Shown here: piece by piece, positions 1 to 64,000 of the stretch
Layout: the number at the start of each line of letters is the position of its first letter
How positions within the stretch are numbered: the first letter of the stretch is position 1
Assembly: GCA_964199315.1 (NCBI GenBank)
Contig: OZ116703.1
Location: 14,942,001 to 15,006,000 of the forward strand
Direction of reading: 5' to 3'
Length of the DNA: 64,000 nucleotides
Origin: Orbicella franksi
Lineage: Eukaryota
Translations under genes and position numbers: made by a program
The notes under the pieces: generated by a model
The model's input: only the letters and a program-made list of their open reading frames with translations
Told to the model about the DNA's origin: nothing
The model's database searches: none

Positions 1-41
1 CCACAATAAATTAACTTGAATGCTACTGTCAAAAATATTAC

Positions 42-2588
42 CTATTTCTTTGCTGCAGCAAAAGAAGATATTCTTCATATTCAGGACGAACTTCTTCTTT
101 TGCAGAGGGAACCTGTTTCAATATTTTACAATGTATGAAAACATATAATAAATAAATGCAATTCACTATTCAATAACTAAAAAGCCTTAACAACAAACCA
201 TAAAAAATTCATCTACTGATCATGACCACTTCCATGCCTTGGAGGTCCCTATAAGTCAAGCTTTATGTTCCAGCCTGATCATGTAGTACTGTAGAGAGCC
301 ACACAGTGTCTCTCTGATTGGTTGTTAGCAAGTAAAATAGATATTAAAATAATTGGATATTATCATATTTAAGAGGCACCCTCTGTAACTTTCTCAGATA
401 AATGGTTTAGATAAGTGATTCACAAAAATATAACTTTCAGTTCAATTCCATTCTAATTTAGCACTGGGGCCACCATCTTGGTTTTGCCCCTCTGAGAGGG
501 CTTTCAGCGGCCATTTTAGGACACATTTTGAACAATTTGCCATACAAAGAAAACGATATACACTGTAAATCTGGATAAAAACCCTTTATTCGAGACAAGC
601 AAATGTTTGTTGTTACATTGAGAGGCTGTTTGGGCAATTTGATCATCATCTGATTTTTTACAGAATTTTAAATTTCTTCCCTTTCAGACTACTCATGAAG
701 CGCCATAAAAAAGGCGAAATCAGTCTCAGTTCATAAACACGCAAAAAAAGAACTTGGCCGATATCCAGCCATCTTGACCTGACACTTGGTCAATAACCAT
801 ACTTATTACATGGCTGTGTCTCACAAGGACTGGAAACTACCAAATTCACGAATTTGATTGGCTGAAATCGATATTGACCGTGGTCTAGATTTTCCCATCT
901 AGACCGGCATCTAGACCGGTTTCATTTTGCGTTGAAAAAGTAGTAAACTAAAATACAAAAATGTTCACCATTTTCTTTTATTTTCTTCTCAATCATTTGT
1001 GGAAGTGCCAAAAAGCCTGATGACAAAAAAAAAAAGTAAAGAGGACAAGCAAATTTCGGCAGGTTTAAGTTAAGCTCATCACCATTCGCGAGCAAAATGT
1101 CAGCAAACCAGTTACATTAAACGAATTAAAGTTTTCTTCTTTGCCATATAATAAACATCTTATTAACCGAGCTAAGTCAGTCTGTACAGGAGAATCTTGA
1201 CCTTGGTTGTGTGTACAGACCTCACTGCGTTTGGTCTGTGCTCACAACCTCGGTCAAGATTCTCCCATACAGACCTCCAGCTCGGTTAATAAGAGCTAAA
1301 TATTGTTCCAGATCATCTCTGTTCATGCCAATCTTATTTCCAGGAACCCTGCTTTTACTGGTCATGGACAAGAAGGAGTGAGAGTTCTGAGAACTAGATC
1401 AGCTTGAGAACTGTGTTGTATGTGTACAATGTAATCATTCTTATGCTAGAAGTCATTATTTTCATTTACAAGTACATATACATGTACCTCTTCTTTGTGT
1501 TTTCCAGGCTTTCCTCTTGATTTATCCCACTTTCCATGGTGATCTATAATTTGATCAAAAATTCAACCAATCAATCACTCAGTAACACATGTATACACAG
1601 TATTGCACAGGCCACAAGAATCTTCAAGTTTCCTTAATCCAATGGATGAGTGTACATGATCATTTTAGCTTGACCCAGTCAAGAAATAACAGCTCATGAT
1701 ACCTTAACACAGCACAAGTATTGCTGGAATATTGAAATCTACCCATCTTTTATAAAATAACTGCTTTCATCAGTCGATAGATCTGTTTAGATGAGAGCAT
1801 ATAAACACGGTTAAGAAATTTTAGATTTGGGTGTACTTTGAGAAATATTTCATAAAAGCAATAGAGTACTTTATCCGTGTTTACATAACCTCATTTAAAC
1901 ACTTGGGGGGGTTGGGAGAATTCTCAAAAGTTATGCTAACCCTCAACTGCATCTCAGGTTTGCATAACTTTCGAGAATTGCGTCTCGCAAACTGTGTCTT
2001 GGGTTTGCATAACTGTATTGAATTCTCTGAACCTCCCTCGTGTTTAGATGAGGCTATGTAAACACAGAAAAAGTGCTCTTTTGCTTAAGTATTGCATCCA
2101 ATATATCCACTAGAAAAATCTCGTAGAAAAGTCTCTCTTGTAAGTCTAAGGAGGGAGATGTTGATCAAAAAATCTAATTAATACTACATTCGGTATGCAA
2201 CTTGAATTTTTTCTTGTTCTTGCTGCATGAAAGTTTTCTTATAATATTCAAAAAGAGGAAATTTACCTTAGCTATAAAATTACAAACCATTTACTATATA
2301 TTAAAAATTAAGTTTAAAAGAACATATTCTAAGCAAATAATCGAAGCAAATAAAGGACTTCCTCCTGACGAAAGGTGCCTCAGACGCCCAGAAGCATAGA
2401 TATCGTTATTCCCGAAGTTTTTAAATTGGCTATGCTTTAAAGAAAATAAGGATTGAACTTACAATTACAATTTAATTATAAGCTTAAGTAGAAAGTTGGT
2501 ATGTATACAATATGGCTGCAACCACGGAGACCGTTCATTAGCGGGAATACCAGCTGTCATTAAAACGTAATTGCAGCTTACCTTCCAT
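42..2588 (-). CDS. KATNIP: Katanin-interacting protein (KIAA0556), first three coding exons; gene continues beyond window start
   Basis: Exons complement(2582..2588, 1488..1543, 42..112) all have GT-AG boundaries and compatible phases (1, 0). They give MEDHHGKWDKSRGKPGKHKEE-VPSAKEEVRPEYEEYLLLLQQRNR, matching the KATNIP N-terminal motif as I recall it (human HDEYLILLQQRNR). Not in the ORF track. Confidence 0.85.
1160..1292. repeat. Palindromic segment of an abundant anthozoan non-autonomous repeat; related pieces at about 720-800, 30725-30850 and 32830-32960
   Basis: Arms TTATTAACCGAGC..GTCTGTAC..GAGAATCTTGACC and GGTCAAGATTCTC..ATACAGAC..GCTCGGTTAATAA are inverted. The CAGCCATCTTGACC / GGTCAAGAT motif recurs at the other sites. 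Confidence 0.6.
1877..2065. repeat. Fold-back (palindromic) repeat element
   Basis: GTGTTTACATAACCTCATTTAAACAC...GAGAATTC on the left is inverted as GAATTCTC...GTGTTTAGATGAGGCTATGTAAACAC on the right. Confidence 0.6.
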
Positions 2589-2881
2589 GACTGGGCTTGG
2601 ATTTTCCAAGGTTTGGGAGATCATCTAACATCTTCCGATCTGCGCGTCCAGTTTATTACAGATAATGGTTTCATAGTTTCAAGAAATTAGGCGAAAAAAT
2701 TCCCAAAACATACACGACCTCAGAGATTTTCCCTAATGGCTCGGTTACCAAGTGCTTTGTTGTTAAAGCATTCTGGGTAATTGTAAATCCCGTGGCATTG
2801 CGCTCGTTATCCCGCATGATCCCGCAACTGGTTAAGCTCAGTACGTGACTGTTGCTTCAAAGGAACGCAACGAACGTGATA

Positions 2882-3025
2882 TTTTCGGGTGAAAGTTTGC
2901 ATCAAGAGCAGGAGAGCCCCTGGGCAATTACTCCGCTTACCGAACCACTTCAGGCTCTCCCGCTCTTGATGTAAACTTTCGCCCGAAAAGCTGCCCGACT
3001 ACCTGCCCCTGGGTCTCCGAGGATT
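2882..3025. mobile_element. MITE-like hairpin element; same family end (GACCAACTGCCCCTGGGT) near 7890-7907
   Basis: Inverted arms of about 37 bp: TTTTCGGGTGAAAGTTTGCATCAAGAGCAGGAGAGCC and GGCTCTCCCGCTCTTGATGTAAACTTTCGCCCGAAAA, followed by CTGCCCCTGGGTCTCCGAGGAT. Confidence 0.6.
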
Positions 3026-3469
3026 CTTCGACTTCGGCTTCTCCCATATTATTGCGTCATGTGACACGGGAGAGTTCGAGCGTTCCATGGGTATAAAGGT
3101 TGGATATCTTTGATAGGATCCAAAACTGATCAGTATTACAAATTGAAGGTTCTTGAATTGCCCCTGGGATCAATTCCAACTGTGGGCTTCGAATATTTTT
3201 TCTTTCTTTCTTTCTTTCTTATCCTTTGAGGGGTCTTAGAAAAGACGTAGCAGTGATGAAGTCACCCCGAAGTCACATAGAGGTATCACCCTTCTCTTAT
3301 AAAATATTTCTGCAGTCTGATATCGAGTACATGCTTGAGAAATGTAAAGAACAAATGATAAACATTGCCAATGAAAAACAAATCACTCGTGAGTAAATCG
3401 TTTCACCTCTACCTCAATGTTTGCTATTTTAAATTCGAGGTGAAATAAAGGTTATTATCAGTTGTACTT

Positions 3470-3474
3470 ATTGC

Positions 3475-3512
<38 letters not shown>

Positions 3513-3985
3513 CAAAATCAAAACCGTTCAACAGATTAAGTCCAGAATCTGGGAAAGGAAAGAAGGTAAATATGCCGGGACTCTCGCCAAGATTCTGGTC
3601 ACATTAATTTTTCTTATGCAAGATATGAGGAGAAAATTTTTACCCAAATCATTTATAGAGATTTGCATGGAGACGCCATGCTGGTGTCCATCCGTATAGG
3701 TACCAACATGGCGGCCGGAAACCAACAGAAACATCTGTCAGTAAGTTTTGCTACAAAAGCGTGAATTTTCTCATGACAGCTCTCTAGGTCCTCATGTAAA
3801 TGCCGCGTCACGCAAAAGCTTAGAAATTCAAGCCTAGTGTATCACAAAACCAAGAACCCATTCGGAGCGAAACTGTGTATGAATGTTAGTTTCAGCTGCT
3901 CTTATCCATCATTAAAGTAAAATTGCAGGAAGATCAATAGTTTTGTAGTTTGAATTTTGGTGACGTCATGTGAAAACCAGCTATT
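3470..3985. mobile_element. Non-autonomous DNA element (MITE), superfamily unassigned
   Basis: Imperfect terminal inverted repeats TTGCTGGTTTTCAGTGTCACGCCA and TGACGTCATGTGAAAACCAGCTATT. Confidence 0.55.
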
Positions 3986-4499
3986 GTTGTAACTTGAACT
4001 GTGCGCATGCGACTGTGCAAACATTATGTCAACGGATGGTCGTAATGTCTAACAGGAAGCGAAGGAGTGAAGGATGGTGTGAGATTCACCCTCATACCTA
4101 CAACTTAAAAATTGGCTATGCTGTTTTCCAAGTTAAAAATTAGCAAGGAATCGAAATAAGGAGGGCGAACCAATTGCACGTCCAAACATGGAAGTCATCG
4201 TCACTGAGTTGTAAATATATAATTAAAGTGTATAAAAAGTATTAATTTTAATAACGTAAGCGATACACCTGTCAATCAAACTTAATTGTCTTCATTAACA
4301 AAGGTTTAAATAGTCCGAATAGTGAAATAAAGCCTCCAGTAATGATAGGATTGTGTTAAATACGTTTAGTCTCTTAAGTACAAGAAAACACAAGAAGTTA
4401 ACTTTTGATTTTACTCACTCGATCTCAACCGCGCGCTCTCCGAGAACTTTCACGTTGGACACCTCAGCGAGATCGAGAGGCTGACCACGCGCCGAAAAA

Positions 4500-5867
4500 A
4501 TGCTGCTCATAAACGCCGTGAAAGGTGCACGAACGACGCAAGTTAAAATGCTCATAAAAGTTGGAATAAACGTCAATGAAGTAGACGAAAATGGACTTAC
4601 AGGTCTTCTTCACTGCTGCTTTCTTCAAGATGCTCGAGCAAGGATGAAAATTCTGAGATGTTTGATTGCAGCAGGTGCTGATCTCAACAAAAAGGACATT
4701 TATGGACGTACAGTTCTCAGCTGGGCTTGTCTTAGGGGAAGAGTTGAAATGGTTAGATATTTGCTGAACGACCTTCTTTGCATTGATCTCCGAGTGGATG
4801 TCACAGACAAAGAAGGAAACAATGCGCTACTTCTTTCTGTGATGTCTGGCAACTTTCACATTGTGAAAATGATGGTGGAGGTTTTAAGAGACACAGCGCT
4901 TGCTAGTGAGATTAATAAAGCTAACAACGATGGTATGCGGCCTTTAATAGCTGCGTTTTTACGAGGAGATAAACTCTGCGCGCAATTTCTCATAAAGCAA
5001 GCAGGATCTTCAGTGTCGAGTGTCCTTAAGTACCGCAGGGCCCTTCAAAACGGATCTCTTGAGTTTTTTACATGTTCATCGCTTTTGTTTGACTCTCCAC
5101 ACGGTAATTTCCATATTGCTGGAAATGAGCAAACAAGCCAACGTTTTGTTCAATCCACAGAAGACGACATTTTTGGGTTTCTGTTTGCAAAGGATGAAGA
5201 CATGTCCGACGCGCAGACGAGCAAATCCCAAGAAATAAAGCTGGACGACAATAACAATAATCTGGCGCAAAAACATCTTCTGTTGTCAAGAAGATCTGGA
5301 ATAAGAAATCAAGGAAATGTTCTATCATTTCAACCTCAACGACCTCCTTCAGCAGAAACAATTTCAGACATCTCCCAGATAAACACTTTTAGTTCTCCCG
5401 CGGACAACACTTCAAGATCGGCAAATATCACGCGGGAAGTGTCCGATTCGCAGAGCGCTGGTTCGTCGTCACGAACATCCGTTCAAAAGCTGCTGATCCT
5501 GTACGCAGAACAGATTTCACCCTCCTACAGACAAGGCTTACCCATACGTAGATACACGCCCACCCAGCCCGATATCTTTAATGAATCTAGCAGAGACATT
5601 GACTCCAGACGCTCTAGTTTGCTTACGGGGAACGAATCCGACCGAAAACTGCAAGCGTTTGCGGACTCCTTGGCAGGACCTTCACCGGGACTTCTTGGTG
5701 AATCCCTTATGGATCAGCAGCTTCGTATGAAATATGCTCGCAATTCTAGAGCCGCCAGTATGCAAGTTCCAAGGTTACCGGCCCTTTCCGTGGGGCGCGG
5801 GAGAGTCAAAAGAACAAGATCATCCACTATCATGTCGGTTAACAAAAACTACACGAACTCTAACTAA
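4500..5867 (+). CDS. Intronless ankyrin-repeat protein, ANKRD63/ANKRD34-like (paralog 1), 455 aa
   Basis: About five N-terminal ankyrin repeats ([32 protein letters not shown]) and a Ser/Arg-rich disordered tail. Architecture resembles ANKRD63. Confidence 0.85.
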
Positions 5868-6859
5868 ATGATAACGAGTAATAAAATAAACAGTGATCAC
5901 TTTTAATTTGAAACAAGCCTTTGTAGCCTCTCTCTAAGTTGTTATTGGATAAGTCTTCGAAATCAGCTCTATTCAGCTGGTTATCACCCATCGCAGCCAG
6001 AGGAAGCTACTGGAAGGTCTCACCTATTCTGTATTTTTTTTTTTTTTTTTTACCTTTAAAATTTTTTGGAAATTTTCAGGCTATATATTATCTTTACCAG
6101 CGCTCTTCCTCTACTCGGTGCTCGCAATCTTAAACCGACAAACTGGTTACTTTTCTGTTGCTACCTTACTGATTTTGTGTAAACACTCCTTTATTCCGTG
6201 TATATTTTATCGTGTGTTGCGTTAGGATTTTGCATGGTCGTCTATTTCGTTTTCAGTTTCGGGTACCGTCAAATTTTATTTGGTTTTCAGTAGCGTGATC
6301 GAAACAGTTTCGTTTTTGCGGAGTTTGTTATTCTCTCTTCACAGAAAGTTAAGTTACGTTCAATGCAGACTACAGTGAATACCGTGCATTTTTTCGTCGC
6401 TCATGTTGTCTTTGTGAATTAGCGTGTTTGCTGGCATAGTCGGCATAGCTTCTTTCCTAGCTAACGCTAGTGTTGGTTCTAGTTAATGATTTCTGCCGTT
6501 CAGTCTTCACACTGAAAACTTAGCATAAGGTGAATCAACGTAATCAGGTCTAGCTGACTCACAGGTGACATTTACCACCCCAAACCAAACCCTCTTTAAT
6601 TAATAATTAATAATTAATAACGGAGGCTTTCTCGATAATTTCCGCTCACTGGTTGACAGGAAACACGCAACACTTGGCTTGAAAAGTACGTGAGCCAGCG
6701 GGTGGTTAAATGTGAAATAACTTTTTCTGTTTCGATACCCGTCTTCGGTTCCAGTGCATACCCTCCTTAAAAATAAAGCTTACAAGTAACCGAATATGAC
6801 GTGACACGTCATGACGTCACAACTTCCACTTAGCCATTCTGGTTGATCCATGGGTCTCG

Positions 6860-7552
6860 CATCCTTGGAGAGGGGAATGAGGAAAGGGTCCAGCATCTTT
6901 TTTACAACAAATCTGTCGTTCATTAACTTCATATTCCAGTCGTTTAAGCTCTTTAGCCCTGATATTCGTTGACACAGGTCTTTGAAGTTTTCTTGTACAC
7001 GGCCTGTCGTGGCAGTGGCAAATGATCTTTCACTACAGAGCGAAGGGTTCTTTGTTTCGGTTTAGGAGTATCCGTCGTGAGTTCTTTTCGGCATATTCAG
7101 CACAGGTAACGTGCCAAAAATCTTGGGTGTTTTTTCGTCATTTTCTCTGAATGAACTGCAGAGGAAACAAGGTAATTTAAGTGAAGAAATACTGAAGAAG
7201 ATCTGGAGCTAGCTTGCCTAAGAATGTTTCAAATGTTTATGTGTTATGCACTACGTCTGAGACAGATCACCGCAAATTCGCAATGTATTTAACCAGAATT
7301 TGTTTTATTTTACTGCTTACATGTTTCAATATCTTCTGGATGAAAGTGTTTCTCGCGTGTAAACACCTTGTCGTTTTCTACTTGTCTCTTGAAGTCGCGA
7401 TCAACTTCTCTTGTCTTCGTAATTTCGCCGAGCCAATCTTCCCTCCATTTCTTGTGGTCCTCGTCTTTTGCCTTCGGTAACTTCCATATTCCTACTTCTT
7501 TGGTCCTTCTACTTGCGCTACAGCCAAACATAGGACAATTATCTCCTGGCGT
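6860..7552 (-). pseudogene. Decayed THAP-domain gene of an internally deleted DNA transposon
   Basis: Start codon mutated (ACG CCA GGA GAT AAT TGT). Reads [10 protein letters not shown]...KWREDWL...VFTREKHF, a THAP C2CH finger with the third Cys changed to Arg. GT-AG intron at 7156-7320. Exon 2 (..GTLPVLNMPKR..) carries several frameshifts. Confidence 0.75.
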
Positions 7553-8469
7553 AACGATACTCGATCAATTAACAGCAAATTTAACAGCCAAAACCAGAAT
7601 TTTTGATTCGAACTTCAATTTCTACGAGACTCCGGACGCCGTCTTCGCATTTCTGTTGTGCACGGTCGCGATCGCGTGACCAAGCAAAAACCTAAACAAA
7701 GAGATCGTCCTCTGAAGTTTGCCAGGTTTCATAACCATTCCCCTCCACTAACTATGGCTACATACGTAGCCTAGTCGGGTGACGAGGCGGTCAAATAGGC
7801 GAAAACGATGCGAACGAAGTTGACACCCTCTCGCTCGTTCTTGCAAACCTTTTTCCCCTCGAACTGGTTTGCCCGTTTGACGTCCTCCTGACCAACTGCC
7901 CCTGGGTGAATCTCGGAATCTGTTGGGGTAATTCAGTTTATGAATTGAAGCTTTTACAGAAAAGGATAAACGTTCCTCAGCTGAGGATTTGAGTGTGAGC
8001 TTACATGAAGTTCAGCTACTCCCACGAATAACGTAAAATTTCAATATCTTTAATTTCCTGAACACAACAACTAACAAGGCTCGATTAACAGCCGCTGTTC
8101 GGGAAAGGAGCCCGCGCAAGCCTACAGCTAACCAGTAATCAGTTATAACTGTTGTCTCTTTTTGATCTCTTTCACCTTTCCTGGCCTCTTGTAACAACCG
8201 CAAAATGAATACTAGCGACCTAAGCAAAGGCATAAGCTTATGAGGAAACCTTCGACATAACAAACCAGCTCCGTCTCTCAAATACAAGGCAACAAAATGG
8301 TGAAATAACCGATTTTCATTGACTGATCTACAGTGTTTGGTCATTATATTGGTAACTACAAACGTTTCAATGTTGTTATTGTTATTAGTTTTCTCCAGCC
8401 ATAGATGATGACCTTTTTCTCGTTTGGCTATAAACGTTCATGACGGCTCTTCAGAGCCAGTGCTAGATG

Positions 8470-8650
8470 CAGTATCATACATTACCGTACAGTATCATAC
8501 ATTACCGTACAGTATCATACATCACCGTACAGTATCATACATTACCGTACAGTATCATACATTACCGTACAGTATCATGCATTACCGTACAGCATCATAC
8601 ATTACCGTACAGTATCATACATTATCGTACAATATCATACATCACCGTAC
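8470..8650. repeat. Minisatellite, 9 x 20 bp (CAGTATCATACATTACCGTA)
   Basis: Nine head-to-tail units counted directly, with only a few substitutions and no spacers. Confidence 0.97.
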
Positions 8651-9083
8651 CCAAATTCGCAACTAGCCAATCAGAATCGAAGCCGTGAATACTGTCATAA
8701 AGTCCTACGATATCAAGTCACTAAGGTCGTGTTCTATTGGGGTCAACCATTTCAGTCGCAACCGCTTTGGGTTGATACGGTTAAAGTTTCTCAATAGAAC
8801 ACTATTCCAACCGTTTTCGCTTGAAACGCGGTAACTCCTGGAAAAAGTCCTTACGCAAGCTACAATCACACAACATAATCACGCAAATGCTTTTTCAACC
8901 GTTTCAACCTGGTTTCAGGTCAGTTGAAAAAGTTGATCAACCAAACCAACCGAAAATGGTTTTTCCCCAATAGAACACGGAAAATTCTAACCAACCAGAA
9001 ACGGTTGATCCCAATAGGACACGACCTAACTGTCACTGATATGGCTGCGATATCATGGTCACTTGGCCGAATTTGGGTACGGT
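8644..9083. mobile_element. Outer MITE-like element with 16-bp inverted ends, interrupted by the 8725-9026 MITE
   Basis: ACCGTACCCAAATTCG (8644-8659) and CGAATTTGGGTACGGT (9068-9083) form a perfect inverted repeat. Confidence 0.65.
8725..9026. mobile_element. PIF/Harbinger (Tourist-like) MITE, 302 bp
   Basis: 24-bp TIR GGTCGTGT(T/C)CTATTGGG(G/A)TCAACC, flanked on both sides by TAA (8722-8724, 9027-9029), the typical Harbinger TSD. Many internal CAACC/CGGTT motifs. Confidence 0.85.
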
Positions 9084-9594
9084 AAATACCTGATCGTATC
9101 TTTTTTGTATGCTTCGGCGGTATATCAGTATCGTGTGGTCTCGCCGTGGCTATTTTGGCTTGACTACCTTAAGAAAAAAAAAACCATGGCTAGACCAAAC
9201 TCGCCTGATTTGCCGCCGAACCGTACCAAAAAGGTACGATTAGGTATAAGTATAATTCATGTAACATGACTGCAAGCAGACTTTGCTCGTCTTTGCTGGA
9301 AAGCGTGCAGCGCATGCGTCTTTTAGTCCAGTTCTCACTGCTGATAAAAAATCGCAGAATAACCGCGACCCGGGCTCAACTGTTTAAAGACATTCGCTCT
9401 AACCATCAGTTGCTTCTTTAGAAGTTTGGACCAATACGAGTCGATTGGGCTTGCCCCATCCTTATACCCCCAATCGTGTCCTCTCTTTAACCTGCTCGCG
9501 AGGACGCGCGATCACTGCAAGTTATTCTTACTTTTCCCCGCACGAAAAAGAGTGTGCACTTAACGCCAGATGCATCCTTACTCCTAACTGCTCG

Positions 9595-9794
9595 AATAGG
9601 CCCTTTGCCCGACCCGGTCACATGGTACAAAATCACACATGCTGGGACGCAAGTTGCACAGTGGGACTTCCAAAACAAAGACAGGTCAAGGTGGACTGGT
9701 AGGAGTTGCTTTGTTTTGGAAGTTCCACTGCGCAACTTGCGTCTCAGCATTGGTGATTTTGTACCATGTGACCGGGTCGTGCAAAGGGCCTATT
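9595..9794. mobile_element. Palindromic MITE with arms of about 90 bp
   Basis: AATAGGCCCTTTGCCCGACCCGGTCACATGGTACAAAATCAC... is inverted as ...GTGATTTTGTACCATGTGACCGGGTCGTGCAAAGGGCCTATT. Possible TA TSD. Confidence 0.85.
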
Positions 9795-9984
9795 AATGCG
9801 CAAGGACAGCGAGTTATGTTCTTGCAAAAACGGCGGCGTCTTACTACCGTCACTGCTTGAAATATTTGTCTGGAAACCGAGAAAAAAAGAGAGAGCACTC
9901 TAATGATCTGAGTGGCGTAAACAAAACAAGACTCTACTGTCTTAAAAGATATACAAGTGTGATGTGTCTATTCTATTGGTGGAA

Positions 9985-12505
9985 TTAGTTGCCTCCTCTG
10001 AATACCTTTGCTACTTCCACCATCAGTCTCATAGTTTGTTCACAGCTTCTCTCTTCTCTCTCACGGTCCATTCTTGTCATTTGAAGTAAAAACTCCCTGT
10101 CTTTTCGATCGCTGTCCTCCATGTAATCTTTAAGAAATTGAAGTGGTTGACCTTTCTTGTCTTGCGCACCGCTATCGTTTGCACGTCTGCTATCTCGGTT
10201 CGATGCTGTCCCGTGGGTCTCTCCCATGCTGTTGTCATTGCTACTTACACCAGAGCCAAAACGCGAATCCCCACCGTGGGATGGAAGAGCCACACTGCCA
10301 CTATTCCCCCTAGAGTTATCATGGGCATTTGCCTGACTGCTTTTAAACACCTTTGCTACTTCCATCATCATTTTCATTGTTCGTTCAAAATTTCTGTCTT
10401 CCCTCTCACGGTCCATTTGTGTCATTTGCAGCAAGAATTCTCTATCCCGTCTGTCGCTTTCCTCCATGTAACCCCTTAGAAACCGAAGCGTGGACACCTC
10501 TTCATCTTCTGCTGGCGCTTTTCTCTTGTTCCTTTTTTTGGGTGGCTCTCTCCTCTGTGGTATTTCTCTCTGATCAGGCAAGGCCTGGCTGACTTCGCCT
10601 GTCAACCCTGTGGTGGTGTCTACGTTAAGCGCTGCACTTGTTGGAATATTAACAACAACCATCTCATCGCTGGCGTTGCTGTCTTCATTCTCTCCACTAG
10701 TTACCAACGCTCTTTCATTCTCTTGAGTTACCGCTGGACTAGCGTCGGTAACATCTAAGGAGCTGTTTCCAAAAGTCTTCCCGAGGACCTCATCGACTTC
10801 GTCAAAGTAGTCGCACGTTCGGTCATCGCCTCCAGATTCGAGGATGCGCTTTTTGGTCGTCTTGTAATCGAACACTATACTCTTCATCCGCCCTTTACAC
10901 TGCTGACCCGAACGGAACGTTTCAAAACCGCACTGCGCGAGTTTCTGATTCAGCAAACGCGCCACCACATCCCAGGCTTTTGCGTTCCTTTGCTGGCTGA
11001 TGTTTTGGTACTGCTCTCCCCAGAGCGCGATAAGAAAGCGCGTCTCGGCATCGGACCAATTTGGAGATCGTCCCGGTTTGACTGGCATGGCTGATATGAA
11101 CGAATCAGCACCTCTCGATGTGGACCCACCAGAAGTTAGGCCGTGTCCGTCACGTGAGATGCTCGTAAAGGCGCTGAAGCGGGATTCTGACGACTGTTGA
11201 GAGGATATTTGGGTACTGCCAGTGGGTGGGGCCACTGTGCTCCTCTCACGTGACGTTTCAGATTGGAAAACTAGGTTTGATCCGCCTTTGTCAGATCCCG
11301 AGGGAGACAGCATTGAGGCAGCGAACTGACTGTAATTTAATTTTGACAAAAACTGTTAATTCGACAGGATGGAAACAGGTGGACATAACTGAGAATTTTA
11401 AAAAGAAGCTGTGGTTTTTTTATGCTGTAAAAAAGAGAAAAACTAGTGAAAAAAGACTGTGCTTTGCATATTCTCTCAGTCTCTATCACACTTTCGTGAG
11501 AAAGGTTTCAGTTTATTCTCATCCTCCATCCACCATCCAGGAGCAGGCTATATTGGAAAAGTGACTTGTTGGGGATTCTCCTTCAGAATAGAGTTTCAAG
11601 TCGCTCGCCAGTTTCGGAGGCTCTGATTTACTTTCCGCGACCAGAGGGGGCTAGCGGGGGGTTGATAAGAAAAACCCCACCAATCCTACGTATGGAGTGA
11701 TCTCGACCCATGCAAGCAGAATTTTACTCGATTGCTTTATCATGTTCATTATTCCCGGTATATCTTTTTCAAATTTCAACCCTTCTACCGTAAGTATTGT
11801 GTATAAATGTATCAGGCATTTTCAGTCTGTCATCAAAGAGGGTAAATAGTGCCGAGCTACATTTGTTTACATCAAATCGCCGTAAATTTTATACAGGTAT
11901 ATTCCGAACAATTTTCGTCGCTGCAAGGTTAAAAATAACACTTTATACTTGTGTGAACGCAAGCTCTGTCTGTCAAATTAAAAGCGAGTTTCTTTCCTCT
12001 TAGAAAATAAAACAAGTTGCCGCGTTTTTACGGTAAAGAAAGTGAAAATCACGGAGAATCCAGGCGTCTTTGTGTTGCTCGCTGTTTAATATTTTTTTTG
12101 CAATTCGAACCCGCATAGAATGCGAATAGTCTTTGTCTGCACTTCAATCGCTCAATTTGGACTACTTTCAAAGACACGTTCTAAAACCATCACCAGCATG
12201 TAAATTCCTCCGAGAAAACGATAAGTGCACGAGTTCTACCGATAGCTTTCTAAAAACGCTTTCTAAACAAGTTCGGGGCGAACCCGATAATAAAACTCGA
12301 TGGAGACGGATGGAGTCGAAACCCATGTGGACGTGAACATAACGCAAGCGGTTTGGATCCGTTTGCAGGTTTTGTGGCTCAGTAAAAAGCTTGTTTAGGG
12401 AGATATCGAAACGCTTGAACTCATACCTAAAATAACATGTATTAGAGAGCTTTCTTACCTGAAGCTTTCAAGGTTTGCGAGCGGACTGCTATCTGGTTTA
12501 TCCAT
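9985..12505 (-). CDS. Myb/SANT-like (trihelix, MSANTD/NAIF1-type) DNA-binding protein, Harbinger ORF1-derived, 463 aa, two exons
   Basis: Exon 1 is 12505..12459 (caaacATGG, MDKPDSSPLANLESF, CAG|GTAAG donor). Exon 2 is 11329..9985 after an AAATTACAG acceptor, phase 2 matched. The ORF-track start at 11349 is a TTG. Trihelix motif NWSDAETRFLIALW...AWDVVA...RSGQQCKGRMKSI, an NLS-like KKRNKRK, and two C-terminal helical repeats. Confidence 0.88.
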
Positions 12506-12821
12506 GTTTGAACACAAGGGAAATCGATACCAGTCAAATGTACGACGCGAAAGTGAATAAGCCTTGTCAAAACTCGCGCGCTGATTGGTTTACGAACAAG
12601 ACACAAAGAATTAGCAATTCTAAACTGGTGTAGATTTACAAGCGTCGAGAACCAAAAGCGTCCACATCTAGCTGCGTCAGTTAGACTCGTTTCACTTTGA
12701 AATTCGCTTAGAAGACGCACACCGGACTAGCTTTGGAAAACCCATTCTCTACAGCAATAAGGGTTTCTTTTGGTTGGCGAACTCAGCTGACTTCGTGGGA
12801 TCGAAAGAGCTTGAACTCTTG
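12506..12821. promoter_or_regulatory. Putative bidirectional promoter shared by the SANT gene and the HARBI1-like gene
   Basis: Only about 320 bp lie between divergent ATGs. CCAAT box (CTGATTGG at about 12581), CGCGCG, TGCGTCA and raised CpG content. Function is inferred. Confidence 0.6.
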
Positions 12822-14120
12822 ATGAAAATGGAGTATCAAAGTGTTGTTGACACGAACGGGGCTCAATTCTTTCTTTATGCTTTAGCTGCCATTCAAGCTT
12901 CAAGGACAAATAATCACCGAGCAAAGCTCATTCGAAGATATCGCACACTCAAGAAGCGAAGGATTCGAACAATGACGGCGTTACTAGCATACATCGAACA
13001 ACAGAAGCGTATACCGAAATTACCGTCTGCTCCCGAAGCTGGTCCGCCGAAAAGAGTTTGGGTTTTGCAAAGGGATCAATTTATGTTCGAGGAGTTACTA
13101 GCCGGAAATCTTCCAGAGGAAACATGGCATCAAAATTTCCACGTTTCAAAGAAGACATTTTTTAAGATTTGCGACATAGTTCGCCATGAATTATCTAGGC
13201 AAGACACGAATATGCGACCCTCTGTGTCCTTGGAAAAAAGAGTTGCAGTCGCGTTAAATCGCCTTGCAACTGGGAGTTGTTACACTGCTTGTGGTGTAAG
13301 CTTCGGGCTCCCCAAATCTACGGCGAACGTTGTAAAAAATGAATTTTGTGATATTTTGAGAAGGAAAGCGGCCAGTTTTATCAAGTTTCCAAAGAGCGAC
13401 GACGAAGTACGAAAGGTTATTGGTGGGTTTGAAGACATCTCTGTTTTCCCTCAGGTGGTCGGTGCGTTAGATGGTACGCACATTAAAATCATAGCACCCA
13501 AAGAAAACAAGTACGACTTTTTAGGGAGAAAGGTGTTTTATAGTGTTCTCGTTCTGGGGGTGGCAGACAGCTACTGCAAGTTTATTCACGCAAGTGCAGG
13601 ATGCCCTGGTGCAGTGAGTCGCGCAGAAATGCTACGGAACAGTGCGTTACAGCGTGACATTCAAAATGGCGTTATCTTGAATACTCCAGGTCGTTTGATT
13701 GACGGCAATGAGGTGAAGCCCCTTATAGTCAGCAACTCTTCTTTTGACTTGAGTTCTTGGCTGATGACACCCTATGTACCAACACCAAATGTTACCCCTA
13801 GTGAGAGCAGTTTTAATGCTGCATTGAGCTCTGCAAGAGAAAAGATTGTACAAGCATTTGGCTTGTTGCGGGGCCGTTGGAGATGTCTTTTGGAAACACT
13901 CAAAGAGGATACCCTAAGGGTTCCCACCACTGTTATTGCATGTTGTGTTTTGCACAATCTGTGCATCGACCTCGGGGACAATGCACCCGTTGAGCCTGTT
14001 GTCACTCAGGATGACATGGAGCTTTTTGATGACGACAGTGATGACTGGTCAACTATGGAAGAAGGAGGCAAAGAGTTAAGAGAAAAAATAAGAAACTATT
14101 TAGACACATATGGGTATTAG
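12822..14120 (+). CDS. Harbinger transposase-derived protein (HARBI1/ALP1-like, DDE_Tnp_4 fold), probably nuclease-dead, about 430 aa
   Basis: Intronless ORF; first ATGs at 12822 and 12828 (track start 12774 is TTG). Family motifs FHVSKKTF, EKRVAVALNRLATG, FPQVVGALDGTHI, WLMTPY, AFGLLRGRWRCL and ACCVLHNLC are present. Catalytic-site changes are described in findings. Confidence 0.92.
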   Translation: MKMEYQSVVDTNGAQFFLYALAAIQASRTNNHRAKLIRRYRTLKKRRIRTMTALLAYIEQQKRIPKLPSAPEAGPPKRVWVLQRDQFMFEELLAGNLPEETWHQNFHVSKKTFFKICDIVRHELSRQDTNMRPSVSLEKRVAVALNRLATGSCYTACGVSFGLPKSTANVVKNEFCDILRRKAASFIKFPKSDDEVRKVIGGFEDISVFPQVVGALDGTHIKIIAPKENKYDFLGRKVFYSVLVLGVADSYCKFIHASAGCPGAVSRAEMLRNSALQRDIQNGVILNTPGRLIDGNEVKPLIVSNSSFDLSSWLMTPYVPTPNVTPSESSFNAALSSAREKIVQAFGLLRGRWRCLLETLKEDTLRVPTTVIACCVLHNLCIDLGDNAPVEPVVTQDDMELFDDDSDDWSTMEEGGKELREKIRNYLDTYGY

Positions 14121-16168
14121 TACACTGTCCATTTATGAACCTTTTCTTTGCCATCGAAATTTGAATCATTGTCAGATATAACTTGTAGCGTTACATGTAG
14201 CTCAGGATTAGTACTTCTTTAAGTTCTTGTAGTCCTGTTTGTGTTCTTCTTCTGTCATTCTAAGTAAGATACAAGCACAACTTGGAATACAGTTTTGTCA
14301 TGCAAATAAACAATTTTATAATATTTTCTGTAATATCCACAGTATCTAAAGTAGAGATACCAGGAAAAGATTTTTACTGATCTTTTATGAAGGATGTACT
14401 TCATATTTTCCTCGTATAGATTTTTTTGGGAATAACATGTTCACTTCTCCATTCAGTTCTCAGTACATTCTCCTGCCAGCTTTACAGACAGAAGTTTAAA
14501 AAATTGAAAATGCACCCTCACAAATTACAACAGTCTGTATACAATCATCTCAAGTTTAGTGTGGAAAATAGTTTGCTAGGTTCCTTGACTTTGCTGATTG
14601 TGATTCAGTGTTGTCATTAAGTTTTGATTCACCTGTGGCCTTGATCTTCACACTTGTAGCAAACTTGTTTCCTTTTGAGTTAATTGTATCAACTACAGGC
14701 ACCTTCAGCCATAACATCAAGGGCCCACCAAAGAGTCATCAAACACACTTAGCCATAGCAGCTGTTATGAATTACAGCCCTTACTGACTGACAGCCTTGT
14801 TCAATTCTAGAAATGAAATTCTTGAAGAGAATTTATGAGACATTGGGAACATTTCTCTCAGTGCTTTGTTTTTAAAATGACTGAACTTAATCTACACCTG
14901 GGTTACTGGACGAGTGAAATGTCTGAAGTTTTAACTTTGCTGGATTTTGGCTAGTGGTTCTTGTGATTGGCTTGTCCACAAGGCCATCTTGAAGATTTAA
15001 TTTTTTATGTCTCCAAACTTCTCTCCCCATCTCCTTTCCCCGCCCAGGCCCCTGTTGTATAACCTTGAAGACATAATTATATTAGCTGCATACATTTGCT
15101 GTTCAAAGATTTTCATGCAATCCTCTATTGAAGTTCAAGCTTTGAGTAAGCCTGAAGCTGCTACAGATACTCAGATTGGGAAAAGCAGACAAAGTAAAGA
15201 AGTAAGCATGCTGTGAGAAAGCTAACACAGAGTGTTGAATGAGTAGAAAGTATAACACTTTTACTTCTGCTTTAATAATAAGCTGGAAAAGCAAAATTTG
15301 AAACGAGACCTGTGAAATGAGATGGAATCTGCGAATTGACAGGATAAAAGTGGCCCTAAGCGTATACAAATGCGCTGTCAAAAACAGGAAAGTAGTACCA
15401 TTCTCAAAGAGAAAACAAAAATTGATTACTACACTTTGATCACTGGTAGAGTTACTTTGCTCCCCCCACCCTACTGTTGTAATGAAGAACAGCGCTTTGT
15501 CAATGTTTGTGTGACATTTCGCGTGGCGTTTTATTATTGATTTAATAGTTTAATATTACACTTTATCAAACATGATAACATTGATTGACATTGCAATTTG
15601 AGCAGCTCGATGCAGGAATCTGTTTTCAGTTAACGTATCGGTATGGATAGCTTCCCGTTTTAAAGGTTTTTACAGTTTAATTGGACTCTGGAATCCCGTC
15701 ACGAAGTGAGTCAGTTTTAAAGTTGGCTTTTTTCCGTAACAATTGTGTAATACCGCGTGGTTTACTCAGTGAAGTCTGTTCCTGTTTCTTGGTTGATACG
15801 ATGTATTAAGGCCCTTTATTTTCGGTTAGTTGCTGTTGTTTAAGTATGCCATTTGCTGTGTTTATTTCAGATCGAATAAAAATCTTGTAATTTATACGAT
15901 TCACGGGAATTCAGAGTTAGGGACATTTTGGCGGTTTTCGTCCGACGGACCACCCACCCCATTCCCCCCGGGCTTATATGGAGAGGGACCCGGCTTTTTT
16001 ATAACTGTTCGCAAGCACGGTGGTGTTTTGCTTCTTATAACGATTACCATATTTATCTTCGTCCAGCTTTTCTGCAGAGACTGTTGTCTAGAGACGTTCT
16101 TATGTTTCTTGCATTAATTTGATCGAGCGCAGTCAAACAAAGGAGAAGGAGAAACAATAATTACTACG

Positions 16169-16796
16169 GAGGGGGACATGGGGATTTGCGGTGTTGCGGT
16201 GTTGATGTTTTTTTTAATGCGGTGATGCGGTGAATAAAATCTCAACTTGCGGTGTTGCGGTGTTCTCAAACCCTACGGTGTGCGATGTTTGTGTTTTTCA
16301 CGATGCGGTGTTCGGTGAAATGAAATTGTTTGCGGTGCTGGGGTTTTTTTGATTTAGCTTTCTGAAACCTAAATTTGACCTAAATTTAGCATGTAAACTT
16401 CGTTAATCGAAACTAATTTATGACAAACACGTACCATTGAGGTTAATAATTTGTAAAAAAATACAGACCATCACTTTCTAGTCAATCTTCAATATGCTTC
16501 GGCTGCCAATCCGAAACTGTTTTCATTTATACGTAACTTGACAAGTAACTCGACCTCTGCCACCCGGAGCTCAGTGTGCGGTAGACACGTGGAGGAGCGA
16601 GGACAGAAACAACGCGTTTATTTTGTGGAAAATTGTTGAGGTATAAAAGTATTATTTTACGTGTAGACGAACGAATCATGGCGCTGAAAGTACGTGTTGC
16701 GGTGACGGTGTTTCGTTGACTTTTCTTGCGGTGATGCGGTGTTCGTTAATTTTTTTTCCGGTGTTGCGGTGTTTAGAACCCCCAGATGTCCCCCTC
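16169..16796. mobile_element. Non-autonomous DNA element with 11-bp TIR and 6-bp TSD, superfamily unassigned
   Basis: GAGGGGGACAT...ATGTCCCCCTC flanked by ACTACG on both sides (16163-16168, 16797-16802). Repeated GCGGTG(T/A)TGCGGTG motifs near both ends. Confidence 0.8.
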
Positions 16797-17113
16797 ACTA
16801 CGGAGTGAGATTGTGCTGCTCGACGTCTCCAGACATCCACAGTTGATTTTGTTGAAGAAGATGAAACATGACTGGCTTTCCATATATCTAGTGGGTAAGA
16901 CGGCAACAACATCACGACCACGCGGTAAATTGCCTCGAGAAAGACTTGGTTAACCTTTAGATAAACGTTGGAATAGATACTATTTCGAAATTGTTTCAAA
17001 AACAATTTCGACAATTTTCTACAAAGCTCAACGCGACAAATTGCCTGATCAGAGAGGACCCCTCCCTGATGTTCTCAATTGTCACAGTAGCAGGTGATCG
17101 GATCCAACCACAA

Positions 17114-17433
17114 GGGGTGCTTTCCATGCATTATGCTAAAGATTCCGGAAATTTCGGTCGGAAGTCAAATTGAAAGGTCCGTTTCGGTTTCTTCCGACCG
17201 GAGTATTCAGGATCACCTCTGAAGGTGGTCCACTTATTTCGGCCATATTATTCCGACCGAAATTCCCTGTTCCACTTTTGACAAATTGGTTCATTGCCCA
17301 CATAGGGAATTCGGAAAAGGACTAAAAAATCTTAAGAGCCATTCCTCTTGGTTGGCCCGGTTTGATCGGAAAATGTCGTTCCATTTTCCTCGATAAGTTC
17401 CGCCGATCTCTGACCAGTCGGTTTGGCATAATG
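17114..17433. mobile_element. Truncated PIF/Harbinger-type MITE (GGGTGCTTTCCAT.. family)
   Basis: Begins GGGGTGCTTTCCATGCATTATGC with internal CCGACC/GGTCGG repeats and ends GGTTTGGCATAATG, so the right TIR is truncated. Family recognised from memory. Confidence 0.6.
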
Positions 17434-17465
17434 TCACTAGTTTCTTCCGTCAAGCTCAAAAATAG

Positions 17466-17569
17466 TAGGCTCGATTTCCGCCGCTCTCTCGTGTCTGGTC
17501 TACGTTCCTCCCTGAGATGGGGGAGGAGCGGGGGCTCCTTTCCCGAACTGCGGCTGGAAATCGTGCCTA
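17466..17569. mobile_element. Short MITE
   Basis: TAGGCTCGATTTCC-GCCGC on the left and GCGGCTGGAAATCGTGCCTA on the right are inverted ends. Confidence 0.6.
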
Positions 17570-18075
17570 TCGCAAAAGACGGTCAACCGTAAATATGATT
17601 GCTGCAATTTTTATTTAATTTTATACGCAATATATTTGCAGTTATTCCATTTGTGCATGCTAATTTTCACAATGTACTTTTTTCCTGTCACCAAATTGTT
17701 ACTATTTTTAAGAAAGCGCAAATTTTTATGTGGCAAAAATTTCGTTAGAGTCAGTAGATACCTCGGAACACCCATTTTTTTTCAGCCGCGTCTCTCTAGT
17801 AACTTAGTTACTTCCTGATTATTATTTCTTTGTGCGAGTCAGTGATGAATGAGTAGTCTAAACATTCTTTTGTGAGTGAATTTGTGGATTTTGTACACAG
17901 TGTTCAGAAATAAACATAACAAAGAAAAAGTCCGATGGTTGAATGGGTCAATCTGCGAAACACGAAAAAGCGGCTTGATCCTGGCCCTGTAAACATCACA
18001 CCAGTTTGCCGAGCTTTAGTTAACTATAATTAACAGATCTTCGCACACTACGTTGAGGTCACTTCTCAGCCGAGA

Positions 18076-19420
18076 ATGAGTTTCGTTGACGCGATTTTTT
18101 GTCTTTTCATTTGCAGCTTACTGTTTCACCCAGCCAGTAGCGTGACGAATGCATCGAACCAAGTTGCGTCCAACAAAACGCCAGTTGTTTCTCCGTCGAC
18201 CAAATGCCACAACGTGCACTTCAACAACTATTACTCAGGACCGCCAAACAAAGATATCAAGGCGCATCTCATCAAAATACAGAATCAACTAGCAGATGCA
18301 CAGAAAAAACTCGTTGCAATGACGGGGAACAAAACTTTTAAGCCAGGTAAGTGAACACTACGGATAAAATTCTTTCGCTTTCTCGTTGCTCGCTGTCATG
18401 TACTGAAATAACTCTATACTTTTGCAGTGAAGAAAAACTGTGCTGAGCTGTATAAATCTGGCAAAAGAATCAACGGTGTTTACACAATCGACCCCGATGA
18501 TTCAGGTGCCTTTGACGTCTTCTGCGACCAAACAACAGCCGGTGGAGGGTGGACGGTATTCCAGAAAAGATTGGATGGCTCCGTTGATTTCAGCACCCGC
18601 GGTTGGCCCGACTACAAGCGTGGTTTTGGTAATCTGAATGGTGAGTTTTGGCTGGGATTGGACAAAATTAACCGCCTGACGAAGGCAAAGAACAGACTGC
18701 GAGTGGATCTCGAAGATACACAAGGAAAGACTGCATACGCTGAGTACGACGTTTTTGCTGTTTCGAGTGAAAGAAGCAACTATGAACTCAGTCTTGGAAA
18801 ATAATCCGGTAGGCGTTTATGCAATAATTATATGTTTACATCGATTTAGATCAGTTTTTTCAAAGTAACAAAACCATCTAGTCTTCCTCTCAATGCCTTG
18901 TTTTGGGAAGGCAAGGATTCATAGACAACATGTACTCATTTCTACGAGTGGAAACTCCTTGGACATATAAATCAATCTGCTGAAGGTTTATCCAGGGCTT
19001 TCTGTATTGCCTAGTCTCCCTCGGCTTCACCGTTCGCCGAAAATAATCCAGGCTTACAGTTTTGCTTGTTCTTTTTCCCTCGTAGATGAAAAATAGTTTC
19101 CCCTATATATTCGTTGACTCAGTGCTGTCAGTTTTTGCACGCCTTTATTTTCAGGAACTACTGGTGATTCATTGGGCTATCATCGTAACTCACCGTTTAC
19201 ATCAAAAGATCGCGACAATGATAATTGCCCGGGAAACTGCGCTGTGGTAACTAAAGGAGCTTGGTGGTTCAACTGCTGTGCATATTCCAACCTGAATGGC
19301 TACTATTACCGTGGGCCTCACAAATCCGTCCACGACGGCGTCAACTGGCGTACCTGGAAGGGTGGAAGCTACTCCGCTAAGCGGACAGAGATGAAGATCA
19401 GGCCCGTTGACTTCAGTTAA
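18076..19420 (+). pseudogene. Secreted fibrinogen-related domain protein (ficolin/ryncolin/MFAP4-like), copy 1, with an in-frame premature stop
   Basis: Exons 18076-18346, 18428-18808 and 19155-19420. Signal peptide, short coiled coil and FReD motifs (VFCDQ, GGWTVFQKR, GEFWLGLD, FTSKDRDND, WWFNCC.SNLNG). TAA at 18802-18804 where copy 2 has TAT (Tyr). Confidence 0.85.
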
Positions 19421-21225
19421 AACTCGTTGGAGGCGTGCGTCAGTTTTAGTTTTCCGTACTAGATTAAAATATCGATAACTAGCTCCCCGATTCACTTTCC
19501 TACCTTAAATGTGATTATAACTTTTGTGGTTCTGTTCGAGATTATGTTGTACACGGTGTGGGTCAAACTTATGAAAGATGTTAGACATATTTTGTAGTAC
19601 TGTCTTCTACTTTTATATGGTGGATTTTTTTTGGTTGCTCAATTTGTAAACTGAAATGCAATTTGTTTTAGCGTGTATTGTGTTGGGCGGTTATAAACGT
19701 TTTAATATATAAAGCCGTGGTAGCCTTGTCTCCATTGATGCCCGATATTGTTTCGTTTATTTTTTTTTTCGTTTTTTTCTTTTGGTTTAAAAGAATTGTC
19801 TAAGGAATTTTGCTTGAACGCATTGAGAAATCCGCTCCAGACTTGCTACTGAGGTCAGTAAAACCAGTGTGTCACTTTGTTCACGGGACGATAAATTAAC
19901 TTCAATTAATTTTTCTTCCAACTCCTTCAGACTAAGAGAGAGCAATCATTTTCACCAAAGCAACTCGTAAGCTGTTGGTATGATTAACCCATGAAACGTT
20001 TGAGCAAAAAGTTAAAATAAAACTGTGGGAAAAGTTTCTTGTTCAAATTTATTTTTCTGGGACTGTATTTTGTGAGTCTTGGATCAATGCAGCCGTGCTA
20101 CAGGGAGAGTAAGGCATAATTTTCCTTCCAATGCCACCTCCCCCGTAGGTTTTTAAATTTAACTTTAAAAAAAATCACTTAGCCTGAGTAGTTGGTCTTC
20201 TAAGCTATGTTTCGGGGGCTTCAATACTATTTTACTTTTACCTCTCTGAGCGGGGTTTTACATCTAAAATGCCGTATTAGGTTAACGATTCCTATAATGA
20301 CAGGCATATGGGCTGGGAGCGGAGGGGGGCGAGGAACGCTTATGATTCGGGCAACGGTACTTGACAGAAAACATGCCAAACGATTTTACTTAAAACTCGT
20401 AAGGTACTATCTCTGACGTTTGACTTGCCTGAGCGGACTTTAAGTCACATGATATGAGGGGTCCAGGTATTCTGTTTAAGAAAAGCTATAAATGTCGGCT
20501 ACAAACGTGGAAATCCACGATATGGAATTTATTTCCATACCCAATTTCCCAACAGTGACAAAAGAATCAAAGTGAACGAAAACCAAGACAGACTGCCAAG
20601 ACTTTTGTTTTCATGATGGCTCTGAAAAGAACCAGTTTTTGAACGACGCAGCGAATATCCGTTTTTAAAAATTTTTCTTGAAGTTTTTTTGACGAGGAAA
20701 TAACTTTTTCTTGAGTTTCTGATTTACTAGGCTGTCGATCAAAGCCATGGAGTATGCGAGGTTTCAAAATAACAATTTCGGAGCTATAGCAGTTTTATTA
20801 GACTTGAGAACTGTGAACGTTTTTGTTTTTACCGCAATCTAAATACGTTTGTATCCCGATTTCAACACTCGCGCGTTCGGGCATGGTGTAATTTTTTCGG
20901 GCAAGAATTTTGACCACCGCCACCCCGCCCCCACCCAAGTCGGAAGGTGCCCGTGTGCCTATGGCTATAATATTTATAAAGGGGAAGAAATAAATGAAGT
21001 TCTGTCTCCTTCCTCCAAACTTTATCCCTGGCGTTTTCCGGAGCCAGTATTCTTCTTGGTGTTTACTATTTTCCATTATCTCCTTCACACTTAAAGTCAT
21101 TTAGCATGTCCGCGTAATGAAACCGCGCTTACTTTCTGATTTTAATACTTTTTCTCTAAACCAAACAAGTGTAAATGATTTCAGTCGTGTCAAGAGAATT
21201 TGATCATAGTCTCGTAGTCTTGCCT

Positions 21226-21400
21226 TGTTTAAGTCCAGTCTGTTCCCCCTGACACTTTTGATATCCTGTAAACAATGTTTACATCGCCCGACACGCTTGT
21301 TAACATCGTTGACGAGAGGAACAGCTCCCTCGTGCCGCTTATGTGTCTTCAATTCAAAAGTAAAAACTGTAACACACAGGCTTGTAGCGCGAGCAATAAC
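21226..21400 (-). pseudogene. Fragment of a duplicate of ankyrin paralog 2
   Basis: 21226-21305 aligns at roughly 80% with 25785-25865 (SGNVNIVKTISKVFRRNRLDVN region) with a 1-bp deletion. Weaker similarity extends to about 21400. Confidence 0.75.
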
Positions 21401-22390
21401 GAGGCCCTTTTTAGCTCTCATGAAGGTGGACAGAAATAATCAGAAATTTTTAGTAAACGACGACTACCTAATGACATACAAATGCACTGTAAAAGACACG
21501 GAGAGAACACCACGTGTTGTATATTGTAGCTTTTGAAAGAAAAAACAGAGATATTCTTCAGTCGATTACAAATCAATGCAAAGCCTTACCACTGAACATA
21601 GTCCAGTCCCTGAACACCCCGCGCTATATGGGGGTTGAACCCGGGCGCGCGAAAAAAAAAACCTGTGTGAGTTCAACCCCTAGAAAGGATGAGTTGGGGG
21701 ACAAAACTACACTCCCACCACCCGCCCCCCCCCCCTCCCCCACTTCAGTTTGCCGATACAAGGGTTATAAATGTTTGCCCTATATCAGTAATTGCCTCCT
21801 GCTTATTTTCTTTTCTCCGCCTAGCCTCGGTCTGGCTTTTCAGTAACTCTGGGTCCAGTTACTTGTTTCCTCCTCCAATATTACAGAGGCAAATACACAA
21901 AAGAAGGACAAAATTATAATGATCGGTCTAAGACGTTTCATTTGATTTTACTCGACATATCTTAACATTGACTCAGTACACGCATACTAATTTTAATGGG
22001 ATAATATTTTCCATTCACAATTTTTCTAGAAAAGCCCAAATTTTTCTGTGGCAAATATTTCCTTATTGTCACTAGGTATGCCGGTATCTTGGAATGGTAC
22101 AGGAATTACTCAGTTCCTGAATTATTTCTTTTTGCGACGTTTATGGTGAAAGGGTAGCCTAAAAATTATTCTGTCGATCATTTTGTGCCTTTTTGCAAAC
22201 AATATTTGGGAATTAGCAAAGAAAAACTTCCGTTCGATTGACAACAATTATTCAAGAATGACTCAATCTGTGAAACGCGAAAAAGCGGCTCGTATCCCGA
22301 CCAAGTAATCATTGTACGAGTTTGTTGAGCTTAGTTAGCTATCGATAACACATCCTCGCAGACTACACTGAGGTCACGTTTCAGCCGAGA

Positions 22391-23822
22391 ATGATTTTGA
22401 TTTACGCTTTTTTGTGTCTGTTCTGTTGTAGTTTACTGTTTCAGCCAGCAAGTAGCGTGACGAATGCATCGAACCAAGTTGCGTCCAACAAAACGCCAGT
22501 TTGTCCCCCGTCGACCAAATGCCACAACGTGCACTTCAACAACTATTACTCAGGACCACCAAACAAAGACATCAAGGCGCATCTCATCAAAATACAGAAT
22601 CAACTCGCAGATGTACAGAAAAAAATCGATGCAATGACCGGGAACAAAACTTTTAAGCCAGGTAAGTGAACACTACGGATAAAATTCTTTCGCTTTCTCG
22701 TTGCTCGCTGTCATGTACTGAAATAACTCTATACTTTTGCAGTGAAGAAAAACTGTGCTGAGCTGTATAAATCTGGCGAAAGAATCAACGGTGTTTACAC
22801 AATCGACCCCGATGATTCAGGTGCCTTTGACGTCTTCTGCGACCAAACAACAGCCGGTGGAGGGTGGACGGTATTCCAGAAAAGATTGGATGGCTCCGTT
22901 GATTTCAATCGTGGTTGGGCCGACTACAAGCGTGGCTTTGGTAATCTGAATGGCGAGTTTTGGCTGGGATTGGACAAAATTAACCGCCTGACGAAGGCAA
23001 AGAACAGACTGCGAGTGGATCTCGAAGATACACAAGGAAAGACTGCATACGCTGATTACGACATGTTCGCTGTTGCAAGTGAAAGAAATAACTATAAACT
23101 CAGTCTTGGAACATATTCTGGTAGGCGATGCAACCTGTTTGCTTAGCCGGTTTTAGATCAGTTTTTGTAAGCTGTAAATCCGCCAAGTTCTCTCTCCTCC
23201 AAAAGAAGAAAGCATCAATTTATACCGTCAGTTAATGTTCATTAAACTGAAACATGCATGCTTTGTTTTGGGAAGGTAAGGATTCACAAACATATTCCCA
23301 TTTTTACGTGTAGTGACTCACATAATCACCACGCGATTAAGTTCCGCTGATCTGCCACAAAAGTAGATGTAGGGCTTTCAGTGCTTTGCCTGATCCCCAC
23401 CCCACCCCCTGGTCACTGAGTTTTGTTCTCTCCTCTCCGAAAATGAAACGCAGTTTCCCCAAAGACCTCTAATCGTTCCCATGCAAGTCGAAACTTCCAG
23501 AAGGGCCGCGGTTCTCGTGCTCCAGCGCGTTAATCGCTGTGTTTTTTGTACGCCTTTATTTTCAGGTACTGCTGGTGATTCATTGGGCTATCATCGTAAC
23601 TCACCGTTTTCAACCAAAGATCGCGACAATGATAACAATAAGGGAAACTGCGCCACGGTATATAAAGGAGGCTGGTGGTTCAATTCGTGCGTAGTTGCCA
23701 GCCTCAATGGCTACTATTACAATGGGCCTCACAAATCCTACCACGATGGCGTCAACTGGCGTTATTGGAAGGGTGGAAGCTACTCTGCTAAGAGGGCAGA
23801 GATGAAGATCAGGCTCGCGTGA
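22391..23822 (+). CDS. Secreted fibrinogen-related domain protein, copy 2, intact, 301 aa
   Basis: Exons 22391-22661, 22743-23120 and 23566-23822 with GT-AG phase-1 junctions and a complete FReD. Confidence 0.92.
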
Positions 23823-24179
23823 TTGTAAAAACTCGTTCGAGGCGTTTGTCAGTTTCATTTTCCCGTTGTAGATTAAAAAAAAATAGTAGAGACCTCGAGT
23901 CAGTTTTGTATCTTAATGTGGTCATAACTTTTGTGGTACTGTTGGAGATTATGTTGCACACGGTGTGGGTCAAACTTATGAACGATAGAGTAGTACACAG
24001 TCCATTGTGCTTTCATTTGGGTGATTCATTCTCTCGGTAATTGGGTTTTTAAATTGAAATGCAGTCGCTTTTTTTAATGTTTGAGTGGGTATTGTATTGG
24101 CATAACAATTTTAATAAAGCCATGGTCGCCTTTTCTCAACTATTGCCTGATTTTGTTTCCGGTCTTTTGTCTGGTTTTT

Positions 24180-24506
24180 CAGCCGTTTTAGTCATAAATA
24201 GGGTATCGATTTTGGCCATTTTGGTTATAAACAGGGTATGGTTTTAGCACTCTAGTCTTTAATTGGGTATATTTCTTAGAAGCTACTTTTTCTTCGTTTT
24301 CAATAAGAACGTCAACAAAAGCCCTTCATAACTTAAGTTTAAGGCAACTGCGCCAGCCGCAACGGTCATAAATAGGGCACTGAATTTTTGGCCAGGTCAT
24401 AAATAGGGTAGGAAAAATCGCAGATTTTGGTCATAAATAGGGTAAGGGTTTTGGGAAGTGGGCGGCACACCCCCACCCAACTTTTCTGGGAGCACTCCCC
24501 CCGGGG
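24180..24506 (-). mobile_element. CCCGGG-terminated non-autonomous repeat carrying multiple CCCTATTTATGACC motifs
   Basis: Reverse complement of the element at 53213-54440. Repeated GGTCATAAATAGGG. Confidence 0.7.
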
Positions 24507-25490
24507 TAATAGGATTTCAGTTATCAGTTAAATTTTTGGCGATTTCTCAGCTGTCATCCCATTTCACAACTACGTACTCATAAGTAAATTTCGAAGAATT
24601 CCGGCAGCTATCAGTTAAAAACGCTTCTTTTCGCAGCCAAAAATTTGACCAATTCTCCAGTCCTTTTTAAATACTTTTTAAATATGTTCTGAAACTCTTT
24701 GGCAATGCTATCTCTCCACCTTCCGACACTGCTTCTCACCGGCTTTACCACTTAATTGTATCCAAACTAAATCTAGCACAACGCGAAAACTGTTGGACGC
24801 GAAATTAAAGGTTTTGTTCGAATTTTCATTTTCTTGAAAAGAGTATTTGGGTTTTCGTTGTTGTACTCTCGGCTGTTGTCACTAAGTACATGTTAGACAT
24901 GAGTTCTCTCCTACAATAGACGTAGTAGTTTTTGGCATCGCTCCTACTCAGTTTCGCTCTTAGTCTTAGCCGTAAAAGACCGCCAGGTTAAGTTCAAATC
25001 TTGAAGTTAAAAAATGCTTGAAAGCTCGAATAGTAGTGACAGACTGATGAAAATTATCCTTGTTATAACAGACTTGTTTAACTTTGTTTTATAACTTTGC
25101 ATGGAGTTAGAACAGAAAACTTTCAGCTGCCACATTCAACTCCTCTGCAGTTTGAGTCATTTAGCATTTCCACGTAATGATACACTTTCTTATTTTAATC
25201 ATTCTTCTGTTTTTTCACAAACCAATGTTATCTTGTCTTGTTCTCAGTCCTACATAAACATTAATAATTTCTTACCTAATTAAAATTTGTAATTAAAACA
25301 TCATTCTCTATGGGAAAACTGCTTATTATGCAAACTAAACGACATTAAATTACCCGGACATTGTTAGAGAAGTTTTCCTACTTCAACGTACTCCAGTTTA
25401 TTTCATGGGAGGCGATATCACAATCTTGAGCGACGATCCAGGTGTCCCGTGAGTTAATCTTCTAATCTTTACAACGTAATCTCTTTTTAA

Positions 25491-26321
25491 TCAATAAGCC
25501 GAGTGCTTCACACCACCTCCAGACCTGCAATTTCGAGGATACGAATTTGTAAGCTGTTCTGTGTACAGACCAAATAACCTCGGGAGATTACAAGAGTTTT
25601 GCCGCAGTCCTGTGTGCGGCTTGTTCTTTTTCTGTCCTAGTGAGGCGCTGAATGCGTCTCGCAGTAGATTTGTCTCGTCGGCACATGGTGTTACATGGCC
25701 TTCGTTCAAAAGCACCTCCGCGCAGTCACTAAATTTTTTGCTGTATGCGATCTTTAACGCACTTTTTCCTCGATTGTTGACTCTGTTTACGTCAAGTCTG
25801 TTCCTTCTGAAAACTTTTGATATCGTTTTAACAATGTTTACATTGCCCGACATGCTTGCCAACATTAAGTTCGTGTTTCCCTCAAAATCAATGCTTCCCA
25901 ATGCAAGGTCTACCTCGGGATGGCTGAAAAACAACTTGACCATATCCTCTCGTCCCAGAAGACAGGCCCACGACAGAGCCGATCGACCAAACTTGTCCAA
26001 TAATTTTACTTTTGCGCCGTAGTTCATCAGCATCTTCGCGGTCCTTCGACGAAGTTTAATGTTTTCTAAAAACATGGCTCTAATCAACGCTGTTTGCCCA
26101 CTGTCCAAATCTTTGCAGTTCACGTTAACACCTGCGTCCAACAGCAGGCGAACTTGCCGAAGTCTCCCTTGGCTAACTGCTTCTAAGAGAATTCTTGGTC
26201 TTCCACTTACAACAGAATGACTCTCGTTGCCGCAGTTTTGCAAATGAGTGTCTATCCACGCTACCTTTCTATCGTCAGGCGGTTGCCTTTGGTGACCGAC
26301 AGACAACGAAGGAGCCAGCAT
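25491..26321 (-). CDS. Intronless ANKRD63-like ankyrin-repeat protein (paralog 2), 276 aa
   Basis: LLEAVSQGRLRQV...GQTALIRA...GRSALSWAC...GNTNLMLAS...GKSALKIA. Confidence 0.85.
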   Translation of the reverse strand: MLAPSLSVGHQRQPPDDRKVAWIDTHLQNCGNESHSVVSGRPRILLEAVSQGRLRQVRLLLDAGVNVNCKDLDSGQTALIRAMFLENIKLRRRTAKMLMNYGAKVKLLDKFGRSALSWACLLGREDMVKLFFSHPEVDLALGSIDFEGNTNLMLASMSGNVNIVKTISKVFRRNRLDVNRVNNRGKSALKIAYSKKFSDCAEVLLNEGHVTPCADETNLLRDAFSASLGQKKNKPHTGLRQNSCNLPRLFGLYTEQLTNSYPRNCRSGGGVKHSAY

Positions 26322-28668
26322 AGCTAGTCCCCTTCTAGGCTTCGTTTAAGTCTCGCAAAGACTGTTTACTTCGTATTCAGCGGAACTCTAACCTGCTTTC
26401 AATGGACTCACAGGGTGATCTGTTGAATTGTGACACCGTTTCATATCATTGTAACTGCTCGTTCAACTCACTGTTGATTAAAATTCATCTAATAATTTCT
26501 TGTCCCATTGTCTCCAAGCTCTTTGTTGTGACAAGAACGCCAATGGATGATATGGGGTTTTATTGCACGGTAGGTCAGGCATGACTGGCCTTTTGAATTT
26601 ACTGATTGGGCAAGAATAAATGTTCTAACAAGTCAGGGTCACGTATGAAGGCTTTGCTATTACTAGACTAAAAATATACGCCAAATATTGATGTGGTAAT
26701 TTTGTTACTTGTAGTTTCGTAACCAAGAGGGAGATATACATAAATGATTTGCGATCTATTTGCATATATACACACACAATCTTTAAGGACAGAAGGATAC
26801 TTTATCAAACTCGCATGACAAAGAAGAGATGTGAATTAATTATTCTGGGGATAAGGCAGGAAACTCAACACGTTGTTACCTTCTTGTCACGTATACAATC
26901 TGAAGAAATACAGAAGTGTTTTCTCGATAACAAGTTTGTTTCATACTGTAAAACTTGAAACAAAGTTGTTACTCCGGTCCTCACCTTCCAAAAAGGAAGT
27001 TATCAAACTACCTGACTTATTTTTTTTTTTGACGTCATCCTGACAGAATAGTTATAATCATAATAACTTTCAACTCCCGAGCTTTCGCCCAGTTTTCTAA
27101 TGAAATTATGAGTTTCGGAGAGTCTTCAAGAATTTTCACAAAGAATCGGTGTTAGAAACAGTGGACGGTTTACCCCCGTCTATCGTCTTTCGACTTTGAT
27201 GGTTGACTCTGACTTTCGCCTCTCACAAACCGTCAACCGCTATTTTAGACAAACAAGCCGGCGTATTTTGAAAGTCATCCTTGACTAGACTCTCAGCGTT
27301 CTTTTACTGACAGCCACATGAAATAACAAACAAGCAGGCAAGGGGATAGGCATAACATAATGAGGGCAACCTTTGTAGGCAGTGTTGAAGTGTACGAAGA
27401 CCGCCAATCGTACTTCCTATTTCACGATGTCCTGCGCACGGAGTCACTTCGAGACGGTAAAAAGTACAAAAATCACTTTAAAGTACATTTTAATCCATTT
27501 TGGTTGAATTGCTGTCTATCTTTCTCATCGAAAGGTGGAGCATTTTTAAGATGATAATAGATGGATTCTTCAATCACAGATTTTGAGAACTTTAGGAACA
27601 TGTTTGACTGGCACCATATATATTCAAGCCAACTTTTCCCAAAAGGCATCGTGCGTTCAGATTGTTAGTACTTTGCTTGCATTGAACCCTGATTTGTTTG
27701 TTAATAAGTGCTAAATACATATGAATTATCCTCCTGTCTGAGAGAGTTGAGCACGCGATTTTCGCAAAAGAAGTTGCTAGGCAACAATGGAGACATCGTG
27801 GAGCCGAGCTGACGGGGTCATTACATCGAACTACGTGAGTAGTAAAGCCAATTTTAAAGTGGAAATTCGCTGATAACGTAACGTGGGGCAAATTGAAATC
27901 GAAGAGCCAAGAGGAGTTGATTTTTTTCAGCTAATTTTACCTTTCACGTATCGCTTAAAAATCACTCTTTGTTTACTCTTATCTGATGGTATTAGTCGAG
28001 GAGTTGATGCCCCGGGGTTGATGCTCACAAGCATCTAATTAAACATCGGCAGTTTGATGGCCACAGATCGAACATTATCGCTAGGAAACTTGTAAAGCAA
28101 GTCTAAAATAAAACTATGACTTTCCACGAATTCTCCAACTTGTTTTTTTTTCAATAATCTGTCCTCTCGCGTTTTCTACGGAGTCGTTTGCTTTATTTGA
28201 CACGTGAGTTAGTTGGTTTTAACTAAACTCTAATCTTGTTATCCACCGCCGCAAATAATTTCATGCTGTTTATTGCTCAAAGGAAGTGCGTGTAAGACAA
28301 AGTTAAGTACATCAAGACAAAGCAAGTACAGGGAAGACAAAAGGCTATTGTGTTCGAATAATAGCTCGTGCGTATTGTAAGGGTTTTAGAGGAGCTCTCA
28401 AATAAGATTGAATGCTAATTCACTCTTGATTCGTGCTAACAGGCTAGCATTACTGTCAAGACTCTATTGTAACCAAAATCCGCCTTTACGTAAGTGCTTT
28501 GCAATTGGATTCTATAAAAGTTTTTCACAATGGAAGTAATCCTCAAAGGAGTTAGGCCCATTAGCTTCAAGGTATAAATGAATGTGACTAATATATGATG
28601 TATTGACTTGTTTTGCTAACGGTTTCTATAGTATTCCAGGACTGCGCGAGGAGAAATCAAACTTGGCC

Positions 28669-30198
28669 ATGTTGTTGGACGCCGTGTCAAGAGGTAGAAT
28701 CTACCAAGTGAACTTCTTACTTGAGTCAAGTTATGAGGATGTGAACAAGGTGGACGAAAACAGACAGACTCCTCTGATGAAAGCGATTTTTCTTCCCGAC
28801 AAAATGCACCGAACTCGCTACAAAATCGTCAAGATTTTACTCGAACACGGAGCGCACGTCAATGTTGTTGATCGCGAGGGGAAGACAGCCCTCATGTGGG
28901 CATGTATTCGCGGACAGGAAAATGTCATCCGAAAAATCCTGGACTCTTCTCTTTTGGATCTTGATTTGAACAAGGGAGACAAATTCGGCAACACGGCGCT
29001 ATTCTACGCCGCCTCCAGCGGCCAAGTAAATACTGTGAAGATGCTTGTTACAGCGTTAAAGCGATTTGGATTGGATATCGATAAAAAGAATGCGCAGGGA
29101 ATGACTCCGATTCTACAAGCTACTAAACAGGGGCACGATGCGTGCGCTCAAGTCCTCATGACCGAAGGAAAAGCTTCTCTTACGATCAGAGACCCCGAAA
29201 CTTTTCTCAACACTAAAGAATGGGCTGAAAAGCGTTCTTTGACCAATTTGTCAGAGCTGATTGCGCGGAGGAGCCCGTCTCCACAACTCGCTGTTCAAAA
29301 CGTTGAAAACGATTCAGAGCCAGATGGACAAACACCAAGACCGGCTTCAGATTTAGCAAATAAGAATATTCAGAACAACTTTGTTCAAGAAAACAGGGCT
29401 AATGAGATGGCACTTTCACTGCAACAAAGAAGACACTCAATTGACAAAAAGATTAGAAGGACAAGCGAGACATCCTTGCCTACGTCACCTCAGTGTCAGG
29501 AGAACACGTTGCCATCAGAAACCAAAAAAGCGGGGTCGGTTTCCCCCAGAAGTATCACTACTACTGTGTCTTTGACAAGGAGGAAAACTGAGCAGATGGC
29601 GAAAATTAAAGGCGGAGCGGTTCCTCTCACTGCAAAATCAGAAATGTGTAGACTTCTCAGCCTGTATGGTATTCAACATTCAGAGTCGTACAGACATAGT
29701 TTTGATCCAATTCTGTTACCACCAAGTGGGTACTGGCCCGATCCACTGGCTCATCTCAGAGACAATGCGTCGTCAGTCACAGATGACCAAGAACTCGAGA
29801 TGAACTTGTTAGACCTTCTTAGACCACGCGGCTCGGGTCGTCGGAGGTCTTCGGCTTTTCCCGGAGCTCCCGAAATGGGTCGCAGAGGTAGCAACGTCAG
29901 TTTTCGTGATGGTCGACGGGGATCGACGATGCTCGGACTTGGTCCGGGAATGGGAAAGAGAGGCTCTATTTCTCCAACAATGCTGGGAAACAAAAACTTT
30001 CTTGAAGCTCCTGGCTTGTCGTCGCGAAGAACGACTTTGAGTGCGAACGCAACGCGAGGAACCACTTCTCTACTGAGTCCTTTCGACAGAAGACGATCGT
30101 TAATGCCCAGGGGCTCTGAGCAGACTAGACCCACTCTCCCTCGGAGGACAACCACGCACTTAGTACCGAGTTTAGGACACATTGTGGAGACGCCTTGA
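28669..30198 (+). CDS. Intronless ANKRD63-like ankyrin-repeat protein (paralog 3), about 509 aa
   Basis: First ATG at 28669 (MLLDAVSRGR, aligning with the start of paralog 1). Motifs RQTPLMKA, GKTALMWAC, GNTALFYAA and LKRFGLDID..GMTP, close to ANKRD63 as recalled. RRSS/RRGS-rich tail. Confidence 0.88.
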   Translation: MLLDAVSRGRIYQVNFLLESSYEDVNKVDENRQTPLMKAIFLPDKMHRTRYKIVKILLEHGAHVNVVDREGKTALMWACIRGQENVIRKILDSSLLDLDLNKGDKFGNTALFYAASSGQVNTVKMLVTALKRFGLDIDKKNAQGMTPILQATKQGHDACAQVLMTEGKASLTIRDPETFLNTKEWAEKRSLTNLSELIARRSPSPQLAVQNVENDSEPDGQTPRPASDLANKNIQNNFVQENRANEMALSLQQRRHSIDKKIRRTSETSLPTSPQCQENTLPSETKKAGSVSPRSITTTVSLTRRKTEQMAKIKGGAVPLTAKSEMCRLLSLYGIQHSESYRHSFDPILLPPSGYWPDPLAHLRDNASSVTDDQELEMNLLDLLRPRGSGRRRSSAFPGAPEMGRRGSNVSFRDGRRGSTMLGLGPGMGKRGSISPTMLGNKNFLEAPGLSSRRTTLSANATRGTTSLLSPFDRRRSLMPRGSEQTRPTLPRRTTTHLVPSLGHIVETP

Positions 30199-31343
30199 AA
30201 GACTTGAAATAGTTAGGATAAGAACACTCTCTGATAGAAGAACACCGAGTGAATTAACTCATTTTAAATCAATGCGTACAAATGCAATAAATCAAAAGAA
30301 AACCCTTGGGGTATAATGGCAACACTGATCTTTCCAAACCGTCACTGTAAATACCCACACTTTTGACACAGAAAAATAAAAAAAATTGCTGTTGCAAAAA
30401 CCAAAACCATTGCCTAAGATCGTAATTTGTCACGTTTTGAAACGAGATTGTTTTCGATGTACAATATTGACCTAAATACGGGTTTACCCCATGTACGGTT
30501 AGCTGGTCTTAGTACGGCGGTACCAACTGCTGTACAGGTCAGGGCACTGAAGGAAAGAACGGGGGGAAGTAGTAATTTATCCTGATAAATTCAAGAATCA
30601 CTTTAATTTTACTTGTCACGCACCCGTTTTTGCTTTCATCACACGCCTGTTTGCTAACATCACATGTACAGATTCTCCCAACTGTTTGGATTGCTTCAAA
30701 ACGACATATCAGTGGCTTGTCTAAAGCCAGAATATTTATGGATTACTGACCAAGCGTGAGGTCAAGATAGTGAATATTGGCCAAGTTCTTTTTTGCATGT
30801 TTATGGACCGAGGCAAAATCGAGGTCCATAAACATGCCAAAAAACGTGGACTTTACCTTACCTACTTATGTGCCTACCCCCCTTACCACCTTTTCATAGA
30901 GCTATCGTGTTGCTAACGGAAAAAAAGAAAAAAAATCTGATTATTAACCCACCCCCATTCAACTTTATTAAGTCCAAGAAATATTGTACTTCAAATAACA
31001 TGTGTTCCATGAGCATATTTTTCAAGAGCTCTCTCACCTAGATAGTCACATCAAATGACCGCCAAGATTGAATGGCTTAATAAGTAACAAAGCAAAAAAA
31101 AAAAAAAATAAATAAATAATAAAATAACCACAGGCACCTTCTTGTGATCAATCACTTTTATTTTAACAATTAATTACTATTAAAATGGTACAATATTTAA
31201 CAGGCCTCTTGCACCAGAACATATCAGCTTCTTGTACACAAACAAAACCAATACAGTTGATAGTTGTGTCAAAGTGCATCACCATTTACAAACAGTCAAA
31301 TCCAAAAAGAAATAAGCCAGTCGCACAAACAAGCAAAATATCA

Positions 31344-33196
31344 TCAAATACGACCAGGGAAGGTGCCATTCTCAACTTGTTCAGACCAGTTCTCTACCTA
31401 CAAGAGAAAGTTATACATTGACTTCAATTAAGAAAATAACTTCCACCGTACATTTACTAGCCTCCATAGCAGGGGTTAAATGGGGAAAGGAGAAGCTAAT
31501 TGCTGATGGAAGGTGGGGGACTGGGAGTTGCCTCCATACCCTTGCCCCATAGGGTAAGGTAAGGTAACTTTATTTTAAGTTGTAAACGTAGGGAGTCTTT
31601 GCCCAATCTCCTGAGCCAGGGGCTTGTGACAAAAACGCACGACTTTTTACAATGACATTGCCGGTACTACTTACAATTACTGTACTGCTAAGATAAATTC
31701 AGAATTAAAATATAAAATATTCCTTATTAAATATTATTAAATATTTACACTTGCACCATTTACCTATGATGGGACTTATGTTAAACAAATAGGCATCTCT
31801 TAGATCACTTACAATTTGTAAGTAATGCAGCAACTTTATAATACATAATGTCCTAGCCCACATGTACAATGGGGGTACAAAAGTGATCTACTGATCAGAG
31901 CAGAGAGAGACATAGAATAGCAAAACGTTCACCATGTGCCACCATCTTAGAAATGAGACTTGAGTCAAAAGAAACAAGATGAAAGAGGCAACTTACTTTT
32001 GTGCAGTAACGTAGCGACAGCAGCAGTGAAAAGCATTGCTTAGACTGACAGTTTAGTAATACAGGCAAAATTTTCTTTCAACTTGTCATACAATGTTGTT
32101 GCATAATTTGTGGCAATATGTTGCACAAAGTGTGAGTTCAATTTTCTGTGCACAACATGTTACTTCAAGATTTTTTGGTGGTTTTATGGCTTATGTCTCT
32201 GAAAGTACTTGTTTTACACATAAAAGATTCCTTTTATTTGAATCTCTTTATTGCCATGAGTATATGCCTAGTCGGCTCCCAATCAGAAGTGCGCCTTTTT
32301 TTCCAGTCTGTGATTGTGGCATTTTTTCCTAAACATTTTCAGTTGTGTAATAAATCTCTTATTACCCAAGCTTGTTGCGACCTGCACCACAAGAATATTG
32401 GGCCTCAGTCTCCTTTGTACGGACCTTGCTGCACTCTGTCTATACTGTCAAGACCTCGGACCAATATTTTCCCAGTATGGTCCTCATGCTTGGTTAATAA
32501 GATATATATACAGTGTATTGCCCTGGTCTACTTATATGGCATATTCTAAAATCAAGGATTCCTCAAATGTCTCAGCATGTTAAATCATTCTGGAAATGAA
32601 ACTCTGTATTTCTCTGGTGGAGGGGGAATAGCTTTTTGTTGTAGATTGTTTTTTTGGTATTATGAAACAATGGGAAGCAATCCCTCTTTATAGTAAGGCT
32701 AGCACCATGAGCAGGCAAGATATACTGCAGCTGCACTCTGATACGCTTCACAAGTAGGCAAGATGAGGCTATCTTGCCTGCTAGTTATTACCAGAAGTTT
32801 CCTTCAAGAACATGGCATTCTTTAAGTCGTGTAATAATCCTTCCCAAGCTCATCTGGTCAAGACGGCTTGATAGCAGCCTTGATGTTGACTGCATCTCAG
32901 TCCATAATAATGAAAAAAGAACTTGAGTAAAATACAGCCATCTTGACCTAATGTCTGGTCAACAGCCTGCATATTTTCACTGACTACAGATCTTATTAAC
33001 TTACCCAACTATCAGGGCATAGAGATTTATAGACCTTTCGAAAATAAACACACTTCTCATCTTCCTCTCCAAACTTCTTTGAACAGCGATGGAAGTCCAC
33101 AAAATTCTGCCAGCAGTTCTTTGTCTGGTTAGTGTATGGGAACCTTGCATCAAATGGAGCAGTCTTCAGTTCAAATTTCTTTTCTTCTTCCGCCAT
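31344..33196 (-). CDS. COX6B1: Cytochrome c oxidase subunit 6B, 81 aa
   Basis: Exon 33196..33005 ([27 protein letters not shown]...[16 protein letters not shown]) plus exon 31397..31344 ([17 protein letters not shown]). A non-coding exon donor lies at 33750-33754. Confidence 0.96.
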
Positions 33197-33754
33197 GATC
33201 TTTGTTTATCCTTTAGACAACTACAAGTAAAAGACTGATGCAAGTATTCAAATTGGTAATATTTTTCTCCTAGTAGCTTTGTAAATCCAGTTGCTCACAT
33301 TTCCCAATCTAATATTCTGATCAATCCTACAACACGTGCCAGGAAACGAAAACAATAGCCAATAGGAGCACTGTGTTTATTAAAGCCTAACAAAGACATC
33401 CCTTAAGATGTGTCTCTGAAGAAAATTTGTAACATGACTTTTCTATTTAAGGAAGTGGTTTCTACAAAAATATCCTACCAAGCCTGCACCTGAAAATCAA
33501 ATTAAGAATCTCAAGCAGTGATTCATATGGGTTGTCATCAATTTAGGGGCTACTGATATAAGGACATAGCACTCTATAACTGTGTTCTTGGAAATTCCTT
33601 CATCACAGATATCAGCATGAATATAGTTTCCTTGCTTAGCTCGCCATATCATCAACAAAATTCACAGCTAATTTCGTTTCTGAATCTGCACTCAGTATGA
33701 TTTCAGAACCATCCTATGTTACAACCTCTATTAAAAACAGTAAATGATGCTTAC

Positions 33755-33975
33755 CGATCCTAGACGCCACACAAAAAAATGAGTAAAAGTACAAACTACG
33801 TGCGAAATACAACGTACAACTCTCAAGATGGCGGAGACCGGTAGATACAACTACGCATGCGTGACTCATTGGGTGCGTAAATTGAACAATAATTGATGTA
33901 CCCTCTGATGTGATTCTACCCATGATGCATCACTGCTCGCGCGTTGAACTTCAGTTTCGATTATGACGTGAGGTA
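33755..33975. promoter_or_regulatory. Putative bidirectional promoter / first-exon region for COX6B and LENG8
   Basis: Opposite-facing donors (CTTAC at 33750, GAG|GTATGA at about 33973). YY1-like CAAGATGGCG at about 33824, NRF1-like ACGCATGCGT at about 33853, TGACTCA, TGACGT. Confidence 0.55.
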
Positions 33976-34762
33976 TGAAATCCTGGTTGGGAAGAAGTTG
34001 AGAAAAACATAGAGTTTTCTCTCCGTCGTAAAGCTTATGACAAAGTATAAAGAGATGATATCAAGTTGGAACGCAAAGGAGTTAGCTGCTGCCGCTAATT
34101 GGTTAGTAGAGGCCCTAGTTAAAAGAAATCTTCGGTTGCCAAAGTCCGCCCTTTGTCTTCAATGATGCCAATCCATTACTTGTAGACATGTAGCGACCGT
34201 AGTTTGCTGATAGCACGATTAATTTTTTTGTGGGTATTACTTGACGTCGTTCACCCAGTAACTGCAATGAGAAAAATTTCGCAAGGGAAGGGTTAACTTT
34301 GATGAGTTCTACGTATTGAAATTTTCGTCCTCAGTCAACTGCTCAACTCAAAGGAAGGGCAACATCTTTTACCCATGCTAGCGAGATACAAAGTCCTTTA
34401 CCTCACAACAGAGAGAGTAGAAGAGAATTTCTACCTTGCATTGGAACTATATTTCATTTCCCCTTCATAAGCATCACAAAAATGCAACGTTAAGTTCCTG
34501 AAGATCAGTTGTTACAAGTAACTTATGTGCAAATCTGTTACCAAATAGTTCGTGTAAGGTTGATTTCTGACGTGCAGTCAAACTTTTCCGTATGGACACC
34601 CTTGAAAAACGTACAGATCCCTTACTGTCACAGACTGTTTACTGGATCCTGGCACAATCGCTATATATATCAGACACCTATCAAATGTTCAACAGACCCA
34701 ACAACGCCACAGCAGGTACGGAAATTGATTATCCTAATAAAGGATTGCTTAATGTTATTCAG

Positions 34763-37700
34763 GTCTCGACAGTATCAAGCAGCAGATACAGGCAGCAATA
34801 ATGAAAATAGTGAGAATTCAGAGTCAACTGAAGGGTCTAAACAAGCTGAAACACCGGAGTGGGAAAGAGCAAGGCAGGCTCTAGCCAAAGTGAACACACA
34901 AATAACCAAGTCACCAGTAAAATCCAAGACAAACAACAGCAACACTACCAATGCTGCATCCACCATTCAACAGCAAACGCTTGCTTATCAACAGTATTAT
35001 CAATATTATCAAACATGGGGTGGTTATGCTCCGTATTCATACCAATATCCTGGTTATGTACCAGCTTTTACAATGCCTCCTCCACAGGCAAATGTACCTC
35101 CAACTCAAGTAAGTGTTTTGTTAGCTTTATTCATGAACATGACATGAGAAAGCTTATGTTGACTTTACTTTGGGAAGTCAATAATTGAACCCTGAGGGAA
35201 ACACTTAAATCTTGCTGCCCCTCTCCACTCAGGTATACAAATTGGTTTACCAAACTATTAGGAAAACCTGACTAAATGTCAGGGAGTGGGAATACTTTTA
35301 GTCATTCTAGTCAAGTGCTGGTCAAATGTCTTTTTAGCTTCTCCAATTTATAGAATTGGAACAGACTTGTGTTGAGTGTGGTTCAAGTAATGCTTCTTGT
35401 TACAATGTACTTCCATCTATTAAGAAATAGACTGTACAGGTGCATGTACATTATGCAAGACTATTTCTAATGGGCATTAATGTTGTGCTGCTCTAGTAAT
35501 TTTGTTGTGATTCTGACTTCTCTGCTATGCAGACCTACCAACCATCACCACCATCAGTGCCTTCATCCACAGCCAGCTCCTTGAACTCCACTGAGAACAG
35601 TGACACTTCAGCATCTGAACAAACTAATGACAATAACTCTTTTCGTAATTATCCAACACAAAACACATATCAGTCAAGGCAGCCATGGCAAGCCAGAAAT
35701 CAGCAGCGCTCGTCATTTTCCCACCAAAATGAAAAGGTGAGATTCAACATTGTAAATGGATGATATCAAAGCATGCCAGTAAAGAAACCTTCTGACTACT
35801 GGATGTCTAGATTGTCAAGTTTATCACAACGTAAGATCTTATTAAATTTTATGGTAGTGTTATTTTCATTACATTACCGAACTCTCCAGGAACTTAATTA
35901 AGGACATATTACAAGAGATAAAAGAGAGTCTCGTAAGTTTAGTCACTTATAACCCTTTCAGAAGTATCTTTAGAAAGGGTTCACACCAACAATAACATAC
36001 ATGTAAGTGATGGTATATCACTGTTCTACAAACATTTGTACTTACCTATCAACAATATATTAACATTTAGGATAAAAATGACAGAGAACAAGAAAACAGA
36101 CCTGGGTGTGAGATGCCATCACGCCCAGTGTTTGTGCCACGGCAACAGCGCAGTTCCTATGCTGAGGCAGTTAAGCGAAATGGTGAAAACGACAACAGCA
36201 ATGACAAACAATTTTGGAAACAATCTAATCAAGCAAAGTGGAACCAAGGCTAGTAAATACTGTATTGCTTAAAGTAGTCGGGTGAAATGGAAATACCTCT
36301 TAAGAAAGCTCCATTATCAAAGTGTGCGGTACATATTTTGTAAATATTTTTGCTGTTTGGCATTACAGTTACTCGAGGTTAGGGCTCGAAATTAACTTTT
36401 TTGTTCGGGAGCCAGCTGGCGACTAACGGAAAAATTTGGTCACCAGATCATAAATTTTGGTTGCCAACTTATTTTATAAATAACTTATACAAGAACACGA
36501 TTTTATATGTTACTTTGCATGCAAGAAAAGTCACGATTGAAGAGTGAAAACAATTAGAAACAACATGAGTAACACTTAGTTATAAAGCTACCATTGTTCT
36601 CAGGTGATATGTCTCTGGCCTGAAGGTGATGGTTGTCTCCATAGTCATTTTAAATGAAGAGAAGCATAAAACGTTTTAAGTCCGTGGTTTTCATTGTGAG
36701 ACAAACACAGGTCCTTGCGTATTTTCCCTTTGTTACTTCTTCGAAATGCTGTTCTTTATTTTTGACTTGCTTTCCTTGAAGGATTCAAAGTTTGGAATAA
36801 CCTTTTGGCTGAATCTTCATTCCCCGCACATAAAAACTTGCATAATTCCTTCAACTGATTGGTATCTGCCGCCATTTTTGCGGCAAATGAAAAGCACATG
36901 GTGTTAAAGTGCGCCTGCGATCCCAGTTTCGGAAGAAGCCGTTGAAACAGTATGGCGCACCATGAACGCAGTATCGACATGTCGAAATACATTCAATCTT
37001 TTCGATTGTCTTGTAATATTCAGACATTATTTTACTGGGGACGGAAAGGTGACTTGTATACTAGCTACCATATCCGATTGATTTCCTAATATAAAGATTT
37101 AAAAACAAAAGTTGTGTTTTCTTTAGTTATCGGGCAAAACACGAGTCGCCAGCTGGCGACCAGTTCTGAAAATTTAGTCGCCAGTGCTCAATTTTTGGTC
37201 ATGTTGGCGACAAGCGAGTTGCAATTTCGAGCCCTGTAGGTTGACATTTGCATCTTCATGTACACATATGATGCTCAGCACAGTCACTATTATTATGTGC
37301 TGTAAGTTATCCTTCCAAGAAAGTTAGATAATTATCCCATCAGTCTGCATTAGATATTAGATGATAAATAATAAACAAGGTTTGTAGCCCTGAATTTATT
37401 ACACTTATTCTGTCCTATTCAACAAGATCAAATGTAGCTTTTTCTTTGGACCAAAATACTGTAAGTTGCACACATTCACCATATTACAAGTGTGTCAAAC
37501 TTGGTACACTGACCAATGTGCAAGATTCAGTGAACCAGTCAGAAAATTAGGCATGCATTATGTGAGGTTGAGAATTTAATAAGAATGCTTGTGTCTGGAT
37601 CTCCAGGTGGAAATCTGAATAACAATCATTTCTCTTCACCAAATACAAAGAAGTTCAGACCGTCATTTGAGGGAGAGAGTGGTCCTTCCCAAGATGAACG

Positions 37701-40700
37701 CTATAGCTCTTCACCACAACTGGAACCATCTAAACCAAGCAGTCCTATCTGGAGGCAGCAGCAACAGCAGAAGCAGCATCAACAGCAGGAACCTCTAAGG
37801 AAACCAAAACGAGAAAAAACGCCTCCTGAAAACGATACTCGGTTAGCTTGATCATGTTTGTGGGCTTTCACAATAATCATTCTCGTCACCTGTTCTTAGA
37901 ATGTTTGTTGTTTTTTTCCCAGGGATGATAACTCACTGTCAGCCCAAGAGTGGCCACCTAGTTTGAGGTACATTTTCCATGTTATGTCTGTTATATTACC
38001 ATCATTTTAAAACCCTGATGCCATTTAGGACAAAGGTTGTTTGTTCCAGGACAGCCACAGAGTTTTGAAGTAGGCGCCCTTATTGTTGGAGTTGGTGGCT
38101 GATTTTGCCATATTTTGTGAAGCATTAGAAGGATAGCTAAACAGAGTGGTCAGCTGAGATCATGAAGTAGACCACCTCTTCAGGCAACCCTATAGTTGGA
38201 TCCCTGTTCAAGATGAAAGCCCAAATGTCACACAATTTCATGTTTTAGTTGGTTAAAAATAGGCCATTTCCCAGTTGGCTTGTGCCTCTGTTTCAAAATG
38301 AGTTCTTGTGTAAAACCTTTCATATGAAAATGAGTTTGATCTACCTGAAAATGAACCTGTAGGCAGAGCTCATTTTCAAATGGATGGTTCCCCACAAAGA
38401 ATTGTTTTGACACAGGCAAAAAGGAAACTAGGGAATGGTCTATTTCATTTCTTCATTTAAAATGTCTACTTATTGATGCTATTTGTGGACACTACCAAAA
38501 CTGAAAAGCTAATCCCAGTACAAGCATGCCAATGATATGTTTAGCCATATAATATTAGAAAGTCTAAAACTGCACCCCTCCACCCAAGTCCTGGCTGTCC
38601 ATTAAACCTTTGTTGTTTTATTTTGTAAGTTAGTTCACAACTTAATGAGAATTGTTTTTGTTGAAGAGTATTCAGCTGATCTCTTTCATGCATGATAACT
38701 TCTTGAAAAATGATTATAACTGGTTATTGATATGCTCTAGACTTTTTTTTCAATGCAAACTAAGTGTGTTGTCATCAATCTCTTTTTCATCTTTGTGTTT
38801 CTTTCATTTAGGGAGTATGTCCAGAGAGCATTTGAAAAGTGTGAAACAGAGACTGATAAGGATCAAACAGAGCAGTTTCTAAAAAATATGCTGACTACAG
38901 CATTTAAAGATGGCACTGCCTGGGTGATTGACTGGGACAAAGAACCCTTACCTAGGTAAGAAATCCTATAAATGAGCATTGTTTGTTGTTGTGGTTTCAT
39001 ACATGTGGCCTTCAATTTTCTTTTAGTCCCAAGGTGGGAAATATTGATTGAATCTCTTTATGATTGCAATCAGGGATAAAATTGCTTAGCTTTGTTCCTT
39101 CATGTCGTTGTGTCCTCCAAGTGTCTTGGGGATTTCACTGAGGGCTTTGTGAAATAAGAAACTTTATATAAGGAGCTGAAAAAGTTATTTTCAAAAAAAC
39201 AGGTGTACTTGTATTTGATTAAATTTTCTTATGAACCAATAATAGCTTCAAGAGATCACCCCAAGAGGATAAAAAGCTGCCCAGATGGCATCCGTCGAGG
39301 AGGAGATCTCCCCCACCAACTCGTAGGAGAAAAGAAAGAAGCAGAAGTCGGTCACGTTCCAGAAGTCGCAGTAGGAGTAGAAGCAGAAGTGTGAGTCCTG
39401 AGAATAAGACAAGGACAAAGGCATTTGATCCTAAACGACTGGGAAAGAAATCTCCTAAACCAAAGAGTAAAGGAGGAAAAACTCAGAAGGGAAAAAAGAA
39501 TGCTAAAGGGTGAGGAACATTTGTACCCCGTTGCTGTCTGTTAGTACATGTACATGTATCTAGACTTAAGAGGATGAAGGTCATTTTCTGTTAACTTAAA
39601 TTTTGGTTTCTGCAGGTCACAAATAGCATATACTGTGAATGTTGATCCAGAGGCACAAGAAAAAATACAGAAACGTGCAGAGAGATTCAAGTCATCTTTA
39701 ATGCCCCAGCGGTCAGCAGCAACTAGTATTTTAAACAGTATTCATGCCATGGTAAGAATCACTACATTTTGAATGTTTGCTCTTTCATGACTCTACTTTT
39801 ACCCGTTTTTAGTAGGGCTTCTTTTTCTGAATTATTTGTTATTATTTTTTTGCAGTCATTTGGTGAAGATGGGGAAGAAATGGACTGGAGTAAATACCAT
39901 GTGGTTGGGACCTGTGAAGACTTAGAAAAGCCTTATCTTAGGCTTACTTCAGTAAGTTCTACTACATGTAAACTTAAAACACATGTTGTCAATACTTGTA
40001 TTTAACCCATTTTGTTTGCTCTCCAGTGAGTGAAATTTGACTGGCAAAAAATGCTAGTGCCATTGCGAATCACACTCACTTAAGTAATTTTGTTGACAGG
40101 CACCGGACCCTTCAACTGTTCGTCCTGTGGAAGTACTACGCAAGTCTATGGAAAACATCAAAAACCGTTGGAAAGAAACTCAAGACTATGCTTATGTTTG
40201 TGAGCAGCTTAAGTCTGTTCGTCAAGATCTTACGGTAAGTAAATTTCAGATTTGTTCCAGTAAGTGCAGTTTACATGTCTAGTGGTCTGTTTGTTGTGCA
40301 GAAAAGAAATAATGTTATTGTTCTTAAGAGTATTGAGATCTGCAATGCATCAGTGTTCTTTTTTTCCAACAGTAATTTTCAATTTGATTGATCTTTCAAT
40401 CAAATTGAAAGAGCAAACAGTGATTGAATTTAGTTTTGTAATCATTAATTTCGTCAAGGTGCAAGGAATTAGGGATTCATTTACAGTTCAAGTCTATGAG
40501 ACTCATGCTAGGATAGCCTTAGAGAAGGTAAGAATACATATTTATAAATAATCTACTCTTTTGTTGGTTGAGCAGTATAATATTACATGCAACAGGTGTG
40601 CAATTTCTAGGCTGTGCTGTAGAAGTGCTTGGGTGCCACAGACGACTAACTTTTGCCTTTGGGCAACTGGAAAAACTTACTCTTTTCATATAAGCTTAAG

Positions 40701-43218
40701 GTGGCTCCCTATAGTTTTATGATCGCACGAGCGCTGAGGAAGTAATCTGCGTGCGCTCAAAAGAAAACATCAGTGTTTTTCGATATTTTATTATGTCAAC
40801 ATGAGCACAAAAAGCAAAACTGACAGTGAATTTTCTCACGTTTCCTTTGGTGAAATTCCGTAAAATTTGGCAGATTGGTAGTGAATATTTTACTTTAGTC
40901 AGACCTCATTTTTCAGGGGAATCTATAAGACCAGATTTTTTGCAGCGGTAAAAGACAAAAATTTGAAAATATAAAAAAAAACTGCCTTTACAAACCCTAC
41001 TTTTTTGTGTTTAAACTTCGTATCCCGCTGGAAGCGATATGATGTAAAAATTTTGGAAGATTTCACCGAAGGAAATTCATGAAAATCACAAATAAAGCCA
41101 TAAAAACAGTAAAAAACACATTTGTTTGGGCATTTATAATTTAAGACTAAATCCCAAAATTTTAACAGAGATGATAGCAAAACACTATTTAATCATTGCT
41201 TATTACATGTAATAAGTTTGAGAGGACTACATGTAGGTGTGAAAGCAAACATAACATAACACTTCCACATGCAACGCAATAAATGATTACCCTATGGAGC
41301 CACCTTAAGTGCTGGGCACCCAACATTTCATGGTTAGGAACCTTTGCTCTCCTTGTAATTTTTCTTAGACCACAGCCTTGAATTTGGAGAGTGGCAGTCT
41401 AGAGTTCTTTACTGAATTTGTTGTTCACCAAGGAGAGAGAATGATTTTGTGTTATTGAGTGCTCACGATTTTCTTTATCCACAAGTAATTGACAGGACTA
41501 AAACATACTTTGCATGGATGCAAGGAGAGTATTGTTCAATTTCTGATCAAGACTTATCAGAATGGTGAAAAGCAAGTCACATGAAAGAGAAGAACTTCAC
41601 GCAATCTTTCAGTTTGGCTTAGAATTTTCACGAGGCCAAACATCAATAATAAAACGTGTTTTGCTGCAGAAATGTGTCTAATTTGATAACACTGGGCATT
41701 TTGTGAGTTTGTCAAACAACAGAATTTGATGCAGTATTTTAGCATTTTGATGCTGTATTTTAGTTTGGAAGCACCGTTTGTGTAAGAAACTTCTAATTTT
41801 GGCATTTTTATTCTGTAATTTATTTTGGAAGCACCTCGTTTGTAAATAAGCTTCTAATTTTGGGCAGATTTTAACCAGAGGGTCATGTTCCACTCTACAG
41901 GGAGACCGTGAAGAGTTCAACCAGTGCCAGACACAGCTGAAAGCCCTGTATGCTGAGAACTTGCCGGGAAATATTTTAGAATTCACTGCGTATAGACTAC
42001 TGTACTACATACTCACCAAAAACACCTTGGGTATCCTTGATTTTATTTTGCTGTTGTATTATTAGTCTGTGCACAGCGTTTCTTTTCATCTTAGTTGTAA
42101 GCGAGTGAGTGAAGTAAGCACAAAAGATTGATCACGTAGTGTTAACTTACCTCCCACCTCCTGATGTTTGTACTTGTTCAGTCTCCGGTGGTTTCTATTT
42201 TGCTCTTGACCTTCATGATGTTGGAGAAAACAGATGGTCTAAACAGTTTAGTGAGTGCATTTCTCCATTGAGTAGTCAGTAGGCTTGTCATTTAAAATCA
42301 AGAGTGTTGGCACATGTGGTTACAGAAATGGTTGTTTCTTCAAAGAAAATTATGGTAGACATGTATATTTTGATTAAGATAATATTAAGCTTTTACTAGT
42401 AATTTTATCAGCAGTTTAATAGTGTAGTTGTCCCTTGACTGTAGATCAGATCTGACCACTGCTTTAGCACGTTTAACCAAAGACGAGAAGGAAAATCCGG
42501 CAATAAGACATGCATTGTTAATACGCTCAGCTTGGGCTCTGTCTAATTATCACACTTTTTTCCAGCTCTACTTGAGTGCACCCAACATGTCAGGCTATCT
42601 TTTAGATCTCTTTGTACAGCGTGAAAGAGTCCAAGCCCTGAAGACCATGGTTAAATCGTGGGTTGTTTTTGTTCTTCTTTACTGGGACTTTGACGATCTG
42701 TTCATTTGCCTCACTTTGTGGAAAAATTTTAGAAGCACAGTGTTTGCTAAGTGCGTTCAGTGCCGTGGTGTAATTGATCATTTTGCCGATGGCAGTTATT
42801 GAGTATTAGATAAAGCTGAGAGGAAATGAGCCGATCGTCAAAATTATGTCCCAGATTGTAAGAGCGGTTTTCCTGGACTGTGCACCTATAGAATATTTTT
42901 CCTTTGTCTCAGAATGGCAGTTTTGTTTACTTTGATGAAAAGTGTTTATTACTTTTCTGATGCCGCTCCTTGGCAGAAAAATATGTTATGCGCAAAACTG
43001 ATCCTTTGTTTTTCCCCCCTTCTTGTCATTGGAAAACCGCTCTTTGCCATAAATGATTGTTCTTCATATTCTTTCGTTTTTCTCCTTGGCTTTCCTTTCC
43101 CCCTTTCCCCTTTCCTTCTTGTGACTAGGTTTTACCTCGAAGGCTTTGTTACTATCTTTAGGCAAACCCGCTCACTCCGTATTCAAATGCTAATGGTAGT
43201 GTTGTATTATTTGTTTAT

Positions 43219-43259
<41 letters not shown>

Positions 43260-43852
43260 GTTTGGTTGTTTGTGTGTTTGGGGTGTTTGAAGGGTAACAT
43301 GTAGCACTACAGTTGCACTTTAGTTTCAACATGTGAGATTTCTCAGTTTAACCATGTTGGTGTATGATAGGTTTCACCTTGGTCATGGAATTTCAGTTTT
43401 TTAGATGTAGGCCTGGAAATCACGGGATATTTAAGCTGTAGAAAATTATGCTGTTTCCATAGAGGTGCTATGATGGTCACAAACGAGTGTTCCTGATCTG
43501 GTTCATTTCACGTGCAAATTTCCAGGTCTATGTAGCCGTAAGAAATCGTGAAAAAATTCTTAAAGATGTGTAAATTTACACTTACCAGTTTTTTGTATTA
43601 TGACGTTCTAACTTGTTGTTATTTTGCTTTCTTTCCGTTTTTCTCTGTCCTGCCCCTGTGTACCTCTTCCTGCTGTGCTGTTTGTGCCGTAGGTACCGCC
43701 CCTCAGTAGCTGTCTCCTTCGTTGAATCCGAGTTAGGTTTCACTGAAGATGAGCAGTGTCTGAAGTTCTTACAAGATCTAGGCGTTGTCTTCACCGCAGA
43801 TGGAAGCAAGATCGACTGTAAGCAGTCCCAAGGAGTCGTCGGCGCCAGCTGA
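34763..43852 (+). CDS. LENG8: Leukocyte receptor cluster member 8 homolog (THP3/SAC3-GANP PCI domain, RS region); start codon exon unresolved
   Basis: Exons 34763-35108, 35533-35736, 36071-36248, 37607-37841, 37923-37967, 38812-38955, 39246-39509, 39616-39751, 39856-39951, 40100-40234, 40459-40527, 41901-42030, 42450-42657 and 43693-43852. Motifs [95 protein letters not shown]. Confidence 0.93.
36380..37236. mobile_element. hAT-like internal deletion derivative in a LENG8 intron
   Basis: TIR (T/C)AGGGCTCGAAATT at both ends and subterminal GCTGGCGAC/GTCGCCAG motifs. No clean 8-bp TSD. Confidence 0.7.
40700..41304. mobile_element. Kolobok-type non-autonomous element in a LENG8 intron
   Basis: TTAA|GGTGGCTCC...GGAGCCACC|TTAA. 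TTAA TSD with purine-purine termini fits Kolobok rather than piggyBac (CCY). Confidence 0.8.
42031..42449 (+). other. U12-type (minor spliceosome) GT-AG intron in LENG8
   Basis: Donor GTATCCTTGA. Branch TCCCTTGAC (42431-42439) with its A 11 nt before the AG. No polypyrimidine tract. Frame is preserved only with the AG at 42448-42449. Confidence 0.85.
43221..43256. repeat. (TGTC)9 microsatellite
   Basis: Counted directly. Confidence 0.95.
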
Positions 43853-46800
43853 ACAGACCCGTCCCGTCCCGGGCCCCCTTGTTTCGACCCGACAAGTCGT
43901 CGATTAGTTAGGAAATATCAATTAACTTTCAGTTAAGCGAATATGCAGTAGGCTTTGCCTTCGATTAGGCCCACTTCATATTTGCTACTAGGTGTTTGCT
44001 GGCCTGGTCAAGTCAAGAGATATGTTTAGGTTGTCTGTTTTAATTCATTTGTAAATACTAGAAGAACTATCGTAGAACTCGCGTCGACTTTTGCGAGTAT
44101 AACATCAGCCGTAAGTATTGTACTGTAGTAGTAGTATTAAACTGCTTTGCAAGTGTGTAGCGGTTGTGCGAGAAGATGAAGTGCCGTATGTGGACGCTGC
44201 TGATGTTGCTGATCCTGACTACACTCCTTTGTCAGCCTTTCTCTCTTGCAGGCCACAACAAGCAAGATTTCAAGCCTTATTCCTCAAGATGGCCGACCGG
44301 TCTGTATACCAAGTACAAGAAAAAGATTGTGTATTTATAATATTTGATAAATAAATAAATGGGAGATTTTATGTATTGGCTGCGTTTTGTGACTAATTCA
44401 TTACGTGCTATTAACCAATTGATAGTTATATCTTGTAGTTTTCGTCAACTTCCGTGAAGTTCCTTTGTTAAATGTGCCCATTCTTCATAGCACTTTTTTT
44501 TTCATTACCCAAAACTTTAGTGCCTAATTTAACACTGATCAAAATCTAATTTCCATTTCCAATATCTACTCACTGTTAGCAAACAGGTGAGGAGAATAAA
44601 AGATATCGCCAGTTAGCGTAAATCGTCTCCAATTGAGCGAACAGTATCTTCGAGGTATCTGCTGCTTCAGTGTTAGGGCCATCTGCAGCGACTCAGTACC
44701 TCGGCAGTCGCTGAATAATAGTGTCTCAACAACTTTTGTTCCTGTTAAAACTACGAGCAGGGACAAACGTTTTTGAGACACTGCCCGAAAACAAACCTCT
44801 CTTCCAGCGTAATTGGAAATTTGAAGCGTTATTTGCAGTCCGCACATTTCGCGCTCTTCGCCACTCTTCCAATGTTGTAAACTCGTGACAGCGTCGACAG
44901 CGTGTTTGAACGTTTATTGGGAGTGGCGATTACTGTTTTCGCTATTATGTCAAGAACGGATTTCTGTTCAACAACGTTCAGAACGTACCATGATAATATC
45001 AAAAGTATCGCAATACGGCAAAACTGACTGAATTTTCTCGCGTTACCTTCAGTCAATTTTTTTAAAATTTGGTTCAGTTGTAACATACAATTCCTATAAA
45101 ATACCCTGTTTTTGTTAAAATCTGTTAGAGCTAATATATTATATTTAGAAGAATTACAAATCACAGAATATTGGAAAAATCGTCTGAATAACCATGACTT
45201 TACCAATTCAAAATGTCAGGCAACATTTCCATGATGTGGCAAAGTATGAAAGAATTTCAGCGAAGGAAAGTATAAATATTAAGGAGTTTAGGCCAAAATG
45301 AGGAATATATCTGCCTCTTATTAGATGAGATGTTGCCATGGTAACGGCCTTAATCCGAAAATTGACAACCAGAAACGAAGCCTTATTTTAACAGTGCCCA
45401 TACTGGTAAATCTCTACAGGGAAAACTTAGAGAGAATTGAAGTTTCCTGTTCTAACTCACGCTCTATAGGGAAGGTGCTCGTTGATACTCTAGGGAGCCA
45501 CCTTAATTTGCAGCAAGAAAAGCAGCGTCGTGTCCAAGAATACTTTAAATGAGTGAAATGTCCATTTGGCTACCCGATCCCTCAACACATTGCAATGGTC
45601 TTTACATTGGCACAACGAATAAACAAACTACACCTTGCCCACAACAGTATAGTAAAATCTAAAATGATATTTTTTGCCTTCTTACAAGGCTAAAAATGTA
45701 ACAAATTAGTTGTAAAAGCTCAAGCAAACATGGACGAGGGTTTTACACGCGCCGGATTTATTTTGAGCGTAATAGGCAAAACAATTGAGCGGGAACTGGC
45801 TGACTGTTATGGGCTTTGGGCAGGCCAAGAGGAATCTGGGCACCAGTCGTCTGACTACACAACTCAAGCCAACAGCGTCAGCCCTCTTCTGCTGCATCAG
45901 AGTGAGTTTTCTGTGTGATTTGGCCACTAGAAAACCAATTTTGCAATCATGACCGAGCTAAAGCAATTGACGATTGCATTAAGGCGTTGTTCCTGTTTCG
46001 TTATAATGAGCGTTAAGGGTAAATATTAGCCGTTTTCCTTTTTTTATGTGAGCATACTGAAGCATAATAGTGACGCCTTTCGAGCATAATGGTAAGATTT
46101 TTTGGAGCATAGAGCATTAGCATAATAGTGAAACACTCAATCACGGAGAATATTCTACTAGTATACCAACGTAAATGCTGCCTTGTGATTGGCTGAGCTT
46201 CGTGTAGATCATCAGACTGGATATCGCCTACAAAAGGGCAGTTTTTTCTCTTTTCTCCAATGTTTCGAGAAAGATTTAGAAATATCACTGGATATTTCAA
46301 TTCCCAAGATCACTCAAGAGAGGAAATTGACCGTCATGAGACGTAAAATTAAATCGTGAAACTAAGCTGATTGACAGTGTAAATTAAAGGTAAGGTAAAA
46401 GAAAATAATGAAATAGCATAATAACAGCAAATTAGCTAATACTTTTCTTCACGGATGCCTTAAGACCATCAGGATTAATAGTTCTGCCTATTTAAAATCA
46501 TAAAAAGCTCCCTGGCATTGAGTCTTGGTTGGAAAAGATTTTAAAGTCATCAACTATATCCTCTTGGAAATCGAGAGGGGATAATCTAATTATGAAGTAG
46601 AGCCTTATGCACAGCCATCACACCACTACGTTTCTGGCGGAATGTTCGGAATGTGTTGCAGTTGACCAAAAACTCGACCTGCGTTTGCCAAAGTTGACCT
46701 GACAAGCGTTCCTCGTCACAGATTTCTGAACCCTTGTGTTTTGTCCTCAAAATCGCCGGTCAACATGTTTTCTGACTGCACCTTGACATTGGTCCGACAA

Positions 46801-46899
46801 GTTTTCGGAGTACAAATGAGCATCGCGCTGGTTTTTATTGCATAAAACTCGGAAACTATTCGAGAAGAGTTAAAAATAACAACAAGGTTGTTTGAACGA

Positions 46900-47083
46900 C
46901 AGGGGCGTAGCCAGGATTTTTCAAAGGGGGGGGGGGGGGTCACACTGTATCAAAGTGAGAGTACTCACCAGATTGTCATGTGGTTTTAGCCACCTGTTGC
47001 AGGTTGTTTGCTTAAAAAAGGCTTACAAAATCGGGGGTGGGGGGTGTCACGGGCAACCCAGGACCCCCTTAGCTACGCTTCTG
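46900..47083. mobile_element. hAT-like MITE
   Basis: CAGGGGCGTAGC...GCTACGCTTCTG termini. No clear TSD. Confidence 0.6.
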
Positions 47084-49235
47084 AACAATCTTTCCCGGGG
47101 TTGTCTCTCTCTAGAGGAAGGAGAGGACCCTGAAAACAAGGCTGCTTTTGTCGTAAATTCAGTTGGGAAAAATTTGGAAGAACGTCTCACTTCGTTACAT
47201 AAGGTCAATTAACGTGGTTAGCTAGTTCTCCTGACCTAGCCATTATTTAGAAGAAACTTAAGATGAGAGCTACATCAGTTCAGTTTCCATTTGTTGTACC
47301 GTCTGTGTACAATGTGAATCAACAAGCCGCAATTGTTGTCATCACCTGATACTGCAGCTTGCACGTGTACAAGTACATTTTGAATCGAGGTGTCTGCGTG
47401 AACAGCTGCACTCAATATAACTGTTATTTACAAAAATCACAAAATCAAAAGCAGCTTGAACATTTTCAGCTTGAAAATTGTCTAAACATTAGAGCCTGTT
47501 GCATCACGCCCCCCGCCCAATGATAGACTTTCTTTGTACTGTAGTTCCAAACAATACTGAATGCGTCTTTTTCAGTTACTTAGTTGATACATGCAGAAAC
47601 GTTCGATTGAAGGGTTAACCCTGTAAAACAGTGGCAAGGTGTTGCAAAATATTTTGATGAGTGCATGTATTCTATTAGTTGCGAGATGAAATCAATTCTT
47701 GCTTAGATTCGGAAAATTTGGATATCGCGTGTTATCGGTCTTGGCTTTCCATTTCTAATAAAAACAATAAATTCTTGTTTATACAGGGTGACCATCAGAT
47801 GAAACTGCTATCAAACGTGGGCCCTGTGTGAAAAAATGAATAAATAGCTATAAGGAAAGTGCAAAACTGGACGACGAAAACTTAAAGTTTTAGGATTCTT
47901 GTGTCACTCGTTGCTAACTCTCGAAACAGCTGCACTGACATGGTTTTCAGGAGAAGAAACGTGGGTCCTGACGACACATACCAAGAAGCTAAGCCTTAAA
48001 CGAAATAAATATTTCTTCAAGTTCATAGAATTCTCTGTCGGTAACAAAATGAACGCCTGCCCCACTGAACCTAGACTTCTGATGTCTGACTGGCTTGCGG
48101 GCTAGCTTGACATTTCCAGGGCAAAGAATTAAACGTTGTGTGTGGTTTTTCACACGTTAAGAACTAGCTAGTCGGCTAAGGGCCGGGACTCAGTTGAGGT
48201 CAATACACTATGTACCTCTGGCATAACCTGATCCACTTTATGAGTCTAGTAATTCAATTACGGGAGGAAAGTTTAAGTGTTTCAATTAGAAGTTTGTCAT
48301 TCATCTTGAACGTGTATAACGTTTGTGTATCAATAAAGTAACTGCTTATGTAGCCTCTAAACACACTGTTTATATCAGTTTTAGTTTCTTCCTATGGCGA
48401 CACGATCCACAGTCAAGAGTTCAGAAGCTTCACACTTGTTTAAAGGCTTCAATAGGAAAATCCACCGTTTTGGAGAAGAAAGTGACTCAGCAGGTTTAGA
48501 ACACGTTACAAGAAACTTATCTAGTTAACAGATACAAAACAAGAGGCTATACGTATTTCCTGCTTATTTTCCCTAGCGGACATACGCACACTTCTTTCGA
48601 CCTCACGGGTCTGAAATCCAACCCAGCATAAAATAATTTCCGTTCGTAGTTCACGAGGTATTATGTTCTTTTCGTGACCAAATCTTGCTGATTCATTCAG
48701 GTGCTCAACTGGTTTTCCAAATAATTTATATGAGCTGAGGTAGGATTTTAACACAAAGAATTTTGGAGAAAAATAAGACGCACGTCTAAGCAAGAAACAA
48801 AAGTTTAATACACAAGAGGCCTTTTTATTTAGTTGTAGTGGTACGTGGTAATTGGGTTGTACTCAACAAATGGCTTCAGGGCCTGAATTAAAATTTGCTT
48901 AGAACATCAACTGTTTTTTGTTTTATTTTTTTGAAGTTGGGTTTGTTTTTCGTCAGTTCTGCAGTTTTCATGCAAATAGATTGTAGATTTTATTTTGAGT
49001 ACCATGCACACAAGTGCTGATAACAGCTACTCGTTTAGATTTTAAAGACACAAAACTTCAAGCTAAAGTCACGTTCGTTCGCGTGAAATAAAATACAGGA
49101 AACCTCTAACGAGCTGTCATAAGTAAATTACTGATAATAAACGGTGTTGCTGTTTATGAGCATATAAAAATACAGTCAGATATGTTTTTTTCGTGAAAAG
49201 CATGTTGTTGACACACCGTTCTTATTGTACTCGAA

Positions 49236-50564
49236 ATGGCGAATATGTTTGCAAGACTTGTTACCGCAGTGTTAAATGTCATGAGCACAGAGACTTCGTG
49301 GGAGCAAACAAAGACATTTGCCGGACATGTAACTGCAAGAATAGGTTTTACAGCTAACGCTACGCCACCGGTATTTAGCCTACACGAAGAAATGCTCTTA
49401 AAGATTTTAAGTTTTCTTTCCCCTGAAGATTTGCTCCGCTTTTCTCGAGTTTCCCGAATGTGCTACCGACTATCATTAGATCGGTCCCTGTGGAGGCATG
49501 TTGATCTGAGGAGCTTCGCTTCACGTCTGAACGATCCTGCAAAACTGGAACTGCTCATTTTCAAACGATTTTCAAACAAAATACGATGCCTCGATTTGAG
49601 TGGATTTACCGTGTCAGAGGGAAATCTTAACACCCTTGCTATTTCTTGCAGACAGTTGCGGGTTTTGAAACTGAAAAGTGTAACTTTTACGACTGATTCA
49701 AACAGAGACATTCAGAGGCATAACTCAGAACAAAGTGCGATTTTCCCAGGGAAACTCAATTGCCTTGATATTAGATTTTCACAAGGCCACCCCGGCGTGT
49801 TTCGAGTTATCGCCTCAAACCTCAGCAAAGTCGAAAGTCTAGGACTCTGTGACGCTTTTCTATACACCCTTCTTGAGGGTGGAATTTTGGAAGCAACCAT
49901 TGAAAGCATGAACAACCTGCGCGTGCTGGATCTCAGCCACTGCCGCTTACTGAAGGAAAACACCTTGGCTCTGTTCGCGCGCTGTAACAAGTTGGAAGTT
50001 TTGAGAGTGCGCAGATGTCCTATGCTGACGGGCAGTTCTGTTCAAGAGTTTCTGGAGTCTTGTACTCGTCTTAAGGCTTTAACACTCGACGGCATCAGCA
50101 TAGACGACCAAACTCTTCAAAGCATAAAGTGGGACAGTACTTTCTTGACTTCTCTTGAGTTGGGGTGGTGTCCGCTGATCACCCCAGTCGGCCTCAAGTT
50201 AACCCTGCGCAGGGTGTCAAAGATCCCAAGCTTGGAGTATTTAGGACTGTGTTCAATAGGAGGTGGAAAGGCATTGAATGATGAAATTCTTCTTGAGATG
50301 GCTGCCGGTATTTTGAAAGGTCAGTACGGGAGGCTAACAGAGGTTAACCTAAGTTGTTCGTGGCGCATAACAGAGGATGGCCTTAAGAGGCTTCGCCCCT
50401 TGGTGGGGACATTGGATACCACAAGTTGTCCAGTTTCGAACGGATTTCCAATGAGATACGACAAAAACAATAACATTGAACGAAGTACCAGAAAAATAAG
50501 CAAAGGAAAGCACATTTCTAGTCACTTTACCAGATTTGAATGGTGCCTAGAAACGCCACTTTGA
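49236..50564 (+). CDS. Intronless F-box/leucine-rich-repeat protein (paralog 1), 442 aa
   Basis: F-box FSLHEEMLLKILSFLSPEDLLRFSRVSRMCYRLSLDRSLWRHVDL, followed by Cys-containing LRRs (CLDLSG, VLDLSHC, LRVRRC, LELGWC, VNLSCS). Confidence 0.9.
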   Translation: MANMFARLVTAVLNVMSTETSWEQTKTFAGHVTARIGFTANATPPVFSLHEEMLLKILSFLSPEDLLRFSRVSRMCYRLSLDRSLWRHVDLRSFASRLNDPAKLELLIFKRFSNKIRCLDLSGFTVSEGNLNTLAISCRQLRVLKLKSVTFTTDSNRDIQRHNSEQSAIFPGKLNCLDIRFSQGHPGVFRVIASNLSKVESLGLCDAFLYTLLEGGILEATIESMNNLRVLDLSHCRLLKENTLALFARCNKLEVLRVRRCPMLTGSSVQEFLESCTRLKALTLDGISIDDQTLQSIKWDSTFLTSLELGWCPLITPVGLKLTLRRVSKIPSLEYLGLCSIGGGKALNDEILLEMAAGILKGQYGRLTEVNLSCSWRITEDGLKRLRPLVGTLDTTSCPVSNGFPMRYDKNNNIERSTRKISKGKHISSHFTRFEWCLETPL

Positions 50565-51176
50565 TTTTAAATCATTTCGACCGTTCGTAAGTCGCCGTCA
50601 GTCGTCTATAGCCGTCAAAAAGCGTTTTAATCTTATTCACAATACACGTGGATATGAACGAGATGGAACCAGCAAATAATTAAAGAACATGCAGGTTAAA
50701 TAAGTCAGTTTTTACATATTCTTGAAGTTATTTTCCAATTCGAAATTCCAAGATAGTATAGCCGTGTCTGCTATGTCTCATTTTCCAAGATGTTTCTTCG
50801 CGCCGTCCTGGAATGACTGAGCAGTTTGTTCATTGTTCAGTTTGATAGTAGGTTGAAAATAAAGTATTTTAGTTAATTCACTGCTTAGTCTCTTGTAATT
50901 TTGTTAAGAATAAGTGATAAACTTTAATTCGTGTTCATGTGTTATCCTATTAATAAAAGGTCTGCCACACTCCTCAGCACACGTGCGACGATTCGATTTT
51001 TGGACCGCCGATCCAAGTGTCATGATGTGGCTTCCTTTTCCATTGTTCTCATAAAAACTGTTAAGGTTGTAGTAATAGTATTTAAGAAAATATTTATCAG
51101 TTGTTTTCACGGTATATTTTGCATCGTTTTGTGAAGATTGAAGTTCTCGATCTCGCCCCATAAGAAAATGTCAGAG

Positions 51177-51231
51177 CCCGGGGGGGGGGGATACTTTGGG
51201 AATTTCTGGGTGGGGATGTTCCGCTGGGACC

Positions 51232-51262
<31 letters not shown>

Positions 51263-51574
51263 CAGCTGAATTTTGCTAACCTATACTAGAGTAAACTCCC
51301 CAAATCCTTCCATCTATCGACACTGTTGAGGCTGATTTGCGTAAATTTAAACTTGCCGATTTGATTTTTTTATATTTTTGAGTGGCAATTTCTGGTTTCC
51401 TTACTCTAGATAAAATCTTCTACCAACCGGTCAGTTTTGTAAAAATGATACCATATTATAGACCCAAGCGCTCTGATTTATATACTCTATCCTAGAGTAA
51501 ACTGCTTGAAAACCATACCCGTCACAGCGGTACATACCTATATAGCCCATATATGGCAGTGCCCCCCCCCCGGG
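51177..51574. mobile_element. CCCGGG(G)n...(C)nCGGG-terminated non-autonomous element
   Basis: Inverted homopolymer termini. GTCAGAG occurs on both flanks (probable 7-8 bp TSD). Confidence 0.65.
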
Positions 51575-53212
51575 GGGGTCAGAGGCGGGACAGTGATGTT
51601 CCGAAGACCAAAGATCGTGTAACGAAGTGTCACGCGAAAATCGGAAATCATTGGTAGTGGCACATGCTACTGAGTCGAATGATTAAAAACTTCCAGGGTC
51701 GACCCGGCAACGTCGCACGTGCGCATTATCGTGACACGATCCCTTAAACTTTTTCAAAATGTCGAATGTTGCATGAGCTTATAGATGGCGCGGTTACTTT
51801 TAACGAGATATTGAGAGTCTCCCCTACCCCCCTTCCCACTCCGAAGAGTAATTTTGATACTTATGCCGCCTACTAAGAATTTTCCATAGCAGTGAGATAT
51901 TAATAGAAAAAGGGCTGCTGTGCTCTTAGAACTAAAAGAAAAGTCTTATCTTCGTTTAGTTTTACATGAAACGTTGCCTGGGTTAGGCTCGATTAACTGC
52001 CGTCCCCGACAGAGCGGCGGAAATCGAGCTCATGTCACGAGGAACGTCTTGGTATGAATGTCACGGGATTCCAAGTTAACCTTATGAGTGTCATCGCTCG
52101 GTGAAATCGGGTGATTTGAACTTGATTGTAGAACTGGGAGTAGTGAGGATGATAGGAAGGTAATGCCTCAGAACATCTCCTAAGGGTGAAGTATGTAGTA
52201 AATATGAGATGGGGCCCAGAATAGAACGCTGTGTGACACCACAAAGTAGCGGGACCAAAAGGCGAGTGAGTCGCGTTTTTTCGCAGGCGAGACAAGACGC
52301 AACTCAACTGATCGTTCATACAAAGGTAAAACTGGAATTTTACTCAATTCTCGACCAATGAATAGGAACCTCCAATTGATGACCTGGACAATTTCAGATT
52401 AAAAATTCTTTATGGTTCTTACTTTAATGTGGGGTAGAATCGTAAGATGGTTCTATCGGACTGAATTGTGATCAAAACCATGTCTTAAGAGGAACTCAGG
52501 AAAAACATAACTGAGTTTGAATGCAATTGATTTGCAGGCCAGCTGGCTAGTTCTTCAACTTAAACTGGACGCATTGAAATCTCTCCTAATTACTAGATTT
52601 GACCGCAGGTGATCTTTCTAGTCTCTACCCGAAAAAGAGCGCTTGATAAGGTGGTAGATTGATTACGCCTCTGACAAAAACTGTAGGAATCAGACTCCCT
52701 GTGGTCTGACCTTTGCTACATGCCCAATCTTGGCCTCCATACTTCTAGGTTACTTCACCGACTAAAATGAATTGCCTGTGAAGGCCTACTCGTGGTTTTG
52801 GGCGGTCGTTTCATTGTACATGAATAACTGTATATTTGTAAACACTTATCCCCGAAAGTTAACATAAGGAAATAACACTATGACATCAAGATTACAACCT
52901 CAAGAAGCCATTTGAGTTTAGTTAGTCACATGAACGACACTGAAAATATCCCGTATCTTTAACTTTGTTGGTTTTCCACTGTTGGACACAACAATCTTCA
53001 ACTAATAATTGTGCTTCTTAATTTATTGGTGGTCATTTTAGGAAACATATTCGTTGTAGAATAGCTTGTGCCCAATGTCTCCACAAAAAGTTCATCCTGT
53101 GTTTAATGCCATGAGCAACTTAGGTTAAGAGACGATAGTTGTTTGCCATACCATTGCGCTAAATCTGGAAGCCATCCTAAGAAGAATTCCATCATTCCGC
53201 CTACCATTTAAT

Positions 53213-54440
53213 CCCCCCAGGGGGTACTCCCAGAAAAATCGGATGGGGGTGTGCGGCCCGCTTCCCAAAACCCTTACCTATTTAAGACTAAAATCTGTGA
53301 TTTTCCCTACCCTATTTATGACCTGACCAAAAATTTCATGCCCTATTTACACCTGACCCTTAAATCAGTGCTGTTTCAGACCTGGTTTATAACTTGTTAC
53401 CTAGTTCAGACCAATTTATAGGCATTGTGAAGGGCTTTTGTTGATGGTAAGATAAGATAAGATAAGATAAGATAAGATAAGGTAACTTTAGTTATACACG
53501 GTTTTTCCGTCAGTCAACAAAGTTACTGGACTATCTACCTGTCTGCCTAACTACAATAGAAATTTTAAAAAAATGCTTTTCATGGAGGCCGTGTCTAAAA
53601 ATTCACTTAAAATTAAGATATTACTTTAAACTGTGGCGACTTAATTTAGATTTGAAATTGGTCAGTGAAGATGCTTGTCTTAGGTCTATAGGTAAGTTGT
53701 TACGCTACTGAGCTCCGCTGTGCGAAAAACTTCTCTTAAGATAATCAGTTCGAGGTTGTGGAAGAACTAATTTGTTTTCGGTATGCCTTAAACGATAAGC
53801 ATTTACGTTGTCACGATATACGAATCTTGATCTCAGATAATCAGGTGTCATACCATGTAACGTTTTATTAGGATAGACTTCTGTTCCAATCTTTGACAGT
53901 AGAGTCTTCGCCACCCTTGTGTCCGGAACAAATCATCCAAATTACTATCATAGCTCGCAGACATTAGGGTGCGAGCTGCGCGATTTTGAAGCCTTTGCAG
54001 TTTTCCGGAAAGACCCTTGTTACAGTTTCACCACAGTACATTGCAATAATCAAAATGTGGTTGAACAAGGCTATCATAAACTTTAATTAAAACATTAAAT
54101 GGAGTGAGACGCTGAATTCGTTTAACTGATTGAACCAATGGCACAAGCTATCTTCTTAGAGATATTTTCAATATGACACTCCCAGTTTAGGAGTAATGAT
54201 GAATATATAGCTTTGTCCAAAAAAAAAAACAAAAAAAAACCATGCCGAATTTAGGACTAGAGTGCAAAAACCATACCCTATTTCAGGCCAAAATGGTCAA
54301 AATCGATACCCTATTTAAGACCAAAATTGCTTAAAGACCAAACCCTTTGGAGCCGCGCATACCTATATACACCTACCGATACCTTTTTTTTTTTTTTCAT
54401 TTTTTTTTATATAGCCCGTATAAGGGGGTACCCCTCGGGG
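53213..54440 (+). mobile_element. CCCGGG-family element split by a LINE insertion
   Basis: Left half 53213-53448 and right half 54194-54440 join to match the uninterrupted copy at 24180-24506. Confidence 0.75.
53449..54193 (-). mobile_element. 5'-truncated CR1/L2-group LINE, 3' end of RT ORF plus microsatellite tail
   Basis: Degenerate translation ISKKIA...DSLVQPHFDYCNVLW...LQRLQNRAAR...PQPRTDYLKRSFSHSGAQ. (ATCTT)6 tail at 53449-53478. Confidence 0.85.
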
Positions 54441-55724
54441 CAATGAACATAGCACTATGCGCAGGGTTGACTTGAAACAGATTGGAGTGATATACCGCCC
54501 TAATGAACAGAATAATCGAGAATAATCAGATAATCGAGTTTCTTAGGAAATGTAGGTGCACTTATCCTTATTAGTAAGTCTAAGTTATCTAACTGTATGA
54601 TTGTTTGAATCAGTTTTAGACCTAACACTTTTCAGTTTTAGAACATGCAGCTGCTTCCAAGAAGGAGCCGGGTGTTCAAGGTTTCCACTAACCCGCTAAA
54701 TCCGCTCGGATCAAGACATAGTATCTTGTTCGTTGTCTGAAAACCGTTTGAAAATGAGCAGTTTTATTTTTACAGGATCGCGAAGGCGTGAAGCAAAGCG
54801 GTTCAGATCAATAGTCTTCCAAACAAATGATAACAAGAGAGGATGATAAGATAATAACGGTAGGACATTTGGTAGACTTGGAAAAGGAGGATCAAGTGCT
54901 TAGAGGACAGGAAACTAAGGTCCTCCACGTGTAACGCAATCGAGCAAACTTGACGCCAAGAACTACAAGTTTGGTTTAATATGTATGTTTCCACAGTCAA
55001 AGGCTGGGAATTAGCTCTTGGTAACACGTTTCCTAGGTAACGCCCCTGACATATTTTTCGCTGTAGGAACAGCATTTTAAAACTAGCTAGACTTCTGAAT
55101 TGTATCTATAAAAGGAATAGGTTTTTATTGCATACGGTTCGAAGAGTTTTTTTAAGAAAAATAGCAAAATTTTGACATGTTTTTAAAAACATTTGGATAG
55201 TTCAGATAGGTATGTGTAAAGGCCACAAATTCTGTCATTAGCATGGTAGCTCACACGATGCCGATTCTTTTGCTCTTTTTTCTCTGTCGTGCATGTGGAG
55301 ATCAGGTCAAGCAAAGTTTCTTTTTCAAGGGAACGACACGATTACAGAGCCGGCCAGGACGAGCTGAACCTCAGCTGCTTTCCGATCGGAAGTCCTCTCT
55401 GCTAAGAAGATCAAACTCAGTTGTAATCTTCATCGTGGGTGATTACACTGTGAGATAAACAATAATCGGTTCACGGTAGGTAATTGTGATGTGACTAAAC
55501 CTGTATTTTTGTTGTTCATTGACTGAAGGGTTCTTTTGGAAATTTTTACTGACTAGAAGTAAAATGATCTTCCGGGAGTTAAAACGCACTTTCCTAGGGT
55601 TTAAGCAATACTCTATTAGTCTACTTTATGTTCATTATACAAGAGTATTCTTTTTCCTTTTAGTTTCAGGACCATAATCATTACTTAATTTCCTGGGACC
55701 GGCAAATGAGTTTGAAAACTGAAC

Positions 55725-55987
55725 TACCGTGTGGCACGAAATGTTTGCGAGTTCTAATTTTTGCGATTTTCGGGTTTTTTCCACGATCCGCAAAAAAAAA
55801 AATGTTCCCGCAACAATTTCCTCTGCTAGCGAAAGTATACAAACAAACCTCTCATGCAGAATCTTGTTGATGCCATTTATTTAAAACTCGAAAAACCGGG
55901 CTTTCACAACGGCAAAAATTAGTACCCTCAAAATGCAAAAAATCGCCGATTCGCAAAACTCCCTCAAAAATTTCGAGCTGCACGATA
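55725..55987. mobile_element. MITE
   Basis: TACCGTGTGGCACGAAAT and ATTTCGAGCTGCACGATA are imperfect TIRs, with internal TTTGCG/CGCAAA motifs. Confidence 0.55.
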
Positions 55988-57934
55988 CTCAATATTCCAT
56001 GGAGATTTAAAGCCGGCTTTAATTACTCATTGATAATATTTTTCAGTTTTTTCAGCCATCCTTTTGTCTTCATTATTCTGCCACGTCACTCTCCAATGAT
56101 GCAACGACATCCGGTGGGGAAATGTTTGCTATCAGTCCGGGCAGATTTTTGCCTCGAAACAACTAAACTAATAAAAAAAGATTTAAAAGCTGCTTAGCCT
56201 GCGATCGCTTCGCTCTCCCAATTCTTAAGTTTAGGAATTTTTTTCCGTCCTCACCGGAGCCTGTTTAAGAACAAGTTTGTCCAGAATTTAAAAGCCGTCC
56301 CCTCCCTTGCCGAAAGGGGCTATTCGCTTTTCACAACGAGTTAGCTTTGGTTGTATATTAAGAGATTTTTTCGAATACATCTAGAATTATGCATGAGTCC
56401 TTTCTCTGTCATGTGGGCATGAAAACTCAATATTGGTTTACGTTCACAGTATGGCTGTAAATCTTGATCACATCAATCCAGGAAGGGTTTATGAAATAAT
56501 TTTTAGTGTTTAGTTTCAGTAGTTGACCGGCTACCATTTGAACGAGGATTTCTTTACTGGGTTGATAGAGTGCGAAGGATAGGCCATTGGTGCTACATTT
56601 TCACAAAGGCCTGTGTGGTATTCCCACAAACCCTAGACTTCTTACTTCATGGCGAATCGCCTGACTATTGTTCCAATGAAAGAGCGGTTAAGGTTATGAA
56701 TGAAGCTCGAATTTCTTTTTGTAAATTCTCGTTGTTTGGACTAAACAGGGCGGACACTCGAGACTTTTGTAATGTAACATATAAGACTGTGTTTTGGTAT
56801 AGATTTCGTCTTTTGAACTCCCACAAAATTCTTTTCGCCTTCTTGAGGAGAGGATATCCTACTATCCGGGGATTACAAAAACAAAATAGAGGGACACTGA
56901 GGATACTCGTCTTAGTCTCATTTATAGATTTGTGAATAGACCAATGGGGTGTTGCAGTTAAGATGGAGCGAGATTCACTCTGATTTTGTTTCCGATTTCT
57001 TCCTGTCGCTGTCGTAATTTCAACACACGTTATATTGTTCATCGTTATTTCATTTCTTTGTGAGAATACACCCTAACAGGGCTTTCAGCAATTATACCCT
57101 CAGACACTTCTTTTTTTTGTTATTCAAATTCATATTATCAGCGAAGTTATATACATCCAAAGTAGACGCAAACCCAAGGACAAACTTGTTAACCTCACCA
57201 CACTAAATCAAATATTCCTTATAGCCTGGCCTTGCTACACATTTCCTTCGTTCATTTGATATCTCAATCTTCAATCGACACATTGCGGCGAGAAACCCAT
57301 TCAATATTGAATACCTCGCAAAATGCGGCTACAATCACGACATTTGTTTCAACGGCACGAAACCTTAACACGGAAAAACGCAGACTGTTCATGTACACCG
57401 TTCGTAAGTGGCTTCCGACCGGCTTCCCAGCTAATCCCTCTTGAGCATATATTCTGCCTGCTGTGTAATTTAGCTTTCATTATATCAATCGTCGCTTATT
57501 TTTACACTCTTTTTTTAAAGGAATATTTTTTTTACCGGCCGAGGTTGAATATTCTTATTTTTCTGCCAATGTTAGGTTGAAAATATTCTTGTGAATATTC
57601 TTAGATTAAAGCGTATGACATTTCTGTTTTTGAATGTATTTAGAGCCTGGGTGGTGTTAAAGTAATCTTGAAGCCAGACTGTAAGCATTATATGACGCCT
57701 ATAACTTTTTGCAGAAAGGTTATTGGCATCGAGCAATCGTTTATTCTTAAAATACTCTTAGAATTTCGCAAATTTCATATTCTTATAAAGCATATTCTTA
57801 TAAAAAAAGACTAAAGGGTGTTGCAAATTCCATGACCCTAAAAAGGAAATCGCAATACTATCCGCTTACAATTACAGAAAGAAAAAGAAACAAACATCCT
57901 TGGCCACTTAAAAAAAGCGGATATATAAAGGAAA

Positions 57935-58410
57935 ATGTTAGACGTAACATGTAAGTCCAAAAACCTTATCTACTTCATTGAATGTAAAAATGCACTCAGC
58001 GTTATTCTCCTTTGCCAATACACGACCATACACTGGGAACAAAAAAGGGCATCCTCAATTTCAATGAACGCTTTGGAGAACATTGTCGCAAAACACTACC
58101 GACGTAGTTACCTTATTACAGGTTCAAACCACTTGAAATTATCTCAGCACTCTGCATGTCAATAATCTCTCTGGAACTATTTCATAGTGATTCACCACTA
58201 CGTACTCTGTAAGAAAAGCATTTAAAGCACACTTGATTGACAAAGCTAAGACACTGAAGTCGGATATGTTTGTTTTGCTGGCGACCTATCATTATCATTT
58301 CTCTTATAGTTTAACTTTTATGTTGAAATCTTCACCTAGCGTGACTGCTCATTTTTCTCTTGTGGCTTCTCACTGAAGAAGGTTTTATATCGAGCAAACA
58401 TATTTTAGTA
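57935..58410 (+). mobile_element. Decayed Penelope-like retroelement 3' end (GIY-YIG endonuclease remnant)
   Basis: LDVTCKSKNLIYFIECK, then frameshifted (I)GEQKR..LNERFGEH, and a CACTGAAGAAGG tail motif. Confidence 0.7.
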
Positions 58411-60596
58411 TGTCGCTGTTCACGTTTCTAATTTGGTTTCTGTTTTCAGCTCTTAATGTCGTGAGGATTTGGGTCGGCTAGCAGCACTCGTAAGATCTCA
58501 CATGAATGGCTTGATACCCTTTGACAGGACAATAGAACAAACAACAGAAACAATTCCCCTAGCCCCAAAATAATAACAGCTGCTGACAATCAAAAGGATT
58601 ACAAGCTTATGAGTGCTGCTAAACCGACTCCTGCAGATGTTACCGCCGAGACTCCTACTGAAAGGTCGGGGATGCTGTTCGGAAGATTTATTTAAATCTC
58701 TAATGAAAACTTAAGTTGGCGCGGCTTAAGTTTTTTACGGTTGAAAGAGATTGCCTCAGCCATTTTAGTGTCTGAACAGGGTCTAGACCACCAACACAGT
58801 ACAACGGCGTTTTCATTTCTTGGCGTGCAACCCTAAACGAAACCTTGACGATACCAAAATCTACGTATTTCCCTACGCGAGATGACGAGCTTCCCGGCTT
58901 TTGCAGATGTAAATTCCCTGAGGGATTTACTTGTCATCGTTTCAATTGCTTGTGTATTGTGATGGAGACGCTTTGCTGCGAGCTAACAAAGAAGGCCGCC
59001 GAATTTTGACCCTATTGCCGGAGGAAGATCTTTTAAAATAGCTTCAGTACTCAGTGGGTATTACTGTCGCGTGCTAAGTCCCATGTAAACCTAAACGAGT
59101 CTTATGGCTCACATTTCGGGTTTCAACCCAAACAGAGATTTCCGGTGGATTTAGCACGTAACCTCTAAGACCCGGGAAACAGTGACGTATAAACGTGGCG
59201 ACCTGCTATCGCTACTCACAGGAAGTCCATTGGCAAATGTTATGGCGTTTGTTATCTGTCAAGTGGATATATGTACACAAGAAACGCTTCAAAATAAATG
59301 ATCGCCAGTTGACCTACCTGATTGAGACAACTGCAGTTCACATGAGCAATGCTATGTTATGATCCCCCAATCTGCGTAATGCCCGGATTAACGATTCGGC
59401 TTTAGCTAGGGCTTGTAAGCTAGAGAGAGCTTGTTTAATCGCATATTTGTCAACCAGGGTAGTTATTTAAATAAAGGGATGCTGTTATGTAAACTCGGGA
59501 ATGGTTGTACGAATGGGGGAACTTACCGTTTTAAATAATACATACAAATGAGGGGAGGTGTGGGGTGCATTGCAACTGAAGTAAAGACATCCAGTGCACC
59601 CCGGACTTCTCTTGGTACAACGGTTGAGCTCCGTGTCTACACATAAAAGAGGTCCTCGGATAGAATCCCTTTTTAGCTCTGCGACATCGTGCGCGACAGT
59701 TTCAGCGCACATCCCTTCACCCAGCTGCTATTTCCTTCCTAACGCTCCCCTGCTATACTAAACCGCGAGAACGCATCAGCGATCCACGCGAGCTGGCGCG
59801 CGGGGAGGTAAGGGTGCATAACTATGTGTATTTTTACAGGACATTTTCTACAAAATCTTAAACGGGTTTACTGCACTGCCGTCAAACTTTGAGCTCTCGA
59901 TGACATTTAATTCGTTTTCTTGACTGCTGTGATTTCGTAGGAGGAAGTAAAAATGTTACAGAGATTGGAATCCCGAAACCTCCACTTGAACTTCGAGTTG
60001 GACTTTGAGTTGAACCTAAATAGCGTTGTGGTTACCATAAGATGCGTTTCGGTTACCCCGCTGAAGAACGCTCAGCTTGGGCTGATTGTTACTCAGGTTA
60101 GCCTGTTTACCGGCTAAAGGTGACACGATATCTACCCAAAATTGTTGTCTTGAAGGCCAGTTTGGAGTCTAACTCGAGGTACAATTCGGTTTTCAACTCT
60201 ATAACTCACGACGTCCTGCAGGTTCACGGTCATCGAAGCTTTGAACAGTTTGAATTGCCGGTTTCAGTTCGAATTCTAGTTGGAGTTTGAGTTCGACTTT
60301 ATTTTAGCTTGTTAGCCTAAACAGGAATACGGTTAGCTTGTTTAAAGATAATGGTAAAGGTAACTCGCCAGCATTAATCTACCTCGATCTAAATCAAACT
60401 CGAGCCTCGATGCCTGGAGGTCGCGCTTCCTGCTTGCAGAAGCCAGCTGGCACGTGCAGATCAGTTCAGATTCACTGGACAGGGCTTAAATCAGGTAGAA
60501 ACTAGAATATAGAAGACAAGGCCAAAGCAAAACAGTGAGAAACAAGAAAACTGTCCTCTAAAAACACAAGAAATTACTTATCAAATATAACTTGTA

Positions 60597-60744
60597 ACTA
60601 CGTTTTTGGCTCACGTGCCTACCCAATCTCCTCTCCACTCTCGGGCTGACTCGTTCCGCGCGTTTTCGCCGCTCGCGCATCCGCTTGCTCGCCGGCTCGG
60701 CGAGGACGGAAAAAAAATTTGGCACGTGCAGAGAAACGTGACTA
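60597..60744. mobile_element. Short GC-rich MITE
   Basis: ACGTTTTTGGCTCACGTGCC and GGCACGTGCAGAGAAACGT are imperfect inverted ends. Confidence 0.45.
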
Positions 60745-62869
60745 CTATAACTTATACAGTAAGGAGATAGATTTGGAATGACTTGTAAAGTTATGCGTAA
60801 GCTGTACTCGATATTAGCATAGCTTCAACAGGGAGAAATTAGAATATCTCCATTTATCAGCAGTATACAAGACAGCAGGAAACTAACAAAATTTCCTCTA
60901 CTGAACTAGGAATTACAAATCAAATATAATTCATAACTATACCGTTTCATGAAAATTGACTAGTGGAGGCTAAATTTGTTTCTTTACCGGTAAACAAATC
61001 GGAGAGAGGATAAGCCATGCGACACTTAAATCATCGCTTAAGAGAGATTCTCTAGTGCTCGCGGTTTTAGTAACGTTGATAACAGTCGGTTTCGTGTACC
61101 AAGCCTGATGGAGTACGTGGTAAATTCAAAATAAAGCTGCTCTTTATAATAGTTCACGTGTAGAACGCACGTGAACCAGTAAATTTTTGTTGCTCCCTGA
61201 TTTTCGTTTCTTCTAATGAGTCCTTCATCTTTGAACATTGTTTATCTTAAATCTTGTCTTTCAAGTCACGAGACTTTTATTTGCTTACTTTAGTAACCAT
61301 TGAGTAAGCCCTTCAAGAGCCTGAGGACAAGAAAAAATTACAACTATCCAACCCTGACCGTTCTTAACCGCAGAGTAACACACACAGTTGAACCTCGAAT
61401 GCTTTAGAATCCCAGGTTTCGAGACTATCTTGAAAACATATATAACGGTTTTTTAAATACCTATAGTTGTATAACTATGATTTATATGGACCTTGTCTTT
61501 TGTTTCATTAGCTACGAAAGTAGCATCCAGAGATAACAGTATTTGTTTCTCCAATAAACAGATTTATAAATAAAGATACATCTGCGACCATCATTGGGTA
61601 CTGAGTTTATCCAGTTTGTATTCAGTAGCATAATTGTAAAGAATCTTTACCCTTAATTTCAGTCATCAAAAAATTATCTGTAGGAATTTGATTACACAAC
61701 TTGCTGTATTCGTTGACTTAATTATTTCCGGGCAAAAAAACATCGAAGGGCCTGAAGATGTGGGACAAACCTTGTTTTCGTTCATCCGTTGGTCATGATG
61801 TTGTTGACAACAAGTTTACTGTTTCAAGTTTATTTTGTATTTCAGTAGGCTTTATATTACTGAGAGAAGTCACTGATCTCCAATGCTACTCTCGGAACCC
61901 TAAGAGTACAAGTAAAATTGACTTTTGGTCTGGTGGGGGCGGAGGAGGGTTGGTACTTCTTTCAAGCTGATCTTTTCAACTCGATGGTCCGATAAGAGAA
62001 ACATAATAGCGACAAACTGGATTGCTTTTCAGCTCTTCCCGTCAGAAAAAAAACTTTAAACGTTACCCCGAGTAGCCAAATAATAATTTGTAAACGGGAC
62101 AAACGGAAATCCCAGGGACACACCTACTAATTCTGCATGTGGGAGCCTGCGGTGATGACAACTCAAAATGAAAAATAATATTGTTGTTTACAACATTTGG
62201 GTGAGCCAGTGTTGGTTCTTCAAGCAATGCAAGGGATGTTAAAACTGGCACAAAAATAACGCTTCCACCTAAGAGAGTGAAAAGGAGCAATGTATCAAAG
62301 ATTACTGCGCGTACAGGCGCGAATACACGCGAACGGAATTGTCTCGTGCATGATTTGACTCGCTGTAATTCACGTGCCTTTCGTCCAGTGCCCGGTTGGG
62401 CATGGGCCAAAGACCAGCATTATTTTGATGCGCGTGTTAAGTGCGTGTATTCCGACTGAAGGTTTTTGGCAAAAGAGGCGTCAAAAAAAGTGAAATTGTA
62501 TTGATAGTAAGGTTCTTACCGACGTCTAGTTTTCTTCTCTGCACACACAGAGAAAAATTTCATCGAATGAAGTGGGAAAAGTATTATTTACCGCTAATTG
62601 TAGCCCGATAGACGCTGTGCGTTTGGTAGCCAATGCGTGACACTCTGTTCACGTGAAACTAAGGAAACACGAGAATTGTGCGATATCAATTGTCATTGAC
62701 CCTCACGAGTACAAGAAAATACCCTGAGGTGGCCGATAAACATATACGCCAACAGTATTTTTTGGTGAACATGTTCATACGCGGTCATCCAGATCACATC
62801 ATGTTCTCTGAAAAAGGCACGGTCGGTCTTCCTGTGAAAATACAGAAGAAGCTTTCCCCTGGAGTACAC

Positions 62870-64000
62870 ATGGCCATGAACACGATAATGTGTGTTCTAA
62901 CCAGCGTTTTCCGCGTAGATGCCCAGCGCTCTGGCTCAGCAACTAACAAGATTCCTGCTGTGTTTAGGTTGGATGAAGGAACTCTTTTGAAGATATTTGG
63001 TTTTCTTCCAGTAAAGGATTTGCTACGGGCATCTCAAGTGTGTACGTTGTGGTACAGGCTCTCGTACGACCGTCTGTTATGGGGAGCCGTCGATTTGAGG
63101 CGCTTTTCCAAATCTTTCGATGACCCTGAAAATTTCAACTCACATGCCGTTAAGCGGTTGGCAGGAAACATACAATGCCTTGACCTGAGTGGGTTTAACT
63201 TGTCAGAAGAAAATCTGGCAGCTCTTGCTACTCAGTGCAAGGGTTTGCGTGTGTTGAAACTGAAAAGTGTAACATTTTCAACAGATCCAAGGAAAAAATG
63301 CAAAGAAACTCGTGGCGGCCAAAGCACTGTTCTGTTTCCCAAGCATCTACACTATCTGGATATACGATTCTCCCATGGAAACCCTAAAGTGTACCGCGCT
63401 ATTGGGAAAGAGCTCGGCAACATCAAATGGCTTGGTCTTTGCGACGCGTTTTTCCGGAGTACTTTGGCGGCAGGCGAATTACAAACAGCTATAGACAGCT
63501 TGAAACATCTCCGAAAACTGGACCTCAGCCACTGTCTGTTACTTAAAGACAGCACTTTGGTTCACTTCGCGCGCTGTCGCCATCTGGAAGTACTGAGCGT
63601 GCGCAGATGTTCTTTCTTGACGGGCAGTTTTGTTGAAGTTTTTCTGGAGTCCTGCACCAAGCTCAAGACTCTCATTTTGGACGGGATTAGTTTGGATGAC
63701 GAAGCGCTGCGAAAAATCACCTGGAATTGCTCTTCACTGAAACATCTAGAGCTGGGATGGTGCTCTTTTATCACACCGAAAGGACTCAAATCAGCCTTGC
63801 CTCAGATAGCGAGAATCCAGACTTTAGAGTACCTGGGATTGTGCGCTATCGGAGAAGAAAAAGCACTGGACGATGAAATTCTGCTAAAGCTAGGAACTAG
63901 TCTAGCATGCTGGGGATGCAAAAAACTGAAATCGCTAAACGTGAGTCGTTCACAGTCCTTAACACAAGATGGAGTGATTGCGTTCAAGAAGTTAGGCACT
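62870..64000 (+). CDS. Intronless F-box/LRR protein (paralog 2), 3'-partial
   Basis: Open for 377 codons to the window end and absent from the ORF track. VFRLDEGTLLKIFGFLPVKDLLRASQVC...CLDLSGF...LKLKSVTFSTD...LDIRFSHG...LDLSHC...LELGWC is colinear with paralog 1. In-frame upstream ATGs at 62801 and 62771. Confidence 0.9.
   Translation, partial: MAMNTIMCVLTSVFRVDAQRSGSATNKIPAVFRLDEGTLLKIFGFLPVKDLLRASQVCTLWYRLSYDRLLWGAVDLRRFSKSFDDPENFNSHAVKRLAGNIQCLDLSGFNLSEENLAALATQCKGLRVLKLKSVTFSTDPRKKCKETRGGQSTVLFPKHLHYLDIRFSHGNPKVYRAIGKELGNIKWLGLCDAFFRSTLAAGELQTAIDSLKHLRKLDLSHCLLLKDSTLVHFARCRHLEVLSVRRCSFLTGSFVEVFLESCTKLKTLILDGISLDDEALRKITWNCSSLKHLELGWCSFITPKGLKSALPQIARIQTLEYLGLCAIGEEKALDDEILLKLGTSLACWGCKKLKSLNVSRSQSLTQDGVIAFKKLGT

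Follow-up and report, generated by a model that had tools for sequence, protein, structure and literature searches.

Harbinger-Derived Gene Pair in Orbicella franksi

The window analysed here is a 64,000-nt stretch of the Orbicella franksi genome (GCA_964199315.1, contig OZ116703.1, positions 14,942,001 to 15,006,000), and all coordinates below are positions in this window. The open reading frame (ORF) track shows one ORF on the minus strand (9985..11349, 454 aa) and one on the plus strand (12774..14120, 448 aa). The former encodes a Myb/SANT-like protein, SANT, and the latter a Harbinger transposase-derived protein, Tnp. As the preliminary description of this DNA had noted, both track ORFs start with TTG and appear 1.4 kb apart; the gap is 1425 bp.

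That description also predicted a 47-nt exon at 12505-12459, spliced in phase onto 11329. The RNA joint from three independent studies matches this prediction exactly. The coding part of SANT exon 1 (12459..12505, minus strand; MDKPDSSPLANLESF plus 2 nt) begins in the context CAAACATGG, with A at -3 and G at +4, and ends with CAG/GTAAGA at 12459. The acceptor of exon 2 is TTACAG/T at 11329, and the frame is preserved across the joint. The joint between 11329 and 12459 skips the 1129 nt of intron 1 (11330..12458, minus strand), bordered by CT..AC on the plus strand, which is GT..AG on the minus strand. It is seen in two raw polyA reads (data set X24), one contig of X12 (shorter side 68 nt) and one contig of X1 (shorter side 46 nt). 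Another raw-read run, X22, has no reads on the stretch and is hence uninformative. Exon 2 (9985..11329, minus strand) begins at this acceptor and contains the rest of the coding sequence, whose stop codon is at 9985-9987; RNA contigs are colinear with the genome over 9850-11329. Exon 1 has identical length, ATG and GT donor in seven orthologous loci, and the acceptor is also conserved. An intron of about 936-2481 nt is found at the matching position in the five loci where it was measurable.

Tnp is a single-exon gene (12828..14120, plus strand) encoding 430 aa from a conserved ATG. RNA contigs are colinear over 12647-14600 with no joints. O. franksi has an extra in-frame ATG at 12822, two codons 5' of the conserved ATG at 12828. 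Reads and contigs cover both SANT and Tnp in X24, X12 and X1.

Protein Features

The Myb/SANT-like trihelix DNA-binding domain (Pfam Myb_DNA-bind_4, PF13837, E = 2.7e-16) is encoded at 10786..11064 on the minus strand, corresponding to ORF residues 96-188. SANT orthologs show 100 down to 56% identity. Their DNA-binding domain hardly varies among 12 orthologs, W92, W104 and W120 being part of the conserved sequence. The protein also has a basic NLS-like stretch. Its C-terminal part contains a direct repeat (D2). Helical module 1 (10346..10488, minus strand) is common to transposon Myb proteins and aligns to the extreme C-terminus of P0151 and of the Myb protein from L010, a mobile coral Harbinger. 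Helical module 2 (10001..10143, minus strand) is a duplicate of module 1 with 78% nucleotide identity at a spacing of 345 nt. It is present in all seven orthologous loci and absent from the transposon Myb proteins. The structure prediction based on 12 orthologs is poor (mean pLDDT 47.5) except for the two C-terminal helices, which are confident: residues 276-334 in module 1 (pLDDT 80-88) and residues 395-444 in module 2.

Tnp contains a DDE_Tnp_4 domain (PF13359, E = 1.1e-28; 13467..13958, plus strand) with an RNase H-like fold and a degenerate catalytic site. In the alignment with catalytically intact relatives (A1), the first Asp is kept (13470-13472, plus strand), and Arg stands in place of the second Asp (13620-13622, plus strand), Asn in place of the GDxAY Asp (13734-13736, plus strand) and Val in place of the Glu (13848-13850, plus strand). 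These three acidic residues are missing in all orthologs and retained in relatives at 48% identity or less. Across orthologs, Arg, His or Phe takes the place of the second Asp, and the Glu has given way to Val or Ile. With two of the three DDE residues replaced, Tnp is, judging from its sequence, no longer able to cut DNA. Tnp orthologs range from 99 down to 70% identity, followed by a gap to 48% or less, and their N-terminal helix and HTH region are conserved.

The predicted structure of Tnp (pLDDT 83) has the beta-sheet and helices of the RNase H-like fold. Foldseek against PDB returned weak matches to RNase H-like transposases and integrases (Metnase, Mos1, retroviral integrases and Tn5; best E = 7.7e-3), and neither a close solved relative nor a hint of function. 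The ESM Atlas look-up indicated Harbinger-family membership and nothing beyond.

In the phylogenetic tree, the catalytically dead clade is monophyletic (SH-aLRT 100) and sister to the cnidarian-type transposases, with fish HARBI1 (P0072) in the outgroup. Its stem has 0.81 substitutions per site, against 0.02-0.12 for the inner branches. This long stem suggests a change of function.

Domestication in Stony Corals

In the window and in every locus recovered (L001-L007), SANT on the minus strand lies beside Tnp on the plus strand. The upstream neighbour of SANT is an ankyrin-repeat gene in the window (Pfam Ank; 4500..5867, plus strand) and in six of the seven loci (L001-L006); the L007 contig starts too near SANT to show an upstream gene. 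The window Ank gene is 76-45% identical to those of L001, L002, L004, L005 and L006. Wherever the contig extends far enough, a Fibrinogen_C gene is found downstream of Tnp. The exon in the window (22742..23146, plus strand; Pfam E = 7e-48) is 88% identical to the gene at this position in L006. Named orthologs come from five stony-coral genera, Acropora, Montipora, Porites, Pocillopora and Stylophora.

Nei-Gojobori dN/dS ranges from 0.045 to 0.149 in Tnp and from 0.073 to 0.141 in SANT; dS among orthologs starts at 0.65 and reaches saturation. These values indicate purifying selection on both genes, which PMC9710019 uses as a criterion of co-domestication, along with microsynteny between distant species, a common transposon family and the transcription of both genes. 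Inverted repeats flanking the pair are only 20-27 nt long with 70-82% matches, which is chance level, and none is a credible terminal inverted repeat (TIR). The TIR motif of the relatives has eight matches in the window against 3.8 expected, which is at chance level, and none is paired in TIR orientation around the genes. Among the traits of mobile transposons, the locus shows two genes with the right domains, and it lacks TIRs, an intact DDE triad and, among the loci recovered, copies at non-orthologous sites.

Both the transposase and the Myb protein of L010 rank among the nearest non-orthologous relatives of their counterparts in the pair. By this relationship, a single transposon family, if not demonstrably a single insertion, gave rise to both genes. 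The earlier claim of a co-domesticated pair agrees with the synteny, the purifying selection on both genes, the loss of catalytic residues and the lack of TIRs. By these comparisons, the pair is domesticated, fixed at one syntenic locus across Scleractinia, and not mobile. It is common to robust and complex corals and dates to crown Scleractinia.

In public annotation, the Acropora digitifera ortholog of Tnp is named "putative nuclease HARBI1" at NCBI, the Stylophora annotation fuses Tnp to its Fibrinogen_C neighbour, and the A. cervicornis model is likewise fused to a neighbouring gene. The present analysis corrects this label and the two fused models.

Shared Divergent Promoter

The distance between the ATG codons of SANT and Tnp is 317 bp when the first Tnp ATG (12822) is used, or 323 bp for the ATG common to all orthologs (12828), close to the 320 bp given before. 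The region 12506..12827, which contains the shared divergent promoter and both 5' UTRs, has 71-84% nucleotide identity to all orthologous loci. Transcript 5' ends, taken from contig and fragment ends rather than from CAGE and each abutting an adapter, lie at 12526 or beyond for SANT and at 12647 and 12678 for Tnp. Since the ends are at 12526 on the minus strand and 12647 on the plus strand, the divergent starts are at most about 120 bp apart, with the core promoter at about 12527-12646. This is well within the 1 kb between divergent 5' ends that defines a bidirectional promoter.

The CCAAT box reported earlier is present on the minus strand at 12584..12588 (ATTGG on the plus strand) in the block CGCTGATTGG, and its columns are invariant in the seven-locus alignment (A2). 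Two further conserved blocks, ATTAGCAAT followed by AAAC..GGTGTAGATTTAC, occupy 12610..12639, where nearly all columns of A2 are invariant. They end 8 nt before the Tnp 5' end at 12647, the start of the X1 contig. The description of the region as CpG-rich is right for the observed/expected CpG ratio (1.25 between the ATG codons and 1.60 between the 5' ends, against 0.84 in the window), but not for GC content, which is 0.41-0.44.

Both genes are expressed, as proposed, from a shared promoter that is conserved, and both are present in three RNA data sets. Contig word depths of the two genes are 80.7 versus 89.4 in X12 and 41.9 versus 84 in X1, depth being a poor measure here with three libraries only; coverage in X24 is low for both genes. 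The two genes may be co-regulated, to judge from these three libraries and the promoter geometry.

The TIR motif of active relatives, GTGTTTWCACT, has no match with two or fewer mismatches in the shared promoter of the seven loci. A blastn-short comparison of the ends of L010 and L008, another mobile coral Harbinger, with the intron, promoter and flanks found only words at chance level. The construction of the promoter from fused transposon ends is therefore unsupported and was rejected.

Origin of the Head-to-Head Layout

The preliminary description regarded the head-to-head layout as the original transposon arrangement. The comparison with relatives does not support this. Four catalytically intact relatives have gene-order context (L008, L010, L011 and L012), and all four have the transposase and Myb genes tail-to-tail; two of the four are bounded by TIRs. 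The head-to-head layout is therefore probably derived rather than retained, as far as gene order in the relatives indicates. The L010 Myb protein aligns to SANT residues 88-332 (E = 8e-37), and SANT exon 1 has no counterpart in it. The layout and exon 1 may date from the time of domestication or later, when a rearrangement, or two copies coming to lie side by side, was followed by capture of the promoter region.

Simple retention of an ancestral head-to-head layout is a minority possibility. Harbingers with this layout occur in Caenorhabditis, where the head-to-head order of DDE and MADF genes is called canonical (PMC13668399). P0019, which is immediately sister to the dead clade, is silent on order; it is on a 1.4-kb contig, where its neighbour is a Ribosomal_L10 fragment. 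Retention is opposed by the convergent order in all four intact relatives, which span sister clades and include two complete TIR-bounded elements, by the absence of exon 1 from the L010 Myb protein and by the lack of any TIR-motif remnant in or around the locus.

Comparison with Known Harbinger-Derived Pairs

The closest relatives of both coral genes are the mobile coral Harbingers L010 and L008. Their transposases are 40-48% identical to Tnp, and the mobile-element Myb protein is 32% identical to SANT over 257 aa, including the C-terminal module. These elements are TIR-bounded, about 3.6-3.7 kb long, with intact DDE and convergent genes. They have a single C-terminal module and a Myb gene without the 5' mini-exon, whereas the coral pair has two modules and the mini-exon.

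The vertebrate HARBI1-NAIF1 pair is likewise Harbinger-derived, but not orthologous to the coral pair, whose clade is far from fish HARBI1 in the tree. HARBI1 retains the DDE triad, and the HARBI1 and NAIF1 genes are on different vertebrate chromosomes. Besides binding DNA, NAIF1 associates with HARBI1 and carries it into the nucleus, as summarised in PMC9392472.

In Arabidopsis, the PRC2-associated ALP1-ALP2 pair, whose partners include MSI1/PRC2, also combines a transposase subunit without some of its DDE residues (two of three lost in ALP1) with a Myb-derived binder (PMC7282668). In contrast to the adjacent coral genes, ALP1 and ALP2 are not presented as neighbours, and ALP2 has lost the DNA-binding tryptophans that the coral SANT keeps (PMC7282668). 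HDP1-HDP2, of the Arabidopsis IDM histone acetyltransferase complex, resembles the coral pair in its origin from one Harbinger family, in the loss of the nuclease triad and in a Myb partner that still has its DNA-binding residues and serves to tether the complex (PMC5339849, PMC7282668). It belongs to the plant lineage, has an independent origin, and no shared promoter is described for it (PMC5339849, PMC7282668).

The assumption that domesticated pairs are mostly unlinked is weakened by adjacent co-domesticated PIF/MADF pairs of insects (PMC9710019): DPLG7-DPM7 in Drosophila, APLG1-APM1 (97 bp) and APLG2-APM2 (179 bp) in Anopheles, and LPLG2-LPM2 in Lepidoptera. As in the coral, both transposon genes are domesticated and adjacent (97-179 bp in A. 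gambiae), single-copy, syntenic, with neither TIRs nor target site duplications (TSDs), and under purifying selection; the insect pairs are co-expressed (PMC9710019). The coral event is independent and far older (crown Scleractinia versus about 28-100 My). The coral partner has Myb_DNA-bind_4, while the insect partner has MADF. Documented for the coral pair are, in addition, a shared divergent promoter to which a probably new 5' exon gives access, catalytic losses and a duplicated SANT C-terminal module. Literature searches found no report of Harbinger co-domestication in cnidarians and none that describes such a pair with a bidirectional promoter. The coral pair is new, but its kind is already known from the linked insect pairs.

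Possible Function

Taken as a whole, it is very likely that this is a co-domesticated, cutting-incompetent Harbinger pair with a shared promoter and a secondary layout, for which analogy suggests an adaptor role. The analogy is drawn from zebrafish Harbinger3, rice Ping, HARBI1-NAIF1, ALP1-ALP2 and HDP1-HDP2. SANT would bind DNA via its Myb domain, in which the three tryptophans are kept, and would hold the dead transposase through the N-terminal half of the latter. In that case the two proteins would serve as a nuclear adaptor with sequence specificity, chromatin being the most likely site of action, and the shared promoter would hold the two subunits at matched levels. By this inference, SANT is the likely DNA-binding subunit and would tether the dead transposase as an adaptor, as in ALP1-ALP2 and HDP1-HDP2. 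The putative contact between the two proteins and the DNA binding by SANT have indirect support from the conserved tryptophans, the helices at the SANT C-terminus and the N-terminal helix of Tnp.

The pair might instead be a brake on related mobile Harbingers, with SANT recognising their TIRs and the dead transposase occupying them without cutting, in a dominant-negative manner. In coral-derived assemblies there are still catalytically intact relatives that have TIRs, among them a second Montipora protein, and conservation is strong in the Myb domain, with its tryptophans, and in the HTH region of the transposase. We consider this unlikely. There is turnover among the transposon families, whose TIRs differ (GTGTTTTCACT versus GTGTTTACACT), but the DNA-binding domain of the domesticated protein has hardly changed across crown Scleractinia. 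The long stem branch and the action of characterised domesticated pairs on host chromatin complexes also point away from it.

Slightly less probable still is that the two proteins no longer cooperate and stay adjacent only through shared promoter elements, SANT being, for example, a stand-alone transcription factor. Myb-only domestications are known from the MSANTD family (PMC9392472) and transposase-only domestications from insects (PMC9710019). Against separate functions, both genes are intact in 7/7 loci examined, their dN/dS values are nearly equal, and the N-terminal helix of the transposase is conserved. So is the C-terminal module, the counterpart of that half of the Ping Myb protein which binds the transposase (PMC7282668), and this module has even been duplicated. 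An active or recently inactivated Harbinger copy, to which the two intact ORFs with the right domains might point, is practically discounted by the fixed syntenic site in distant coral families, the lack of TIRs, the replacement of two of three catalytic residues in all orthologs, and saturated dS with dN/dS of about 0.1.

Returning to the adaptor reading, a more specific version is offered only tentatively and is rather improbable in all its parts. The pair may be a stony-coral nuclear regulator that predates the Complexa/Robusta split and was not found here outside Scleractinia. Its layout would be secondary, the Myb-derived gene having gained the 47-nt exon to use the promoter beside Tnp, and the transposase-binding helix would have been doubled so that one SANT holds two dead transposases. 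If so, the host rewired the two genes of a transposon into a stoichiometric, co-transcribed module, whose targets would be coral chromatin or still-mobile sister Harbingers.

The two-protein design of Harbinger, a DNA transposon superfamily, repeatedly became host chromatin factors, as in ALP1/2, HDP1/2, HARBI1/NAIF1 and the insect PLG/PM pairs, and the coral pair is a cnidarian addition to these domesticated pairs. Its anatomy is unusually clear: the catalytic site is dead, the DNA-binding domain retained and the C-terminal module duplicated, and a confirmed mini-exon leads to the conserved divergent promoter. The linkage of the two genes has persisted very long, though the transposon itself probably had another layout. 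As a candidate for a coral-specific DNA-binding complex, the pair is tractable.

Gene Models and Transcripts

In the mechanical ORF list, the minus strand carries an ORF of 454 aa (9985..11349) and the plus strand one of 448 aa (12774..14120); 1425 bp separate them, and both are listed from TTG, as the preliminary description had pointed out. The minus-strand ORF matches Myb_DNA-bind_4 (E 2.7e-16) and the plus-strand ORF matches DDE_Tnp_4 (E 1.1e-28) in Pfam. Judged by these domains, they encode the protein pair of a PIF/Harbinger element, here designated SANT and Tnp.

A hidden first exon had been predicted for SANT. Its ATG is at 12505 on the minus strand, in the context CAAAC-ATG-G, and the 47-nt open stretch ends at 12459 with the donor CAG/GTAAGA; the acceptor TTACAG/T puts exon 2, from 11329, in frame with it. 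Exactly this joint was found in RNA data from three different studies: run X24 contributes two raw polyA reads, X12 a polyA contig with 68 nt on the shorter side, and the coral metatranscriptome X1 one contig. It skips 1129 nt bounded by CT..AC on the plus strand, that is, GT..AG on the minus strand. Low-depth X1 contigs inside the intron (11303-12153) show a word depth of 4-4.7, versus 42-84 in exons; they represent unspliced pre-mRNA or carried-over DNA in the X1 library.

RNA contigs of the transposase transcript are colinear with the genome, and thus the Tnp gene is single-exon. Its 5' UTR has no ATG before 12822, and the ATG common to all transposase orthologs is at 12828. The ATG-to-ATG distance is therefore 317-323 bp, close to the ~320 bp first proposed.

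Shared Promoter

The pair is co-transcribed divergently. At its 5' side the SANT contig extends to 12526, and the transposase contigs start at 12647 (X1) and 12678 (X12), each against adapter sequence; the divergent core is therefore at most about 120 bp. The expected CCAAT box is present as ATTGG on the plus strand (12584-12588). The promoter can be called CpG-rich in terms of the CpG observed/expected ratio (1.25 in the ATG-to-ATG interval and 1.60 in the core, versus 0.84 in the window), but its GC content is just 0.41-0.44.

A 450-bp query around exon 1 matched every orthologous locus with 71-84% identity. In the seven-way alignment of these loci, the sequence around the ATG, the length of the exon (47 nt), the GT donor, the promoter block CGCTGATTGG, the promoter elements ATTAGCAAT and AAAC..GGTGTAGATTTAC, and the transposase start AAAATGGA are invariant or nearly so. 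The 15-residue peptide of exon 1 is conserved as MDK-x-[DE]-[SG]-[SN]-..., and the SANT acceptor YAG/T is retained in all seven loci. The intron length, where measured, ranges from about 936 to 2481 nt.

Orthologs and Genomic Neighborhood

The search with the Tnp protein returned full-length relatives at 99, 95, 86-84, 81, 79-75, and 71-70% identity, followed by an abrupt fall to 48% or less. The SANT protein showed graded full-length relatives from 100 down to 56% identity, and several matches of the two proteins share contigs. Synteny, suggested earlier as a check in other anthozoans, was observed: SANT (-) is followed by Tnp (+) in all seven fetched loci, and an ankyrin-repeat (Ank) gene (+) lies upstream of SANT in L001 to L006. 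The L007 contig begins too near SANT to display the upstream side; its sole Ank gene is downstream and matches at ~35%, no better than the other Ank genes of the window. A Fibrinogen_C gene is located downstream in L003 and L006. The order in the window is the same (Ank at 4500-5867, Fibrinogen_C at 22742-23146). The Ank proteins track the same identity gradient as the pair, from 76 to 45%, and the window fibrinogen exon is 88% identical to its L006 counterpart.

The named members of the cluster are Pocillopora verrucosa, Montipora capricornis, M. foliosa, Porites harrisoni, Acropora digitifera, A. muricata, and A. cervicornis, and a Stylophora pistillata model joins the gene's final 163 residues to the fibrinogen neighbor. 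Both deep coral lineages, Complexa and Robusta, are represented by these genera, and the locus of the pair thus predates crown Scleractinia.

Public names of the orthologs are "uncharacterized" or "putative nuclease HARBI1". Among P0046, P0351, and P0353, the annotated orthologs concerned here, the fused Stylophora model (PFX23161.1) is labelled "Angiopoietin-related protein 7", KAK2557246.1 from A. cervicornis (720 aa) is labelled "Trafficking protein particle complex subunit 13", and the A. digitifera ortholog is labelled "putative nuclease HARBI1", although it is not a HARBI1 ortholog in the tree.

Several repeats were observed around the pair. Directly downstream of the SANT stop codon is a near-perfect, MITE-like hairpin (9595-9794) with 86-nt arms, 93% complementary, and a 28-nt loop. 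The X12 contig extends about 199 nt past 9850, and the SANT 3' UTR therefore appears to reach into it. Between the Ank and SANT genes, a 20-nt unit, CAGTATCATACATTACCGTA, is repeated in ~11 tandem copies (8450-8669), and nested inverted repeats at 8719-9083, with 35 nt at 86% and perfect arms of 15 and 16 nt, cover about 300-430 bp and look like a further MITE-like insertion. Short clusters of TTGCGGTG / GGTGTTGCGGTG repeats lie ~2 kb downstream of the Tnp gene (16177-16282 and 16694-16782). Two more ankyrin-repeat ORFs and one F-box/LRR ORF are found among 25491-26321 (-), 28603-30198 (+), and 49236-50564 (+). These ankyrin ORFs are ~36-37% identical to the Ank gene at 4500-5867, and the region holds a small ankyrin-gene cluster.

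Evidence for Domestication

Pairwise Nei-Gojobori estimates of dN/dS are 0.045-0.149 for Tnp and 0.073-0.141 for SANT, with dS between orthologs from 0.65 up to saturation; the constraint on the pair is long-standing. In the maximum-likelihood tree, the coral orthologs group in a single clade (SH-aLRT 100) with a stem of 0.81 substitutions per site and short inner branches (0.02-0.12). The clade is nested among catalytically intact transposases, far from fish HARBI1.

The orthologs were aligned with relatives keeping the Harbinger signature DGTH ... GSxHD ... GDxAY ... ExAFGxLKxRW. On the plus strand, the first Asp (13470-13472) is kept in the coral orthologs, with Glu in one. The second Asp (13620-13622) is lost in all, being Arg in the window and His or Phe in others. 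The Asp of GDxAY (13734-13736) is Asn and the catalytic Glu (13848-13850) is Val or Ile in the coral orthologs; the Stylophora fragment has the same Asn and Val substitutions. From these residues, the nuclease is predicted to be dead. The loss of DDE residues is shared with ALP1 and HDP1 (PMC7282668). The HTH-like region and the remaining RNase H-like domain are highly conserved among orthologs, and the protein is modelled confidently (pLDDT 83, pTM 0.75) with an N-terminal helix of 52 residues (about 11-62), a DNA-binding-type helical region, and a beta-sheet core.

No credible inverted repeats bounding the pair were found. The proposal of a co-domesticated Harbinger pair is thus upheld by fixed synteny, dN/dS not exceeding 0.149 in both genes, the apparently dead catalytic site, and the lack of bounding inverted repeats; the pair is domesticated, not mobile.

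In SANT, the Myb/SANT domain is nearly invariant across 12 orthologs, including the tryptophans W92, W104, and W120, which argues for retained DNA binding. In this respect SANT differs from ALP2, which lost its tryptophans (PMC7282668). A basic stretch, PPKKRNKRK, is also conserved. In an otherwise variable linker, the invariant acidic-then-hydrophobic motif SDE-[MI]VVVNIPT (10660-10690, residues about 218-232) looks like a putative SUMO-interaction motif. The C-terminus consists of two copies of a ~48-aa helical module (10346-10488 and 10001-10143, minus strand; 78% nucleotide identity), both modelled as long helices (residues about 276-334 and 395-444; pLDDT 80-88) and both found in all orthologous loci. 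Myb proteins of related mobile elements have one module, at the extreme C-terminus (L010, P0151), indicating duplication after domestication and before coral divergence. By analogy, the duplicated module is the candidate site where the dead transposase would dock.

Origin of the Head-to-Head Layout

The gene context was obtained for four catalytically intact relatives (L010, L011, L012, and L008), covering the clades adjoining the domesticated one. Each of the four has convergent, tail-to-tail transposase and Myb_DNA-bind_4 genes. Two of them, L010 and L008, are complete at about 3.6-3.7 kb, and their 25-26-nt TIRs contain GTGTTT[TA]CACT; in L010, the motif also occurs in a subterminal position at both ends. 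The Myb protein of L010 has no counterpart of exon 1, and none of the seven loci has the TIR motif in its shared promoter. These observations speak against the earlier view that the layout was retained from the transposon; it is probably not the transposon's own. The simplest reading is rearrangement or juxtaposition of two copies, followed by the gain of a new SANT first exon beside the transposase promoter.

It is unlikely that the ancestral element was already head-to-head, given the convergent order in 4/4 intact relatives, although nematode Harbingers with head-to-head genes exist (PMC13668399) and the sister sequence P0019 is uninformative on gene order. P0019, which among catalytically intact relatives is closest to the dead clade, is on a 1.4-kb JGI metagenome contig (L009). 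A bacterial-looking fragment matching Ribosomal_L10 (E 1.2e-9) lies at positions 1-150 (-) of this contig, 77 bp from P0019; the contig is probably a chimeric assembly, though an odd one.

Comparison with Known Pairs and Possible Function

Linkage of the two genes had been considered unusual, but it is not unprecedented, because adjacent co-domesticated PIF/Harbinger pairs were described in Drosophila, Anopheles, and Lepidoptera (PMC9710019), and the features used to recognize those pairs are found in the coral pair. In the literature, neither a cnidarian Harbinger co-domesticated pair nor a bidirectional promoter shared by the genes of such a pair was found reported. The coral pair is real, well supported, and ancient; the kind itself is already known.

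Based on the established two-protein biology of Harbinger (PMC9392472; PMC7282668), the SANT protein would bind specific DNA, would also bind the transposase-derived protein in its N-terminal part, and would take this partner into the nucleus. A weaker alternative is that the pair restrains mobile sister Harbingers. The most likely working mode would be a complex of the two proteins acting as an adaptor on chromatin.

Follow-up and report, generated by a model that had tools for sequence, protein, structure and literature searches.

Results

A domesticated Harbinger gene pair in stony corals

The window, by which we mean the whole 64-kb stretch of Orbicella franksi DNA that was analysed, contains a Myb/SANT gene lying head to head with a gene derived from a Harbinger transposase. 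An ankyrin-repeat gene, convergent with the Myb gene, serves as a synteny marker of non-transposon origin. The main features of the locus are as follows.

4500-5867, plus strand: ankyrin-repeat gene, identified by hmmscan
9985-11329, minus strand: exon 2 of the Myb/SANT gene, with the remaining coding sequence and the stop codon (9985-9987), from the ORF and the RNA contigs
10513-10545, minus strand: basic cluster PPKKRNKRKAP (K260, K263 and K265 invariant in the ortholog alignment)
10786-11064, minus strand: Myb/SANT-like domain Myb_DNA-bind_4, PF13837 (hmmscan E 2.7e-16, residues 96-188 of the 454-aa ORF)
11330-12458, minus strand: intron of the Myb/SANT gene, 1129 nt, with GT..AG ends (RNA joint from 11329 to 12459 in runs X1 and X13)
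12459-12515, minus strand: exon 1 of the Myb/SANT gene, at least this part of it (RNA contigs of the two runs X1 and X13 join 12459 to 11329)
12822-14120, plus strand (ORF 12774-14120): head-to-head partner, a DDE_Tnp_4 Harbinger transposase-derived gene (hmmscan E 1.1e-28)

Positions 9985-11349 of the minus strand form one open frame of 454 aa. The ATG of exon 1 at 12505-12503 precedes the one at 11313 and lengthens the protein by 21 residues, which brings it to the 463-aa RefSeq length of Orbicella faveolata (XP_020608706.1), a sequence that falls into the same 90% cluster as the window protein. The junction of the two exons was read from the contigs, and the searches for domains and relatives used the exon 2 ORF. 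The PF13837 match scores 60.2 bits against a cutoff of 27. The basic cluster is probably a nuclear localisation signal, judging from its composition only.

RNA contigs from two studies cover 9799-11329 without a gap or a base difference and are then spliced to 12459-12515. The gene stretch is present in 14 RNA runs. Raw polyA RNA reads (X23 and X24) barely cover the gene, and the transcript ends and the strand are taken from the contigs only.

The DDE_Tnp_4 ORF lies about 1.4 kb upstream of the Myb ORF on the opposite strand. Its catalytic D-D-E triad reads D-N-V in the window, and in all five corals that were aligned with the transposase of an intact element (described below) the second D is replaced by N and the E by V or I. 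An inspection of the region of 9-15 kb in the window revealed no credible pair of inverted repeats flanking the two genes. Thus neither mark of an active autonomous Harbinger element, TIRs with a 3-bp target-site duplication or an intact D-D-E triad, is found at the coral locus.

The order DDE - Myb - Ank, with all three genes, recurs at L001, L003, L006 and L007 as in the window; L005 and L015 hold Myb and Ank, and L016 holds DDE and Myb, which makes seven ortholog loci in addition to the window. The named orthologs come from Orbicella, Oculina, Desmophyllum, Montipora and four Acropora species, of which we take Oculina and Desmophyllum to be Robusta and Montipora and Acropora to be Complexa. 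Each ortholog cluster is represented by one to a few contigs. The position conserved across Complexa and Robusta, the lack of terminal repeats and the catalytically dead DDE neighbour all indicate a co-domesticated Harbinger pair. The host gene studied here is the Myb half of that pair in stony corals: single-copy, syntenic, TIR-less, spliced and expressed. We found no account of Harbinger domestication in corals or other scleractinians in the literature searched.

Two copies of a C-terminal helix module

Behind the basic cluster the Myb protein contains two similar segments, both encoded, together with the linker between them, within the single exon 2.

10345-10488, minus strand: module 1, 48 residues (translation, BLASTP, module HMM), predicted helix 10330-10512, 28 invariant columns
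10144-10344, minus strand: linker, 67 residues, G/S/N-rich, predicted disordered
10000-10143, minus strand: module 2, 48 residues (translation, BLASTP, module HMM), predicted helix 9997-10149, 26 invariant columns

The initial annotation had reported two stretches identical at 35 of 48 residues, separated by a G/S/N-rich linker, with many of the DNA differences synonymous or conservative. All three statements hold. Translation of the minus strand at 10488-10345 and 10143-10000 reproduces both reported stretches exactly, a hand count gives 13 mismatches between them, and by inspection 31 of the 67 spacer residues are G, S or N. BLASTP of two 77-residue segments around the modules gave a gap-free alignment with 37/61 identities and 53/61 positives (E 1e-26). 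The DNA of the copies is 78% identical in register over 144 nt, and the wider DNA alignment comprises 201 nt. By the Nei-Gojobori method pN between the modules is 0.118 and pS 0.706, so that most DNA differences are synonymous.

Only these two copies, at 10336-10494 and 9991-10149, were found when the module HMM was run on the six-frame translation of the whole 64-kb window. Module 2 is followed by RGGN and the stop codon. Full-length relatives with a single module end 0-5 residues after it, typically with ...AKIFKGD and one further residue, and module 2 therefore occupies the ancestral C-terminal position. No Pfam family covers the helix module according to hmmscan, and a comparison of the module profile with the sequences of solved structures gave nothing significant (best E 0.12).

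Module number in orthologs and transposon-borne relatives

A word search returned 37 clusters with 56-100% identity, of which 23 were aligned. All 23 orthologs carry both modules, each with its own diagnostic residues. We then ran the module HMM locally on 315 fetched proteins, 153 of the ortholog group and 162 others. Two modules were detected in 153 of 153 ortholog-group proteins. The module is present in 34 of the 162 non-ortholog proteins, in exactly one copy in every case. Most of these 162 come from the best 150 matches of an exhaustive profile search over 1.84 billion representatives, in which the two-module group collapses to a single 50% representative and more distant Myb proteins are listed next.

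The relative P0047 places the one-module form in a transposon. The gene for this ORF1 (module HMM 31.7 bits) and a DDE_Tnp_4 gene of 413 aa are arranged tail-to-tail in a unit of 3,140 bp at L010, which has 16-nt TIRs with one mismatch and CTA on both sides. Two other contigs break precisely at the ends of the unit, as is expected of a repeated element, and the D-D-E triad of the transposase is intact. The unit is a structurally intact Harbinger element encoding a one-module ORF1. The proposal of the initial annotation that the repeat is a novelty had been set against the possibility that active Harbinger ORF1 proteins routinely carry two modules; the ORF1 of this intact element carries one. 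P0040 is likewise arranged tail-to-tail with a DDE gene. The closest single-module group, P0039/P0304/P0305, is on a 2-kb contig without an informative neighbour.

A singleton coral ortholog, P0038, from one 2.2-kb metagenome contig, contains a single chimeric module composed of the N-terminal half of module 1 and the C-terminal half of module 2. The joint falls inside a 16-residue stretch that is identical between the copies in that lineage. At the nearest of the fetched loci the copies share at most 17 identical nucleotides. As such a run is short for a collapse by the assembler, P0038 may be a real recombinational deletion allele; if real, it means that a one-module form can exist in a coral.

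Age of the duplication and selection on both copies

A maximum-likelihood tree was built from 46 coral modules and 13 single modules. All single modules fall outside the clade (93/86) formed by modules 1 and 2 of the corals. Inside this clade the module 2 sequences are monophyletic (89/80) and module 1 lies opposite them, and sequences of the Acropora/Montipora type cluster within each copy. This topology points to a single duplication of the module on the stem lineage of the coral gene, before Complexa and Robusta diverged several hundred million years ago.

Selection was computed over eight orthologs with DNA, representing both Complexa and Robusta. The values of dN by region are listed below.

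Myb domain: 0.067
Module 1: 0.079
Module 2: 0.080
Middle region: 0.282
Linker: 0.352
N-terminus: 0.399

The whole-gene dN is 0.20 with dS saturated, and dN/dS of the Myb domain and the modules is about 0.03-0.04. Synonymous sites are saturated across the orthologs and also between the copies, and consequently the value for the modules, about 0.04, errs on the high side if at all. The mean pairwise protein identity among the 23 orthologs is 87% and 88% for the two modules, 88% for the Myb domain and 55% for the linker. Purifying selection on each module matches in strength that on the DNA-binding domain. Neutral decay of the second copy in orthologs, named by the initial annotation as evidence against its proposal, is not observed, as its dN is close to that of the Myb domain.

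The copies share 27 of 54 near-invariant positions. Across the 23 orthologs they are distinguished by the fixed conservative differences Q27R, R39Q, K42R and K52R, and by Y/F in module 1 versus S/C in module 2 at position 37. Modules 1 and 2 are equally similar to the outgroup modules. The longest exact DNA run common to both copies is 9-17 nt. Recent gene conversion as the source of their similarity was excluded by the fixed copy-specific residues, the monophyly of module 2 and the shortness of these exact runs.

The initial annotation had suggested that the duplication may be an innovation after domestication. An innovation of the domesticated gene is supported by the sequence comparison, as the two-module form was seen only in the syntenic, TIR-less, single-copy coral gene; the duplication itself may have preceded or followed domestication. 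The repeat itself is ancient, strongly constrained and specific to the domesticated coral gene, and it is a functional change rather than an accident.

Predicted structure of the C-terminal region

We modelled the last 181 residues with AlphaFold2 using 20 orthologs. The model comprises two long helices (residues 7-67 and 128-178), most of whose residues exceed a pLDDT of 90; the linker between them is predicted to be disordered, with pLDDT below 50, and the pTM is 0.51. In a control run module 1 alone yielded one helix with equal confidence. The pLDDT is thus no evidence for packing of the helices, and we dropped it as a sign of helix-helix contact. Among the low-rmsd matches in VIA-align the best is to a designed helix-loop-helix hairpin, which spans both helices at 3.6 A over 95 residues; the other matches are generic coiled coils and helical bundles below the meaningful Z range. 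A Foldseek search of the C-terminal model against the PDB found nothing. The pTM together with the hairpin match weakly hints that the model packs the two helices on each other, and such self-packing is a common AlphaFold2 artefact for interaction helices.

The linker between the 54-residue HMM units has a length of 59-69 residues in 153 proteins while its sequence is free. It is a disordered tether whose length is kept but not its sequence. The last dozen residues of each module are hydrophobic at 8 of 12 positions and leave one polar stripe, which suggests burial of the module end in a bundle or groove rather than in a simple two-stranded coil.

Discussion

Two tethered docking helices as the favoured reading

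The C-terminal parts of ALP2, HDP2 and the Ping Myb protein bind their nuclease partner as mapped by truncation (PMC7282668, PMC5339849), and that of NAIF1 is likewise reported to do so in work cited in PMC7282668. On the nuclease side the binding site is in the N-terminal half (PMC7282668, PMC5339849). The premise of the initial annotation, that the C-terminal part of Harbinger Myb-like proteins contacts the nuclease, is thus well founded for these four proteins (PMC7282668, PMC5339849). The coral module holds the homologous position, and nothing else C-terminal to the Myb domain is conserved in transposon ORF1 relatives; by this analogy it is likely the partner-binding helix. Each of the two coral modules retains the full residue set conserved in transposon ORF1, including the ...TM+xMME(V/M)AKVF end, whose strong hydrophobicity calls for burial.

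We favour, with a confidence slightly above an even chance, the view that the two modules are the duplicated long helix of Harbinger ORF1 in a domesticated coral gene and most likely act as two tethered docking helices. In such a mechanism one Myb protein would offer both helices to the neighbouring dead-DDE protein. They might join one helical bundle, most simply with the N-terminal regions of two dead-DDE protomers, and one chain would have built into it a contact for which the ancestor required two ORF1 molecules. An interaction of the Myb and DDE proteins in corals is inferred from that of their plant and transposon counterparts (PMC7282668, PMC5339849). That the dead-DDE protein is the recipient of the two helices, probably as two protomers, is a more specific proposal, which we put somewhat below an even chance. 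The N-terminal region of the partner shows no matching duplication in its alignment with the intact-element transposase, and this counts against the explanation by two docking helices. The gain expected by the initial annotation, a doubled valency or the docking of two different partners, appears plausible by analogy with ALP2, HDP2, Ping ORF1 and NAIF1.

A further step would be the conversion of an ancestral 2:2 assembly of ORF1 and transposase into an asymmetric complex, in which one Myb protein clamps a nuclease-dead dimer in the manner of SNAP-25. We regard this as speculative and rather unlikely. If true, the complex would have a single DNA-binding domain and hence a changed target recognition, and the duplication would represent a concrete step in the rewiring of a transposition complex into a host regulator.

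Alternative explanations

The strongest competitor, itself rather improbable, is that the helices pack on each other as a hairpin and replace an ancestral coiled coil of the ORF1 homodimer. The protein would then act as a monomer that has a single Myb domain and a single composite surface and has gained no valency. The match to a designed helix-loop-helix fits helices that bind each other rather than two partners. The pTM of the model, which has about 112 ordered residues out of 181, is, by our estimate, above that of one confidently placed helix, and Y/F in module 1 with S/C at the corresponding position of module 2 might allow knob-and-hole packing. However, AlphaFold2 monomers often fold amphipathic helices back, and module 1 reaches the same pLDDT on its own. 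Nor does a hairpin need a tether of conserved length, and contact with one other helix would not suffice to bury the hydrophobic helix end.

A division of labour between the copies is also unlikely, and a little more so. One module, probably module 2, would still bind the DDE partner while the other is recruited to a different host protein, as ALP2 links ALP1 to MSI1. Bridging to host complexes is indeed known for domesticated Harbinger Myb proteins (PMC7282668), the free C-terminal context of all single-module relatives is retained by module 2 alone, and the four fixed differences and the exchange at position 37 persist across the 23 orthologs. These differences are nevertheless few and conservative compared with the near-invariant positions common to both copies, neither copy is closer to the outgroup modules, and the second partner of ALP2 is bound by its N-terminal region and not by a duplicated helix.

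Inheritance of the two-module architecture from the source transposon, with no innovation by the host gene, is very improbable, as the 34 module-bearing relatives detected in the 162 fetched non-orthologs all have one module and modules 1 and 2 are mutual closest relatives in the tree. The source element is nonetheless not among the sequences found; the closest single-module groups are P0039/P0304/P0305 and P0079/P0046. The coral pair is head-to-head whereas the examined transposon relatives are tail-to-tail, so the true source family may be unsampled. A repeat without function, either a duplication made by the assembly or a redundant copy drifting to loss, finds its one sign in the collapsed module of P0038 and is hardly credible against the two modules of all 153 orthologs from many assemblies, the spliced RNA contigs that hold both modules uninterrupted, a dN near 0.08 in both copies versus 0.35 in the linker and the saturation of synonymous sites between the copies; mis-assembly in particular is excluded by the RNA contigs and the 153 independent sequences.

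We therefore return to the two tethered docking helices. Co-domesticated Harbinger pairs are known from vertebrates, plants and insects, and hardly anything is known of how the contact between their proteins changed after recruitment. In the coral gene the helix that probably makes this contact is present twice. Both copies have stayed almost unchanged since a time before Complexa and Robusta separated, and the doubling is absent in the transposon-borne relatives examined. The one-module transposon ORF1 and the two-module host protein form a natural experiment, whose comparison could show how a transposition complex is turned to a host function through changes in its stoichiometry or its choice of partners. 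The scope is that of one structural detail in one coral gene family.

Comparison with known systems

In the literature searched we found no description of a Myb-like protein of Harbinger origin that was domesticated and has its partner-binding helix in duplicate. The closest known systems each resemble the coral pair in part.

The vertebrate pair NAIF1/HARBI1 is, like the coral pair, composed of a Myb-like ORF1-derived and a DDE_Tnp_4-derived partner encoded by TIR-less host genes, and the C-terminal part of NAIF1 is reported, in work cited in PMC7282668, to bind the nuclease-derived partner. The two domestications are independent, and the exhaustive search returned no vertebrate-like ortholog cluster. 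Unlike NAIF1 and HARBI1, the coral genes are still adjacent with a common promoter region, and the coral DDE triad is destroyed. The coral Myb protein contains the helix twice.

For the Arabidopsis pairs ALP2/ALP1 and HDP2/HDP1, residues 171-261 of ALP2 and 151-259 of HDP2 suffice or are required for partner binding, and a coiled coil is predicted at the C-terminus of ALP2 (PMC7282668, PMC5339849). These plant proteins possess one interaction region each, and ALP2 reaches MSI1 via its N-terminus. The insect PIF/MADF pairs APLG/APM and LPLG2/LPM2 are adjacent, single-copy, without TIRs or target-site duplications and under purifying selection; they differ from the coral pair in having a MADF-type rather than a Myb_DNA-bind_4-type domain, and no duplication of a partner-binding region is reported for them (PMC9710019).

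The ORF1 of the 3,140-bp element at L010 shares with the coral protein the Myb_DNA-bind_4 domain, an acidic/serine-rich spacer, the basic cluster and the helix module, which ends in ...AKIFKGD. It is distinguished by a single module at the extreme C-terminus, the tail-to-tail intact DDE gene, the 16-nt TIRs and the 3-bp target-site duplication.

Plant trihelix (GT) factors have the Pfam domain in common with the coral gene, which is an animal gene derived from a transposon. Their C-terminal coiled coil is used for oligomerisation, and the resemblance of the helices is one of analogy. SNAP-25 and Sec9 provide an analogy for the mechanism and not evidence for it: two long helices of one chain, joined by a long flexible linker, enter a multi-helix bundle with partner helices. 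Their chains tie with RSC for the top Z of 7.8, a value below the meaningful level for helical models, at an rmsd of 7-8 A, and they have no sequence relationship to the coral protein.

Candidate motifs in the coral Myb protein

Alignment of the two-module coral proteins revealed the following candidate motifs in the Harbinger-derived Myb/SANT protein.
Window 10642-10700, minus strand: (M/I)VVVNIP motif with a preceding acidic, serine-rich run, kept in 23 of 23 aligned orthologs.
Window 10144-10344, minus strand: small conserved islands PRG(S) and G-D-x-R-F/L, lying within the linker between the two 48-residue modules (protein alignment A3).

In the alignment of 23 orthologs, (M/I)VVVNIP is invariant and the acidic, serine-rich ENEDSNASDE stands just before it. 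Judged by its residue pattern, this combination is a putative SUMO-interaction motif. The linker is otherwise free in sequence, with R74, D88 and R90 invariant in A3, and its islands may be short linear motifs.

Single-module relatives

The proteins P0039 (locus L008), P0304 and P0305 form a second conserved Myb-like group, each carrying one module, with full-length identities of 59-69% within the group. Some members sit on contigs of 0.67-1.1 Mb. Overall, it is in this group that the coral gene has its closest relative among the matches listed. The three may represent another domesticated gene or the non-scleractinian cnidarian ortholog of the coral gene.

P0038, a protein from a single ENA contig of 2162 nt, is a coral ortholog whose only module is chimeric. 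The N-terminal half of its module comes from module 1 and is joined to the C-terminal half of module 2, 118 residues being absent between them. Among coral orthologs this form was found in P0038 only, as against 153 two-module proteins, and it is either a real allele produced by recombinational collapse or a mis-assembly.

Repeats downstream of the Myb gene

Window 9595-9794: MITE-like palindrome whose 86-nt arms are 93% complementary.
Window 8470-8650: 20-nt unit repeated 9 times in tandem, with 93% matches.

The MITE-like element lies just 3' of the Myb transcript, and its contig depth is very high. One RNA-library contig skips 9619-9789, which points to an allele that lacks most of this sequence.

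Comparison with Harbinger transposons

L010 717-3856: structurally intact Harbinger element, 3,140 bp, with 16-nt TIRs and a CTA target-site duplication.

This element, from a Tara Oceans marine metagenome, has ends that are the exact breakpoints of other contigs. It carries a one-module ORF1 tail-to-tail with an intact DDE transposase. In both transposon relatives examined, L010 and a second locus, L014, the genes are tail-to-tail and ~270-280 bp apart, whereas the coral pair is head-to-head (window 11330-12822), with the DDE start codon ~300 bp from the Myb first exon. Because of this difference, either the source element had a different layout or the coral locus was rearranged.

Follow-up and report, generated by a model that had tools for sequence, protein, structure and literature searches.

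Harbinger transposases have repeatedly been recruited as chromatin or regulatory factors, and their Myb partner has often been recruited too. HARBI1 retains the DDE triad, and its locus is separate from that of NAIF1. In Arabidopsis, ALP1 reads D-G-A in place of DDE (Liang et al., 2015; PMC4671723), and mutating one triad residue of PING abolishes most transposition (PMC4671723). ALP1 is an accessory component of PRC2 together with ALP2, a function shown by genetics and IP-MS (PMC4671723; PMC7282668). The genes APLG/APM of Anopheles and LPLG2/LPM2 of Lepidoptera form adjacent, co-domesticated PIF/Harbinger pairs (Markova et al., 2022; PMC9710019), in which a transposase-derived gene adjoins a Myb/MADF-like gene. 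No relevant account of Harbinger domestication in corals or other cnidarians was found in the literature.

The locus described here lies in a window of 64,000 nucleotides from Orbicella franksi (contig OZ116703.1). It probably holds a host gene of transposon origin, a further example of a process known in vertebrates, plants and insects, and it adds an independent, ancient case in a non-bilaterian animal. The features of the locus are as follows, with the evidence for each in brackets.

12822..14120, forward strand: transposase-derived, almost certainly catalytically disabled Harbinger (DDE_Tnp_4) gene, single-exon coding sequence (ORF, Pfam, orthologues, omega, AF2)
9985..11329, reverse strand: exon 2 of the Myb gene, coding sequence plus stop, the co-retained Harbinger Myb/SANT-like partner (ORF, Pfam, orthologues)
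11330..12458, reverse strand: intron of the Myb gene, about 1.13 kb, GT...AG (sequence; not conserved in distant species)
12459..12505, reverse strand: exon 1 coding sequence of the Myb gene, 47 nt, ATG at 12505-12503, GT donor at 12458-12457 (sequence; homologous first exons)
12442..12652, no strand: conserved block, containing the first Myb exon and, with a CCAAT motif near 12583, the core of a putative bidirectional promoter (alignment)
4500..5867, forward strand: ankyrin-repeat host gene, the conserved upstream synteny anchor (Pfam Ank families; upstream in all orthologous loci)
18076..23822, forward strand: two tandem Fibrinogen_C-domain host genes, the downstream anchor in robust-clade corals (Pfam, blastn, gene tables)

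Like the insect pairs, the coral pair is single-copy and syntenic, has neither terminal inverted repeats (TIRs) nor target-site duplications and is under strong purifying selection; the insect pairs have a dN/dS of about 0.04 (PMC9710019), against an omega of 0.12-0.14 in the coral pair. In contrast, the coral event is independent, took place in another phylum and is nested among coral Harbinger transposases. It is also probably older, since it predates a split reported at no less than 245 Mya, compared with about 100 Mya for Anopheles (PMC9710019), and its partner is a Myb_DNA-bind_4 protein with no clear MADF domain, encoded head-to-head with the transposase-derived gene over a conserved stretch of some 316 bp. 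ALP1 resembles the coral protein in being Harbinger-derived, in having kept the first Asp while the other two triad residues were replaced (D-N-V in the coral) and in having a co-domesticated Myb partner, which is ALP2 for ALP1 and is proposed for the coral protein. However, ALP1 belongs to the plant lineage and has a separate origin, ALP1 and ALP2 are not described as neighbouring genes, and the function of ALP1 is demonstrated where that of the coral protein is proposed. HARBI1 and NAIF1 are likewise a Harbinger-derived host pair, the Myb-like product reportedly being bound by the one derived from the transposase, but the coral gene is not orthologous to HARBI1, sequences named HARBI1 or HARBI1-like being several well-supported branches away. 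The intact coral element L015 (on an ENA coral assembly contig; transposase P0024) carries the same two gene types, with 47% identity to the ORF in the transposase and 43% in the Myb domain; it differs in having kept D/HD/D/E, in the convergent orientation of its genes and in the 24-nt TIRs, 3.4 kb apart, that surround them.

The interval 12774-14120 (+) is read in the window as an uninterrupted ORF whose first ATG, at 12822, opens a protein of 432 residues plus stop, which bears out the clean ORF of about 430 codons of the initial annotation at 12822-14120; an NCBI protein from the window, in the same orthologue cluster, is also 432 residues long. Residues 216-379 match the DDE_Tnp_4 profile over its entire length (Pfam; positions 1-158 of 158, E 1e-28, 100.4 bits for a cut-off of 24.8), and the second Pfam match of the product is to Plant_tran (E 1.8e-6). 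The structural motifs that had been recognised, such as WLMTPY and ACCVLHN, are present, in invariant or near-invariant columns. The AF2 model (pLDDT 88, pTM 0.78) points to a DDE transposase fold of the RNase H-like type, with an HTH region ahead of it. Its top matches among solved structures in the VIA wide search are DDE transposases (piggyBac, Z 9.3; Tn5, Z 8.8; Tn4430, Z 8.2; ISCth4, Z 7.5), followed by retroviral integrases, and residues 99-186 resemble HTH domains of the sigma-factor region-4 type (Z about 6). Foldseek returned weak matches from the PDB (E at least 0.01), every one of them an RNase H-like transposase or integrase, and a search of the PDB by sequence at E up to 1 yielded no solved relative.

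The canonical triad corresponds to D217 and positions 305 and 343; the His-Asp (HD) is a further conserved motif of the family, outside the triad. The residues concerned are the following.

13470..13472, forward strand: D217, first Asp of the former DDE triad and still present, in LDGTH on a predicted strand, 212-223 (alignment, AF2)
13617..13622, forward strand: S266-R267, replacing the family His-Asp, GSIHD to GAVSR (alignment)
13734..13736, forward strand: N305, replacing the second catalytic Asp, GDxxY to SNSSF, relatives reading GDSAY (alignment, AF2)
13848..13850, forward strand: V343, replacing the catalytic Glu, RVVIEQAFG to REKIVQAFG (alignment, predicted helix 326-352)
13839..13841, forward strand: E340, an invariant Glu in the same predicted helix as V343 (alignment, AF2)

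In the AF2 model, D217 is placed on strand 1 (212-223), N305 after the strand 301-303 and V343 on the helix 326-352. The codon positions 13470, 13620, 13734 and 13848 of the initial annotation are exact for D217, R267, N305 and V343. Its three catalytic losses need rewording: two triad residues and the HD motif are indeed lost, but the latter is not part of the canonical triad. The same substitutions are found in all 97 orthologous sequences, from Acropora, Montipora, Porites, Pocillopora, Stylophora and other corals. Position 217 is Asp in 95 of the 97 and Glu in two, position 305 is Asn in every one of them and Asp in all intact coral paralogues, and the orthologue clusters all read D / (S,T,G)x / N / (V,I). 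Position 267, which is H, C, F or R depending on the orthologue, therefore appears unconstrained. The closest intact coral Harbinger transposases, at 41-48% identity, have kept D, HD, D and E, and so have the coral paralogues P0019-P0055, barring a few single-residue departures. Judged by its residues, the product of 12822-14120 is a PIF/Harbinger superfamily homologue but not an active transposase, because its triad reads D217/N305/V343 and the HD motif is also gone. The replacements D to N305 and E to V343 take away two of three metal-binding residues; with these and the HD motif, the capacity to cut DNA has almost certainly been lost. The alignment indicates that the losses are ancestral and fixed in the clade.

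The displacement of the acidic triad to shifted positions had been raised as an objection; no such triad was restored by alignment with 50 to 150 relatives, N305 being constant (97/97), and the sole caveat is E340. This Glu, which the initial annotation overlooked, is invariant in all 97 sequences and lies three residues ahead of V343, the lost Glu, and a single turn of the helix away from where the canonical Glu would be. D309 was ruled out as a compensating acidic residue, as orthologues have D, P, Q, N, K or S there.

Orthologues of the transposase-derived protein share 70-96% identity, and the named members of the clade come from Acropora digitifera, A. muricata, A. cervicornis, Montipora capricornis, Porites harrisoni, Pocillopora verrucosa and Stylophora pistillata, the last with only its C-terminal half assembled. 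In the tree, the clade is monophyletic (100% SH-aLRT) on a long stem (0.78) and nested among intact coral transposases, one of which, P0019, is its sister (99% SH-aLRT); the subclade of complex corals has 100% support. An alligator 'HARBI1', an insect HARBI1-like sequence (the outgroup) and fish ALP1-like sequences are placed elsewhere. The tree rejects orthology with HARBI1, the nearest relatives being intact coral transposases, with HARBI1 represented by sequences so named and verified human or mouse HARBI1 not among them. The independent cnidarian domestication suggested earlier stands in so far as the tree separates the clade from sequences named HARBI1 or ALP1-like, and is narrowed to Scleractinia. 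In an exhaustive search of 1.84 billion representatives, one stood for the clade (81%), and the next match was at 41%. Clade members from outside the stony corals were not found in the protein databases, and the gene pair appears, from these protein sequences, to be restricted to Scleractinia. For the gene order around P0019, JGI metagenome contigs gave just distant matches (26-32% identity).

The genomic position of the pair is conserved across distantly related corals. Syntenic orthologues, which the initial annotation had proposed to look for, are found in complex (Acropora, Montipora, Porites) and in robust (Pocillopora, Stylophora) corals, and the order Ank(+), Myb(-), DDE(+) recurs in each of the eight flanked orthologue contigs (L001, L003/L004, L007, L008, L009, L010, L012/L013 and L014), which include the NCBI chromosomes CM071754.1 of P. 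verrucosa and DF970740.1 of A. digitifera. The ankyrin and Fibrinogen_C neighbours were confirmed in the window; the downstream Fibrinogen_C gene is present in several flanked contigs, not all. The best explanation places immobilisation and co-option before the complex and the robust stony corals diverged, an event reported to be at least 245 My old.

The partner gene, equally constrained, had been overlooked in the initial annotation. Its product matches Myb_DNA-bind_4 (Pfam, E 2.5e-16), has a basic patch of the PKKRNKRK type and shares 56-93% identity with its orthologues. The acceptor of exon 2 was placed by inference at the in-phase AG at 11331-11330, and the NCBI gene ranges of P. verrucosa and A. 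digitifera have homologous first exons at their ends. The Myb gene adjoins the transposase-derived gene at every locus examined. Here the two are divergent, with 316 bp from one ATG to the other, and within the locus, outside the ORFs, only the block 12442-12652 can be aligned across all species (81.5% for Pocillopora, 71% for Porites, 69% for Acropora). As regards origin, the adjacency of the genes and their similar divergence from one transposable element lineage favour a single insertion. However, in L015, the only intact relative looked at, the DDE gene is followed by a convergent Myb gene, in contrast with the divergent arrangement found here, and a single insertion without later rearrangement may not be what gave rise to the pair.

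Both genes are under strong purifying selection. The maximum-likelihood omega is 0.116 for the transposase-derived gene and 0.135 for the Myb gene, both genes have a dN/dS of 0.05-0.12 in pairwise comparisons, in which dS reaches saturation, and Fisher tests for purifying selection gave p from 1e-6 to 1e-49, the range for the transposase-derived gene being 1e-12 to 1e-49; the expectation that dN/dS would be far from 1 is thus borne out, pairwise as well as by maximum likelihood. The HTH/linker is the most constrained region (dN/dS 0.02-0.07), with values of 0.08-0.14 in the former catalytic core. Both ORFs are open in at least nine species with saturated synonymous divergence. The Stylophora locus (L006) was excluded from the selection analyses because its N-terminal half falls in an assembly gap and its frame is broken at about L006:9974. 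With its Myb-like gene retained, conserved and under purifying selection, the locus probably holds a co-domesticated Harbinger pair.

The locus lacks the hallmarks of an autonomous Harbinger transposon, namely TIRs, a 3-bp target-site duplication and multiple copies. One copy is present in the window, with one syntenic locus per assembly or species, and dispersed near-identical copies, which would have spoken for a mobile element, were not seen: each species has a single Ank, Myb, DDE locus. The earlier remark that TIRs are not visible also holds, since no pair flanks the two-gene module in the window: there is no spanning inverted pair, and none longer than 11 nt links the outer flanks. Nor is there a match to the TIR of a relative.

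The ORF is probably a host gene that arose from a PIF/Harbinger transposase, was co-opted before the complex/robust split and acts with its Myb/SANT partner as a non-catalytic two-protein complex. The HTH region and the RNase H-like core have been maintained by selection after immobilisation, the ability to cut being almost certainly gone, and the Myb/SANT partner would be transcribed divergently from the conserved region of about 316 bp. A two-protein complex is the most likely mode of action, in which the partners would interact physically: the Myb/SANT protein would provide sequence-specific DNA binding and nuclear import, and the dead transposase would be a scaffold without catalytic function, through which chromatin or transcription machinery is recruited or modulated. 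A chromatin or regulatory role of the pair is suggested purely by analogy with ALP1/ALP2 and PRC2, HDP1/HDP2 and a HAT complex, and HARBI1/NAIF1.

The least unlikely of the alternatives is that the transposase-derived protein acts without its Myb neighbour, whose adjacency would be a leftover or reflect the constraint of a shared promoter, and finds partners of its own through the HTH, a long N-terminal helix or an acidic tail. Its HTH is indeed highly constrained (dN/dS 0.02-0.07), the AF2 model predicts a helix of 53 residues (positions 11-63), and direct contacts with other complexes are known for domesticated Harbinger transposases, ALP1 among them. Yet the two genes have been retained jointly throughout the species examined, where their orientation is unchanged, their omega values are similar and the promoter block they share is conserved; the corresponding partners are also reported to interact in active Harbingers, HARBI1/NAIF1, ALP1/ALP2 and HDP1/HDP2. 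It is distinctly unlikely that the pair is a host-encoded inhibitor of transposition, in which the dead transposase, with or without Myb, would bind the ends or the Myb proteins of intact coral Harbingers and poison their transpososomes in a dominant-negative manner. Coral assemblies do contain many intact D/HD/D/E relatives, including one complete element with TIRs, and the strongest constraint falls on the HTH region and the fold, as expected of a binder that does not cut. However, with identities of only 41-48% to the nearest intact transposases and 43% between the Myb domains, cross-recognition of present-day elements is doubtful, a TIR-like target motif was looked for near the locus and was not found, and constraint lasting more than 245 My despite the turnover of transposons between lineages fits a host function better.

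Persistence of a nuclease or recombinase activity with a remodelled site (D217, N305, E340), serving some host DNA transaction, is very improbable. The retention of D217, the invariance of E340 and N305 in 97 of 97 sequences and the position of E340 in the AF2 model, one helical turn off that of the canonical Glu, are compatible with such a site. Against it, Asn and Val remove two metal ligands, HD is lost with residue 267 varying freely, no TIR substrates are present at the locus, and single triad mutations cripple the PING transposase (PMC4671723). The probability that the locus is a functionless, decaying remnant of an immobile transposon, intact by chance, is close to nil: like dead copies, it has neither TIRs nor the catalytic residues, but its ORFs are open in at least nine species, with omega values of 0.116 and 0.135 and Fisher p values down to 1e-49, and its synteny spans the complex/robust split. 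A neutral relic is refuted by the selection and synteny tests.

Within the favoured reading of a non-catalytic two-protein complex, a more specific version is conceivable, though quite improbable: the pair might be a scleractinian-specific regulator of transcription or chromatin whose Myb protein still recognises ancestral Harbinger subterminal repeats, so that scattered Harbinger-derived MITEs would be binding sites in a lineage-specific gene network. If so, the network would have arisen with the stony corals, no domesticated transposase system would have been described in Cnidaria before this pair, and among whole two-gene Harbinger modules kept together on their own bidirectional promoter it would be the oldest known. 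Because both halves of the transposon are adjacent on a conserved divergent promoter, the locus offers a clean system in which to ask why this two-protein module has been co-opted so often. Given its apparent restriction to Scleractinia and the very strong constraint on it, the pair is a candidate for a lineage-specific regulator in reef-building corals, and Acropora, for which larval gene editing exists, offers the means of testing it.

The Logan contig L011 encodes the exact protein and is collinear with window positions 12639-15555 at 98.8% identity, with no splice; being collinear with the genome, it is no proof of a transcript, DNA and RNA being indistinguishable in this case. Gene models for the transposase-derived gene exist in NCBI annotations, several of which fuse genes of the pair with neighbouring genes. 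The A. digitifera orthologue is auto-annotated as 'putative nuclease HARBI1' and others as 'uncharacterized protein'; both labels, and the fused models, are corrected by the present analysis.

On the plus strand, the frame of the transposase-derived ORF (DDE gene) stays open across 12774-14120; its first ATG, at 12822, gives 432 codons, in agreement with the initial annotation, which had described it as intact. Orbicella franksi's own NCBI protein, which belongs to the same cluster at 90%, has an equal length of 432 aa. The PIF/Harbinger transposase domain DDE_Tnp_4 matches residues 216-379 of the protein over the full profile length (Pfam, E 1e-28), with Plant_tran as a second, weaker match, and a PDB sequence search found no solved structure related by sequence. 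Alignment of the ORF with 21, later with 91, relatives gave the following residues.

Catalytic and motif positions of the DDE gene
D217, codon start 13470: LDGTH in the window, ID/LDG(S/T)H in intact relatives
S266-R267, codon start 13617: GAVSR in the window, GSIHD in intact relatives
N305, codon start 13734: SNSSF in the window, GDSAY in intact relatives
V343, codon start 13848: REKIVQAFG in the window, RVVIEQAFG in intact relatives

These four positions are exactly those reported initially; the HD pair, however, had been counted among the catalytic losses, whereas the canonical triad comprises D217 and positions 305 and 343, and HD is a further motif conserved in the family. Nearly all coral paralogues (P0019-P0055), which are 41-48% identical to the DDE protein, have retained D, HD, D and E. 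The triad was also read in the best 150 representatives of an exhaustive search of 1.84 billion representative proteins; D-D-E is retained in 100 of them, and D-N-V was seen in none but the query. About 35 of these 150 nearest representative Harbinger transposases (P0227-P0375) are full length with at least one triad position substituted, e.g., G-A-N or D-D-K, and some of them may be further domesticated or decaying copies. Within the orthologous clade, all 97 sequences carry Asn at position 305. Position 343 takes V, I or L, position 217 is Asp in 95 of 97 and Glu in the other two, and position 267 shows free variation (H, C, F or R). Judged from these sequences, the catalytic substitutions are fixed within the clade.

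An AlphaFold2 model of the protein, computed from a 51-sequence alignment, was confident (mean pLDDT 88, pTM 0.78) and has the following predicted elements.

Residues 11-63: long N-terminal helix
About residues 99-206: helical HTH region
Beta-sheet core: the first strand carries D217, strand 301-303 is directly followed by N305, and the long helix 326-352 bears V343

Foldseek comparison of the model with the PDB yielded weak matches only. In the full VIA scan, DDE transposases ranked top (piggyBac, Z 9.3; Tn5, Z 8.8; Tn4430, Z 8.2; ISCth4, Z 7.5), with retroviral integrase cores next in rank, which indicates that the transposase fold is preserved and the metal ligands are not: as modelled, the protein shows a retained fold and HTH, with two of three metal ligands and the HD motif lost.

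Homology searches returned a graded series of orthologues at 70-100% identity (P0001-P0018), followed by a sharp fall to 48% or less. The members named in a cluster look-up are listed below.

Orthologues of the DDE protein
Pocillopora verrucosa: XP_058956228.2
Porites harrisoni: KAM7448577.1
Acropora digitifera: XP_015753832.1, labelled 'putative nuclease HARBI1'
A. muricata and A. cervicornis
Montipora capricornis
Stylophora pistillata

In the exhaustive representative search, the clade is a single representative (81%) and the next match is at 41%, with no known relative of intermediate identity. In the maximum-likelihood tree, the D-N-V sequences form one clade (100% SH-aLRT) on a long stem (0.78), nested among intact transposases of coral assemblies, with P0019 as sister (99%), and apart from sequences named HARBI1, HARBI1-like or ALP1-like by their sources. 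Inside this clade, Acropora, Montipora and Porites, the complex corals, are joined with 100% support, and the event is therefore older than the split between complex and robust corals, which one source dates to at least 245 Mya (10.1101/197830). The independent cnidarian domestication proposed initially is thus upheld as a separate clade among coral transposases, but its members in the protein collections are all stony corals, so that the gene appears restricted to Scleractinia, a narrower group than Cnidaria.

Eight contigs with flanks were read around the transposase orthologues (L001, L003/L004, L007, L008, L009, L010, L012/L013, on P. verrucosa chromosome CM071754.1, and L014, A. digitifera DF970740.1), and all eight have the order Ank (+), Myb_DNA-bind_4 gene (-), DDE_Tnp_4 gene (+), with Fibrinogen_C genes downstream in robust-clade species. 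The conserved host-gene neighbourhood noted initially is thereby confirmed, and in the window it comprises the following genes.

4500-5867, plus strand: ankyrin-repeat gene, the same neighbour as in orthologous loci
18076-19413: Fibrinogen_C-domain gene, tandem copy 1
22391-23822: Fibrinogen_C-domain gene, tandem copy 2

Each Fibrinogen_C copy aligns with both copies of related species, so the duplication is common to them. In L007, where the orthologue is 87% identical, the DDE gene is directly followed downstream by ORFs of a Pao/BEL-type retrotransposon (Pao_retrotransp, DUF5641; 12655-16976), in the place of the Fibrinogen_C genes of other species. Between the Ank and Myb genes, overlapping ORFs of a tandemly repeated peptide-like unit (...YITVQYHTLPYSIIHYRT...) at 8424-8688 indicate a short tandem DNA repeat.

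The Myb ORF at 9985-11349 (-) encodes a Myb/SANT-like domain (PF13837, E 2.5e-16), and its orthologues were found only at 56-93% identity. NCBI models of P. verrucosa and A. digitifera extend the gene to about 270-315 bp from the transposase ATG, with a short first coding exon, MD(K/E)..., that ends AG/GTAAGA. The window has a homologous structure.

12505-12459, minus strand: Myb exon 1, with a GT donor at 12458
11330-12458, minus strand: Myb intron of ~1.13 kb, with a putative in-phase AG acceptor at 11331-11330
11329-9985, minus strand: Myb exon 2

The Myb and DDE start codons are divergent and 316 bp apart. The block 12442-12652, which holds Myb exon 1 and a CCAAT motif, aligns with Pocillopora (81.5%), Porites (71%) and Acropora (69%), and is the sole non-ORF part of the locus still aligning there. 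Toward its C-terminus, the Myb protein carries an internally duplicated stretch of ~48 aa (10001-10158 and 10346-10488, -; unit L(R/Q)FL..YME.SDR.DREFLLQMT.MDRERE...), and the two units cross-match in every species compared, so this duplication is older than the coral radiation. Downstream of the Myb gene, some 190 bp beyond its stop codon, lies a palindrome of ~194 bp (9598-9791; 86-nt arms, 93% complementary; termini AGGCCC...GGGCCT), which is absent at the orthologous site of a 95%-identical species (L001, about 5921) and thus looks like a recent MITE-like insertion.

An intact relative on a coral assembly contig served as positive control for transposon ends; its transposase (P0024) is 47% identical to the DDE ORF.

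L015 5840-9275: complete Harbinger element

Its inverted repeats (24 nt, 92% complementary, 3.4 kb apart) enclose a transposase gene with intact D/HD/D/E and a Myb_DNA-bind_4 gene; more than one assignment of the target-site duplication is possible. The window Myb domain is 43% identical to that of this element (E 1e-25), and both host genes therefore derive from the same Harbinger lineage. In the window, by contrast, no inverted-repeat pair brackets the Myb and DDE genes, no inverted match longer than 11 nt links their outer flanks, the TIR motif of a relative does not occur, and each gene is single-copy in the 64 kb, in line with the initial remark that no TIRs were visible. The element's genes are convergent, whereas the window pair is divergent; from the sequences, either the ancestral element had its genes arranged in another way or a rearrangement took place at the locus. 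Two adjacent copies may, for instance, each have left one gene, Myb from the one and transposase from the other.

Codon alignments of seven, later nine, species gave pairwise Nei-Gojobori dN/dS values of 0.05-0.12 for the DDE gene and 0.05-0.11 for the Myb gene, at dS from 0.26 to saturation, and the GY codon model gave omega values of 0.116 (416 codons) and 0.135 (376 codons), respectively. Fisher tests of synonymous versus non-synonymous differences yielded p values of 1e-6 to 1e-49. Constraint on the DDE gene is tightest in the HTH/linker segment (dN/dS 0.02-0.07), followed by the former catalytic core (0.08-0.14), and looser in the tails at either terminus. Across 14 cluster representatives, 192 of the 432 residues do not vary. 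The possibility that the ORF is a neutral relic is refuted by these omega and Fisher values. With the catalytic substitutions fixed in the clade, synteny and no TIRs, the selection for a non-catalytic role proposed initially is supported, and the ORF is very probably a domesticated, catalytically disabled host gene. The pair has been co-retained and co-constrained on a conserved divergent putative promoter, without transposon ends.

Both Harbinger proteins are required for transposition. In Harbinger elements, binding of the transposon ends is the task of the Myb protein, which also interacts with the nuclease, and one mutated triad residue is enough to cripple the PING transposase (PMC4671723). 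By analogy, it is moderately probable that the coral proteins would form a complex, in which the Myb/SANT protein, with its basic patch of the PKKRNKRK type, would target DNA, and the dead transposase would serve as a scaffold toward chromatin or transcription machinery. It was also considered that the DDE protein might be a dominant-negative inhibitor of active Harbingers, or act independently of its Myb neighbor. A remodelled active site was considered as well: a caveat to catalytic loss is E340, an invariant Glu three residues N-terminal of the lost one on the same predicted helix, while D309, the other acidic residue nearby, is not conserved.

Among described systems, the coral pair comes closest to the PIF pairs of Anopheles and Lepidoptera, likewise adjacent and co-domesticated, which share with it single copy, synteny, lack of TIRs and low dN/dS (PMC9710019). 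ALP1 (D-G-A), which acts in PRC2 with ALP2 (PMC4671723), has likewise retained only the first Asp. HDP1/HDP2 function within a histone acetyltransferase complex. No report of Harbinger domestication in corals or other cnidarians was found in the literature searched; on that search, the coral pair is the first such case in Cnidaria, an old one, comprising the whole two-gene module on one putative promoter.

Some database names at these loci differ from the readings reached here. Orthology to HARBI1 is rejected, despite the RefSeq label, by the tree, which includes sequences that carry HARBI1 or HARBI1-like names in their sources. In Stylophora pistillata (L006, LSMT01000216.1, 8982-10489), the N-terminal half of the orthologue falls inside a stretch of 843 consecutive N, and a frame break near 9974 was left as is; the NCBI model joins the C-terminal part to the next Fibrinogen_C gene under the name 'Angiopoietin-related protein 7'. 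The exact DDE protein of the window is also encoded by a Logan contig collinear with the genome. The A. cervicornis member of the 90% cluster (KAK2557246.1, P0173) is a 720-aa model under the name 'Trafficking protein particle complex subunit 13'. It probably arose by fusion of gene models, that of TRAPPC13 included; in A. digitifera (L014, 18680-21281), TRAPPC13 lies ~7 kb downstream of the DDE gene, with another gene between.
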